A DNA stretch of 64,000 nucleotides from Chiloscyllium plagiosum. Taxonomy: Eukaryota. Numbering within the stretch: the first letter of the stretch is position 1; each line of letters opens with the position of its first letter. The stretch is taken from assembly GCF_004010195.1 (NCBI RefSeq), contig NC_057749.1, positions 12,302,833 through 12,366,832 on the forward strand, read 5' to 3'. The notes beneath the pieces were generated by a model. That model searched no databases. It was not told the DNA's origin and was given only the letters and a program-made list of their open reading frames with translations. Shown in pieces: positions 1 to 64,000 of this stretch. Position numbers and translations under genes: made by a program.

Positions 1-312
1 CCTCCTCTCATTTATCTCTCCACCCTGCAGGCTCTCTGCCTCTATTCCTAAAGAAGGGCTTTTGCCCGAAACGTCTATTTTCCTGCTCCTCGGATGCTGC
101 CTGAACTGCTTTTCCAGCACCACTCTAATCTAGAATCTGGTTTCCACCTCCTCTCATTTATCTCTCCACCCTGCAGGCTCTCTGCCTCTATTCCTAAAGA
201 AGGGCTTTTGCCCGAAACGTCTATTTTCCTGCTCCTCGGATGCTGCCTGAACTGCTTTTCCAGCACCACTCTAATCTAGAATCTGGTTTCCAGCATCTGC
301 AGCCCTTGTTTT
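1..312 (+). mobile_element. Penelope-type terminal repeat fragment with an exact 146-bp tandem duplication
   Basis: 1-146 is identical to 147-292. Each copy carries CTAAAGA-AGGGCTTTTGCCC-GAAACGTC (hammerhead-like, core CTGA>CTAA), homologous to the element ends at 12497 and 61034. Confidence 0.7.
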
Positions 313-995
313 TACCTGTAGTCCATATAGATCACGTCCACCGCTCTGCTCTCATCAAACTTCTTCATTACTTCTTCAAAAAACTCAATCAAATTCGTGG
401 GACATGATTTCCCATGCCCATAGCCATATTGACTATCCCTAATTAGTCCTTGCCTTTCCAAATGCATGTAAATTCTGTCTCTCAGGATTCCCTCCAACAA
501 CTTGCCCACCACTGATGTCAGGCTCACTGGTCTATACTTGCCTGCTTTTTCCTTACCACCTTTCTTAAATAGTGGTACCACATTAGCCAACCTCCAATCA
601 TCCGGCACCTCACCTGTAACTATTGATGATATAAATATCTCAGCAAGGAGCACAGCAATCACATCCCTAGCTTCCCGCAGAGTTCTGGGGTACACCCGAT
701 CAGGCCCTGGGAATTTATCCACTTTTATGTGTTCAAGACATCCAACACGTCATTCTCTGTAATATGGATATTTTTCAAGATGTCACCATCTATTTCCCCA
801 CATTCTGTATCTTCCATGTCCTTTTCCATAGTAAACACTGATGCAAAATACTTGTTTCGTATCTCCCACATCTCCTGTGGTTCCACACATAGGCTGCCTT
901 GTTGATCTTTGAGGGGTCTCATTTCTCTCCCTTTTGTCTTTAATATATGTATAAAATCCCTTTGGATTCTCCTTAACCCTATTTGCCAAAGCCAT

Positions 996-1212
996 CTCCC
1001 CATGTCTGCGTGGGTTTCCTCCGGGTGCTCTGGTTTCCTCCCACAATCCAAAAATGTGCAGGTTAGGTGAATTGGCCATGCTAAATTTCCCATAGTGTTA
1101 GGTGAAGGGGTAAATATAGGAGAATGGGTCTGGGTGGGTTATGCTTCAGCGGATCAGTGTGGACTTGTTGGGCCGAAGGGCCTATTTCCACACTGTAAGT
1201 AATCTAATCTAA
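996..1212 (+). mobile_element. 5'-truncated HE1-type V-SINE inserted in CR1
   Basis: V-SINE core TGTCTGCGTGGGTTTCCTCCGGGTGCTC and (TAATC)n tail. Confidence 0.85.
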
Positions 1213-3249
1213 GCTCACGTCCTCTTTTTGTCTTCCTCATTTCCCTCTTAAGAATACTCCTACAGCCTTTATACTCTTCTAAGGATTGACTCAATCTCTC
1301 TGTCTATACCTGACGTATAGTTCCTTTTTTTTTGTTAACTAAAACCTCAATTTCTCAAGTCATCCAGCATTTCCTCCACCTCCCAGCCTTGCCTTTCACC
1401 CTAACAGGAATATACTGTTTCTGGACGCTCATTATCTCATTTTTGAAGGCTTTCCATTTTCCAAGCTGTCCCTTTAACTGCGAACATCTGCCCCCAGTCA
1501 ACTTTTGAAAGTTCTTGCCTAATACTATCAAAATTGGCCTTTCTCCAATTTAGAACTTCAATTTTTATCTTTTTATGGTCTATCTTTTTCTATCACTATC
1601 TTAAAACTAATAGAATTATGGCTGCTGGCCCCAAAGTGCTCCCCCAATGACACCTCAGTCACCTGACCTGCCTTATTTCCCAAGAGTAGGTCAAGTATTG
1701 CTTCTCAAATAGGAATATCCACATGCTGAATCAGATAATTTTCTTGCTCACACTTAACAAATCCCTCTCCATCTAAACACTTAACAGTATGGTAATTGCA
1801 GTCTAGGTTTAGAAAGTTAAAATCCTCTACCATAACCACCCTATCACTCTGACAGAAAACTGAGATCTCCATACAAATTTGTTTCTCAATTTCCCACTGA
1901 CTACTGGGAGGTCTATAACACAATCCCAATAAGATGATCATCTCTAACCTGTTTCTCAGTTCCACCCAAATAACCTCCCTGGATGTATTCCCAGGAATAT
2001 CCTCCCGAAGTACAGCTACTCCCTCTCCTCTCTTGCCACCCCCCCACCCCGCCTTTCTATCCTTCCTATAGTATTTGTATCCTGGAAGTCCTGTCCACCC
2101 CTGAGAAACATCTATATAATTGCGATGATATCCAAGTCCCACGATCATAACTATGTTCTGAGTTCATCTGCCTTCCCTGTTCAGCCTCTTGCATCAAAAT
2201 AAAAGAAATTTGAGTTATCAGTCCTACAGTGTTCCCTGCTTTGTTCCTGCCTGTCCTGACTGTTTGACTTGCTCCTTTTCTCATATCTTAAGGATGTCTT
2301 ATGGTGCAATCCATCCTTCTTGTACAGGTCACTTCTACCCCAAAAGAGATTCCATTGATCCAAAAATGTGAACTCTCCCCCCCAGACCTACTCCTCAGCC
2401 ATGCATTCATCTGCTCTATCCTCCTATTCCTACCCTCACTAACTCATAGCACTAGGAATAATCCAGATATAACTACCCTCGAGGTCCTCCTTTTTAAATT
2501 CCTGCCTAACTTTCTATGTTCTCCCTTCAGAATCGCACCCTTTTCTCTTCCTATGTTGTTAGCTCCAATGTGTACAACAACTTCCTACTGGTCTCTCTTA
2601 CCTTTGAGAACACTCTGCACCATCTCCGAGGTATCCTTGATCCTGACACCAGGGAGACAACACAGCATTCTGATTTTTCGCTGCTGGCCACAGAAACGTC
2701 TGTATGTACCTCGGTTGAGAGAGTCCCCTAAAACAATCGATCGCTTGGAACCCAAAGTATCCCTCATTGCATTAGAACCACTCTCAATATCAAAAGCTTG
2801 GCTGTTCGTACTCCTGAGTGTCCATCACGCCCTAAATTTTCCAAAACAGCATACTTGTTTGAAATGGGGATAGCCACAGAAGATTCATGCACTAGCTGCC
2901 TACCTCTCTTACATTTCCTAGAATTAACTCATCTATTTGAATGTATCTGAGATTCCCCCCTTCCTATAACTGCCATCCATCACATCCCCTTGCTCTTGTA
3001 AATTCCTCATTGCCTGTAACTGCATTTCCAACCGATCCATTCGATCTGATAGGATTCGCAATCAATGGCATTTATTTCAGATATAATTCTCAGTAACCCG
3101 TAAACTCTCACTAAACTCCCACATCTGACAAGAAGAACATATCACTCTATCAAGGGCCATTTTTGCTTCTTTAAATCTACAGACCCAGAAAATAGCACTG
3201 TCTTATTCCTTACAAAACACTGCTCCAGGTTAAATTAATACTTATTGCT

Positions 3250-3828
3250 TAGAACTTAGAACATAGAACATAGAAAAGTACAGCTCAGAACAGGCCCTTT
3301 GGCCCATGATGTTGTGCTGAGGATTAATCCTAATGTAAAATAAAATAACTTAACCTATCCACCCCTCAATTCACTGCTATCCATGTGCATATCCAGCAGT
3401 CGCTTAAATGTTCCTAATGACTCTGTTTCCACCACCACAACTGGCAATGCATTCCATGCATTCACAACTTTCTGCGTAAAGAACCTTCCTCTGACATCCC
3501 CTCTATACCTTTCTCCTAATATTTTAAAACTATGACCCCTTCTGCCAGTCAATCCTGCCCTGGGGAAAAGTCTCTGGCTATTTACTCTCAATCAGGTCAC
3601 CTCTCTTCCTCCTTCTCTCTAGAAAGAAAAGTCCGAGCTTAGTTAACCTCTCTTCATAAGGCAAGCCCTTCAGTCCAGGCAGCATCCTCATAAACCTGTT
3701 TTGCACCCTCTCCAAAGCCTCTGTATCTTTCCTACAATAGGATTACCAGAACTGGTCACAATATTCCAAGTGTGGCCTCACCAAGGACTTGTAGAGCTGT
3801 AGCAAAACCTTGCAGCTCGTAAACTCAA
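3250..3828 (-). mobile_element. CR1 3' fragment nested in the CR1 5' region
   Basis: (AGAACAT)n tail on +; 'RGHSFKILGERYRGDVRGRFFTQKVVNAWNALP'. Confidence 0.85.
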
Positions 3829-4379
3829 AAATTTTGAGTTTAATCGAGAGACATAGCTCAATAAAACATATAATCAAGAAAGAACCCACTCTACTCACTA
3901 CTAAGGCCATGTTTAAAATCCACTTATCTGCTTTTGTGGTGTGACGTCTTCCTGACAGGTTCCTCCAAGATCAGTTGTGAATTTCACTTTTTAAAATTTT
4001 CCCAGATGCACTCTGATGTCCAGCAATACATGAATTCAACAGCAAAGGCAGTAACTTCTAACTCAGTCAGTTAGCAATGTGGGTTTCTTTTTCTCTCTCT
4101 CTCTCCTGCACTGACCTCACCATGTGTTTCCTTTGTCGTTCTTCTCCCTTTTGAAAGTGCTGTTGTTTTTTTGACTTTCTTTTCCTCCAAAATTCCAAAA
4201 CAATGCAACAGCAAATAAAACAGAAATTGCTGCTCCTGGAATTCGAGGAAATCACCTTCAACACCTAAAATACCTCAAAAAAAGGAGCAGCTGTTACAGC
4301 CAGAAATTTTTCCTGTCCTCCATCTTGGATTACCCAGAATCCTCAATTTCTTTAGTTTCAGTGCTGTATAACTTATTTT

Positions 4380-5120
4380 TGAAATCATACAATGTTTTGG
4401 CCTTGACAGCTTTCTGTAGCAGTGAATTCCACAATCTCATCACTCTCTGGGTGAAGAAATATTTCCTCAACTCAGTTTAACCCTGCATCCTTAGACTGTG
4501 ACTCCTGGTTCTGGACTCCCCCATCATCGGCAACATCCTTTCTGCATCTGCCTTGCCGAGTCCTGTTAGAATTTGGAGGTTTCTATGAAATTTCCCTTCA
4601 TTCTTCTGAACTCCAGAGTATGTAATCCAAACCAATACAACCTCTCCTCATACATCAGTCTTGCCACCCCAGTAAACCGTCAATGCATTCCCTCAATCGC
4701 AAGAACATCCTTCCTCATATAAGAAGACCAAACTGCACACAATTTTCCAGGTGTGGTCTCACCAAGGCTCTGCATAATTACTGCCAGATATTCCCACTCC
4801 TGTACTCAAATCCTCTCAACATACCATTTGCTTTCTAGATTGCCTGTTGCACCTACATGCTTACCTTCAGTGACTAGTATATGAGGACATCAAGGTCTTG
4901 TTGCACATTCTTCTTTGTCAATTCATAGCTGTCAAGATAATAATCTGATTTCCTGCTTTTGCTGCCAAAGTGGGTAACATCACATTTATTCACATTATAC
5001 TGCTTCTACAATGAATTTGTCCAATCATTCATCTTGTCCAAAGACACTGACGCATCTTTGCATCCTCCTCACAGTCCACCCTCCCACTCAGCTTTATGTC
5101 ATCTGCAAATCTGGTGAGAT
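4380..5120 (-). mobile_element. Decayed CR1 RT 3' fragment
   Basis: Antisense similarity to the other CR1 3' halves in the window. Confidence 0.7.
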
Positions 5121-5212
5121 ATCCTACTCTCTTCTTTCTTCCAATGAATTCCCTGCCCAAGTGAATGGATGCCTCCAATTCCACCTTGGTTCACAGTCAC
5201 TTTATTAGGACA

Positions 5213-5501
5213 TTATCAAATGAATTGCAGAAATCTATTTAAATAATTGCATGGACCTGTAAGGCAAATGCCATCTCACATAAATTAAGAGACAAACTCT
5301 GAACAACTATGTTATGATCCTGACAAGAGGAATGAGCTGTGAATGAAGCCTCATTATTCCACAAGTTTCATGCACAGCTCATTCCTCTTGTCAGGATCAT
5401 AACATAGTTGTTCAGAGTTTGTCTCTTAATTTATGTGAGATGGCATTTGCCTTACAGGTCCATGCAATTATTTAAATAGATTTCTGCAATTCATTTGATA
5501 A
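5213..5501. repeat. Perfect inverted repeat, 129-bp arms with a 31-bp spacer
   Basis: 5213-5341 is the exact reverse complement of 5373-5501. Confidence 0.95.
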
Positions 5502-5559
5502 GGTCCCAATTACTAGAGATTTTTTCAGCTACTCCTGCTTTGAGGTTCTTTTTTTCTTT

Positions 5560-5760
5560 AGTCGAAAGTGTGGTGCTGGAAAAGCACAGCAGGTCAGACA
5601 GCATCTAAGGAGCAGGAGAATCGATGATTTGGGCATAAGCCCTTCATCAGGAATCATGAAGTCTATTCTCCTGCTCCTTGGATGCTGCCAGACGTGCAGT
5701 GCTTTTCCAGCACCACACTTTCGACTCTGATCTCTAGCAGCTGAAGTCCTCACTTTCTCC
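5560..5760. mobile_element. Palindromic Penelope-terminus derivative (degenerate hammerhead)
   Basis: GTCGAAAGTGTGGTGCTGGAAAAGCAC...GTGCTTTTCCAGCACCACACTTTCGAC fold-back; minus strand CTGATGAAGGGCTTATGCCCAAA. Confidence 0.75.
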
Positions 5761-6906
5761 TTCTTTCTTTAGGAAAGAGATTTTCAGCTTTAAGTTTTTT
5801 AAGGTCTACCTTTCTTCTACGGATGCACCCAGGTTTCCTGGGAATAAACAGGAAAAATGCCCTAGAGCTATGCTTCTAGACATCTTCATTTTATGGGGTT
5901 CAACTCTCCTAAACTAAGTTTGTCAAAAAATTAAAGCCATAAACTTCATATCTTACCTCTTTTTAAAGCTTTGTATGTCTCCTTTGGTCCTTCAATAAAA
6001 ATATTTATCCTAATTGTAGGACTGTGCTTCATGGAGAAGTTCATGCAGAAAACACCTTTGACCACAAGTAAAGCCCTGCAGAAAAATGGAATAGTGAATC
6101 CTGTTGAATGGCTTCATGAACTGACAGTCATTTGGTAGAATGCTTCATCAGCAAAACTTACAAACAAGCACTGAGATGTAGGTTGGTGGTGAAAAAGGCC
6201 CTTCCCAAGAGATCCTCAAGCACTCTCAGAGTGTCAGTGCTATTGCCCTCATGAAGACTGCAAAAGACCAATGCCTATCTCCTCTGGTATATGCCATTGC
6301 AAAGGAAGTCTGGAGAGAGATGAAGTGTTATTTTGGTTGACACATGTTCCAATCAGCTCCATAATGGAAAGCTGTCTGGGTTCTTCCCAAGGGACACACC
6401 AAGACAAGTCAAAAGGGCAGTCAGCCAATCATGTTTGTTCCAGCTCTCCACATGAACATTCTGTCATTCTCCTGCCTTTTCCCTGTAATTCTGCACATTC
6501 TTCCTTTTGCAAATGATGGTCTAATCCCCTTTTCAATGCTTCAATTGAACCTGCCTCCACCACTCTCTTTCACAGCAGAAATCCACAGACCTTAACCACT
6601 TGCTGTGTGAAAAAGCTTTGTATCTTCCCATTTTGGCTGCTTTTGCTAAAGGAAATATAATCTACTGCTGGAGAACAAACAACTTGATGAAAGACAGTCG
6701 TTCATCTGTCCAAAACTAGCCTGTGCAGAGAACTCCCACAACTGTATGTTGCAGACTGGCACATTCCCAGGTCTGCCTACTGAGGGATATACATAAACCT
6801 GGGTTAGGTGCTGCAAAGGTGCAAAGAGAATAGGCCACTGTCAAAGGCCCTTCTGTCATCTTACGTTAAGGAGTTAGAATTTGTGTACAAATTCGCAAAA
6901 TTGTAA

Positions 6907-7175
6907 AATCTATACACTGTGGAAACAAGCCATTAGGCCCAACAAGTCCACACCGACTGTCCAAAGAATAACCCACCCAGACCTATTCCCCTATCTTTTA
7001 GTCTACAAGCATCCCTAAACACTATCTCGCACAGCCAACTCACCTAACCTGCACATCTTTGGATTGTGGGAAGAAACCAGAGTATCTGGAAGAAACCCAC
7101 ACAGTCACCCAAGATTGGGATTGAACCCAGGTCCTTGGGATTGTGAGGCAGCAGTGTTAGCCACTGTGCCACCCT
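6907..7175 (-). mobile_element. HE1-type V-SINE
   Basis: Antisense SINE head (CCACTGTGCCACC), V core and CR1-like tail. Confidence 0.8.
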
Positions 7176-7342
7176 ACAAGAGTAAGAAGATTCCAGGATA
7201 CTTTTCATCAATTATACATGCATAAAGCATATATAACCTGGAATTCTACATATACCTCAGAGTGCTACATACTGCATTGGACCTGTTATACCACGGTGTA
7301 ATCTCAAATTTAAATTGTTCTCTCATAAGAACATATATTATG

Positions 7343-8930
7343 TCGATGATTTGGACTTGGGGATTTGTAGATGACACTAAGATGAATGGCAGAGCAAAGT
7401 GTGCAGAGAACTGTGAAACTTTGCAGGGGACATAGATACTTTAAGTGAGTGAGCAAAGGTCTGGCAGATGGAATACAATGTTAATAAATATGAAGTCATC
7501 CATTTTGGTAGAAGTAACAGTAAAAAGGATTGTTACTTGAATGGTAAAAACTTGTAGCATGCTGCTATGCAGAGGGACCTGGGTGTACTTATGCATGAAT
7601 CACAGAGGTAGGTCTGCAGGGACAAGTAATTATGAAGGCAAATGGAATTTTGTCTTTCATTGCTAAAGGGATTGAGTTTAAAAGCAGGGAGGTTATGTTG
7701 CAGCTGTACAGGATACTGGTGAGGCCACATCTGGAGTACTTCATGCAGTTTTGGTCTCCTTACTTGAGAAATGATTAGTGGCACTACAGGGGGTGCAGAG
7801 GACGTTCACTAGGTTGATTCTGGAGTTGATGGGGTTGGCTTATGAGGAGAGACTAAGTAGACTGGGATTATATTACAATTGCGAGAGTGCTTGGTGTCCA
7901 TGTACATAGATCCCTGAAAGTTGCTACCCAGTTTGATAGGGTTGTTAAGAAGACATATGGCGTGTTAGCTTTTATTAGTAGATGGATTGAGTTTTGGAAC
8001 CATGAGGTCATGCTGCAGTTATACAAAACTCTGGTGCAGCGGCACTTAGAATATTGCGTACAGTTCTCATCACCACATTACAGGAAGGATGTGGAAGCTT
8101 TGGAAAGGGTGCAGAGGAGATTTACTAGGATGTTGCCTGGTATGGAGGAAAGATTGAGGGATTGAAGGTTGAGAGGTGACTTAATTGGGACACGTAAAAT
8201 AATCAAAGGATTAGATAGGGTGGACAGTGAGGGCCTTTTTCCTCGGATGTTGCTGGCTAGCATGAGGGACATGGCTTTAAACTGAGAGGTGATAGACTTA
8301 GGGCAGATGTCAAAGGTAGTTTCTTTACTCAGAAATTAGTAGGGGTGTAGAAAGCACTGCCTGCAACAGGAGAAGACTCACCAACTTTAAGGGCATTTAA
8401 ATGGTCATTGGATAGACATATGGACAAAAATGGAACAGTGTAGGTTAGATGGACTTCAGATTGATTTCACAGATCGGCGCAACATCGAGGGCTGAAAGGC
8501 CTGTACTGTGCTGTAATGTTCTATATTCATTGGAATTTAGAAGAATGATGGGGGATCTTACAAAATCATATAAAATTTTGGGGAATAGATAAGATAGGAG
8601 TAGAGAGCGTGTTTCCACTGATAGGTGAAACTAGGACAAGAGGGCATAGCCTGAAAATCAGGGGAAGCAGGTTTAGTACTGAATTGAGAAGAAACTTCCT
8701 CACCCAGAAGGTTGTAAATCTTTGGAATTCCCTGCTCAGTGAAGTAGTTGACACTACTTAAGTAGATGTTTTTAAAGCTAAAATAGTTTTTTTTAAGAAT
8801 AAAGGAATTAAGGGATACAGTGAGAGGATGGGTAAGTGGAGCTGAGTCCACGAAAAGATCAGCTATGATGGTATTGAATGATGGAGCATGCTCGAAGGGC
8901 CAGACAGCATACAGTTACCCCTAGTACTGA
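7343..8930 (+). mobile_element. CR1 RT 3' half with a second CR1 3' fragment nested at about 7875-8522
   Basis: 'LQLYKTLVQRHLEYCVQF...LERVQRRFTRMLPG'. The outer copy resumes after a duplicated TATATT. Confidence 0.85.
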
Positions 8931-10294
8931 TGTAATTTCTTACAAATCAGACAGAGGTCTCTACAAACAACATCTCAAATTTATTTACAAGTAACTTTAA
9001 AAAATATTGTTCATTGCCACACATATCAAAGGAGGTTTCATTTATCATCATAATGGTGTGATACACCTTAAACGAAGCCATTTNNNNNNNNNNNNNNNNN
9101 NNNNNNNNNNNNNNNNNNNNNNNNNNNNNNNNNNNNNNNNNNNNNNNNNNNNNNNNNNNNNNNNNNNNNNNNNNNNNNNNNNNNNNNNNNNNNNNNNNNN
9201 NNNNNNNNNNNNNNNNNNNNNNNNNNNNNNNNNNNNNNNNNNNNNNNNNNNNNNNNNNNNNNNNNNNNNNNNNNNNNNNNNNNNNNNNNNNNNNNNNNNN
9301 NNNNNNNNNNNNNNNNNNNNNNNNNNNNNNNNNNNNNNNNNNNNNNNNNNNNNNNNNNNNNNNNNNNNNNNNNNNNNNNNNNNNNNNNNNNNNNNNNNNN
9401 NNNNNNNNNNNNNNNNNNNNNNNNNNNNNNNNNNNNNNNNNNNNNNNNNNNNNNNNNNNNNNNNNNNNNNNNNNNNNNNNNNNNNNNNNNNNNNNNNNNN
9501 NNNNNNNNNNNNNNNNNNNNNNNNNNNNNNNNNNNNNNNNNNNNNNNNNNNNNNNNNNNNNNNNNNNNNNNNNNNNNNNNNNNAGCCTTTTATAAATCAA
9601 ACTTTCATCCCTACAACATCTTGGCAACTTTCTTCTGAACGCTCTCCAGAGTTTTAACAGGCGACCAGGAACGGACACGATATTCCAGAAGAGACCTCAT
9701 CAATGTCCTGTGCAACCTCGACATGACTTCACGACACTTATATTGAAAGACAGAGACAAAGGTTAGCGTGCCAAATGCTTTATTAACCATCTTGTCTTTA
9801 TCTGATGCAAATTTCGAAGAGTTTTATATCTAAACCCCAAGGTCCCTCTGTTCATAACACGACTCAAGATCACGCCATTTTTGCAGTATGGTATATAGAG
9901 GATTGTAGCCTTATGTCTGAATTTAAAATACAACGAGTTAAGGAAATTGGCACAGAACTTGGAAAAGTAAATTGATGGTCGGGAGGAGAGAATTACTTCC
10001 ATATACAATCGAAAGCATTGAGACGAGGAGGTGAATGATTAAGTGCTTAAATAATGAATATAAAACACGATAAGATGTTCATTTATAGGCTGAATTACCA
10101 GGCAATGTGATGAGATGGAAGATTTGGGGGATCTTTGGGAGAGTTAATCGATCAACAAACTGTTTCCTGCATATAGAAGACCCACTGAGCAGAGGTAAAC
10201 TCAAAGAATGAGTCACATGCCAGTGAGCAGTGGGTATTGTCTGCAGCTGTCTCCAAAAGCAGTGCAAATGACGCTGTCCTGTGCTGATACAATA

Positions 10295-10566
10295 TAGATT
10301 AGATTACTTACAGTGTGGAAGCAGGCGCTTCGGCCCCAAGCAGGCGCTTCGCCGAAGCGCAACCCACCCATACCCCTACATTTACCACTTACCTAACAGC
10401 ATGGGCAATTTAGCATGGCCAATTCACCTAACCTGCACATCTTTGGATTGTGGGAGGAAACCGGAGCACCCGGAGGAAACCAACGCAGACACATGAAGAA
10501 CGTGCAAACTCCACACAGTCAGTCGCTGTGAGGCAGCAGTGCTAACCACTGTGCCACCGTACCGCC
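10295..10566 (-). mobile_element. HE1-type V-SINE with CAATA target-site duplication
   Basis: (TAGAT) tail, V core and head; CAATA on both sides; internal duplication of AAGCAGGCGCTTCG. Confidence 0.85.
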
Positions 10567-11879
10567 CAATAATGTAGTTGAAAGCACTGCCCTCTCTGCT
10601 CCACCATTCTCGTGCAGCAAGAAAATGCCAGCATGTTTGGCGGCATGAATGAAAGACTTCAGATCAACTAAGGCTGAGACAACATGGAGTTTATGGACTC
10701 GTGAGGGATCCATTGAATCAAGAAAACGATTACAATAATCAAATGGCTCTCTGAAGTTAAGGATCTAAGGGAAGAGTTGGGAATGAATTACAAGTAAGGA
10801 TTATAACTTCCTCAGGTTAACATCGGAAACTTAAGAGTGCAAACCTAGAATTCAATATTGAAAATAAAAAAACTTTGCAGTTTTCTCCCTTAGACTTGAA
10901 ACGAGATATTTACAAATGATACCTTGGCCAGAGGATCCCAAAAAGAACCGGAAACCAAAATTCAAAGTACATGAAGGGAAACGATCATTGAATCTGATGT
11001 GTCAGATACTAACAGCAAAAAGGTCTGCAGTGAAAGCCAAAGTTTATTTACAGGGAGGCAGAGTAGGACTGCCTATATCGCTCCGAGCTTCGAAATTCAC
11101 ATTGGTGAAACGACGAAAGCAACCAGTCAATTGCACATTGGGAGTTTAGAACCTTACGACAGTGGAAAGGGACAAGTGGATTCACCAGCTTGGACTATCC
11201 AGGAACATGTTCGTGATATGCTTCCTCCAGATCACATGAAGTTATTGTCGCAGATGTAAAGGACCAATTCGCTATCCAGAGATCTGTACCATTCAGGGTT
11301 TTAATGCTAAGAAAGAGCAAACACGGTGTGAACTTTGGAATGTAACTGCCTGTGTTCTGCAATCCTGACAGCCACGGGAGGGTCATTGTGGCAGCTCACA
11401 TGTATTGTAAAATCTGGACTGTTTCTGTTTTCATCGAAAAGTTTTGACCAAATGTAGCGGCATTTAGCGGGCACTGCAGGTTGCAGTGGTGGATAAAGTA
11501 GTAGTTCACAAGAGCTTAATTTATAGTTTATGTATTGGATGCCCAGGCAAGTGCTACAGCACCAACCCAACACTCCATCACTGCCACAAACAGCACAGCG
11601 CCAATGGGTTCAGAAATCTCTCACGTGGTAGTTTCCATAACACCAAACTCCACCCCACCAGCACTTCTTTGCATTGCACTTGATTAATCTTTGGATAATA
11701 CTGCCAATGCTGGAAAGTGTCAGACATCATTCACTGGCAATAATTGGCACGCAATCGTCCATCATTAAAATCCATTATTCTCAACTTTACCAAGCTCAGA
11801 CTACGCCCTATACTCCAGATCAGTCACTTTAAAAAATGGGTGTTACATGTGAAACACTCCACGCACAGGCAATCGGAGT

Positions 11880-13760
11880 TGAATCATAGAACTTTGAATA
11901 TGGAACATAGAACATTGATCATAGAACATGGAAAATAAAACATTAAACAGTACACCAACGCTCACGTCCTTTGACCCTCAATGTTGTGCTGACCTTCTAT
12001 CCTCATCCAAGATCAGACTAACCTGCATAGTCTTTATTGTATTATTTTCCATGCGGCTATCCAATAATTGATTAAATATGACTAATGCACCTGACTCTAT
12101 TACAACTGCTGGCAGTGCATTCCATACACCCACAACGCTTTGTGTAAAGAACCTATCTCTGACATCTCCCGTAAACCTTCCTCCAAATACCTTAAAATTA
12201 TGCCTCCAAGTGATAGACATTTCTGCCCGTGTGCAAGTCTCGACCTATCCATTATTTCTATGCCTCTCAAAATCTTGTACACCTCCATTAAGCCACCTCT
12301 CATGCTTCCTCGTTCCAATGAGAAAAGCCCTAACTCCCCCAACCTTTCTTCAAAAGACATGCTCTCCAGTCGAGGGAGCACCTTGGTAAATCTCCTCTGT
12401 ACCCTCTCTAAAACATCCACATCTTTCATACAACAGGGCAACTAGAACTGCACCCAATACTCCAAGTGTGTTCTAACCATGGTTACATAGAGCTGTCGAG
12501 CTGAAAATGTGTTGCTGGAAAGGCGCAGCAGGTCAGGCAGCATCCAGGGACAGGAGAATCGACGTTTCGGGCATAAGCCCTTCTTCAGGACGTCTTCAGG
12601 AATGGGCATAATCCCATTCCTGAAGAAGGGCTTATGCCTGAAACGTCGATTCTCCTGTTCCCTGGATGCTGCCTGACCTGCTGCGCTTTTCCAGCACACA
12701 GTTTCAGCTCTGATCTCCAGCATCTGCAGACCTCACTTTCTCCTCCTACATAGAGCTGTAGCATGCCCTCGCAGCTCTTAAACGCATTCCCCTGTTAATT
12801 AATGGCAACACACCATATGCCTTCTTAAGAATTCTGTCAACTTGGTGGCAACTTTGTGGAATGTATGGACATGGACACCAAGATTCCCCTAGTTCTCTAT
12901 ACTGCCAAGAATCATGCATTTAACTCTGAATTCTGCCTTCAAGTTCGACTATCCAAAGTGAATCACTCCACATTTTTCCAGGTTGAACTCTATCTGCCAC
13001 TTTTAAGACCAATTCTGCATCTTGTACAACCTTCGTCTCGATTCACCGCTCCACCATCCTGCGTGTGATCAGCAAACTTAATAATCCATCCTGTGACTTC
13101 CTCATCCAAGTCATTTACAAAAATCACAAATAGCAGAGGTACTAGAACCGATCCCTGGAGAACACCACTGGTCACTGAAGTCCAGGCTGCATACTTTCTA
13201 CCTACCACCACCCTCTGGATTCTATGGACATTCAATTCTGCATCCAGATAGCCAGAATTCCCTAAATCGCATACCTCCTTACCTTCTGAACGAGCCTATC
13301 GTGAAGAACCTTACCAAATGATTAAATCCATGTACACCAAGTCCCGTGTTCTACCTTCATCAACGTGTTTTGTCACATCATCAAAAAATTCACTAAGGTT
13401 TGTGAGGCATGACCTCCCTCTAGCAAGGCCATGCTGACTACCTCTAATCAAACTACGAGTTTTCAAGTAATTTTATAAACTGTCTCATGGAATCCTCTCC
13501 AATAATTTGCTCAATGCTGATATCTGACTGAATGGCCTGTAATTCCCAGGATTGTTTCCATTCCCCTTCTTGAACAAGAGAAAAGTATTTGCCACCCTCC
13601 AGTGGGCAGTGAGGACACAAATATCATCTCCAAAAGTGCAACCTTGCCTCCTGTTGAAACCTCGAATATGTCCCATCTGACCCAGGTGATTTATCCATCC
13701 TTACGTTTATCCACATTTTCAGACATCCTACTTCCTCACATTAACTTGTTCTAGCATATC
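11880..13760 (-). mobile_element. Decayed CR1 RT region and 3' tail
   Basis: 'SGVLQGSVLVPLLFVIFVNDLD...KFADHT' and 'LERVQRRFTKVLP'; (CATAGAA)n tail. Confidence 0.88.
12497..12746. mobile_element. Short palindromic Penelope-derived insertion with two hammerhead motifs
   Basis: 13-bp TSD TACATAGAGCTGT at 12484-12496 and 12747-12759; motifs at 12561-12588 (-) and 12620-12647 (+). Confidence 0.85.
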
Positions 13761-14457
13761 TAGTCTGCTCAGTTGGGAAAGGGTCAGTGAGTGGCGGTTA
13801 ATGTATTGCTTAAAAAACCTGGAAGGTTTGCGAATGGATCACGCCTTTAGGAGAGCAAGCCATCCTAAGATACTTCCCGGAGGGAGAAATCACAGAATAT
13901 GACAATTTGAACAATGCTTGTCCATGTTGTTAGGATGTTAACATTTACCAGGACTTGCTGACTTAGACAGCCTTTCAGTAAGTAGGTTCACAAGTGATTA
14001 GGAACAAGTAGATCTGGGTTTAACCTCAGGAACACGCAACAACAGACGAGGCAGGACTGCATATAATATTGATTCATAGAGATCTACAACACAGAAAGCA
14101 ACTGTGATCTATTGCATTCATACTGGGCAAAATCAGCCTTATAACGTTTCGAATCCTATCATACAACTCTTCGTTGAAAGCCTTTATGCCTTGGAATTGC
14201 AAGTATACATATACATGCTGCAGCCTTCAGTACCTAAATAAGCAGAGAGATCCAAATTCTGACCATCCACTCGGTGAAAAACACACTTTTTCTGAATCTT
14301 CCCCCATTCGATGTCCCTTCGTCATAAGGAGAAAGTTTCTTACTCCAAGTGAAAACACTTCTGACACAGCGAGACTTTCTTGATATGCCAATGAATAGAT
14401 CAGAATGGAACTTATCACATTCCGCTACTCTCAATATAAAATCGTAGCTGTATTCTG

Positions 14458-15819
14458 AAATAAATCACCCACCAATTCTCAGTCAAAATCGATCCGGCCT
14501 AATACATGACAAAAGAGGAGAGATTTGTCACCCAGGACACAATAATGCATGGACAGCCAATATCTTCGTCAAGTTGTCTCAACCTGTTTCCAGTCACTGT
14601 AACTAACACATCAGTCAGAGGAAGGAACTACAGTTCTAATGAGCTTCCTGTCAGGAAGATACATATATGTACATCTGGCAAAAGCATGATAGCTAATTTG
14701 ATGGGTTTAGCTTGTAAAGTTCCGATATTGAATGCAGGAGATCTTACATTCGAGGTCTTATGGTACAATTGTAGTATCCCTGTGTTTGAACCCAAATACT
14801 TACTCCAGAGGTATGTCTAAATATTTAAATAAAAGGCTGCTTACACTACAAATCTGAAATAAACACAGAAAATGCTGGGGAAACTTAACAGGTCTGGCAA
14901 CATCTGTGGAGAGAAAACAGGATCTCCATGATACCTGAAGACTCATATTGGAATCGAGATGTTAATTCTATTTGTCGAACACAAAGTCTGCCAGACCTGT
15001 TGATTATCTCTGGCCTTGTCTGCGTTTGTTTTATGTCTGAACAGTATGATTATAAATATCTTCGACCTAAATTAATTAAGTGTTGTGCAAAATATGGTTT
15101 TCAAGGTTGCATTAGTTGGAGAGAGTGGATTTTGAAAATTAAGTAAATAAATCACCCACCAATTCTCAGTCAAAATTGATCCGGCCTAATACATGACAAA
15201 AGAGGAGAGATTTGTCACCCAGGACACAATAATGCATGGACAGCCAATATCTTCGTCAAGTTGTCTCAACCTGTTTCCAGTCACTGTAACTAACACATCA
15301 GTCAGAGGAAGGAACTACAGTTCTAATGAGCTTCCTGTCAGGAAGATACATATATGTACATCTGGCAAAACCATGAGAGCTAATTTGATGGGTTTAGCTT
15401 GTAAAGTTCCGATATTGAATGCAGGAGATCTTACATTCGAGGTCTTATGGTACAATTGTAGTATCCCTGTGTTTGAACCCAAATACTTACTCCAGAGGTA
15501 TGTCTAAATGTTTAAGTAAAAGGCTGCTTGCACTACAAATCAGAAAATGCTGGGGAAACCTAACAGGTCTGGCAAAATCTGTGGAGAGAAAACAGGATCT
15601 CCATAATACCTGAAGACTCATATTGGAATCGAAATGTTAACTCTATTTGTCTAACACAAAGTCTGCCAGACCTGTTGATTATCTCTGGCCTTGTCTGCGT
15701 TTGTTTTATGTCTAAACAGGTTGATTATAAATATCTTAGACCTAAATTAATTAAGTGTTGTGCAAAATATGGTTTTCAAGGTTGCATTAGTTGGAGAGAG
15801 TGGATTTTGAAAATTAAGT
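14458..15819 (+). repeat. Diverged tandem duplication, period 687 bp
   Basis: ORFs 14506-14820 and 15193-15507 are near-identical; the copies differ by SNPs and a small indel. Confidence 0.92.
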
Positions 15820-16397
15820 GGGAGAATATGATGTCATGCTTTTTGGCTAGAATAGAAGGCTGAGGATTATTTTAAAAGGAAAAGGCAGCAGAAAGCTGCA
15901 GCTCAGAGCGATTTGTATCTCCTTCTGCATGGATTACCCCAAAATTAGAATCGAAATTCAATGAATAATAGGAAAGACAAGTAGAATGTACAAAACAAAA
16001 TGTTGGAGAACCTCAGCAGGTGGGCCAGCATCGAGGCAAAGAGAACCGGAGCTTACATTTCATATCCAGTGAGCCTTTCCTGATATTTACTTGAGGCGCA
16101 AGGTCAAAACCTCAGAGTCCATGTGATGGAAAACGACAATAGAATATTTAGGTAGTTGCTTTTGTCCAGTATGTACGCAATGGGCTGAGGGGCTTTTCTA
16201 TGTCATAGCTCTCCATCGCATGGACTCCAAAAGTTTTGATCTTGCACCTCAAGTAAATATCTAAATGTTCTGAGGATTTCAGCCTCGATCAACCTTGAAG
16301 GCAATGAGGTCAGATTCTCACCACCCTTTAATTGAAAGAGTTTTTCCTCGCATCTCATTTAAAATTCCTGCCACATTGTTAAATCTATGGCCCGTTC

Positions 16398-16650
16398 AAA
16401 GTTTGTGAGAAGATTTGTAGCTCGGGTGCTCGTTGTTGTGGTTCTGTTCGCCGACCTGGGAATTTGTGTTGCAGAAGTTTGGTCCCCTGTCTAGGTGACA
16501 TCTTCAGCGCTTGGGGGCCTCCTGTAAAGCGTTTCTGTGTTCTTTCCTCCGGCATTTATACTGTTTTGTCCCTGCCACTTCCGGTTGTCAGTTCCAGCTG
16601 TCCGCTGCAGTGGCCGGTAAATTGGGTCTAGGTCGATGTGTTTGTAGTGT
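16398..16650 (-). mobile_element. 3' end of a Penelope-like element (third family)
   Basis: 'KHIDLDPIYRPL' resembles a PLE C-terminal motif; degenerate hammerhead at 16471-16510. Confidence 0.55.
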
Positions 16651-17829
16651 ACATACACTTTAAGGTCTCTATGATCCATGTTGCCTCCCAGGGTCGTCGT
16701 TTTTTCATTTATTCCCTTGTCTTTTTTCTCGTCCTCCTCAAATGAATCTGCTCACTGTTTTTTTCGGATTGAATTCCATTTGCCACTGATCAGTCCATCT
16801 GAACAGCGCATCTGCATTCTGATGTAATCCAAAATTATTCTGATCATTATGTACCAACTCACGAATTTACTTTCCATTGTGTTCAAAGTTAGTGATGATC
16901 CCACCTGTGTACAAGCGCAAATTATTTCTATAAACCGCAGCAAGGGAACCAACGTTGTCCCCTGTGGGCTATCTTGTTCACCATTTATCAGCACACATGT
17001 GAAAACATATGCTCCTGTCTAAAACATTTCCATAAACCAAAACGGCGAGGGAATCAACAGTACCTCCAAGGGAAAACGCTGGGCACAAACGTCCAGTTGA
17101 AAAAAAAAGGACTGAATCGTCACCCTCTGCATAAAATCAGAATTAGAGTTAGGTTTATTTTCACGTGTACAGAAGTGAATGCTGTGAAAAGTTTACAAAT
17201 CGCCACTTAATATTTTATCTGAGATGTACATGTATCTAGGTCTAGATTGCTAATTAGAAATTCTCAGTGGACAAAATAGAAAAATAACTAAATAGTAATT
17301 TCAACTCTACAGATCATAAGAATAAATTTAAAAGTCCAAAGTTGGGAATGACAATCCTTCAAACTCCATTCTTAACTGAACATTGCCTCTCTTCAAAAGT
17401 GGGTATTGAACCTAGACCGCACTGGGCTGCAACTCAAGAGACTTGAGGCTGGAATATTGGATTGATTGCTATACTATCATCTCCAGGTTTGTAGTGTCTG
17501 CTGAGACCACGCGGAACCGCCGAGAGACCACCACACTTGAGCACTGAGTAACCTCCGCCATCCCAGTCTGCTGAGAGACCACCATGCTGAGCCATCAAGA
17601 GACCATCACACCGGGCTGGGAGACTGCCTCGCCGGGCTGTGAGGTTACCATGCCATCCGAAAGGACAGCACATTGAGCTGATCATGACCACATCAGGCCA
17701 AGTGATCTCCATACTGAGTTCGAGATTCTAGGTCTGCGTTGAGGTCGAGAGTCCAATTCCAAGCTGAAGCAATGAGTTCAGGACGTCGATGAAAAGAAAG
17801 AACGAAAAAAATACACACATGAGAGTCGT

Positions 17830-18330
17830 AAACTCAGAGTTCGCTAGTATGGAACCAAATCCTTCAGACCAACCTGTCCATGCTGACCAGATATCTTAGT
17901 TAATCACTTCCAATAACCAGCCAATGGTCCATATACCTATCGACCGTTCTTTTTCATGTCTGCATCCAGATGCCTTTTAAATGTTGCATTTGTACCTGCC
18001 TTCATTACTTCCTCTGGCATTTCATTCCATAAATGGTCGATCGCTTTTATATATCTCCCCTCTCAGCTTATACATAGTCCCTCTGGTTTTAGGACTCTCC
18101 ATCCTGCGAAAAAGACCTTGGCTAATCACACTATCCGTGCCTGATGGATTAATTAAATTTGTAAGGTCACCCCCCAGCTTTTGACACTCTAGGGAAGATA
18201 GCCCCAGCCTATCACTATAGCTCAAATACTCTGACCCGGGAAAAATATTTGTAAATATTTTCTTTAATCTTTCAAAAATGCATCTTTGCTGGAGCAGTGA
18301 TACCAGAGTTGAACACAAAATTCCAAAATG
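17830..18330 (-). mobile_element. CR1 3' fragment
   Basis: 'LSYSDRLGLSSLECQKLGGDL...KTRG'. Confidence 0.7.
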
Positions 18331-19111
18331 GCAGGTAGTCGCACCTCAGGTAAAAGATGAAGGCAGATGGTTTACAGTCAGGGGACAGAAAGGGAACCAT
18401 AGGAAGTGCAGGGATCGCTTATGACCATTTCTCTCAACAAGTACAGTGTTTTAGATAATGTTGGAGGAGATGACTTAACAGGAGTAAGCAACGGGACACA
18501 GCTCTCTGGCACAGAGTCTGATCCTGTTGCTCAGAAAGGAAGGGGAAAGAGGAACAGATAATTAATCATTGGACACTCCATATTTAAGGGGACAGATGGG
18601 AGATTCTGTGGGAACGAGAAAGACTCACGGTTGGTGTGTTGCCTCCTAAGTGCGAAGATTCATGATGTTTCTGATCATGTTTTTGGGATCCTTGAAGGGG
18701 AGGGGGAGCAGCCGCAAGTCATGGTCCACATAGGCACCAATGACATAAGTAGGAAGGGAGATGGGAATTTAATGCTGAAATTCAGGGCGTTTGGGTGGAA
18801 ACTGAGAGGTGAAACAGACAGAGGTGTTGGCTCTGATTTGTTTCCCAAGCCACTTGCTAGTGAGGCGAGGAATATGGAGAGAGAAGAGTTGAACACTTGG
18901 CTACAGCGACGGTGCAGAGAGGAGGGTTTTGGATTGCTGGATAATTGGAGCTCGTTCTGGGGTAATGTGGACCTCTACAAACAGGATGATCTTCAGCTGA
19001 ATCAGAGGGGTACCAATATCCTGGGGAGTGGTGAGGGGCCGAATTTGCCAATGCTCTTCAGGTGGGTTTACATTAATTCAGCAAGGGAATGGGAACTGAA
19101 CTTATCGTTCG

Positions 19112-19458
19112 ATTACCCGAGAGGTTGAGAGTAGTGAAGTCAGAACAAATATTTCAAGATAGCAAGAAGGCACCGGCAAACAACAAATTTGTTTTGAAGT
19201 ATGTCTACTTTAATGACAAGAGCATCTGGAATAAAGTGGGTGAACTTACAGCATCAGTTGGCACCTGGGATTTCGATGTGGCCATTACCCGAGAGGTTGA
19301 GAGTAGTGAAGTCAGAACAAATATTTCAAGATAGCAAGAAGGCACCGGCAAACAACAAATTTGTTTTGAAGTATGTCTACTTTAATGACAAGAGCATCTG
19401 GAATAAAGTGGGTGAACTTACAGCATCAGTTGGCACCTGGGATTTCGATGTGGCCATT
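19112..19458 (+). repeat. Exact 172-bp tandem duplication inside CR1
   Basis: The unit starting ATTACCCGAGAGG occurs at 19112 and 19284; ATT microhomology at the junction. Confidence 0.92.
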
Positions 19459-21204
19459 TCAGACATGGGTATGGCAGTGACAGGAATGGTTATTGCAGGT
19501 TCTGCGATTTAGATTTCAGTAAGAAGAGAGAAAATGTTAAATGAGGGGTTGATGTGGCATTGTTCGTCAAGAACAGTGTTACAGTTGCATGGAGGATTTT
19601 TTAGGCTCGTCTACTGACGTAGTATGGGCTGAGATTAGAAACACGAAAGGAGAGGTTAACCTGTTGGGAATTTTCAGGAAGACTCTAAATAGTTTCATAG
19701 ATGTAGAGGATAGGATAGCAAAGATGATCTTCAATAGGAGCGTGAGTGACAGCGCAGTTGTTGTGGGGGACTTTAAGTTTCCAAATATTCACTGGGAATA
19801 CTATAATTCTTGTGCCTTAGATGGGTCAGTATTTGTACAATGTGTGCAAGAGGGTCTCCTGACACAGTATCTAGGCAGGCCAACAAGGGGTGAGGCCACA
19901 TTAGATTTGGTCCAGGGTAATGAACCCGGCCAGGCGTTAGATTTGGAGGTCGATTAGCACTTTAGAGAAAGTGGGCACCATTCGGTTATGTTTAATTTCG
20001 TGATGGAAAGGGATAGGTATTTATTGCAGGGCAAGAGTCATCTCTAGGGGAAAAGAAATTATGACGCGACTAGGTACGATTTAGGATGCACAGGATGGAG
20101 AAGGAAACTGCAAGAGGTGGGTCCAATTGAAATGTGGAGTTTATTCAAGAACCAGCTATTACCGGTCCTTGATAAACGTGTACCTATCAGGCAGGGAGGC
20201 AGTTGTTGAGCACAGGAGCTGTGATTAACTAAGGAAATTGAATCGCTCTTCAAGAGAAATAAGAAAGCTTATGTTACGAGGAGATGTGTTAGCTCAGTTA
20301 GGGCGCTGGAGAGTTACACGTTTTGCAGGAAAGACATAAAGAGAGTGCTAAGAAGAGCCAGGAGGTGACATAAGAAGTCATTGGCGGATAGGATCAAGGA
20401 AAACCCTAAGCCTTTATGTAGGTATATCAGGAAAAAAAATGGCGAGAGTAAGATTAGGGCCAATCATGCCTTGTAGTGGGAAGTTGTGTGAGGTGTCAGA
20501 GGTGATACAGGGAGTACTAAATGAATACCTTTTGTCAGTACTGACGTTAATAAAACAAAATGTTGTCGAGGAGAATACTGAAATACAGGCTACAACACTA
20601 GATGGGATTGAGGTGCAGAAGGAGTAATTCTGGAAAGTGTAAAAATAGATGAGTCCCCTGTGTGGAAACGATTTATCCTAGGATTCTCTGGGAAGCCAGG
20701 GAAGATATTGCTGTGTTTTTGGCTTTGATCTTTATGTCGTCATTGTCTATAGGAAGAGTGTCAGAAGACTGGAGGATAACAAATGTTGTTTCCTTGTTCA
20801 ACAAGGGGAGGAGAGAAAACCCTGGAAATTATAGATCTATGATCATTACTTTAATTGTGAGTAAAGTGTTGGAAATGTTTATAAGAGATAGGATTTATAA
20901 TCATCTCGAAAGGAATAAGTTGATTAGGAATAGTCAACACGGTTTGGGAATGGTCAGTCGTGCCTCAAAACACCTTACTGTGTTTTTTGAGAAGGTGATC
21001 AAAAAGGTGGATGAGGATTAAAAAGTTGATGCGGTTTATATGGAGGCTTTTACAGAAAATACGGAGGCAATGGATTGAGGATAATTGAGCGGTTTGGATC
21101 AGAAATTAGCTAGCTGAAAGAAAACAGAGATGGTGCTTGAGTGGAAATATTCATCCTGGAGTTCAGTTACCTGTGGAGTATGCAAGGATATCTTTTGGGT
21201 CCAC

Positions 21205-22240
21205 ATCCGGATGTATGGCATTGAGGGTGAGTTGGAGGTTTGGTTTAGGAATTGGCTGGCTGGAAGAAGATAGAGGGTAGGGATTGATGGTAAAGGTTCA
21301 TCTTTGAGTGCAGTTACTAGCGGTGTTCTGCAAGGATCTGTTTTGGGATAATTGCTGTTTGTCATTTTTATAAATGACGTGGAGGAGGGGCTAGAAGGTT
21401 GGGTGAGAAAGTTTGCGGATGATACGAAAGTTACAGCGGGACATAGATAAGTTGCAGAGCTGGGCAGAAAGGTAGCAAATGGAGTTCAATGTAGCTAAGT
21501 GTGAGGTGATTCACTTTGGGAAGAATAACAAAAAGACGGGGTACTGGGCTAATGGTCGGATACTTGGTAGTGTGGATGAGCTGAGAGATCCTGGTGTCCA
21601 TGTTCACAGATCTCTAAAAGTTGCCACCCAGGTAAATAGTGTGGTGAAGAAGGCATATGACGTACTGGCTTTTATTGGTAGAGGAATTGAGTTCCGGAGC
21701 CCTGAGGTAATGTTGCAGTTGTATAAGACTCTGGTGCGGCTGTACAGTTTTGGTCGCCATACTATAGGAAGGATGTGGAGGCACTGGAACGTGTGGAGAG
21801 GAGGTTTACCAGGATGTTGCCTGGTATGGTAGGAAGATCCTATGAGGAAAGGCTGAGGCACTTGGGACTGTTTTCATTGGAGAAAAGAGGTTTAGGGGTG
21901 ACTTGATAGAGGTGTACAAGATGATTACGGGTTTAGATAGGGTTGCCCATGAGAACCTTTTTCCACGTATGGAGTCGGCTATTACGAAGGAGCATAGCTT
22001 TAAATTAAGGGGTGGTAGGTATTGGACCGATGTTAGCGGTAGATTCTTTACTCAGCGAGTCGTGAGTTCATGGAATGCCCTGCCAGTCGCAGTGGTGGAC
22101 TCTGCCTCTTTATGGGCATTTAAACGGGCATTGGATAGGCATATGGAGGATAGTGGGCTAGTGTAGGTTAGGTTGGCTTGGATTGGCGCAACATCGAGGG
22201 CACTGTACTGCACTGTATTTTTCTATGTTTTATGTTCTAT
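21205..22240 (+). mobile_element. Second CR1 3' fragment nested in the RT of the outer CR1
   Basis: The RT motif region is repeated and has its own TGTTCTATG tail at about 22240; the outer RT then resumes. Confidence 0.82.
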
Positions 22241-23490
22241 GTTGTTTGGCATTTCTATAAATGACATGGATGAGGGCATAGAACGAAGGGTTAGTAAATT
22301 TGCGGATGACACTATGGTTGGTACAGTTGTGGATAGTGATGAAGAATGCTGAAGGTTGCAGAGAGTCTTAGATAAGCTGCACAGCTAGGCTGAGAGTTGG
22401 CAAATGGGGTTTAGTGCAGAAAAGTGTGAGGTTATTCACTTTGGAAGATGTAACATGAATGCAGATTGCTGCGGTAATGGTAAGATTCTTGTTCGTGTGG
22501 AGGCGCAGAGTGAACTCGGTGCCCAGGTATATAGATCCTTGAAAGTTGTCACCCAGGTTGATAGGGTTGTTAAGAAAGCTTGTGGTGCGTTGGCATTTAT
22601 TGGGAGAACGGTTGAGTTTCGGAACCATGAAATCATGCTGCAGCTGTACAAAACTCTTGTGTAACCACGTTTGGAGTATTGCGTACAGTTCTGGTTACCA
22701 CATTATAGGAGGATGTCGAAGCTTTGGAAAGGGTTCAGAGGGGATTGACTAGGATGTTGCCTGGTATGGAGGGAAGGTCTTACGAAGAAAAGCTGAGGGA
22801 CTTGAGGCTGCTTTTGTTGGAGCGAAGAAGGTAGAGAGTTGACTAAATTGAAACAAAAACGATGATCAGATGTTTAGATTGGTTGGACAGTGAGATCCTT
22901 TTTCCTCGGATAGGGGTGGCTAGTACGAGGGCAGAAATAGTTAAATTGAGGGGTGATAGATATAGGACAGATGTCAGAGGTAGTTTATTTTTTAGAGTAG
23001 TAGGGACATGGAATGCACCGACTGTAGAAATAGTGGAGTCGCCAAACTAAAGGTAATTTAAATGATCATTGGATGGACATATGTACGAGAACGGAATAGT
23101 GTCGGTTACATGGGTTTTAGATTGTTTCCGCAGGTCAGTGTAACATCGAAACCTGCACTGCACTGTAATGCTCTATGTTATGTGATCTATATCAACTCCT
23201 ATACTTAATGCATTGAACAATAAAGGCGGGTGGATCAAATGTTTTCTTCACCACCCTGTGTAAATGTAAATTCACCTTCAAGGAACTGTGAATCCCCAAC
23301 ACAAGAACTCTTAATCCGGTAAAAATCCACAGGACCCTATTATAATAATGCAAGTCCTGCCCTGAATTGCCTTGCTGACATGCAACTGCTCACATTTATC
23401 TAAATCCAACTGCGAGTCCCTGACACATCAGCCTAGTTAATGAAAATCCCTTTTTGGTCTGTGATAACTTTCTTGACTGTCGCTGATATT

Positions 23491-25850
23491 CGAGTCGAGA
23501 GTGTGGTGCTGGAAAAGCACAGCAGGTCAAGCAGCATCCGAGGAGGAAGGGAACTGACGTTTTGTGCATAAGCCCTTCATCAGGAATGAGGCTTGTGGGC
23601 CACGAGGCTGCGAAATAAGTGGGGTTGGCTGGAAAATAGCTGAGAAAGCAATAGGTAAATGAAGGTGATGGAGAATGTGATCGATCGGGGTGGGGGGGTG
23701 GGTTGGAGCAGATGGATGGGAAAGGTAATGGACATTTCAGGAGGGCGGTGCTGAATTGGAAGTTTGGGACTGGGATAATGTGCGAGTAGGGGAAATGAGG
23801 AAACTGTTGAAATCCACGTTTATCCCGTGTGGTTGCAGGGTCCCAAGTTGGAAGATGAGGCGTTCTTCCTCCAGGTGTTGGGTGGTAATGGTTTGGCGAT
23901 AGAGGAAGGCCAGGACTTGCATGCACTTTACGCAGTGAAAAGGGGAGTTGAAGTTTTCAGCCACGGGGTGTTGTGGCTGGTGGTGTTGGTGGGTGCAGTT
24001 GTCCCAGAGATGTTCTCTGAAATGATTGGCAAGAAGGCATCCTGTTTCCCCGATGTAAAGGAGACCACATTTTGTGGAATGAATGCTGTGGAAGACTTTA
24101 GTAGAGTAACAGGTAAATTTATGACGGATGTGGAAGAATCATTTTGGGCCTTGAACAAAGGTGAGGGGAGTGGTTTGGGTGCAGGGTTTGCACTTCCTGC
24201 AGTAGCAAGGAAAGTTGCCTGTAATGAGGTGTGGGCTGGTGGGTTTGGACCTGATGAGGGAGTTGCGGAGAGAATGATTTCTCTGGAATAGTCTTAGAGA
24301 TGGGAAGGGGAATATACCTCTTGTGGTAGGAACTATTTGGAAGTGGTGGAAGTGTCAGAGGATAATGCGATGCATGCGGAATTTGTTGGGGTGGAAGGGA
24401 AGGATTGGGGGGGTTCTGTCCTTGTTGTGTTGGGAGGGGTGGCGTTCAAGAGCGGTGATGTGGGAAGTGGAGAAGATGCACTGGAGGGCATTGTCAACCA
24501 TTTGTAAAGGGAATTTGCGATCTTGGAAGAAACAGGCCATGTGGGATATTCTAAGGTGGAATTAGTCATCCTGGTAACACATGCGGTGCAGGCAGAGGAA
24601 ATGGGAACAAGGGGTGCCCTTTTTACAGGAGGTGGGGTGGGAGGAGGTGAAGTCTAGGTATCTATGGGAGTTGGAGAGCTTGTAGTAGATATCTGTAGTT
24701 AGTCAGTCACCAGAGACGGAGATGGAGAGGTCCAGGTAGGGGAAGGAAGTGTACAGGTGAATTTGATGACGGGATGGAAAGTGATGTGAAAGTTGATTAA
24801 CTGTTCAACTGCCTCGTGGAAACACAATGTATCACTGATATAATCATCGAAATAGAAGAGGAAGAGGTAAAGCACGGTGCCAGTGTAAATGTGAAAGATG
24901 GACTGTTCCAAGTACCCGAAAAAGAGGTAGGCATAGCTGGTTCCCATTTGTTCCCCTTTGGTTTGGAGGAAGTGGGAGGATTGGAAGGAGAATTTGTTGA
25001 GGCTGAGGGCCAGTTCAGCAGGTGGGTGAGGGCGTTGGTGGAAAGGAACTAGATGAGATGGAATGACAGGAAGAAATGGAGGTCTCGGAGACCTTCATTG
25101 TGGCAGATTGATGTGCACTTGGACTGTCTCTATGGTGAAGTTGAGCGGTTGAGAAGCAGGGAAATAAAAATTTTGGAGGAAGTGAAGAGCGTGGGTGGTT
25201 TCCCAAATTCTAGATGGGTTCGTGAACTAAGGGGGACTGGATGGTGTCAAGGTAGGCAGAGATGAGTTCAGTGGGACAGGCGCAATCTGAGGCAGTGGGT
25301 CGACCTGGGAAGTCAGGTTTGCAAAGTTCTTGTAGGAGACTGAATCAGGCGGTGCACGTTCATGGACAATGACGTTGGAGGCTCCGGATGCAAGGGCCCC
25401 AGAGCTAATGCGGTTTTGGATGGTTGGGAGATAATAATTTGGTGATGGGAAGGGAGGTCGTGGTCGAGGAGGCAGTAGGAAGATGTGTCTGTGAGTTGGC
25501 ACCTGGGCTTCAGCAGTGCACCAAACGACTACTGCGCCTCCATTGTCTGTGGGTTTGATACTGTGGTTGGGGTTGGAATGGGGGGAGTGGAGGGCTGTGC
25601 ATTGTGAGGTGGGAGGTTGGAGTGGGTTGGGGGGGGGATGGACAGGTTGACGTGGTCGATGACATGGAGGCAGTTTGAAATGAAGAGGTCAAGGGCAGGT
25701 AAAGGCTCGCACGGGTTGTCCACGTGGATGGGGTGTGTTGGAGGCAGGAGAAAGTGTCCTTGGTGGGTGGGCGGGAGTCTTGATTTAACAAGTGAGCCCG
25801 GAGGCGGAGGTGATAGTAGAAAAATTCAAGGTCACGGCGAGTATCAAACT
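23491..25850 (-). mobile_element. Decayed Penelope-like element (RT + GIY-YIG)
   Basis: RT 'MGTSYAYLFFGYLEQSIF...YFDDYI'; 'DRTPPILPFHP'; 'LLYIGET' GIY-YIG region near 24050; 'EEERLIFQLGTLQPHGINVDF'; terminal repeat at 23491-23590. Confidence 0.85.
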
Positions 25851-27004
25851 CATTAATCTGGGAGCTGAGACCTTTGCTGATGACTAAATGTTCATTCTCA
25901 GTGAAGGGGAATGTCGCCTGCAGTGCCAGTTGTGGCGTTATCTGGAAACTTACTAACCATTCCTCCTACATTCAAATCCAAATCCTTTATATAAATGATT
26001 TTTTAAAAAAGTTAAACCAGTACCAAACCATGTGACACACATCAGGTCACAGGCTTCCAGTTTAAAAAATATTGTTCCACCACTACTGTCAGTTTGGAGG
26101 AAGTGGGAGGATTGGAAGGAGAATTTGTTGAGGCTGGAAATGCACAAAAACGTTTCACAAATATCCAGTTCGTTTCCTGGGAAACAGTTTGTCTCATCAT
26201 TTACATTGAACTTTCGTTCATTGAATTCACTAGTTCATAAATGTCAAGATTCTGCAGATTCTAATCAAGCTCAGCTTACCTTCATGCAGTCATTTATTGT
26301 TCACTGATAACTAAACTCAAAGCAGCCATGTGTGTAACGGTTTTTATTTAAACTAAATTTGAGGTCAGAACTTAATGTGGTTAAATTCAAATATTCAGTA
26401 TAGGAATGGATTTAATACATCGGCACCAGTCTGCTCTAATGATTATGAACGAATGGAAAGTCAAGGGAGAAATTTGTCTTTCTTCAACTGTAGCTTTCAT
26501 AATGATTGGTAATGAATACAAAATGAGGCGAGGTAAATTACTGACAGATATTGCACATACAAGAATCACTAGATTTAGATTTAGGTTTAGATTAGATTCC
26601 AGTGTGGAAACAGGCCCTTCGGCCCAACAAGTCCACACCGACTTTAATTGTATTTTGTGGCATACAATTCTTATCATTCAGACAAAATCAGCGATTAGTG
26701 ATTGGTCTTAATTTGCATCATGTTGTAAAATGAACATATTTAACTTTACATGAATCTGCCCAATTATATGTTACATGAACTTTGGGAAACTCTCAAATAT
26801 ATTCTAATAACAAGGATTCATTTAAGAAATATTAATCATGATAATTACTTTGGAGATAATTCGTATTTGTTTCCATTAACACAGAGATGCCTGCATAATC
26901 TGACATGATAAACATATAACCTTAAATTTATCAAGCACATATTAAGCTCAACACAATTTCTATACCTGAACTATTCATAATGTGTGAGCAGAGCCTATTT
27001 TTTC

Positions 27005-27860
27005 TTATCTTACAGCTTCAATGTTCTTCCACCGACAGACGAGAAGATGCTTGAAAGTTCTTTTGAAGATTTGATTACACAGTGCAGACCAAGCTGGATT
27101 GATGGTTCTGTTAGTATAACAGATCCAATATCCAATGGTCCAGGCTGTGTTGGGGATACAAATTGGACAGAAGGCATTAGTGAGCACCATGAATTATAAT
27201 AAGATCCTGGTGATGATAAATGACAGTAGTATCAACGGGGTGGGCCTGATCACTGTATTTTTCACTGTAACAGTTACCATCTTCTTCTTAGCAATGGTAT
27301 TGCTCATTTAGAAAATCCCATGAAGAGCTCTGATCCTTTTGTAATTTCTATTCTTGCCACTAATACCTTGATTCCTGAAGTACAATCACAATCGTCACAT
27401 TTTGAGACGTGTTCATTATTGTGAAGCCAGACAGTGCATCATACAGCAGAGAGTACTGTTCCCAATTTCATTATCTCTCCATAATTGATTCTTTGAGAGT
27501 TCATCCCGATTATTACTTTACCAGGTATTTTGTCCTATTGCGTTTTGATGTGCATCAAATAATTAGAAGTATTGGAGGTTTTGTGACATTTTGGGCCCAT
27601 GACTTTGCGGATTGCTGGACTGGGAGAAGTAATGCCTTTGTTTGTTTCAGATTCTGTTTTGCCTCCTTCATTTTACTCCTGCTTGCTTGAGATATGCGCA
27701 CATGTCAACCCATCATGACAACAAAGGGGATTTAGAAGGTGGCTATGGAAATGTTGAAAGCGATGACTGGATCTGAGAAGAACTGTGTATTGCACTCGCC
27801 CACAATAACTGTCCAACCGCCAATGGTGAACTGCCAGGCGAGAATTATGGGACCCAATAA
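27005..27860 (-). pseudogene. CHRM2: Muscarinic acetylcholine receptor M2/M4-like pseudogene, TM4 to C-terminus
   Basis: 'LLGPIILAWQF...GECNTQFFS...F*IP' and 'AKKK...[61 protein letters not shown]...R*' closely follow CHRM2 ([39 protein letters not shown]). In-frame stops present; M2 vs M4 is not resolved. Confidence 0.9.
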
Positions 27861-30473
27861 AGAGAACAAAGAAAAGTTACAGCCAAGGAACAGGCCCTTT
27901 GGCCCTTTAAGCCTTTGCTCATCCAAATCCACCGTTTGAAACAATCGCCCAATTCCTGAGGATCTGTATCCCTCTGCTGGCCATCTACTCATGCACCTGC
28001 CCAGACGCACCATAATGAATCGACAGTGCCTGCCTCTACTACCACTGCTGGAAACGCGTTCCATGCACCTACCACGCTCTGTGTAAAGTACTTTCCGCAT
28101 GTATCCCCCTTTAACTTTTCTCCTTTCACCTTGAACGTGTTACCTCTCGTTATTGAAATCCTAACCCTGGGCAAAAGCTTATCTTTACTCAACCTGTCTC
28201 TACCCTTCATGATTGTGCAGAACTCAATCAGGTCCCCTCCCCCCACCCCCGAATCGTGTTTTTTCTAATGATAACAATTCAAACCTACTCAACCTCTTAT
28301 TGCAGCAAACAACTTCCATACTAGGCAACGTCCTCTGGTAAACCTTCTCTGCACTATATCCAATGTGTCCACCACAGTGTGATGTGGCGATCAGAACTGT
28401 ACCAGTATTCTAAGTGTGACGGAACCAAAGTCTTGTACAAAACTTACAATGACCTGCCTGTTCTTATACTCAATATCATATCCAACGAAGGCAAGCATAC
28501 CACATGCACTCTTGGCCACTCTATCGATCGCTGCAGCCACCTTCAGGGTACAATTGTCCTGAACTCACAGATCTCTGCGCTCATCAGCTTTTTCCAAGGC
28601 TCTTCCGTTCACAATGTAGTTCGCTCTAGAATTAAACCTTTCAAAATGCATTACTTCACATTTGCCCGGATTGAACTCTATCTACCACTTCTCCGTCCGA
28701 CTCTCCTGTCTTTCTATATTCTCCTGTTTTCTTTGATAGTCCCCAATGCATTTTGTTACTACACCAAACTTCGGGACATGGACAAACTTACTGATCAAAT
28801 CTCTTTCAGATAATTTGTGCAATCAAAAGCAAAAGTGGCCCCGACATTGATCCCAGTGGAACACCACTGGTCATGTTTCTCCATTTTGAGAAATTCCCTT
28901 CAACTACTATTCTCTGTCTCCTGTTACTCAAACAGTTTTTTATCCATCTAGCAAGAACACCCTGCACACCACGTGACTTCACGTTCTCCATTGGTTTACC
29001 ATGGGGAAACTTTTCAAATGCTTTACTAAAATCCACGTATATTACATCTACAGCCTTTCCTTCATCGATCAACTTGCTCAATTCCTCAAGGAAATCTCTT
29101 CAGTTGGTAAAGCACAATTTACCCCTCAGAAAACCATGTTACCTATCACTAATAAGCCAATTCTTTCCAAAATATGAATAGATTCAATTCCTCAGTACCT
29201 TCTCCAGCAACTTTCCCACCGCTGAGGTCAGGCTCACTGATCTGTAATGACCTAAAATATCCCTACTACTCTTCTTGTACAGGGGGACAACATTAGCAAC
29301 ATTCCAGTCATCTGGCACTTCACCTGTTTTTAAGGATGCTATAAAGTATTAGTCAGGGCCCCAGCTATTTGCTCTCTCGCCTCCCTCAGGAAACTGGGAT
29401 AGATCCCATCCACTACTGGGGATTTGCCCACCTCAGAAACCTTAAGCCTACCTAATATATCCTTCCTCCTTCTGTCAACGTGATCCAGAGAGTGGCACGG
29501 TGGCTCAGTGGATAGCACTGCTGCCTCCAAGCACCAGGGCCCAGGTTCGATTACAGCCTCGAATGACTGTCTGTGTGGAGTTTGCACATTCTCCCTGTGT
29601 CTGCGTGGGTTTTCTTTGGGTGCTCCGGTTTCTTCCCACAGTCCGAAGATGCGCAAGTTAGGTGAATTAGGCATGCTAAATTGCCCATAGTGTTAGTGGT
29701 ATTAGTTAGAGGGAGATGGGTTGTTGTTTGGTGTGTCGGTGTGGACTGGTTGGGCCGAAGGGTCTGTTTTTGTAGGGAATCTAATCTAAACAACTTCTAT
29801 CTCTAATCTTGACATTCATCATGTCCCTTTCCTCACTAAACACTGACACAAAGTAATCATTGAGAATCTCACCCACTTTCTCAGGTTCAACGCACAACAT
29901 TCCTTCTTTATCCTTTAGTGGACCAACCTTTTCTCTAGTTACCCGCTTGCTTCTTATATATGAATAAAATACCCTGAGATTCTTCCTAATTCTGTCACTG
30001 AAGTTATTTCTTGACCCTTTTTACCCCACTTGATTCCTCGTTTAAGATTGGTCCTACTCTCCCGGTATTCCACCAAAGCCTGTTCTGCTCTTATCTGTCT
30101 GCACCGTACATACGCTTCCCTTTCCTCTTGGCTAGTCGCATGATATCTCCTGTCATCCACGGTTCACGAATCTTTCCATTCCTATCCCATATTTTCAAAG
30201 GAACATGCCTATCCTGCACTATCTTCAACCTATGTTTGAAAGCCTCCCACGAATCAAATGTAGAAGTCCCTTCAAATAGCTGCCCCCAATCTACATTTCC
30301 CAGCTCCTGCCGAATTTTGATATAGTTGGCCTGAGCCCAGTTTTGTACTCTTCCATTAGGACCAATCTCATCTTTGTCTACGAGCATTCTAACACTTCCA
30401 GATTTGTTGTCACTATTCACAAAGAAATCCCCCATTGCAATTTCTATCACCTGGCCTGCCTCATTATCCATCC
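27861..30473 (-). mobile_element. 5'-truncated CR1 LINE inserted in the muscarinic receptor TM4
   Basis: 'VDVIYVDFSKAFEKFPH', 'FTQSVVGAWNAFP'; 3' tail at 27861. Confidence 0.88.
29490..29790 (+). mobile_element. HE1-type V-SINE inside CR1
   Basis: tRNA-like head GTGGCACGGTGGCTCAGTGG...GGTTCGATT, V core and TAATC tail. Confidence 0.85.
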
Positions 30474-30540
30474 GAAAATGGATAGCCCCCACGCTGTAAC
30501 AATCATTATTGCCATTTTATTTGTTCTTTTCACGTGGTCG
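30474..30540 (-). pseudogene. CHRM2: Upstream piece (ICL2-TM4) of the muscarinic receptor pseudogene, running into the gap
   Basis: Translates DHVKRTNKMAIMIVTAWGLSIF, compared with CHRM2 [23 protein letters not shown]. Confidence 0.82.
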
Positions 30541-31339
30541 NNNNNNNNNNNNNNNNNNNNNNNNNNNNNNNNNNNNNNNNNNNNNNNNNNNNNNNNNNNN
30601 NNNNNNNNNNNNNNNNNNNNNNNNNNNNNNNNNNNNNNNNNNNNNNNNNNNNNNNNNNNNNNNNNNNNNNNNNNNNNNNNNNNNNNNNNNNNNNNNNNNN
30701 NNNNNNNNNNNNNNNNNNNNNNNNNNNNNNNNNNNNNNNNNNNNNNNNNNNNNNNNNNNNNNNNNNNNNNNNNNNNNNNNNNNNNNNNNNNNNNNNNNNN
30801 NNNNNNNNNNNNNNNNNNNNNNNNNNNNNNNNNNNNNNNNNNNNNNNNNNNNNNNNNNNNNNNNNNNNNNNNNNNNNNNNNNNNNNNNNNNNNNNNNNNN
30901 NNNNNNNNNNNNNNNNNNNNNNNNNNNNNNNNNNNNNNNNNNNNNNNNNNNNNNNNNNNNNNNNNNNNNNNNNNNNNNNNNNNNNNNNNNNNNNNNNNNN
31001 NNNNNNNNNNNNNNNNNNNNNNNNNNNNNNNNNNNNNNNNGTAGTCCAGGTATTTCCTTGCTCAATAAACACATGCTACTTCCAGATAATGTTTCCACTG
31101 TTGTTCTTAATTTTGTAGTGGTCCTATTTGATGCATTCCACCCACAAAAACCATGCTTCCTTTTTGAAGCTGGTAAAATCTTATCCATTCCACGCCCTCT
31201 GATGCAACCAATTTTCATTCGATTATTCCTCAAGTCGCAACCACTCATCACCTGGTATATGTGGATCCTTTTCAATCAGAAATACCAATTATCAACTAGA
31301 TTCTGCATAATTACATGCCACGACAATCCAATGACATAG

Positions 31340-32745
31340 TTAAAAGTAGGCCAGATGTTTGCTAAGGGTGTATTAATAACTCGAAGTTAAATTAGAACGA
31401 GGAAGCAAAAAGATAATATTCTCTGGATTAGTAACTGAGCCATTGGCTAATTGGCACAGGGTCAATGAGTTTAAGCAGGTAAATGCCTGGCTCAAAGATT
31501 GGGTGGGGAGAAATGGGTTTGAATTTACGGACATTGACACCAATACTGGGGAAGAAGGGACCTGTTCCAATGAGATGGTCTTCATCTGAACTATGCTGCA
31601 AACAGAGTCAGTTCGAATCACATGACAATTTTAAACTAACAGGGAGTGGGTCTGTGTGGGGGCGAAGGACTCAGTTAAAGTGGAAATTACAAAACATGGA
31701 TTAATGGAGAAAGTAAGAATGCAGAACTCTACAGAGGTTATTAAAATCTCTAGCACAGGCACAAATAGGACAGAGTGTATGGAATGTGCTCGCAATCAAT
31801 ATTTAAGCACATTGGACAAATGAATGAAAAATTAGAAGAGAGACGGTTAATACAGGACTGAAGGCATTATTCTAAATGCACGCAGTATAAAGAATAAGGC
31901 AAATGAGTTTGTGGCACAGGTCAAAGTTGGCAGGTATGACATGGTGGGCATCACAGGAGATGAATATTCAAAGATATCCATTCTATCGTAAAGATAAGCA
32001 GGTAGTTAGAGGGGGTTGGTTATCCTTATGAGTAAAAAATGAAATTAAATTAATGTTATGAAACGAAGGAATGTCTGATGATGTAGAATCTATGTGGGTA
32101 GAGATGAGGAACTGCAAAGTTTAAAAAATATAGTTGGAGTTATGTACAGACCACCAAATAATAACCAGTAGCTGTGCCATAAAGTACATCAGGAGATAAA
32201 AGAAATGTGAAGGAAAGGAAAGGTTACAGTGATTATAGGCAATTTCATTATGGAGGTGGACTGGGAAAATCAAGTTGGCTGTATATTGCAAGACAACGAA
32301 TTTGTGTAATATATACGAGATGGCTTTTTGGAGTAGCTTGTGGTGCAGCCCACGAGAGAAGAACCAAAACTCGATTTAGTGTTGTGCAATGAGACAGATT
32401 TAGAAAGGCAGTTTAAGGGGAAGGAACCCTTAGGAGGCAGTGATCATAATATGATTAAAATTTACTCTGCAATTTGTGAGGGAGAAGATAGAATCAGAGG
32501 CAAACGTATTGCAGCTGAATAAAGGCAAGTTTCCGAGAGCGGTATGAGGAAGGAGTTGGTTTGAACAGACTGGGAGAGGAACCTCGCCTACACATGCAGA
32601 AACTTATAAAATAATGCAAGGCTTAGAAAGGGTGGACGCTGGGAAGTCGTTTCTGTTAGACAGGGGGACTAAGACCCGTGGGCACATTCTTATAATTAGA
32701 GGGGGTCAATTTAGAACGAAAATGAGGATATATTTCTTCAGCGAA
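31340..32745 (+). mobile_element. Decayed CR1 (ORF1 end, APE domain, 3' piece)
   Basis: 'PTREEPKLDLVLCN...LGGSDHN'; ORF1-like WLKDW segment near 31490. Confidence 0.75.
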
Positions 32746-33081
32746 CTGTGCTGAGAGGACAGTCAACTCAGCGAAAAATATTCTTTGGTCTCCTGGAAAT
32801 TGGTAGTTATCCAAAGTAAAGAGTTGACCCTGACCAAGTGTTGCAGAGTAAAGCCCAAGACTATGCGCAGTGGGACACAACGCTTGGGGCAGCTGCCACA
32901 AAGGAACTGTGGTGAAAACCCATTGAGTACAGAGTACTGGTTCATGGTTGTACCCGGGATGAACATTAACAAAAAAACAATTTATCTTTCTGTAGATCTT
33001 CTTTGCAAATGCACATCCCAAAAGGAGATGTGTGGCAGTCACAACATGCCTATTTCAAGGGGAGTATGCAGTACTGTACAG

Positions 33082-33788
33082 TGTTAAGTCACGGGGTAAA
33101 CCCTCCTGTTCACTTTATCCAGCAACACAGTGAAGATTTATGCCATGTGGAAATCTGTGAAATTCGATAGCGCCAAACCTAGTTGAAGTAAAAGTAATAA
33201 CTGTATTTCTTAACGGATAACCAAAAATATTTAACTAACAACTATTTACAACTCCTTCCTCTAACCTACCTTTTGCTTTCCCTTCTGTAATACTAGTTCA
33301 ATAAAACTCCCGATTAAGATTTACAAAACAAAACTTCTTATCTCAAAACCAGGCAGCTATTTGGTTCTTCTCTTTATTCATGTATTCTTTTCTTCTTCTA
33401 GGAGATTCTATTTCACAGTTTACTTATCGATAAAGGTACCTTTAAGACAGATATTTTTTGGGCAGTCTGTACATGGTGGCTTGGCAGTTCTCCTCCTAAC
33501 TCTTCAATTTACCCTGGTTTTATACCCACAAAAAGCTTCAGATTGTGTTATTGGCTTTAAAGATTGTCAATAAACTAAATTCAAACTTGATTGGAGGTTG
33601 GTATTTTGGGGTATAATTTGATCTGGTTGGCCAAATTCGAATGTGTTTATGTCTCCAGGCAACAAGCTAATTGAGTTGTTCGAACAAGTGTTACATTGTT
33701 ACCTATTGAGAACACTTGGTGCTGTGTTCAGTAGTTCAGCTAGCTTCTAACTCTCTTAAAGGTACATTATACCCACATTTTCATAACA
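33082..33788. mobile_element. Probable solo LTR
   Basis: TGTTA...TAACA termini; flanks ACAG/ATAG (near 4-bp TSD); no internal ORF. Confidence 0.45.
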
Positions 33789-33859
33789 ATAGAGTCAGTT
33801 GTATTTGACGGATCTGACGGCAGTGCTCTTCCCACCACTAAATGATGTCTTGTTGTTTA

Positions 33860-34540
33860 CTGGGTAATTCTGACGATGAGGTACTCTGCCAAATGCCTTT
33901 CACAATCTGGTCAGAGAAGGTCGCAACAGGATCCATCTTTTGCTCCTTATTTCATTTCAGTCTCACACCATATAGAAATAAAAGAGCTGAGCTCCAGAGA
34001 TGAGGTGAAACGTGCAGTAGTTAACATCAAGGCTACATTTAACTGAAAGTGGCATCCAGGAGCCCCGCCCCCCACAAAACTGTAATCAACGAGAATCAAC
34101 ACAAATTTCTCTGCTAGTTTGGGTCCTATCTGGTAGGAAAAAAATGATGTTCATGGTTATTGGAGGTCAGTCATCTCAATCCTAGGACATCGCTATAGAC
34201 GTTCCTCGTCTTCCACTGACAACCATTCAGAATTGCTTTAATGTCCTTTCCCCCATCAAAATGTGAAGAGAGGTCCCCTCATGATTGCACAACACGTGAT
34301 ACTATTTGCAACTACTTAGATACTGAAGTAGTCTGTGTCCCAATGCAGCAAGACCTGCAAAACTTTCAGGCTTCGGCTGAGGAAGCAAGTACCCTTCACA
34401 CCACATAATTCGTAGGCAATGTCGAAATGTCAAATGTCAAGAAAATCTAACAACCCGCCAATTACATTCAATGGCATTACTACCTTCATTTTCAGCATCC
34501 TGGGATTGACCAGAAACTGAGCTGGATGAGTCATGTAAGA
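33860..34540 (+). mobile_element. Highly decayed LINE RT fragment (family uncertain)
   Basis: AACATCAAGGCTACATTTAAC..GTGGCAT resembles DIKAAFDxVWH. Confidence 0.5.
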
Positions 34541-35279
34541 ACCGCAGTACCTTTGACTGCTGCATCATGAAGTCTTTTATTAATTAAAGTCCCAGCACTT
34601 CACCCTATCACAGATGTCCAAGAAAAGAGGCTCTCTCATCTTCTTCGTTACACTCTTAAAAGCCTTGATTTCTTTGTTTCCTTTCAGAGTTGATGAAGTA
34701 TTTCTCCCCACAACGTTGCTTGAATAAATGAGATTTCCATCCTTTTTTCTTCTTATGGTCTTTGTTCTTTTAAAAACATTAAATCCCTTTCATCTGCTGA
34801 TTGGAATCTGACTGAATTCAGAAAGATAAACTCAAAACAACGAATGTCACTGAGTTTCCCTCGTCTCCACAGAAATATGACAGGTAATGGAATAACCAAA
34901 AAGGGTTATTTTTCCAGACATAAAATAAAAACACGCCTGTTTAGGGCAGAATTTTCTCCCATTCCAAAATTGTCCTCGAGAATGTGGTCATGAGTCATCG
35001 TTTCCAACCAATTCAGTCTATGTACAACAGTTAAACCCAGAGTGCTGGTCTCGGTAAAAATGGTCATAATTTTTATGGGTACACGAATAAGAAGGTTTTG
35101 GAGGCAATAGACAAATATTGGCAAATAGGGCTAAATTAATTTAGGGTATCTGCTTGGCATGGACGTGTTGGAGCAAGGGATCTGTTTCCATGCTGTACCA
35201 ATCTATGTTTCTAATTGTTCCAGTCAACATTATTCTTCTGGTTTCCCAGAAATAAGAAAAGTTTTGCAATTAAGGATAG

Positions 35280-36070
35280 ACCAGAAATTCTCAATTAATG
35301 TCGTCCCAATTTTCTAGTGTTTGGCCCTTACTCCACTAAACCCTTCCTCGTCATGTACCTATCCAAATGCCTTTTCAAAGTTGTTAGTCAAACAAGACAC
35401 TACCTGGCAGCTCATTACATCCATGAAACACCCTCTGCCTGAAATTGTTTCCCTCTTAGACACCTTTTAAATCTTTCCCCGCTTCATATTATACTTGTGT
35501 CTCCTCGGTTCGGCCTCCCCCGACCCTGGGGAAAACACCTTAACTATTCACCCCACCGATGTGCCTCTTGACTTTATGAACCCCTTTAAATTTACCCAGC
35601 AGCCTGTGATGTTCCAGCGAAACAAACCCTTGCCTATTCATCCTCTTCATTTCACTCAAACATCACAAACCTGGTAATATCCTTGTAAATCTTTTCTGAA
35701 CCCATTAAAGTTTAACAGTATTTCCCTATGGTAGGGAGACCAGAATTGAATGCAGTATTCCAAAGTGGTAACCAATGTCCTGAACAGCCGCACGACTCCT
35801 ATTCTCAATGCACTGAACAATAAAGGCAAGCGTATGAAATGCCTTCTCTACTCTCTTGTCTATTTAAGACATAACTTCCTTCGAATTATGAACCTGCACC
35901 CCTTGTTGAGCAACACTCCCCAGGAGCTTACCAATAAACGCGTAAGTCCTGCCTGGATTTGCCTTACCAAAATGGAACACCTTACATTTATATAAATTAA
36001 AATCCAAATGCCACTCCTCGGCCCATTGCTCCACTAATTAAGGTCCCATGGTACTCTGAGGTAACGTTCT
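35280..36070 (-). mobile_element. Decayed CR1 3' fragment
   Basis: Antisense similarity to other CR1 3' halves. Confidence 0.7.
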
Positions 36071-36659
36071 TCTAGCTGATGTTTCACCTATATCTTCTAC
36101 ATGTATAACATAAGCTTGTAGCTCATGTAGTCTATGCTCCTATAACATAACCCTGGAAGAAACGATATTTTTTGAACTGTTCTCTCCACCAGTCCTGCTG
36201 CCTTCAATAGTGCATTCACGTACATTCCCAGGTCCTCAGCCCTTGCACATGATCTGAAAATGCATTCCTTATGTAATAATGTCTATCTTTGTTTGTCTAA
36301 TCAAAATCCAACACTTACCTCTTCACACTTCTGCATTGGCCCTCATCTGCCAACGAAACTCCAACTTCACCAATTTATGACTTTCACTTGAAGTTTAGAT
36401 GATCCTATGTACAGTTTAGAATTCTCCCAGGTTTTATGGAATACACAAACATTCAAATTTTCTGTTGCATGCAAAGATCCTGGTCATCAATGTAGATCAT
36501 GAAAACCTCATGGCCGAGTGTCGGCCCTTGGAAAACTCACCAAGAACCCTTCTTCCACCTCTCAAAACATCCACTGACCATCATTCTCTGTTTTCTATTG
36601 CTCACGCAATTATATCTTCACATTGTTACTGCCCTTTCTACTGCATTATCGATAATTTC

Positions 36660-36905
36660 TCTCCATGTCTGCGTGGGTTTCCGCTGGATGCTCCAGTTTC
36701 CTCCCACAGGCCAGAGATGTGCAAGTTACGTGGATTGGCCTTATTAAGTTACCCATCACGATCAGGGATGTGGAGTTTTGGTGTGTTAAGCCAAGGGGAA
36801 TGCAGCGTTATGTGGTAAGGTATTGGGACTGAATGGGATGCTGTTCGGGGAGTTGGTTTGGACATGTTGGGTCGAAAGGCCTGGTTTCACACTGTATAAA
36901 TTCTA
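36660..36905 (+). mobile_element. Truncated V-SINE
   Basis: CCATGTCTGCGTGGGTTTCCGCTGGATGCTCCAGTTTCCTCCCAC core. Confidence 0.75.
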
Positions 36906-37259
36906 TCTCGTTATGAAGGAAATAGTCTTGTTAATTTCAGGAAACCAATTTTTAGCGACTAGTTATTTCTAAAGTAGTAATTTCCCAAATTTCTTCATCA
37001 TATCTCAATCACACTGCAAAGCTCCCAAAATTATGCTGACTATTAACTCAGCACTGTCGTTCTGCAGATAACGCGAATCAAAACATTATTTCTTCGTTTG
37101 GCACAGTGGTCTTAATTTCTTCGCTGTTAATTTTGAAGTACACTTATTTAGAGCAAGATTATTCAGAAACTGAAATGCTTTTCGAGCTGAATCTTCACAT
37201 GTATCCATCATGTGGTTCATTCTCATTGTGTATTATTTCTCCCTGCATATGCGTGAGCA

Positions 37260-37530
37260 GGGCAGCACTGTGGCTCAGTGGTAAGCAATGTTGCTTCACA
37301 GCGCTAGCGAGTCAGGTTTTATTACAGCCTCGGATGACTGTCTGTGTGGAGTTTGCACATTCTCCTGGTCTCTGCGTGGGATTCCTCTGGGTGCTCCGGC
37401 TTCCCCCCACAATCTAAACAAGTGCAAGTTAGGTGAATTGATTATGCTAAATCGTTCATAGTGTTCAGGGATGTGTAGGTTAAGTGCATTAGTCAGGGGA
37501 AATATACAGTAATAGAGTAGGAGCATGGGT
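37260..37530 (+). mobile_element. V-SINE
   Basis: Head GCACTGTGGCTCAGTGG followed by the V core. Confidence 0.78.
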
Positions 37531-37553
37531 CTACATGGCAAACACTTCGGAGG

Positions 37554-39965
37554 GTTCCTCTATGGCCTCTGATAATGTCCTGTGATACACCTCATCACGT
37601 CCTGGAGATTTATCTATCTTAATGCGTTTATAGAATTCCAGTATCTTCGGTTTTGTAATGTGGGCTCTCTCCGAGACATCAATATTTCTTTCTTCCAGAG
37701 TGCAGGAGCAGGGATGGCCTGCTGCAATTTTGTAGTCCCTCGATGATATCACACCGAGAGTATTATGTGCAGTTTTGTTCTCCTTATCTGAGGAAGAATA
37801 TTCTTTCTATAGAGGGAGTACACCAAAGGTTTACCTAATTGACACTTGGGATGGAAGGACTGACGCGTGAGGAGAGATTAGGAGTCTGTTCGGATTGTAT
37901 TCACTGGAGTTTAAAACAACAAGGGGACATTTTATCGAAACCTGTAAAATTATAACAGGATTAGATGTGGGAAGGACGCATCACTCTCTGTGTGAAATAA
38001 TTGCCCAAATGGTCCATTTTGTATCTCTCTACTCCCACCTTAAATCTCTGCCCTCTCGTTTTAGTTTCCCCTAACATGATGAAAAACATTTGGTTATCTA
38101 ACTTAACAATGCCTCTCATGATAATATAAGGTCACCCCTCAGTCTCCTGCTATTCATGGAAAAAAATGTCCCAATCTATCCAATCTCTCCGTATAACTCA
38201 AACCGTCCAGTCCAGTAACATTCCCGTAAATCCTTTCCGCATTTTTCGAATTTAATAGAATTCTTTCTCGAGTAGGGTGACAACAACTGCACGCAGAACT
38301 CCAAATGTGGCCTCATCAACATCTTTTACAGATGCAACAAGCAGGCCCAACTCCTCTAATCAATGCTCTGACGTCTGAAAATAAGCATGTCAAAAGCTTT
38401 CTTCTCCACCCTATGTACCTGCGACTCCATTTTCATGAAGCTATGAACCTGCATCCCTAGACGTCTTTGTTTATAACACTTCCAAGAGACATAACAGTGA
38501 CTGTGTAAGTCCTGCTCTGGATTGTCTTAACAAAATGAAACACCTTGCATTTATCTAAAATAAACTCTGCCTGCCTTTCCTTAGCCCACTGGGTCAGGAA
38601 GTCAAGATCTTGCTGCATTCCCAGATATCATTCTTCAATTTCCACTCTAACACCAAACTTGGTGTCATTCACACTTCCACATTCTCATACAAATCATTTC
38701 TATAAATGATGAATAACAATGCACCCAGCACCAATCGCTGTGGCACGTCACTGGTCATATATTTGAAAAAGAACCCTCTACTACCACCCTTCGTGTTCTA
38801 CTCTCAAGCTAATTTTGTATCAATTGACTAGGTCTCCCAGGATTCTGTGAGATTTGACCTTTCTCAACAAACTACCATGCGATACCTTGTCAATGCCTTG
38901 CTAAAGTCTATGCTGACAAGATCTACCACACTCACCTACTTTCTTGCTGACCACTTCAAAAAACTCAATGAAATTCATGAGACATGATTTCCTCAGCACA
39001 AAACCATGCTGACTATGCCAAACGAGTTCTTGCCTCTCCAAATGCTTGCATATCTGTACTCTCACAATCCCCTGCAACAACGTACCACCACAGATGTCAT
39101 GCTTACCAGTCTGTAGCTCCCAGGCATTTGCCTGCAGCCTTTTTTGAATAACGGGACAACGTTAGCAACCTTAAAATCTTCGGGTACTTCATCCCTGGAT
39201 TTTGATTATACATATATTTCTCCGAGGGGTCCGGAAAGTTCCTCTATAGCCTCTCATAATGTCCTGTGATACACCTCATCACGTCCTGGAGATTTATCTA
39301 TTTTAATGCGTTTATAGAATTCCAGTATCTTCGGATTTGTAATGTGGGCTCTCTCCGAGACATCAATATTTCTTTCTTCCAGAGTGCAGGAGCAGGGATG
39401 GTCTGCTGCAATTTTGTAGTCCCTCGGTGATATCACACCGAGCGTATTATGTGCAGTTTGGTCCCCTTATCTGAGGAAGAATATTCTTTCTATAGAGGGA
39501 GTACACCAAAGGTTTACCTAATTGACACTTGGGATGGAAGGACTGACACGTGAGGAGAGATTAGGAGTCTGTTCGGATTGTACTCACTGGAGTTTAAAAC
39601 AACAAGGGGACATTTTATCGAAACCTGTAAAATTATAACAGGATTAGATGTGGGAAGGATATCCCACTGTGAGGTGTTGAGAACAAGAGGGCATAATTTA
39701 AAGATAAGGGAGGACTGAGGACTGACATGACATAAGATTTCTTTTGCCAGCGATTGATGGGTCTCTGGAATTCACTACCAGAGTAAGCGGTTGAGATTAA
39801 AACATTGTTCATTTTTAAGAAAGAGGTTAAGGTGTTCAACGGATGTGGGGGAAGGTGGGATTAGAGTATTAAGCTGGATGATCAACCATGATTAGTTTGA
39901 ATAGTTAAGTAGTTTTGAAGGTTCGAATGCTCTACTGCAGCTCTTATTTTCCACATTTCTATTCA
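37554..39965. mobile_element. Jumble of CR1 fragments on both strands, including a duplicated block of about 420 bp
   Basis: 37554-37976 is near-identical to 39238-39659; minus-strand CR1 RT at 37980-39240. Confidence 0.78.
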
Positions 39966-41206
39966 CCCAGTGGAAGTAACCAGAGAGACCTACTTCTCCA
40001 TGAATGTACTGGAAATTTTAAAGGCGGGAGCCACTGATTTGGAAGAAAGGGCTTGATATGGTCTTAAAGGTTGCTTGTCATTATCGATATGCATTTTAGC
40101 TCCAAATTTGCAATGAGTGGCTGGAATGGTTCAAGTGTCCCGGTTACGGCTCTCTTGTTTGAAAACAAACGCAAATATGTTAAATTACCTTCACTGGAAT
40201 TAACTACGTGGTAATTTGTTCAAGGTTTTCGTGAAGACCATGCATTCCACATACACCAAATTTCCCCGTCACCATATTTATTAAATGCTCAAAGAATGCA
40301 GTTATGAAACACAATTTCTACTCTTTTAAATCTGTGCTGCTCATTATCGACTGAAAATGCGCCCCACAATCGAAGGAATTGTCTTGAAATAAGGAGTGAG
40401 GGCAGAGACAAGGAAATGGAGAAATAAAGTATTTTATTGCTGATGTTTAGCGGAAGTCAAAATTACTATAACACATTATGAATTGAAAAGTCAAACTAAA
40501 TATCAATGTCCAATGAGAACAAATTGTAACTCAGACTTCGTCTGTTAGAATCCTGGAAAATCTCTACGTTGGGATTTCTTGCTAATTAAAAAAAGGAACT
40601 AATTCAAATAATGTGAGTAAATGTAAACCTTTCTTCCTTATAGCATCGGACTGTTCCTTTTTTGACCTTAAAATGGCTTGAGGAATTTTAGACATCCGAT
40701 TTTTAACTAATTGCAAAATTTAAAAGCACATATGAATCTTCTTCTGAATTTTACATTTTGTTCACGCTTGCGATCAATCTTACGTAGAAGCAGCTGAGAC
40801 ATACGATTAAACAAATGTGGGGCTTGTGTCTACATTGACTAAACGACTTATTGACTTGGGAATTTTGAAAGCTGCTAAATGTTTAGAAATTTCAATGTTT
40901 GGCAGGATTTGTGGCAAACTGTGAAAGCAGGCAGCCTGCTGTGTGAGGAAAAAAAATGACAAACACAATACCTGAGTCCGAGAGAGAGGGATAGAAAACA
41001 ATGGAGCTTTGGCCTCAAGACAGGAGAGCTGCAGACCATTATTCACTTGCTTTAATGAATCTTTGCTGCAGAAGGCTTGTAAATTGATAGGAGCCTGAAC
41101 ATGGGAAGCATTTGAAGTCAGAGAGTCCGAGCCTGTGTCAATACCTCGGAGGGAGATGGATTAATGACGTATATTGTCATGAGACAGTTCATACCACAGT
41201 ACAAAT

Positions 41207-44172
41207 TTAAAAATCACGCAACAGCAGGTTATAGCCCAACAGGTTTAATTGGAAGCACTAGCTTTCGTAGCACTGCTCCTTCATCAGGTGATTATGGAGC
41301 ATAAGACTGCAAGACACAGAATTTATAGCAAAAGTTTAAAGTGTGTTGTAACTGAAATTATATATCGCAAAATACCTAGATTATTTGTTAAACCTCTCAT
41401 CTGTTGGAATGACAATGTTGGTTTCAGTTCTTTCATATATAAATCGCAAAACTTTTTGTTAAAAGTTACGTTCTCAAGTGCACTTTAAGAATTGGTGTTG
41501 TGTCAGCCCAGATAATGTATTGAAGGTGTGAACTCCCCTGTGTGAGATTATCTGCCACAGTGGTTAGACTGATTCTAATCTTTAAAAAAATGGATTTAGA
41601 GAATCTCACATGGATTCATGCAGTTTTGGAGCAAAGTAGGACGTATTTCTGCAAGCAAAAATTCATACCACAAACTTATATATGTCTGTGTGCAAGTGGG
41701 TGTGTGTATGTATGGGTGAGGGTATTATGAATGTCTGTGAAAGAGTGCTGGCATGTGTGTAAGTGCAAAGGGGTATAACTCTATGAGGGTGCATTTGTGA
41801 GTGTGGGAGTGTATGCGTGAGCATCTGCGAGTGTCTGCTTGAGTGTGTGTGCCTGTAGGAATATGTGTGTGTGTGTAGGAGTGTCTCTCTCTCTCTTTCT
41901 CTGTATGTGTGCCTGCGTGTAGGAGTGTCTGTGTGTGCATCTGTCTCTGTGTGTGTGTACAGTGCAATGGGGGTCACTTGCAGTGTGACATGAACCCAAG
42001 GTCCCGATTGAGGCCATCCCCACGGGTACTAAACTTGGCTGTCATTCTCTGCTCGGCCGCTTTCCATTGCTGCCTGTCCCGAAGTCTGCCTTGGAGGATG
42101 GTCACTCGAAGGTCCGAGGTTCAATGACCGCCGAAGTGTTCTCCAACTGGGCGAGAACACTCCTGTCTGTTGATTATTGTGCGGTGCCCATTCATCTGTT
42201 GCCATAGCCTCTGTTCGGTCTCACCAATATACCATACCTCAGGGCCGCCTTGCCCGCAGCGTATGAGATAGACAACGTTGGCTGAGCCGTATGAGTACCT
42301 GCCATGTATATAGTGGGAAGTGTCACCACGCAGAATAGTGGTATCCACGTCCACACTCTGCCACGTCTTGCTGCATCTACCGTGATAGTTATATGGCATT
42401 GTCTTGAGGTTTGGTGGTTGCTCAAAGGCAAGCAGTGGAGGTGTGGGGAAGGTCTTGGTGAGGTGCTCATCCTCATTGATAATGTGCTGCAGGCTGTGAA
42501 AAAAAACATGGCATAGATTTTTGCCTTCTGGGAAGTACTGGATAATGAAGGGTACCCTGTCGGTTGCAACACGCATTTGTCTCCTGAGGAGGTCATTATG
42601 GTTTCTCGCTGGGGCATGTTGGAACTGGCAGTTAATGAGTTGAGGCATCCTTGAGTAGTTCCAGGTGCCTGTCACGTTCCTCCTCATCTGAACAGATCCA
42701 GTCCATGCGCAGGGCTTATCCATAGGGGATGGCTGTTTTAATATGTTTTGGGTGGAAGCTGGAGAAGTGTAGCATCGTGATGTCATCCGTATGTTTGCGG
42801 TAGAGTGAGATGCTGAGGTGCTCATCCTTGATGGAGATACTTGTGTCCAAGAACGAGATAGATATTGGAGAGTAGTCCATGTTGAGTTTGATGAAACTCG
42901 TTGATATCGTTGTGTAGGTTTATCAGTAACTCCTCGCCATGGGTCCAGAGAAAGAAAATATCGTCAATGTACCTGGTGCCGGTTGGAGGTCGTGCCTAGA
43001 AAAGAAGTCTTGTTCGAACCTGTGCATGAAAATGTTGGCATATTGGGGTGCAAATTTGGTCCCCATGGATGTTCCGTGTGTCTGGACAAAGGACTGGTTG
43101 TCAAAGGTGAAGACATTGTGATCGGGAGTAAAGTAGATGAGTTGTAGGACGCTGCTCAGAGATTGGCAGTTGCTAGTGTTGAGTACTGAGGCTGTTTCTG
43201 CAATGCCATCATTGTGGCGGATGCTGGTGTAGAGTGCTGAAACGTCCACTGTGACGAAGAATGTTCTGGGTTCGACTGATCCGTGGGTGCCGAGTTACTG
43301 TAAGAAATCTGTAGTGTCACAAAAGAAGCCGGGGATTCCCTGTACAGTGGGTTTCACGATGCCTTCGACATAGCCAGAGATGTTCTCACACAGGGTCCCA
43401 TTGCCTGATACAATGGGAGATCCTTGTGTATTGGCTTTGTGTATCTTCAGAAGGCAGTAGAAGTCACCTACGTGAGGAGTATGTGGGATGAGGGTGCTTA
43501 GGGAACTCTGAAGGACTGGATCCAAAATCCTGATCAATGTGTTTAGTTTACGGGTGTGCTGTTTGGTCGGATTGGCTGGTAGTTGCCTGTAATGTTCCTG
43601 GTTGTTCGATTGTCAGTACACCTCCTTGCAGTAGTCTGTTCTATACTGAATAACGATGGCACCTCTTTAATCTTTTGATTTGAATACAATGTTGTCGTTG
43701 GTTTTGAGAGCATGGATGGCGTTGTGTTGTGATCGGGTGATGTTTTGCTCTACCTTGTGGACATGGCTAATGAATCTGACATTTACATATTTCCTGATGG
43801 CTTGCACATGTCAAGTCCAGGGAAGTGGCTTTCTGGTGGGGGCCAAGTTGACTCCTTCTTTGGTCGCTCCTCTACGGATCCCTGTTGTGATATTTCTGTT
43901 TCATTGATGGGCTCATTGGGATCACTACCGACATCTTGAAAGAATTCCTTGAGTCTCCTTCGTCTGATGAATTCCTCCGTGTCTGCTGAAAGAACCATGG
44001 AATCCATTTTGGTGGTGTGGCAAAATTGAGACCCCTGCTAAGGACTTCGATTTCTTCCAGTCGAAGAGCGTGGTCTGATTTGAGGTTTGGTGGTTGTTTA
44101 AAGGCGAGCAGTGGAGGTGTGGGGAAGGTCTTGGCGGGGGGCTCATCCTCATTGATAATGTGTTGCAGGCTG
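41207..44172 (-). mobile_element. Decayed Penelope-like element (second family), RT + GIY-YIG
   Basis: RT 'MDVSALYTSI...GTSMGTKFAPQYANIFM'; 'FYCLLKIHK...PIVSG'; GIY-YIG 'SANVVYLIRC...YIGET'; (GT)-rich 3' region at 41690-41960. Confidence 0.9.
41256..41290 (-). ncRNA. Putative minimal type I hammerhead ribozyme at the Penelope 3' terminus
   Basis: CAC-CTGATGA-AGGAGCAGTGCTAC-GAAA-GC-TA-GTG: core boxes, stem I CAC/GTG, palindromic stem III; one stem II mismatch. Confidence 0.65.
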
Positions 44173-44539
44173 GCCAAATAACAAGGCCAATTTCGATGTT
44201 ATTACCCAAGAACTTTTAAATGTTAATTGGGAGAGACTGTTCGCTGGTAAAGGGTCATCTGATAATTGGGAGGCTTTGGAAAATGATATAACGAGAGTTC
44301 AGGGAGAGTATATTCTTGTTGAAGCGCAAGGCTAGCAGGAACAGAGAACACTGGTTGACTGAAATATTGAGGCACTGGTCAAGTGACCGAGTTTGGTCCA
44401 GCCTATAACGAATTGGGGCATTTTGTCAAGATCAATATGCTTAATTCCAGGTTGTGTTTAGGATTATTGGACTGAAAAGCAGCAGTGGTAAGTTTGGGCA
44501 TGTTTTATTTCAGTTATTAAATTTGGTTAATTTAAACGG

Positions 44540-47030
44540 TGTATGACTTCTGTAAGAACAGCTCTTTGAGTCATGAGGACTTTCATTGGGGGTGGAAGAC
44601 GTCATTTTGGGGGTTTTACAGAACGTGAGCAAAGCAAATATTTTTGGATTGGTAAACAAACTGAAGTTGGAGTTGTCTGTGTCAAAGAGGAAAGGGGAAA
44701 TAGTTGTGGTAATTTTACAGCATTTACAATTGCCAGGAATGCAATCGGAATCGGTGGGAATGGCTGAAATTGAATTGCAAATAATGCAGCTTGAACATGA
44801 AAAGGAAATGAAAGAGTCTGAATAACGATTTAAAGCAGAGGGAAAAGAAAAGGAAAGGCCGGCCCAAGCAGAAGAAAGACGGAAAGTGAGGGAAGAAAGG
44901 GAGAGGGTGAGAGAAGGAAGGGAGAAAGAGAGAGAATCTGAACTTCAGAGTTTGCAACTGTGAACTCAAAGTCTACTTAAAATGCCGCAGGTAGAGATGA
45001 AAAATAGGAGTAGTGATGAGGACAGTGATGGAGAGCAAACTGGTTAAAAATGTCCAAGTATTGCTTAAGTTTGATGAGAAGGATGTAGAAGCCTTTTTCA
45101 TTTCATTTGAAAAAGTGGCTAACGAAATGAAATGGCCATTGACCATTTGGGTATTATTCAATTAAACAAAGTTGTTAGGTAGAGCTGGTGAGGCATTTCC
45201 GTCAGTATCAGAGAAGGCATCTGGGGAGTATAATGACTGACAAAATGCTATCTTAAGTGCACATGAGCTAGTAACAAAAGGCGATCGACAATGTTTCACA
45301 AAGCAAAGGAGGAAAGCTGGTCAAATATACATTGAGTTTGAAAGGATCAAACAAATTAATTTTGAAAGGTTGCCAGCCAGGGCATTGAAAACACATCAAA
45401 GATATGACGGTCTTACAGAGATGTTCATTTTGGAGGAATTCAAAAATTCACTTCCTGAAGTAATGAGAACTCATCTGGAAGAGCAGAGAGTTAAGGCTGC
45501 AAGACTGGCAGCGGAATTGGAAGATCATTATGAGTTGGATCATAAGTCAAAGTTTGGCTTCTGACATCAATTTCAATCTGTGAGGGATAGAAATTTGGGA
45601 AAAGAGAAATCCTTGTTTGGTAAGGGAAAACGGGATATCATTGAAGATAACAAAGATAGTTTACCAGAAGGGAAAAGGAAGCCCGTGAGGGGCAATGAGA
45701 AGACAAAAAAAGTTCAGGTGTTTACACTGCAATAAAGTTGGCCACAAGGAGTCGCAGTGTTTACATTTGAGAGAAAGCACTAGGAAAACGGATGTGAGAC
45801 AACAGGATAGACCAGTGAGTCTTGTTGACGTTGCAATGAAAAACAAAGGGGAAGCAAAAAATCTCAAGCAGATTGTACAACTTGGTCAGGGGGTTGGTTA
45901 AGCGCAAAGTGCCAAATCTCTTTAAATAATTTACTTGTGAGGGTAAAGTTTACTCGTAAATGCCAAGAGGAGCGGGAAAAGAAATTAAAATTTTAAGAGG
46001 TACAGGAGCAAGTCAATCTTTGATGGTGAGAGATTATGAGACCTGTGATTCAGAAGGAGTAATGCCTGAAAAAGGTGTAATATGTGAAATTCACAGTGAG
46101 GAGAGTAGTATTCCATTTTGTAAAGGAAGGTTGGAGAGTCTTTTTGAAAAGTGATGAAGCAGTAATAGGACTAATAGAGAAATTCTCGGTTCCAGGAATA
46201 TGGCTTCTCCTTGGTATTGGTATCAGTGAATGGCAGGTGGGAATGTTGCTTACTGTTCTTGAAAAGCTACCGGAAAATCAGACAATGAGGTATTACAGAA
46301 AGTATATCCTGGGACTTTTCCTGATTATGTGGTAACATGATCAGAAAGCCACAGGCTGAATCAAAAGGAGAAATGAAAGAATGAAGTTAAGGATTTCGGA
46401 GTTCAATTTATCAGAGATCATGTTTGATCAAATTATTGAGAAATTTCAAGGTTGTGTAGGACAAAATGGATATTTTTAATTCAGAGAAATTAACTGAATT
46501 AGAACAGAAAGATGGGAAACGAAAGCAGTTGTATCAAAAAGTGTACTTAGAAAATAGAATCTGAGTATATCCCAGAACGTTACTATCTTAAAAATGATAT
46601 ATTGACAAGGAAATGGAGAAGATCACATATTCAGGTGGATGAGACACGAGCAGAATTCCACAACATTTTATTACTGGTGGGCTATAGAAAATAAGTGTTG
46701 CAGTCGGCACATGAATTAACAGTAGGAGATCAGTTGGGAGTAAGGAAACCTCAAGCCAAAACACAATAAACATTTTTGTTGGACTGGGTAGCATAAGAAT
46801 GGGGTTGGATTTTGCCAGACAAGTCATATGTGTCAGGCGATTGGAAAACCTCAGGCAGTGATGAAACCAGTACCCTTAATACTCATTCCCACAATTAAGG
46901 AACTTTTTACAGGTCCTAATCGATTGCATGGGACCCTTACATAAAAAAAAACTCGGTATTTTTCGACTATAATGGATATACCTACTATATTTCCAGATTC
47001 CATTCTATTATGCAATATCACAGCTAAAAT
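44540..47030 (+). mobile_element. Decayed Gypsy LTR retrotransposon internal region, Gmr1-like (gag-protease-integrase)
   Basis: gag 'KFDEKDVEAFFISFEKVA', SCAN-like 'ILEEFKNSLP', knuckle 'CLHCNKVGHKESQC', protease 'ILRGTGASQS', then integrase-like 'AHE...LGVRK' and 'LIDCMGPL'. Confidence 0.85.
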
Positions 47031-48257
47031 GAGAAAAATGACCTGGATTTATTCAGTGAACATCATGACCAGGCATCATTTTCGTGCCTTCCCTCTTTTC
47101 TTTGAAAACTGTTCTACTTGAATAATCAGCCACTGTCCTCCTCACTGATTCTTTCGAAACTGACTCTACTGCAATTCCAGGCATTGTGTTCCTGTTGCGA
47201 ATGACTCCTGTGAAAAAATATTTTTCCAACGTCCCACGTTCACCTTTTACAAACCATTTGAAACCAGTAACATTCTGTTTTTGACCTCTAACGAGTGAGA
47301 ATAGTTGATGTCCAGCTTCTTCATCCAGTCCAATGACTATTTTGAAAATTACATTAGATGTCCTCATGGATTTTTGTTTCTCAAAGACTTCGTGAGATGA
47401 AGAAGAATGAGACAGCAAAAGTGTTTCACGTGCTGGTGAGTCTATAACTAAAAATGCAGTCAGAACTTTCAGGGGAGAAACTGCGAAAGAGTTCCTCACT
47501 AAAACGTGACAAATTTTTGGATGTGACAAATAACTGACATCCATTAATTATTTCAAGTTGGAGCTTGCTAAATTCCAGCCACCTACATGTAACAGGGAGG
47601 GTGAAACTTTTGCGACGATAGTGTTAAGTGATAGATGAACCTTATTCAACTACATGCTAGGGATTAATTAACCTCCTGCTGTGTTCTGTTCTGCGACTGC
47701 ATGTTCAACCAAGAACAATTCACCTCCTGAATTTAACTTTTCTTTCACCCTTCTACCAGATACATTAACTTCTCTGCTTTAAGGTGATAGAGACTTTTAG
47801 CATTGCGGGTGTGTTTATAGAAGTGCGAACTTCCATTGCTTCAACAGTCATTTGAACACATTTTTTTAAAGAAAAAGATATAAAAGATATGAGAGCTGGT
47901 GCAAGAATATCGAAAGGCAAGGACAATGTTCTTTTTGGAGGACTCAGAAAAACTTTCAAATGAGAATTAGTTCCACGGATGCAGTAGTGGGGCTCGATTT
48001 TTCACCAGTCCCGTGTGAAGAAAATCCAGATTATTTTTAACATGCTTGAATCAAATTACTTTCTCTAACAACATGTTTGTTGAAGTATCTACGTTAACGA
48101 TCATGTTCTGAGAATATTATTGTGCTCAGCACAGCTATTTTATTTTGGTGGGTGACAATAAATTGGTATGTTTATTCAGCAACAATTAAATTTAACTTAA
48201 ACATTATGACTTCCACAGTTGAGACATTTTGGTGAGCGTATGTAATAATTGTTAAAT

Positions 48258-48900
48258 TCAATTTTGTTGAACGACTGAGGGAGATAGTTCAGTGTTCGTT
48301 GTAGCATTTTTCTCAGTTGCTTTGGTTTCCACAAGCATAAAGCGACATTTCAGTATATTGAACAGCTCCTGTCTAAACCTATTCTGGGCCACTGCATAAA
48401 TGACAGCGTTTGTGTAGGAGCTCAGAAGCTGCAGCATGATGCCTACCGTTTTGAAAATTTCCAAAGGGTTGACTATCGATCTGAGATTAAAATGACCTTT
48501 AATTCTAAAGCGTAAGAAATACGATACTGTTGTTATCCACAGCAGGAGAAAATTGACAGATATTGAAAAAAGTAAAACAAATGACTTTCTCCGGTTCTTC
48601 ATTTCGGGGTCCTCGCCTTTTTCCTCATTGCTCTTGTGGATCCGAAGGTTCCTTCGGGCATGACTAGCCACGAAAATGCACCTGACTGTGAGAATGTTAA
48701 AGTTCAAAATCAAAAGGAACGGAAGAATTGGTGTTAAAAGCTGTTCCAAGTAAGAAAATGCTATCCCTGTAAACTGTATGTAAATTGCTGATGATTCTAT
48801 ACAGCTGATGATGACATTCAACTTTTATGCATTGAAAGAGAGTGATTCATCAATTTCTCTGAATGTTTGAAGCTCGGTAAGAACGACAAGTACATGGATG
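48258..48900 (-). pseudogene. GPR139/GPR142-like GPCR fragment (about TM4/5 to C-terminus)
   Basis: 'LTPILPFLLILNFNILTVR...DPEMKNRRKSFVLLFSISVNFLLLW...LQLLSSYTNAVIYAVAQNRFRQEL'; an upstream in-frame stop, then a repeat at about 48900. Confidence 0.78.
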
Positions 48901-49463
48901 TGGAGGAGCCAGTGTTGGACTGGAGTGTACAAAGTCCAAAATCACACAAGACCAGCTTATAGTCAAATGTAATATATGACACATGGCTCAATGTGACTGC
49001 TCAAGGAAGAAAAAATACTTAAAAAAGCACGAATCACACTTTGTTGCAATTGGCCAGAGACTTAAATACGATGACATTTAAAATTATCATCCAAGTATTT
49101 AAAGGTTTTCCTTCTCCACTACCCTCCAAGACAGTGTGTTGTAGACAGCCTTCATCATCCATGTGAATTTTCGTACAGGATTCCCCTCTTAATCTTTTGC
49201 CTTTCACCTTGAAATTATACCATCTTGGTAAGCCTTCAACTAGCGAGAACCGATGATTTCCATCCATTGTACTGAAGTTCCTCTACGTGTTATAGACGTC
49301 AATCAGGCACCCTCTCAGTTTTCTGTGCTCCAAAACAAGCAACACGAGCTAATTCAGCCTCTCTTCATAACTAACACTCTCCATCTCCGCCATCATTCTC
49401 TCTAACCTGAGTTTGTGCAACCGTATCATTTCTAAGTTGTGGTAACCAGGACTGCACACAAAT

Positions 49464-50270
49464 GGCTGCATGGTGGCTCAGTAGCTGGCACGGCTGCCTC
49501 AAAGCGACAGGGTACTGGGTTCGATTCCAGCCTCAGGTGACTTTCAGTGTCGAGGTTCCACATTCTCCCCGTGTCTGCCTGTGTTTCCTCCAGTTGCTGT
49601 GGTTTCCTCACACAATCCAGAGGTGAGGTGAATTGGTAATGTGAAATTACTAGAGGGAGGAAGAGAGCTTCTTCAAGGAAGGCATCCTTGTAAGGGAGAT
49701 ATGGCTGTGGTAGCGAGTCTGGGAGATATGGCTGTGGTAGCGAGTCTGGGAGATATGGCTGTGGTAGCGAGTCTGGGAGATATGGCTGTGGTAGCGAGTC
49801 TGGGAGATATGGCTGTGGTAGCGAGTCTGGGAGATATGGCTGTGGTAGCGAGTCTGGGAGATATGGCTGTGGTAGCGAGTCTGGGAGATATGGCTGTGGT
49901 AGCGAGTCTGGGAGATATGGCTGTGGTAGCGAGTCTGGGAGATATGGCTGTGGTAGCGAGTCTGGGAGATATGGCTGTGGTAGCGAGTCTGGGAGATATG
50001 GCTGTGGTAGCGAGTCTGGGAGATATGGCTGTGGTAGCGAGTCTGGGAGATATGGCTGTGGTAGCGAGTCTGGGAGATATGGCTGTGGTAGCGAGTCTGG
50101 GAGATATGGCTGTGGTAGCAATGTGAAATTACCCCTAGTGTTCAGGGATGTGTCGGTGACGGATAAATGTGGATCATTAGCGTAGGGTGTGAGTCGGATA
50201 CCCTTCAGAATGTCACTGTGGATGTGCTGGGTTGAAGGCCTGTGTCAACATTGTAGTGGTTAGACAATTC
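49464..50270 (+). mobile_element. V-SINE interrupted by a minisatellite-bearing insertion
   Basis: SINE head and core at 49464-49650; the SINE resumes at 50120 after a duplicated AATGTGAAATTAC. Confidence 0.8.
49694..50119 (+). repeat. Perfect 27-bp minisatellite, about 15.8 copies
   Basis: (GGGAGATATGGCTGTGGTAGCGAGTCT)n. Confidence 0.97.
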
Positions 50271-52886
50271 AGCTGTGACTTACTGAAATGTCTGCACAGC
50301 TTCCACAAAACCTTGCACTGGAATTAACTTTGAAAATGACATTGAAATCATACAGAGAAAACTAAATGTTAGTTATTTGAAATAAATGTAACGGAGAGCT
50401 CTGTGGCATGCAAAAATCGAGCATTAACTTCCTTAGACTTACTTGCTATCAAAACGTTGTCCTGCCTATTCTGCTAAAAGTATTTGAAGCCATGCATATA
50501 TGGCTTCTATATTACTGCATCACATCCTCTATGCCCATAAATTCCTAATCCTTATAACCTAACCAGCATATGTGGGCATTTTGTATAACTGTCCTTAAGT
50601 GTCCATTATCATGTTCACCAAACTACTGCGAATACAATTTACAGGACCTGCAACTTCGATCAATTGACATATCAAGTCAGGGATAACAAAATGTCTGCTT
50701 TCTAAAAGAATTACCATCGTTGGTCACATCTTTCCAGTAAAATCACACACCCTTGCCATAGCAATTATAATGTCGGTGGGTTGTACAACTCCAGCTCATC
50801 TTGCAGTCACACTCCACCATTAATAAGTATGTCTTGAAAAATATGTAGAATGATTGCTTTTGTTTAGTCTCCTCCTGCTTGTGAATGTAATTATCATTGA
50901 CCACACAGGGATCTTCCATGCAAACTACGCTCTCCATTTCTCCAAAATGTCAATGAAAGGAGAATCTTTCTGTATAAGTGTAACAATAATATATCAAATG
51001 TTCTCACTTGTCTACTGATTTCTTGATCCGAAGTGAAAACTTTCTGATACTTAAAAATTACTGGAGTCGCAGCGCTGCTCAGCATATTCAAACTGCCCGA
51101 CAATGTCGCGGCTTTGGTTTTTGCTAGTAGAACACATTTGTGGCGGATTCACTCACTTCCGAAGGTCTCTTCAGTCAAATATTGCATTTTCCTTTGGAGC
51201 AAGGCCGCCAGCGAAATCTGGGATTAGTAAATTCTTCAAATGCAGAGTTCTTCGAATCAACTTGTGTGGAAATGTCACGTCTGGAGCAAATGGGACGCAA
51301 ATCCCGGCATTTTTGCTTGGAAGTATAACGTTTGCTGGTTTTATCAGAAGGCATTGGAATCTCCAACTGCTCCAGACATTCCACAAGGACTCACGGGCAT
51401 TCCACGACTTCAGTATGACGTCAATAATACGTCTTGATGAAGTCATATTTTAAAACCAGTTCCCCCATTTGATATGCACTTTTTCGAGACCTAATTTCAA
51501 TGTCTAATTTTCACAGAGTGGACCCACTCGATCTCCTTGTTTGATCAACGTGAATACTTCAGACTCTTCAAAACAGATAAGGAATCCATGATGCTGTTCG
51601 GATCGAAAAGTTTACAAACTATTTGCAGAAGGCAGCAATTCTGTAGGTAATTTGGTCAGATTGAGTTGAAACCGAGTGGTTTTTATTAAGAAGTCACGTG
51701 AATGTATCCGATCTCTATTTCTGCTTAGTGTGCTTGGCCCACTCCAGCCTCCACATCCTTCACTATGTATTGCAAACCTCCAAACCTGACACAAACTTGG
51801 TGTAGTGTCTGAGAGTTTGCCATAAGACGAGGCATACCTGAAACAACTGAAGAAAGGAATAATCTAACCCAGGGAGGGAGATGTGGATTGTATTGACCAG
51901 TGCTGTGTTGGGTGCCTCAGCAGGGGAATGCACGATTAGGAAATACAGCGTACAAACGTAGAGGTTATTTTCTCTGCCATTCTGCACAGCAATCCTCGAA
52001 AGCTAAGCAATTTTCTCCTCGGGAGTTGAATGATGAGAATAGCCAAAACCCAAGCAGAATCGGTTATTGTCCTTCAGTAAACAAGTCTCACAGTAACGCT
52101 TCAAATCGGCGACCTTGTACCTTGTGCATAAAGCATGGACAACTCTCTGAAACGTCCCGGTTTTCACTTGTTTCAGCAGAACGTATAACATGGCTCAGTG
52201 AGGTGTGGACACTCTCTGAAGTTTGTCACTTGCGCACTTGGTAGACTGGGAAGTTTCAGTTTTTGAGGAAACTATAAAAAAAGCACTCAAAAGGCGCGTT
52301 GCTTTGAGCCTGGAAAGAGACTAAATTACTTGGATTTTGCGAGTGATAAGCCATTGACTTCAGATCCTGTGTTGGGAATCTCAGTTNNNNNNNNNNNNNN
52401 NNNNNNNNNNNNNNNNNNNNNNNNNNNNNNNNNNNNNNNNNNNNNNNNNNNNNNNNNNNNNNNNNNNNNNNNNNNNNNNNNNNNNNNNNNNNNNNNNNNN
52501 NNNNNNNNNNNNNNNNNNNNNNNNNNNNNNNNNNNNNNNNNNNNNNNNNNNNNNNNNNNNNNNNNNNNNNNNNNNNNNNNNNNNNNNNNNNNNNNNNNNN
52601 NNNNNNNNNNNNNNNNNNNNNNNNNNNNNNNNNNNNNNNNNNNNNNNNNNNNNNNNNNNNNNNNNNNNNNNNNNNNNNNNNNNNNNNNNNNNNNNNNNNN
52701 NNNNNNNNNNNNNNNNNNNNNNNNNNNNNNNNNNNNNNNNNNNNNNNNNNNNNNNNNNNNNNNNNNNNNNNNNNNNNNNNNNNNNNNNNNNNNNNNNNNN
52801 NNNNNNNNNNNNNNNNNNNNNNNNNNNNNNNNNNNNNNNNNNNNNNNNNNNNNNNNNNNNNNNNNNNNNNNNNNNNNNNNNNNNNN

Positions 52887-55800
52887 ATGAATCCCTGCGT
52901 ATAATAAAGTGAACTGCTGTCCCTGTGTATAATAAAGAGAACACCAGTGCCTGTGTATAATATAGAAAACAGCAGCCCCCATGCACAATATAGAGAGCAT
53001 GAGTCACTGTGTACAATATAGAGAACAGGTATCCCTGTGTTTAATTAAGAGAGCAGCAATCCCTGTGTTTAATATATATAACAGCAGTCCCTGTGTACAA
53101 TCTGGAGAACAGCTATCCCTCAATATAATATAGAGAACATGAGTCAGTGTGTATAATATAGAGAACAGCAGTCCCTCTGTATAGAGAACAGCAGTTCCTG
53201 TGTCTATTATGCAGAACAACATTCCCTATGTATAAAATAGAGAACAGCAGTGCCTATGTACATTGTAGGGGACATCTGTCCCTGTGTATAATATAGAGAT
53301 CAGCTGTCCCTGAGTATGATATAGAGAACAGCAGTCTCTGAGTATAATATAGAGAACAGCAGTCTCTGTGGATAATATCGAGAACAGCAGTTGCTGTGCA
53401 TAATAAAGAGAACAGCAGGGTATATGAATAGGAAGGGGTTGGAGGGATATGGGCCAGGTGCTGGCAGGTGGGACTAGATTGGTTTGGGATATCTGGTCGG
53501 CATGGACGGGTTGGACCGAAGTGTCTGGTTCCGTGCTGTACATCTCTATGACTCTATAACTGCTGTCCCTGTGCATCATCCAGAGAACACCAATGCTTGT
53601 CTCTCATATAGAAAACAGCAGTCCCTGTGCACAATATAGAGAACATGGGTCACTGTGTATAATATAGAGAACAGCTATCCCTGTGTACAATATAGAGACT
53701 GTGTGGAGTTTGCACATTCTCCCCATGTCTGCATGGTTTCTTCCGTGTGCTCTGGTTTCCTCCCACAGTCCAAAATTATGCAGGTTTGGTGAAGTAGCCA
53801 TGCTAAATTGCCCGTAGTGTTAGGGTCGTGGGTAAATGTGGGGGAATGGGTCTGGGTGGGTTGCGCTTTGGCGGGTCGGTGTGGACTTGTTGGGCCGAAG
53901 GGCCTGTTTCCACACTGTAAGTAGAACATAGAACATAGAAGAATACAGCGCAGTACAGGCCCTTTGGCCCTCGATGTTGCGCCGATGCAGCTTTTCTATA
54001 TCCTGCTGTAACCTGCCACATCCTTCCTCACTGTCAACAACTCCTCCGACTAATCTAATCTAATCTAAGTAATCTAATCTAATATAATCTAAACAGTATT
54101 CCCTGTGCCTATTTTAGAGAAGAGCAGTGTCTGTGTCTAATACAGAGAACAGCAGTCCCTGTGTGCAATATAAAGCAGTCCCTGAGCGTAATATAGAGAA
54201 CAGCACTCCCTGTTTTTAATAAAGAGAGCAGCAGATCCTGTGTATAATATAGAGAATAGCAGTCCTTGTGTCTCATACAGGGAACAGCAGTCCCTGTGTC
54301 TCACATAGAGAACAGAGGTCCCTGTGTAAAATGTAAAAAACTGTGGTCCTGCATACATTGTGGAGAACAGTAGTCCCTGTATTTACTGTGGAGAACAGCA
54401 GATCCTGTGTCTCATGTAGAGAACAGCAGTTCCAATGTATTACATAGAGAACAGCTGTCCCTGAGTGTTTGGTAGAGAACAGTAGTCCCTGTGTATCATG
54501 AAGAAAAATGCGTTCCTGCGTACATTGTAGTGAACAGCAGTCCCTACATACAATATAGAGAACAGCAGTTCCCGTGTTTAGTAAACAGCAGTTTAGAATT
54601 TAGAGACCAGCAGTCCTGCATACATTGTAGAGAACAGCAGTCTTTGTTTGTAATAAAGAGAACAGCAATCCCTGTGTTTCATAAAGAGATTAGCAGTCCC
54701 TGTGTATAACATAGAGAACAGCAGTCACTGTGTAAAGCATTGAGAACATGTGTCCCTGTGTATATGATAGAAAGCAGGAGTCCCTCTGTGTAATGTAGAG
54801 AACAGGCTTCCCTGTGTATAATATGGAGAACAGCAGTCCTTGTGTCTATGAAAGAGGACAACGGTGCCCATGTATAAGAGAGAATAGCAGTCACTGTGTA
54901 CAATATGGAGATCAAAGCTGAAACTTTATTGCTGGAACAGCACAGCAGGTCAGGCAGCATCTAGGGAACAGAAGATTCGACGTTTCGGGCACATGCCCTT
55001 CTTCAGGAATGAGCAGAGAGTGGAGATCAGCAGACTTTATGTATAATATAGAGAACAGTCCCTGTGTTTACTAACGGGAAAAGCAGTCGCTGTGTCTAAC
55101 ATAGAAAACAGCAGTCACTGCGCGTAATATATAGAATAGCAGTCCCTGTGTATCATACAGAGAACAGCAGTCCCTGTGCCTATTTTAGTGCGTAATATAA
55201 AGAACAGCAATCCCTGTGTACAATATAGAGAACAGCTGTCCCTGTGTTTAATAAAGAGAGCAGCAATCCCTGTGCTTAATATAGAGAACAGCAGTCGCTG
55301 TGTCTCACATAGGGAACAAGAGTCTCTGTGTCTAATGTAGAGAACTGCAGTCAGTATGCATAATATATAGAACAGCAGTCACTGTGTACAACATATAGAA
55401 CAGCAAACCCTGTGAATAATGTAGTAAACAGCAGTCCCTGTTTATAATATGGAGAACAATAGTCCCTGTGTATATTGTGGAGAAGAGCAGATCCTGTGTC
55501 TCATGTGGAGAACAGCAGTCGCTGCGTATAATGTAGAGAACAGCTGTCCCTGAGTGCATGGTAGAGAACAGTACTCCCTGTGTAAAAAGTAGAAAACAGT
55601 GGTTCTGCGAAAATTATAGAGAAAAGCAGTCCCTGTGTACAGTGTGGGGAAAAGCAGTCCTACATATTATATAAAGAACAGCAGTCCCTGTGTATGATAT
55701 AGAACAGCAGTCCCTATGTTTCATACAAAGAAAAGCAGTCGCTGTGTATAATATAGAGAACATGCGTCCCTGTATATATTGTGTAGAGAGGGAGTCCCTC

Positions 55801-57730
55801 TGCGTAATATAGAGAAAAGTCTTACCTGGACATAATGTGGAAAACAGCAGTCCTTGTGTCGATCATACAGAACAACAGTGCCCGTGTATAAGAGACAATA
55901 CCAGTCCCTGTGTACAATCTGGAGAACAGCTATCCCTCAGTATTCTATAGAGAACATGAGTCAGTGTGCATAATATAGAGAACAGTAGTCCCTCTGTATA
56001 ATATAGAGAAGAGCTGTTCCTGTCCCTATTACACAGAACAGTAGTCCCTATGTATAAAATAGAGAACAGCAGTCCCTGCGCACATGCAGAGAACAGCAGT
56101 GCCTGTGTACATTGTAGGGGACAGCTGTCCCTGTGTATAATGCAGAGATCAGCCGTCCCTGAGTCTGATATGGAGAACGGCAGTCCCTGAGTATAATATA
56201 GAGAACAGCAGTCCCTATGTAAAACAAAGAGAAGAGCAGTCGCTGTGTATAATATACAGAACATGAATCCCTGTGTTTAATGAAGAGAACAGCCATCCCT
56301 GTGTGTAATAAAGAGAACACCAGTGCCTGTGCACACGATAGAAAACAGCAGTCCCTGTGCACAATATAGAGAACATGAGTCACTCTGTATAATATAGAGA
56401 ACAAGTATCCCTGCGTATAATATAGAGAGCAGCAAAACCTATGAATGATGTAGAAAACAGCAGTCCTTGTTTATAACGTGGTGAACAGTAGTCCCATTGT
56501 ATATTGTGGAGAACAGCAAATCCTGTGTATAATGTAGAGAACAGCAATTGCTGCTGTCCCTGAGGGTATGGTAAAGAACAGTAGTCCCTTTGTCAAATGT
56601 GGTGCTGCATACACTGTACACAGATACTGTACAGTGTGGAGAACAGCAGTCTCTACATATTATATAGAGAACAGCAGCCCCTGTGTTTCATAAAGAGAAC
56701 AGTAATCCCTGTGCATAACATAGAGAACAGCACTCCTTATGTATCATACGAGAACAGGCATCTATGTGTATAATATAGAGAACAGGCGTCCCTCTGTATA
56801 GTATGAGAACACGTGTAACCTGTGTATATTATAGAGAGCAGGAGTCCCTCAATGTAATATCAAGAACAGACTTACCTGTGTATAATATGGAGAACAGCAG
56901 TCCTTGTGTCAATTATACAGAATAACAGTGCCTGTGTATAAGAGAGGACAGCATTCCATTATGTACAATATAGAGAACAGCAGTCCATTGTGTACAAAAA
57001 GGTGAACTGCACCCCCTGTATATAATCTGGAGAACATGAGTCACTGTGAATAAAATAGAGAACAGCTATCCCTGTGTACAATATAGAGAACAGCAGTCAC
57101 TGCTTGTAATGTGGAGGACAGCAGTCATTCTGTATACTGCAGAAAACAGCCGATCCTGTGTCTCATGTAGAGAACAGCAGTTCCAGTGTATAATATAGAG
57201 AATAGCTGTCCCTGAGTGTCTGGTAGAGAATAGCAGTCCCTGTGTAACATGTAGAAAACTGCGTTCCTGCATACATTGTAGAGAACAGTAGTCCCTACAA
57301 ACAATATAGAGAACAGCAATCCCTGTGTATAATATAGAGTACAGCAGTCACTGTGTATAATATAGAGAACAGCAATCCCTGTGAATAATGTAGAAAAAAG
57401 CAGTCCCTGTTTATAATATGGAGAACAGTAGTCCCTGTGTATATTGTGGAGAAGAGCAGATTCGGTGTCTCATGTGGAGAATAGCAGTCGCTGCGTATAA
57501 TGTAGAGAACAGCTGTCCCTGAGTGTATGGGAGAGAACAGTAGTCTCTGTGTAAAATGTAGAGAAGAGCAGTCCTGCGTATATTGCCGGGAAGAGCAGTC
57601 CCTGTGTACAGTGTTGAGAAAAGTAGTCCAACGTACAATACAGAGAACAACAGTCTCGGTGTTTAATAAGGAGAACAGCAATCCCAGTGTAGAATATAGA
57701 GAACAGCAGACCTTGTGTTTCATACAGAGA
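52887..57730 (+). repeat. Diverged 28-bp satellite
   Basis: Consensus AGAACAGCAGTCCCTGTGTATAATATAG. Interrupted by a CR1 tail (53418-53558), a SINE (53697-54092) and a PLE terminus (54915-55020). Confidence 0.93.
54975..55010 (-). ncRNA. Putative minimal hammerhead ribozyme (best-formed copy)
   Basis: ATTC-CTGAAGA-A-GGGC(ATGT)GCCC-GAAA-CG-TC-GAAT; lies in a 106-bp insert with TGGAGATCA TSD. Confidence 0.7.
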
Positions 57731-59351
57731 TCAGCTTTTCCAGCATCACTCTGATCTAAACTCTGGTTTCCAGCATCTGCGGTCCTCACTTTTGCGGCCT
57801 GACCTGCTGTGCTTTTCCAGCACCACTCTGACAAATACAACATTACAGTGCTATACAAGCCGTCTATGGAACCGCTCGGCTAATAAAGGAAGTTAGACTC
57901 ATAGAACTAAGAACATTACAGCGTAATACATGCCCTATATGGAACCGCTTGGCTAATAACTAATGTTTGACATATACAACAGAGAACATTACAGCGTTGT
58001 ACAGGCCGTCTATGGAACCGCACGCGTAATAAATGAAGTTAGACTAATACAACAAAGGACATCAGAACACAGTATAGGCCCTTTATGGAACAGCTTGCTT
58101 CATAATGGAAGTTAGACTCATAAGAACATGGAGGATTACAGCGCAGTACAGGCCCTTTATGCAACTGCTTGGCTAATACCGGACGTTCAATTAATACAAC
58201 ATAGTACAGCACAGTACAGCACCTTGATGGAAATCCTTGGCTAATAAAGGAAGTAAGGATCACAGAACTTAAAACATTACAGCGCAATACAGACCATTTA
58301 TGCAACCACTCGGCTAATACAGGAAGTGAGACTCATAGAACATGGAGCATTACAGCGCAATGCAGGCCCTATATGGAACCGCTTGCTTGTTAACGGAAGT
58401 TAGACTCATAGAACATGTGCCTTTACAGCACAGTACAGGCACTTTATGGAACCGCTCGGCTGATGATGGACACTAGACGAATACAACATAGAACATTACA
58501 GTGCAGTGCAGGACCTTTATGGAAATGTTTGGCTAATAAAGGAAGTAAGACTCATAGAACATTATAGCGCAGTACAGGTCCTTTATGGAACCGCTCGGCT
58601 AATACTGGAAGTTTGACAAATACAACATAGAAGTAGTACAGGCCCTTTACGCAACCGCTTGTCTAATACTGGACGTTAGACAAATACAACATAAAACATT
58701 ACAGCGCAGTACAGGCCGTATATGGAACCGTTTGCTTGATAATGGAAGTTAGACTCATATAACATGGGGCATTACATCGCAGTACAGGCACTGTATGGAA
58801 CCACTCAGCTAATAATGGACACTAGACTAATATAACAAAGAACATTACAGTGCAGTACAGAACCTTTATGGAAATGCTTGGCTAATAAAGGAAGTAAGAC
58901 TCACAGAACATAGAACATTACAGTGCAATACAGGCCCTTTATGGAAATGATTGGCAAATAAAGGAAGTTCGACTCATCGAACATGGGGCATTAAAGCGCA
59001 ATACAGGCCCTTTATGGAACCGTTCAGCTAATAAAATAAGTTTGACTAATAAACATGGAACATTACAGTGCAGTACAGGACCTTTATGCAACTGCTTGGC
59101 TAACACCAGACGTTAGACTAATACAACATGTAACATCACAACGTAGTACAAGCCCTTCATGCAACTTCTTGGCTAAAACCAGAAGTTTGACAAATACAAC
59201 ATAGAACATTACAGCCCTGTACAGGCCATTTATGGAACCGCTTGCCCAGTAAAGGAAGTTAGACTCATAGAACATGTGGCATTACAGCACAATACAGGCC
59301 CTTCATGGAACCACTCGGCTAACAATATAGGCTAGACTAATGCAACATAGA

Positions 59352-59570
59352 GGAGAAAGTGAGGACTGCCGATGCTGGAGATCAGAGCTTAAAAATATGT
59401 TGCTGAAAAAGCGCAGCAGGTCAGGCAGCATCAAAGGAACAGGAGAATCACCGTTTTGGGCATAAGCCCTTCTTCAGGAAACCTGAAGAAGGGCTTATGC
59501 CCGAAATGTCGATTCTCCTGTTCCTTTGATGCTGCCTGACCTGCTGCGCTTTCCAGCAACACATTTTTAA
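59352..59570. mobile_element. Palindromic Penelope-derived insertion
   Basis: 16-bp TSD ACTAATGCAACATAGA; fold-back with hammerhead motifs. Confidence 0.85.
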
Positions 59571-60309
59571 ACTAATGCAACATAGAACATTACAGCACAG
59601 TACAGACCCTAAATGAAATCGCTTGCTTGATAATCAAAGTTAGACTCATAGAACATGGAGCATTACAGCGCAGTACAGGCCTTTTATGGAACCACTCGGC
59701 TCATAAAGGAAGTTTAACTATTATGACACAGAACATTACAGTGCAGTACAGGCCATTTATTAAACTGCTCGGCTAATACAGTGTGTTACACTCATAGAAC
59801 GTAGAACATTACAGCGCAATCCAAGCCTTTGTGGACCCGCATGGCTAATAAATGAAGTTAGAGTAATACAACATAGAACATCACAACGCAGTACAAGCCC
59901 TTTATGGAACCGCATGCTTGATAAAGGAAGTTCGACTGATAGAAAATGGAGTTATACAGGCACTTTATGGATTCGCTCAGCTAATAGGGGAAGTGAGACT
60001 CATAGAACATGGAGCATTACAGCGTGATGCAGGCCCTTTGTGGAACCGCTTGGCTAATAAATGAAGTTAGACTAATACAACAAAGGACACCACAACGCAG
60101 TACATTATGGACCCTTTATGGAGACGCTTAGTTTTAAAGGAAGTTTGACAAATACAACATGGAACATTACAGCGCACTATAGGTCCTTTATGCAACCGTT
60201 CGTCTAATACTTGACATTAGACTAATACAACATAGAACATTACAACGCAGTACAGGCCCTATATGGAACCGCTTGCTTGATAATGGAAGTTAGACTCATA
60301 GAACATGGG

Positions 60310-60513
60310 ATGGAAATGTGTTGCTGGAAAAGCGCAGCAGGTCAGGCAGCATCTAGGGAACAGGAGAATCGACGTTTCGGGCATTAGCCCTTCTTCAGGG
60401 CTAATGCCCGAAACGTCGATTCTCCTGTTCCCTAGATGCTGCCTGACCTGCTGCGCTTTTCCAGCAACACATTTCCATCTCTGATCTCCAGCATCTGCAG
60501 ACCTCACTTTCTC
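60310..60513. mobile_element. Palindromic Penelope-derived insertion
   Basis: 15-bp TSD CTCATAGAACATGGG; intact hammerhead core at 60371-60398 (-). Confidence 0.85.
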
Positions 60514-60674
60514 CTCATAGAACATGGGGCATTACATTGCAGTACAGCACTGTATGGAACCACTCAGCTAATAATGGACACTAGACTAATACAACAAAGA
60601 ACATTATATCGCAGTACAGAACTTTTATGGAAATGCTTGGCTAATAAAGGAAGTAAGACTCATAGAACATAGAA

Positions 60675-60900
60675 GTTTGCATGTTCTCCCCCTGTCTGCG
60701 TGTGTTTCCTCCGGGTGCTCCGGTTTCCTCCCACAGTCCAAAGATGTGCAGGTCAGGTGAATTGGCCATGGTAAATTGCCCGTAGTGTTAGGTAAGGGGT
60801 AAATGTAGGGGTATGGGTGGGTTGCGCTTCGGCGGGTCGGTGTGGGCTTGTTGGGCCGAAGGGCCTGTTTCTACACTGTAATGTAATGTAATCTAATCTA
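60675..60900 (+). mobile_element. 5'-truncated V-SINE in the satellite
   Basis: V core, TAATC tail, ATAGAA on both sides. Confidence 0.85.
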
Positions 60901-61033
60901 ATAGAACATTACAACGGAGTACAGGCCCTTAATGGAACCACTCGGCTAATAATGGATGCTGGACTAATACAACAAGGAACATTACAGCACAGTACGGGCC
61001 GTTTATGGAAATGCTTGACTAATAAAGGAAGTT

Positions 61034-62000
61034 GAAAAATGTGGTGCTACAAAAACACAGCAGGCCAGGCAGCATCCGAGGAGCAGGAGAACCGACGTTT
61101 CGGGCATAAGCCCTTCTTCAGGAATGAGGCTGGTGTGCCAAGCAGGCTGAGATAAAGCGGAGGGGGGAGGGAATTTGGAGGAGGGCTGCTGGGAATACGA
61201 TAGGTGGAAGGAGGTGAGGGTGAGGGTGAGGGTAATGGACCGGAGAGGGGGTGGGGACAGAGAGGTCGGGAAGAAGATTGCAGGTCAAGAGGGCGGTGCT
61301 GAATCTGAGGGTTGTGACTGAGATAAAGTGGGGGGAGGGGAAATGAGGAAGCTGGAGAAATCTACATTCATCCCGTGTGTGCGGGTGTCATAGAGATGTT
61401 CTCTGAAATGATCTGCAAGTTGGTATTCTGTCGCCCCGATGTAGAGGAGACCACATCGGACGCAATGGATACAGTAAATGATGTGTGTGGAGGTGCAGGT
61501 GAATTTGCGACTGATATGGAAGGATCCATTGGGGCTTGGAGGGAAGTGAGGGGGGGAGGTGTGGGCGCATGTTTTGTACTTCTTGCGGTTGCAGGGGAAG
61601 GTGCCGGGAATGGATGTTGGATTGGTTGGGGGGTGTGGACCTGACGAGGGAGTCGCGGAGGGAGTGGTCTCTCCAGAACGCTGCTAGGGGTGGGGAGGGA
61701 AATATATCCCTGGTGGTGGGGTCTGTTTGGAGGTAGCGGAAATGACGGAGGATGATCCGATGTATGTGGAAGTTGGTGGGGTGGTAGGTGAGGACAAGTG
61801 GTGTTCTGTCCTGGTGGCGATTAGAGGGGCAGGGTTCAAGGGCGGAGGTGCGGGAAGTGGAGGAGATGCGGTGGAGAGCATCGTCGACCATGTCTGAGGG
61901 GAAATTGCGGTCTTCGAAGAAGGAGGCGATTTAGGTTGTTCGGTATTGGAATTGGTCCTCCTGGGAGCAGATGTGGCGGAGGCGAAGGAATTGGGAATAT
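61034..62000 (-). mobile_element. 5'-truncated Penelope-like element in the satellite
   Basis: 'DRTPLVLTYHP...IFPSPPLAAFWRDHSLRDSLVRS' and a GIY-YIG region; hammerhead at 61094-61121; GAAGTT on both flanks. Confidence 0.87.
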
Positions 62001-64000
62001 GAAGTTAGACTAATAGAACATGTAGCATTGCAGCTCAGTGAAGGCCCTTTGTGGATCCGCTCAGCTAATAGAGGAAGTTAGACTCAGAGAACATGGTGCA
62101 AAACAGTGCAGGAGAGGCCCTTTGTGGAACTGCTCGTCTAATAAAGGAAGTTTGACTAATACAACATAGGGCATCACAACGCAATACAGGCTCTTTATGG
62201 AACCGCTCGGCTAATACCGGAAATTTGACAAATACGACATAGAACATGATAGCTCTGTACAGGCGGTCGATGGAACTGGTCGTCTAATAAAGGAAGTTAG
62301 ACCCATAGAACATGGGGCATCACAGCACAATACAGGCCCCTTATGGAACCGCTTAGCTAATCAAGGAAGTTTGATAAATACAACGTGGAATATTACAGCG
62401 CACTACAGGCCCTTTATGCAACTGCTTGGCTAATACCGGACGTTAGATTAATACAAAATAGAACATTACAGCACAGTGCAGGACCTTTATGGAAATGCTT
62501 GGTGAATAAAGGAAGTAAGACTCATGAAAAATAGCACATTACAGCGCAGACGTTTGACAAATATAAGATAGAGCATGACAGCGCTGTACAGGCCGTCAAT
62601 GGAACCACTTGCCTATAAAGGATGTTCGACTCATCGAGCGTGGGGCATTAAGATGCAATATTGGCCCTTTATGTAACCGCTCAGCTAATAAAATAAGTTT
62701 GACTAATACAACATGTAACATCACAGCGTAGTACAAGCCCTTTATGCAAATTCTTGGCTAAAACCAGAAGTTTGACAAATACAACATAGAACATTACAGC
62801 CCTGTACAGGCTATCTATGGAACCGCTCTCCCAGTTAAGGAAGTTAGACTCATAGAACATGTGGTATTACAGCACAATACAGGCCCTTCATGGAACCACT
62901 CGGCTGATAATGGACACTAGACTAATACAACATAGAACATTACAGCACAGTACAGGCCCTTTATGCAACTGCTTGGCTGTTAGAGAAAGATAGAATAATA
63001 CAAAATAGAACATTACAGCGCAGTGCAGGCCCTTTATGGAACCGCTCGGTTAATAACAAAGTTAGACTAATACAACGTAGAACATTACAGCAATGCACAG
63101 TCCGTCTATGGAACCGCTTGCCTATAAAGGAAGTTAGACTCATAAAACATGGAGCATTACAGCGCAGTACAGGCCCTTTATGGAACTGCTCGGCTGATAA
63201 TGGATGCAAGACTAATACAACATAGAACATCACAGCTCTGGACAGGCCCATTATGGAACCGCTCAGCTAATAAAGAGTGGTAGTCTCAGAAAACATAGAT
63301 CATTACAGTGTAGTACAGGCACTATATGGAACCACTCGGCTAATACAGGAAGTTAGACTCATACAACATGGAGTATTAAAGCACAGTACAGGACTTTTAT
63401 GGAAATGATTGCCTAATAAAGGAAATAAGACACATTCAATATGCAGTACAGGACCTTTATGGAAATGCTTGGCTAATACAGGAAGTTAGACTGATAGAAC
63501 ATGGAGCATTGCAGCACAGTACAGGCCCTTTATGGAACCACTTAGCTAATACCAGACATTAAACCAATACAACACAGAACATTACAGTGCAGTACAGGCC
63601 TTTTATGGAACCGTTCAGCTAATAAAGATAGTTACACACGTAGAACATGACAGCACAGTACAGGCTCTTTATGGAACTGCTTTACTTTAAAAGAAGTTAG
63701 ACTAACGCAATATAGCACATTACAGCGCAGTACAGGCCCTTTATTTAACTGCTCAGCTAATATAGGATGTTAGACTCATAGAACAAAGAATATTACAGCA
63801 CAGTACAGAGCTTTATGGAACCATTCAGCTCATGAAGAAAATCAGCCTAATACAACATATCATATTACAGAGCAGTACAGGCTCTTTATGAAAACGTTCG
63901 GCTAATAAAGAAAGTTACACACATCGAGCTTTAAGAACATGACAGCGCAGTACAGGCCCTTTATGGAATCGCTCAGCTAACACAGGAAGTTAAAATAATA

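What the first reader, a model, noticed from the sequence alone, without database searches (positions are those of the whole stretch)
12497..12746. Fold-back mini-elements carrying hammerhead ribozyme motifs on both strands
Seen: a 250-bp palindrome with a 13-bp TSD. Each arm reads CTGAAGA-A-GGGC(N4)GCC[C/T]-GAAA-CG-TC, so both strands present a hammerhead core. The same architecture recurs at 5560, 59352 (16-bp TSD) and 60310 (15-bp TSD), with a different fold-back centre each time. Known: Penelope-like elements carry minimal type I hammerheads in their terminal repeats, thought to cleave as dimers through a palindromic stem III. Inference: these are either repeated inverted, truncated PLE integrations or a non-coding, ribozyme-bearing mobile family. 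Any transcript would also form long dsRNA.
Basis: partly seen in the sequence, partly recalled or inferred. Interest (0 to 1): 0.72.

Follow-up and report, generated by a model that had tools for sequence, protein, structure and literature searches.

The report
Head-to-head Penelope retroelement tail copies
The 250-base palindrome is one insertion made of two short, inverted end-pieces of a Penelope-like jumping gene, each carrying that family's usual minimal hammerhead motif; this is a known way these elements insert, not a new kind of mobile element.

Summary
Window 12497-12746 is a 250-nt fold-back flanked by a 13-nt duplication, and a 97%-identical empty site elsewhere in the genome carries that 13-mer once and no fold-back. 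Each arm is the last ~95-130 nt of a Penelope-like element (PLE). In the window, the same sequence follows decayed ORFs whose relatives combine reverse transcriptase with a GIY-YIG endonuclease. The hammerhead is the helix-III-less "min-HHR" already described for metazoan PLEs, and no Rfam model matches it.

Across 34 fold-backs (4 in the window, 30 elsewhere in the genome):
- All 34 pair one arm carrying the 35-nt PLE "tail" with one arm lacking it.
- Nearly all have flanking duplications.
- Inner ends cluster just 5' of CUGAAGA, not at the predicted ribozyme cut.
- Centres fall into a few recurrent microhomology junction types at unrelated sites.

This matches the published PLE architecture: an inverted 5'-truncated copy with a tail at one end. 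It does not fit a self-propagating fold-back family. My preferred mechanism is reverse transcription primed from both cut target strands, one from each of the two internal start sites; that step is inferred. RNA reads show only passive co-transcription and no cleavage ends. Verdict: a new member of a known kind, of low interest.

The parts
12484..12496 (.). Left copy of the 13-nt target-site duplication TACATAGAGCTGT
   Evidence: exact direct repeat. The empty site L087 has it once.
12497..12590 (-). Tail-less inverted arm. It is a PLE 3'-end copy, reference positions 701-794 of the genomic copy L012 used as ruler, and it ends at the upstream of the two 3' termini.
12561..12588 (-). min-HHR motif on the minus strand (CTGAAGA A GGGC TTAT GCCC GAAA CG TC). 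The predicted cut follows the C at 12561.
   Evidence: Features compared with PMC4209133.
12591..12617 (.). Fold-back centre with filler and an extra 14-nt mini-palindrome (12593-12606 / 12613-12626), itself a short inverted piece of the element's 5' edge
   Evidence: (I4).
12615..12710 (+). Direct arm, body (reference 698-794)
12620..12647 (+). min-HHR motif on the plus strand (helix II 3' side reads GCCT, a CpG-decay change giving G10.1-U). The predicted cut is between 12647 and 12648.
12711..12746 (+). 35-36-nt PLE 'tail' extension, present on this arm only
   Evidence: Tail defined in PMC8557442 and PMC11167929.
12747..12759 (.). Right copy of the target-site duplication
5564..5761 (.). 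Older fold-back of the same kind. The tail-less arm is on the minus strand; the tailed plus arm starts at reference 728, so it lacks the CUGANGA box.
59350..59567 (.). Fold-back with the tailed arm on the minus strand and the tail-less arm on the plus strand, flanked by a 16-nt duplication
60311..60516 (.). Fold-back with a tail-less minus arm and a tailed plus arm starting at reference ~710. The arms show 0 differences in 69 compared positions. Flanked by a 15-nt duplication.
61036..61930 (-). 5'-truncated, decayed PLE copy: ORF remnants with the linker and GIY-YIG motif, then a 3' untranslated stretch, then min-HHR (61094-61121) and a tail-less end
23491..25965 (-). Second decayed PLE copy, of an older subfamily (CTGATGA core). 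Frameshifted ORF pieces include a YxDD-like stretch and a GIY-YIG-like stretch.
   Evidence: The Pfam scan of these pieces found nothing significant.
54906..55011 (-). Simple (not folded back) short copy with an intact min-HHR, inserted in a 28-nt satellite
1..292 (+). Head-to-tail tandem (146 nt x 2.0, 100% match) of an older subfamily of the same end-piece. The core reads CTAAAGA.

Best explanation
The fold-back is one insertion event of a canonical, endonuclease-bearing Penelope-like retroelement. It consists of two short copies of the element's terminal repeat region (pLTR, about 95 nt, carrying the family's minimal hammerhead motif) joined head to head and flanked by a 13-nt target duplication.

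Shown:
- Single-event insertion, confirmed by an empty site.
- Identity of the arms with the 3' end of PLE copies.
- In every fold-back examined, one arm ends at the downstream 3' terminus (with the 35-nt tail) and the other at the upstream terminus (without it).
- Inner ends cluster at reference 698-702, just 5' of CUGAAGA.
- A small set of junction types recurs.

Inferred mechanism (about 50% for this version):
1. The element's endonuclease cuts both target strands 10-16 nt apart.
2. Each 3' end primes reverse transcription on PLE RNA, one from each of the two internal start sites.
3. Both cDNAs run to a fixed RNA 5' end.
4. The two identical cDNA 3' ends then anneal through 2-3 nt of self-complementarity, or are joined bluntly, and are filled in.

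The copies lack any coding capacity and the upstream sequence of longer copies, so they are dead on arrival. The hammerhead motifs on both strands are a by-product of the inversion. A read-through transcript holds one sense motif and its complement and folds into a long hairpin rather than a ribozyme.
For: Insertion:
- 13-nt TSD.
- Empty site L087, 97% identical, with the 13-mer once.
- Flanking repeats found by script for 32 of 34 fold-backs; by eye they are 10-16 nt.

PLE identity:
- The same end sequence follows ORF remnants at window 61285-61930(-) and 23737-25965(-).
- The 180-aa ORF 61388-61930 gave 9 hits at E<=0.001, with 52-80% identity over 47-58% of the query.
- Four were scanned. 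P0003 has RVT_1 (E 9e-5, 22.7 bits, below the 29.6 cut-off) plus GIY-YIG (23.2 bits, cut-off 22.6). P0002 has both at weaker scores. P0001 has only a weak GIY-YIG match. P0004 has RVT_1 at 32.9 bits.

min-HHR features of PMC4209133, all present:
- CUGANGA and GAAA boxes.
- G10.1-C11.1.
- No helix III, with a palindromic ACGU in its place.
- Of 85 relaxed matches, 43 are identical. Variation sits at N7, loop 2 and CpG sites.

Architecture:
- 34 of 34 head-to-head pairs have exactly one tailed arm.
- Simple copies from queries blind to the tail are 10 tailed and 14 tail-less. Independent choice would therefore give about 49% mixed pairs. By my arithmetic that is about 1.5e-8 for the 25 fold-backs from tail-blind sources.
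- 5' ends of 18 of 33 simple copies lie at reference 695-706.
- Contig and read loose ends pile up at reference 699-700 (table 7).

Junctions: there are 31 distinct centre strings among 34 fold-backs. Three types recur at unrelated sites...CAGG|(G)CTTATGCCC...CAGGAA|GGGCTTATG and ...CAGG(A/TT)TCCTGAAG.

Published match:
- Inverted pLTR, 31-nt tail on one of the inverted pLTRs, TSD, and palindromes at the inverted junction (PMC3846280).
- An inverted 5'-truncated copy and a tail at one end only (PMC8557442).
- A PLE protein that cleaves and extends both strands and starts reverse transcription at two internal sites separated by the tail (PMC11167929).
Against: - No Rfam hammerhead model matches, either at gathering score over the whole window or at E<=10 over 12400-12850.
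- Helix I is very weak in long copies: 2 bp, a U-U mismatch, then 1 bp, read by eye.
- Helix II shows no compensatory changes.
- RNA reads show no pile-up of ends at the predicted cut (table 6: none). This library is not suited to show one.
- Intact master elements could not be inspected, because upstream stretches of several long copies read N.
- The sample is 120 scored hits out of 911 + 657 + 1563 first-look candidates, best-scoring first, so it leans towards young copies like the query.
- The two-strand priming model does not by itself explain why the two start sites are always used once each.
- Arms of one fold-back are not significantly more alike than arms of different fold-backs (764 of 5000 permutations reach the observed value). 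Whether one RNA or two served as template stays open.
- What fixes the 5' end at reference ~700 is unexplained.
Confidence: 0.85

Rival explanations
1. The insertions are PLE-derived, as above, but they form from a single priming event. One cDNA reaches the RNA 5' end and self-primes or switches template at the short palindrome to make the inverted arm. Endonuclease-mediated resolution then removes the tail from one end. This is the self-priming idea discussed for rotifer Penelope.
For: - Palindromic or microhomology junctions at the centre.
- The extra 14-nt snap-back piece in the window's own centre (I4).
- Some fold-backs have arms with 0-1 differences in 69 positions and shared rare variants: window 60311, L077 and L066.
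- The self-priming proposal, and the statement that the tail is needed for endonuclease recognition (PMC3846280; PMC11167929).
- It would explain the strict one-tail rule without needing coordination of two start sites.
Against: - The tail-less outer end coincides with the 3' terminus of simple tail-less copies (reference 790-796 in 30 of 34 fold-backs). This looks like a start site rather than a trimming product.
- In 14 of 14 fold-backs from the first two samples the arms differ at the same variant positions, 779 and 785. Sampling bias can explain part of this.
- In the window copy the arms differ at 7 of 69 positions, while the flank differs from its empty site by about 3%.
- Overall, arms are no more alike than random pairs.
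Confidence: 0.3
2. The fold-backs are a separate, self-propagating non-coding family (SINE- or MITE-like) that carries ribozymes and is copied as a whole hairpin unit.
For: - Short copies far outnumber long ones. Depth over the last ~130 nt is about 40x (X2) and about 8x (X19) that of the next bin upstream.
- The 5' end is sharply defined.
- Some centre strings are identical at 2-3 unrelated loci.
Against: - Centres vary: 31 distinct strings among 34 fold-backs, with arm inner ends from reference 627 to 750.
- The left outer end always falls at a reverse-transcription start-type terminus directly against the target duplication. It is not at a variable 5' truncation point, and no flank is shared.
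- The three 3'-end sequence variants occur in long copies, in simple short copies and in fold-back arms alike.
- The orientation of the tail relative to the junction asymmetry is not fixed.
- Duplications are 10-16 nt and variable, unlike DNA-transposon MITEs.
Confidence: 0.05
3. The palindrome arose from two separate insertions that landed head to head by chance, or from a later local rearrangement or assembly artefact.
For: The element is very abundant, so nested insertions do occur. L066 holds two fold-backs within 1.3 kb, and several loci hold extra fragments.
Against: - A single pair of target duplications brackets the whole 250 nt, and the empty site lacks both arms.
- The same architecture with flanking repeats is found in 32 of 34 cases.
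- Reads and contigs from other runs contain 'opposite strands' joints at the same place (table 5).
- A second contig (L002) carries the same filled site.
Confidence: 0.02

Closest known systems
Insertion units of canonical endonuclease-bearing Penelope-like elements: pLTR, adjacent inverted 5'-truncated copy, optional 30-40-nt tail (Arkhipova et al. 2013, PMC3846280; Craig et al. 2021, PMC8557442)
   Same: Head-to-head inverted terminal repeats, a tail on one of the two only, short variable target duplications, palindromic or microhomology junctions, heavy 5' truncation, partial tandems nearby, and a hammerhead motif in the repeat.
   Different: Here the unit has no internal part at all: it is two solo end-pieces of about 95 and 130 nt. 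Such mini-units and simple solo pieces seem to be the most numerous products. The inner ends cluster at one position. I have not seen the one-tail rule counted in the papers I read; here it holds in 34 of 34.
Minimal hammerhead ribozymes (min-HHR) of metazoan PLEs (Cervera and de la Pena 2014, PMC4209133)
   Same: CUGANGA and GAAA boxes, an unpaired base after A9, G10.1-C11.1, no helix III with palindromic 15.2-16.2 (ACGU), and location in the PLE terminal repeat. That paper also noted pairs of motifs 100-700 bp apart on opposite strands.
   Different: Helix I is shorter than the 4-5 bp reported for most families and resembles the 2 bp reported for D. virilis. Helix II is 4 bp, not 6-8. Activity is untested.
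Two internal reverse-transcription start sites and both-strand cleavage and extension by the Anolis PLE protein PAc (Frangieh et al. 2024, PMC11167929)
   Same: There are two 3' termini about 35 nt apart, and the sequence between them is the tail. An AC-rich stretch lies just before the upstream terminus. The hammerhead cut site does not define copy ends.
   Different: That work is in vitro, on a lizard element. Here there is only genomic footprint evidence. The strict pairing of one site with the other in fold-backs is not described in the text I read.
Non-LTR retrozymes of animals (PMC7229834, search listing only; Li et al. 2026 preprint 10.64898/2026.07.22.740005, abstract and passages)
   Same: Short non-coding hammerhead-bearing repeats related to PLE terminal repeats. 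The window's 146-nt x 2 tandem at 1-292 has that head-to-tail layout.
   Different: Retrozymes are head-to-tail tandems thought to give circular RNAs. The fold-backs are head-to-head and give one sense motif per transcript. The tandem at 1-292 has a changed core (CTAAAGA).
Twin-priming inversions of L1 elements (recalled, not looked up here)
   Same: Both target strands are used as primers, giving an inverted 5' part.
   Different: In twin priming the inverted and direct parts come from different, adjoining regions of one RNA. Here both arms cover the same region.

Membership tests
Canonical EN+ Penelope-like element (insertion product) | One ORF with reverse transcriptase followed by a C-terminal GIY-YIG endonuclease, upstream of the same terminal sequence | tested here: met
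   - Window ORF remnants at 61285-61930(-) and 23737-25965(-) directly precede the min-HHR end.
- Relatives found with the 180-aa piece carry RVT_1 and GIY-YIG in one protein: P0003 and P0002.
- The window pieces themselves are decayed: GIY-YIG reaches only E 0.16.
- Intact copies could not be read, because those stretches read N.
Canonical EN+ Penelope-like element (insertion product) | [quoted passage not shown] | tested here: met
   34 of 34 fold-backs have one tailed and one tail-less arm. The tail is 35 nt.
Canonical EN+ Penelope-like element (insertion product) | Inverted 5'-truncated copy adjoining head to head, with the whole unit flanked by a short target duplication | tested here: met
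   Empty site. A larger version (inverted 503-794 next to direct 335-829) is in L082.
Canonical EN+ Penelope-like element (insertion product) | Partial head-to-tail tandems forming pLTRs | tested here: inconclusive
   One 146-nt x 2 tandem of an older subfamily lies at window 1-292. No full pLTR-ORF-pLTR unit could be seen, because ORF regions read N.
min-HHR of metazoan PLEs | Conserved boxes CUGANGA and GAAA with cleavage triplet GUC | tested here: met
   (5 hits, 0.00 expected). (43 of 85 relaxed hits are identical).
min-HHR of metazoan PLEs | Unpaired nucleotide between A9 and 10.1, and a G10.1-C11.1 pair | tested here: met
   An A follows CTGAAGA and GGGC pairs with GCCC. The window's + arm has G-U after a C-to-T change.
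min-HHR of metazoan PLEs | No helix III; palindromic 15.2-16.2 allowing a dimeric helix III | tested here: met
   GAAA-CG-UC gives the palindrome ACGU with no loop. Dimer formation itself was not tested.
min-HHR of metazoan PLEs | Helix I of about 4-5 bp | tested here: inconclusive
   In long copies CAUUC lies upstream and GAUUC downstream. That gives C-G, U-A, a U-U mismatch and A-U, read by eye. This is weaker than most families and similar to the 2 bp reported for D. virilis.
min-HHR of metazoan PLEs | Self-cleavage after GUC | not testable with these tools
   No pile-up of read ends in the one RNA run that mapped. That library cannot settle the question.
Rfam hammerhead families (type I/II/III models) | Covariance-model match | tested here: not met
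   0 matches at gathering score in the whole window. None at E<=10 in 12400-12850, where the only hits were hairpin-type miRNA models plus two other weak non-hammerhead models.
Non-LTR retrozyme | Head-to-tail tandem of hammerhead-bearing units | tested here: not met
   The fold-backs are head to head. Only window 1-292 is head to tail, and its core is changed.
MITE / fold-back DNA transposon | Symmetric terminal inverted repeats, a duplication of fixed length, and a family-specific internal sequence | tested here: not met
   The arms are unequal by the 35-nt tail in 34 of 34. Duplications vary from 10 to 16 nt. The arms equal a retroelement 3' end.

The most novel reading that the evidence does not exclude
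The fold-backs may be genomic footprints of a coordinated, symmetric insertion reaction. A dimeric PLE particle would prime reverse transcription from both cut target strands and use each of the two internal start sites exactly once. The template would be a discrete ~100-130-nt RNA that begins at the 5' edge of the hammerhead motif. The hammerhead's palindromic ACGU could be what pairs two such RNAs in the particle. That would give the non-cleaving min-HHR a structural role in insertion. It would also explain why these mini-units, rather than full elements, are the main product.
Probability: 0.25. Interest if true: 0.5.

Novelty: new member of a known kind. Interest (0 to 1): 0.25.

Why it matters
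For annotation, these palindromes should be masked as Penelope-like end fragments. They should not be reported as new ribozyme genes, miRNA-like hairpins (which is how Rfam's weak hits read them) or a new transposon class.

For PLE biology, three findings give in-genome support for features so far shown in one in vitro system, namely two internal start sites and extension of both strands:
- The one-tail rule holds in 34 of 34 fold-backs.
- The inner end is fixed just upstream of the hammerhead core.
- The microhomology junction types are predictable.

They also show that the hammerhead cut site does not define the ends of copies. Because the hairpins are co-transcribed inside host RNAs on both strands, they are a plausible source of double-stranded RNA, but no small-RNA data were available to test that.

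Tried and rejected
- Rfam: no hammerhead hit at gathering score or at E<=10. The top hits were miRNA-precursor models, which match any long hairpin.
- Pfam on the window's own ORF pieces: only GIY-YIG at E 0.16.
- Fold of the 140-nt single unit: not more stable than shuffles, z -0.52.
- Looking for a full-length element. The 5' pLTR-like start at L085:3665 turned out to be a short copy inside another retroelement's ORF, and the rest reads N. Listing ORFs across it gave only X, so this was left.
- The stretch upstream of the window start reads N, so the extent of the 146-nt tandem is unknown.
- An apparent rule that the two arms of a fold-back always differ at reference 779/785 (14 of 14). I reject it as a rule. 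A search with the other variant showed that variant to be the commonest, and gave 15 fold-backs with both arms alike at those positions. The first pattern therefore came largely from ranking hits by likeness to the query.
- Same RNA or two RNAs as template: the permutation test has no power to decide (764 of 5000).
- Expression: the look-up of sequencing runs listed no RNA holder. One raw-read RNA run (X20) laid 0 reads, which is no test. The other (X19) laid 1753 reads, and 0.93 of what was laid runs on into unlike sequence.
- No small-RNA run was offered, so the dsRNA/small-RNA idea is untested.
- A splice-acceptor or hammerhead-cut origin of the 5' end at reference ~700 was considered and dropped. 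No AG precedes it, and the predicted cut is 30 nt downstream. Only 1-2 arms start at 728-731.
- The search of earlier findings returned nothing by place or by sequence.
Full report
**What is in the sequence**

Window 12497-12746 is a 250-nt fold-back. Its inverted arms lie at 12498-12590 and 12618-12710 and are 93-97% complementary in three blocks. An exact 13-nt direct repeat, TACATAGAGCTGT, flanks it at 12484-12496 and 12747-12759.

The motif CTGAAGA-N-GGGC-N3-6-GCCY-GAAACGTC occurs 5 times in the window, once on each strand of this fold-back. It occurred in none of 100 shuffles.

The fold-back is not symmetric. The right arm runs on for 35-36 nt (12711-12746) that the left arm lacks.

A self-comparison of the window finds the following related copies:
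- Fold-backs at 5564-5761, 59350-59567 and 60311-60516.
- Single copies at 23491, 54906 and 61036, all on the minus strand.
- Fragments at 57734-57826.
- A perfect 146-nt x 2 head-to-tail tandem at 1-292.

Not all have a hammerhead core on both strands. At 5564 and 60311 one arm begins downstream of or inside the CUGANGA box. At 5564 and 59350 the cores carry point changes.

**What the arms are**

Two single copies in the window are preceded by frameshifted ORF remnants. One reads ...FTCTSTHIIYCIHCVRCGLLYIG.T...HFREHL, which is a GIY-YIG-type stretch, after a Cys-rich linker. Pfam gives only E 0.16 on that decayed piece.

The neighbouring 180-aa ORF (61388-61930, minus strand) finds 9 proteins at E<=0.001. 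All are named as uncharacterised proteins of cartilaginous fishes, with 52-80% identity over 47-58% of the query. I scanned four of them:
- P0003 has RVT_1 (below its cut-off) followed by GIY-YIG above Pfam's cut-off (23.2 against 22.6 bits).
- P0002 has both at weaker scores.
- P0001 has only a weak GIY-YIG match.
- P0004 has RVT_1 at 32.9 bits.

Reverse transcriptase followed by a C-terminal GIY-YIG endonuclease defines canonical Penelope-like elements (PMC8557442 abstract and passages). The fold-back arms are therefore copies of the 3'-terminal repeat region of a PLE.

**The hammerhead**

No Rfam family matches. There were 0 hits at gathering score in the whole window. At E<=10 over 12400-12850 the only matches were miRNA-precursor hairpin models and two other weak models, none a hammerhead.

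This is expected for the minimal hammerhead of metazoan PLEs. Cervera and de la Pena (PMC4209133, main text read) had to define their own descriptor because the motif has no helix III. All the hallmarks they list are present:
- The CUGANGA and GAAA boxes.
- An unpaired base between A9 and 10.1.
- G10.1-C11.1.
- A palindromic 15.2-16.2 (here ACGU) that could build helix III only between two copies.

Helix I is very short in long copies: C-G, U-A, a U-U mismatch, A-U, read by eye.

Among 85 relaxed matches in the window and the fetched loci, 43 are identical. Variation sits at the free core position N7 (A or T), in loop 2 and at CpG sites. There are no compensatory stem changes. The pattern fits constraint at the level of master copies but is weak evidence.

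The same paper already reports pairs of min-HHRs 100-700 bp apart on opposite strands, and only low, dimer-dependent activity in vitro.

**Genome-wide sample**

The window lies in a 3.56-Gb assembly. I ran three searches of it with parts of the arm:
- Arm plus tail: 911 candidates.
- Middle part, blind to the tail: 657 candidates.
- The other arm's variant, also blind to the tail: 1563 candidates.

Each search scored the best 40 candidates, giving 80 loci. I dropped 17 as duplicates of the same places or of the window locus. One of them, L002, is a second contig with the same filled site.

As ruler I used one real long copy (L012, 829 nt) rather than a consensus. On it:
- CUGAAGA starts at 703.
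- The predicted cut follows 730.
- The upstream 3' terminus is about 794.
- The downstream terminus is 829.

**Results of the sample**

1. All 34 head-to-head pairs (30 in loci, 4 in the window) have exactly one arm ending at about 825-829 and one arm without the tail. Thirty of the tail-less arms end at 788-796 and four end elsewhere. Simple copies from the two tail-blind searches are 10 tailed and 14 tail-less. Independent choice would therefore give about 49% mixed pairs. For the 25 fold-backs from tail-blind sources that is about 1.5e-8 by my arithmetic.
2. Flanking direct repeats were found by script for 32 of 34 fold-backs (one mismatch allowed). By eye they are 10-16 nt.
3. The 5' ends of 18 of 33 simple copies lie at reference 695-706. 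In most fold-backs at least one arm reaches 698-703. Only 1-2 arms start at 728-731, where a ribozyme-cleaved RNA would begin.
4. Centres are 31 different strings among 34, but three junction types recur at unrelated sites...CAGG|(G)CTTATGCCC...CAGGAA|GGGCTTATG and ...CAGG(A/TT)TCCTGAAG. Each is what results if two identical cDNA 3' ends, both ending at about 700-702, pair through 2-3 nt (GAA with TTC, GG with CC of helix II) or are joined bluntly. The window's own centre adds a 14-nt snap-back piece.

**Empty site**

The left flank is itself a high-copy repeat with 3822 candidates. One 1.9-kb contig piece (L087) is 97% identical to the flank and carries TACATAGAGCTGT once with no fold-back. 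Two 83-84% paralogues are also empty.

The 250 nt therefore entered as one unit and created the duplication. I cannot tell whether L087 is the other allele or a recent duplicate.

The two arms of the window copy differ at 7 of 69 compared positions, more than the ~3% between filled and empty flanks. This hints that they were not identical at birth.

Over 29 fold-backs, partner arms are not significantly more alike than shuffled partners (764 of 5000 permutations). A few (window 60311, L077, L066) have near-identical arms sharing rare variants. Whether one RNA or two served as template stays open.

An apparent rule that arms always differ at positions 779/785 (14 of 14) came largely from ranking hits by likeness to the query.

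**Comparison with what is published**

- Arkhipova et al. [quoted passage not shown] They suggest self-priming.
- Craig et al. [quoted passage not shown]
- Frangieh et al. 2024 (PMC11167929, main text read) show several things in vitro. A lizard PLE protein cleaves and extends both target strands. Reverse transcription starts at two internal sites with the tail between them. The hammerhead needs protein to cut and is not needed for insertion. No RNA-seq reads end at the cut site.

The fold-backs fit all of this. Head-to-tail retrozymes (preprint 10.64898/2026.07.22.740005, abstract and passages; PMC7229834, listing only) have a different layout.

It is not independent evidence.

**Transcription**

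As RNA the fold-back forms a ~95-bp hairpin of -193 kcal/mol, z -21. The single unit is not unusually stable, z -0.52.

One raw-read poly(A) single-cell RNA run of the same species label laid 1753 reads on a long copy:
- The reads lie on both strands.
- They concentrate on the last ~130 nt, about 8x the next bin.
- 0.93 of what was laid runs on into unlike sequence.
- There are no pile-ups of starts or ends.

This is what passive co-transcription inside host RNAs looks like. It does not test ribozyme activity.

**Mechanism**

Shown:
- Single-event insertion.
- PLE origin of the arms.
- The two kinds of outer end.
- The fixed inner end.
- The recurrent junction types.

Inferred, at about even odds:
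1. Both cut target strands prime reverse transcription, one at each start site.
2. Both cDNAs run to an RNA 5' end at about 700.
3. The two ends anneal or are joined and are filled in.

The main rival, at about 30%, is single priming followed by self-priming and endonuclease resolution that removes one tail. Neither explains what sets the 5' end at 700. I could not inspect full-length elements because their coding stretches read N.

**Verdict**

The thing is a known PLE insertion architecture in a lineage where I found no specific description: the searches turned up only general surveys, seen as listings.

The counts for the one-tail rule, the fixed inner end and the junction types are small additions to PLE biology. 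Novelty: new member of a known kind. Interest is low.

Noticed in passing
window 1-292 (and L086, upstream of the window start): A perfect 146-nt x 2.0 head-to-tail tandem of an older subfamily of the same PLE end-piece. Its hammerhead core reads CTAAAGA. The first unit stops inside the tail and the second runs through it. The sequence upstream of the window reads N, so the array's length is unknown.
   Followed up: partly
L087 (a 1.9-kb contig) versus window 12300-12830 and L002: An empty site, 97% identical, exists alongside two filled copies of the same locus. This may be a presence/absence polymorphism of the fold-back, or a recent duplication that predates the insertion.
   Followed up: partly
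reference position ~698-702 of the element (window 12615-12620; many loci): Short copies and fold-back arms share a sharply defined 5' end 1-5 nt upstream of CUGAAGA. It is not at the predicted ribozyme cut, and no AG precedes it. An AT-rich TTTTATC lies about 30 nt upstream in long copies. The cause is unexplained; an RNA start site is one guess.
   Followed up: partly
element tail versus body (window 12663-12672 and 12719-12728): The tail's CAGCATCT is complementary to GGATGCTG in the body, and the predicted fold pairs them. The tail also resembles the stretch just before it (TCCAGCA...CAG appears twice). This may relate to the two start sites.
   Followed up: no
window 52892-57735 and 57835-64000: There are two long satellite-like arrays: a 28/56-nt unit, then a 73/146/219-nt unit. 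Several PLE pieces are inserted in them (54906, 57734, 59350, 60311, 61036-61930).
   Followed up: no
window 49694-50119 and 19112-19458: A perfect 27-nt tandem of 15.8 copies at 100% match, and a perfect 172-nt x 2 duplication.
   Followed up: no
window 12300-12496 and 12760-12950: The fold-back sits inside a copy of another high-copy repeat: 3822 first-look candidates at about 83-84% identity.
   Followed up: partly
window 9084-9583, 30541-31040, 52387-52886: Three runs of exactly 500 N. They are likely assembly gaps or withheld stretches.
   Followed up: no
L082:4767-7612: A larger version of the same architecture. An inverted tail-less copy (reference 503-794) faces a direct tailed copy (335-829) across a 1.9-kb stretch that reads N.
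   Followed up: no
L066:250-466 and 1466-1691: Two separate fold-backs lie within 1.3 kb. One shares the rare TTTCCAT variant in both arms with the window's 60311 fold-back.
   Followed up: no
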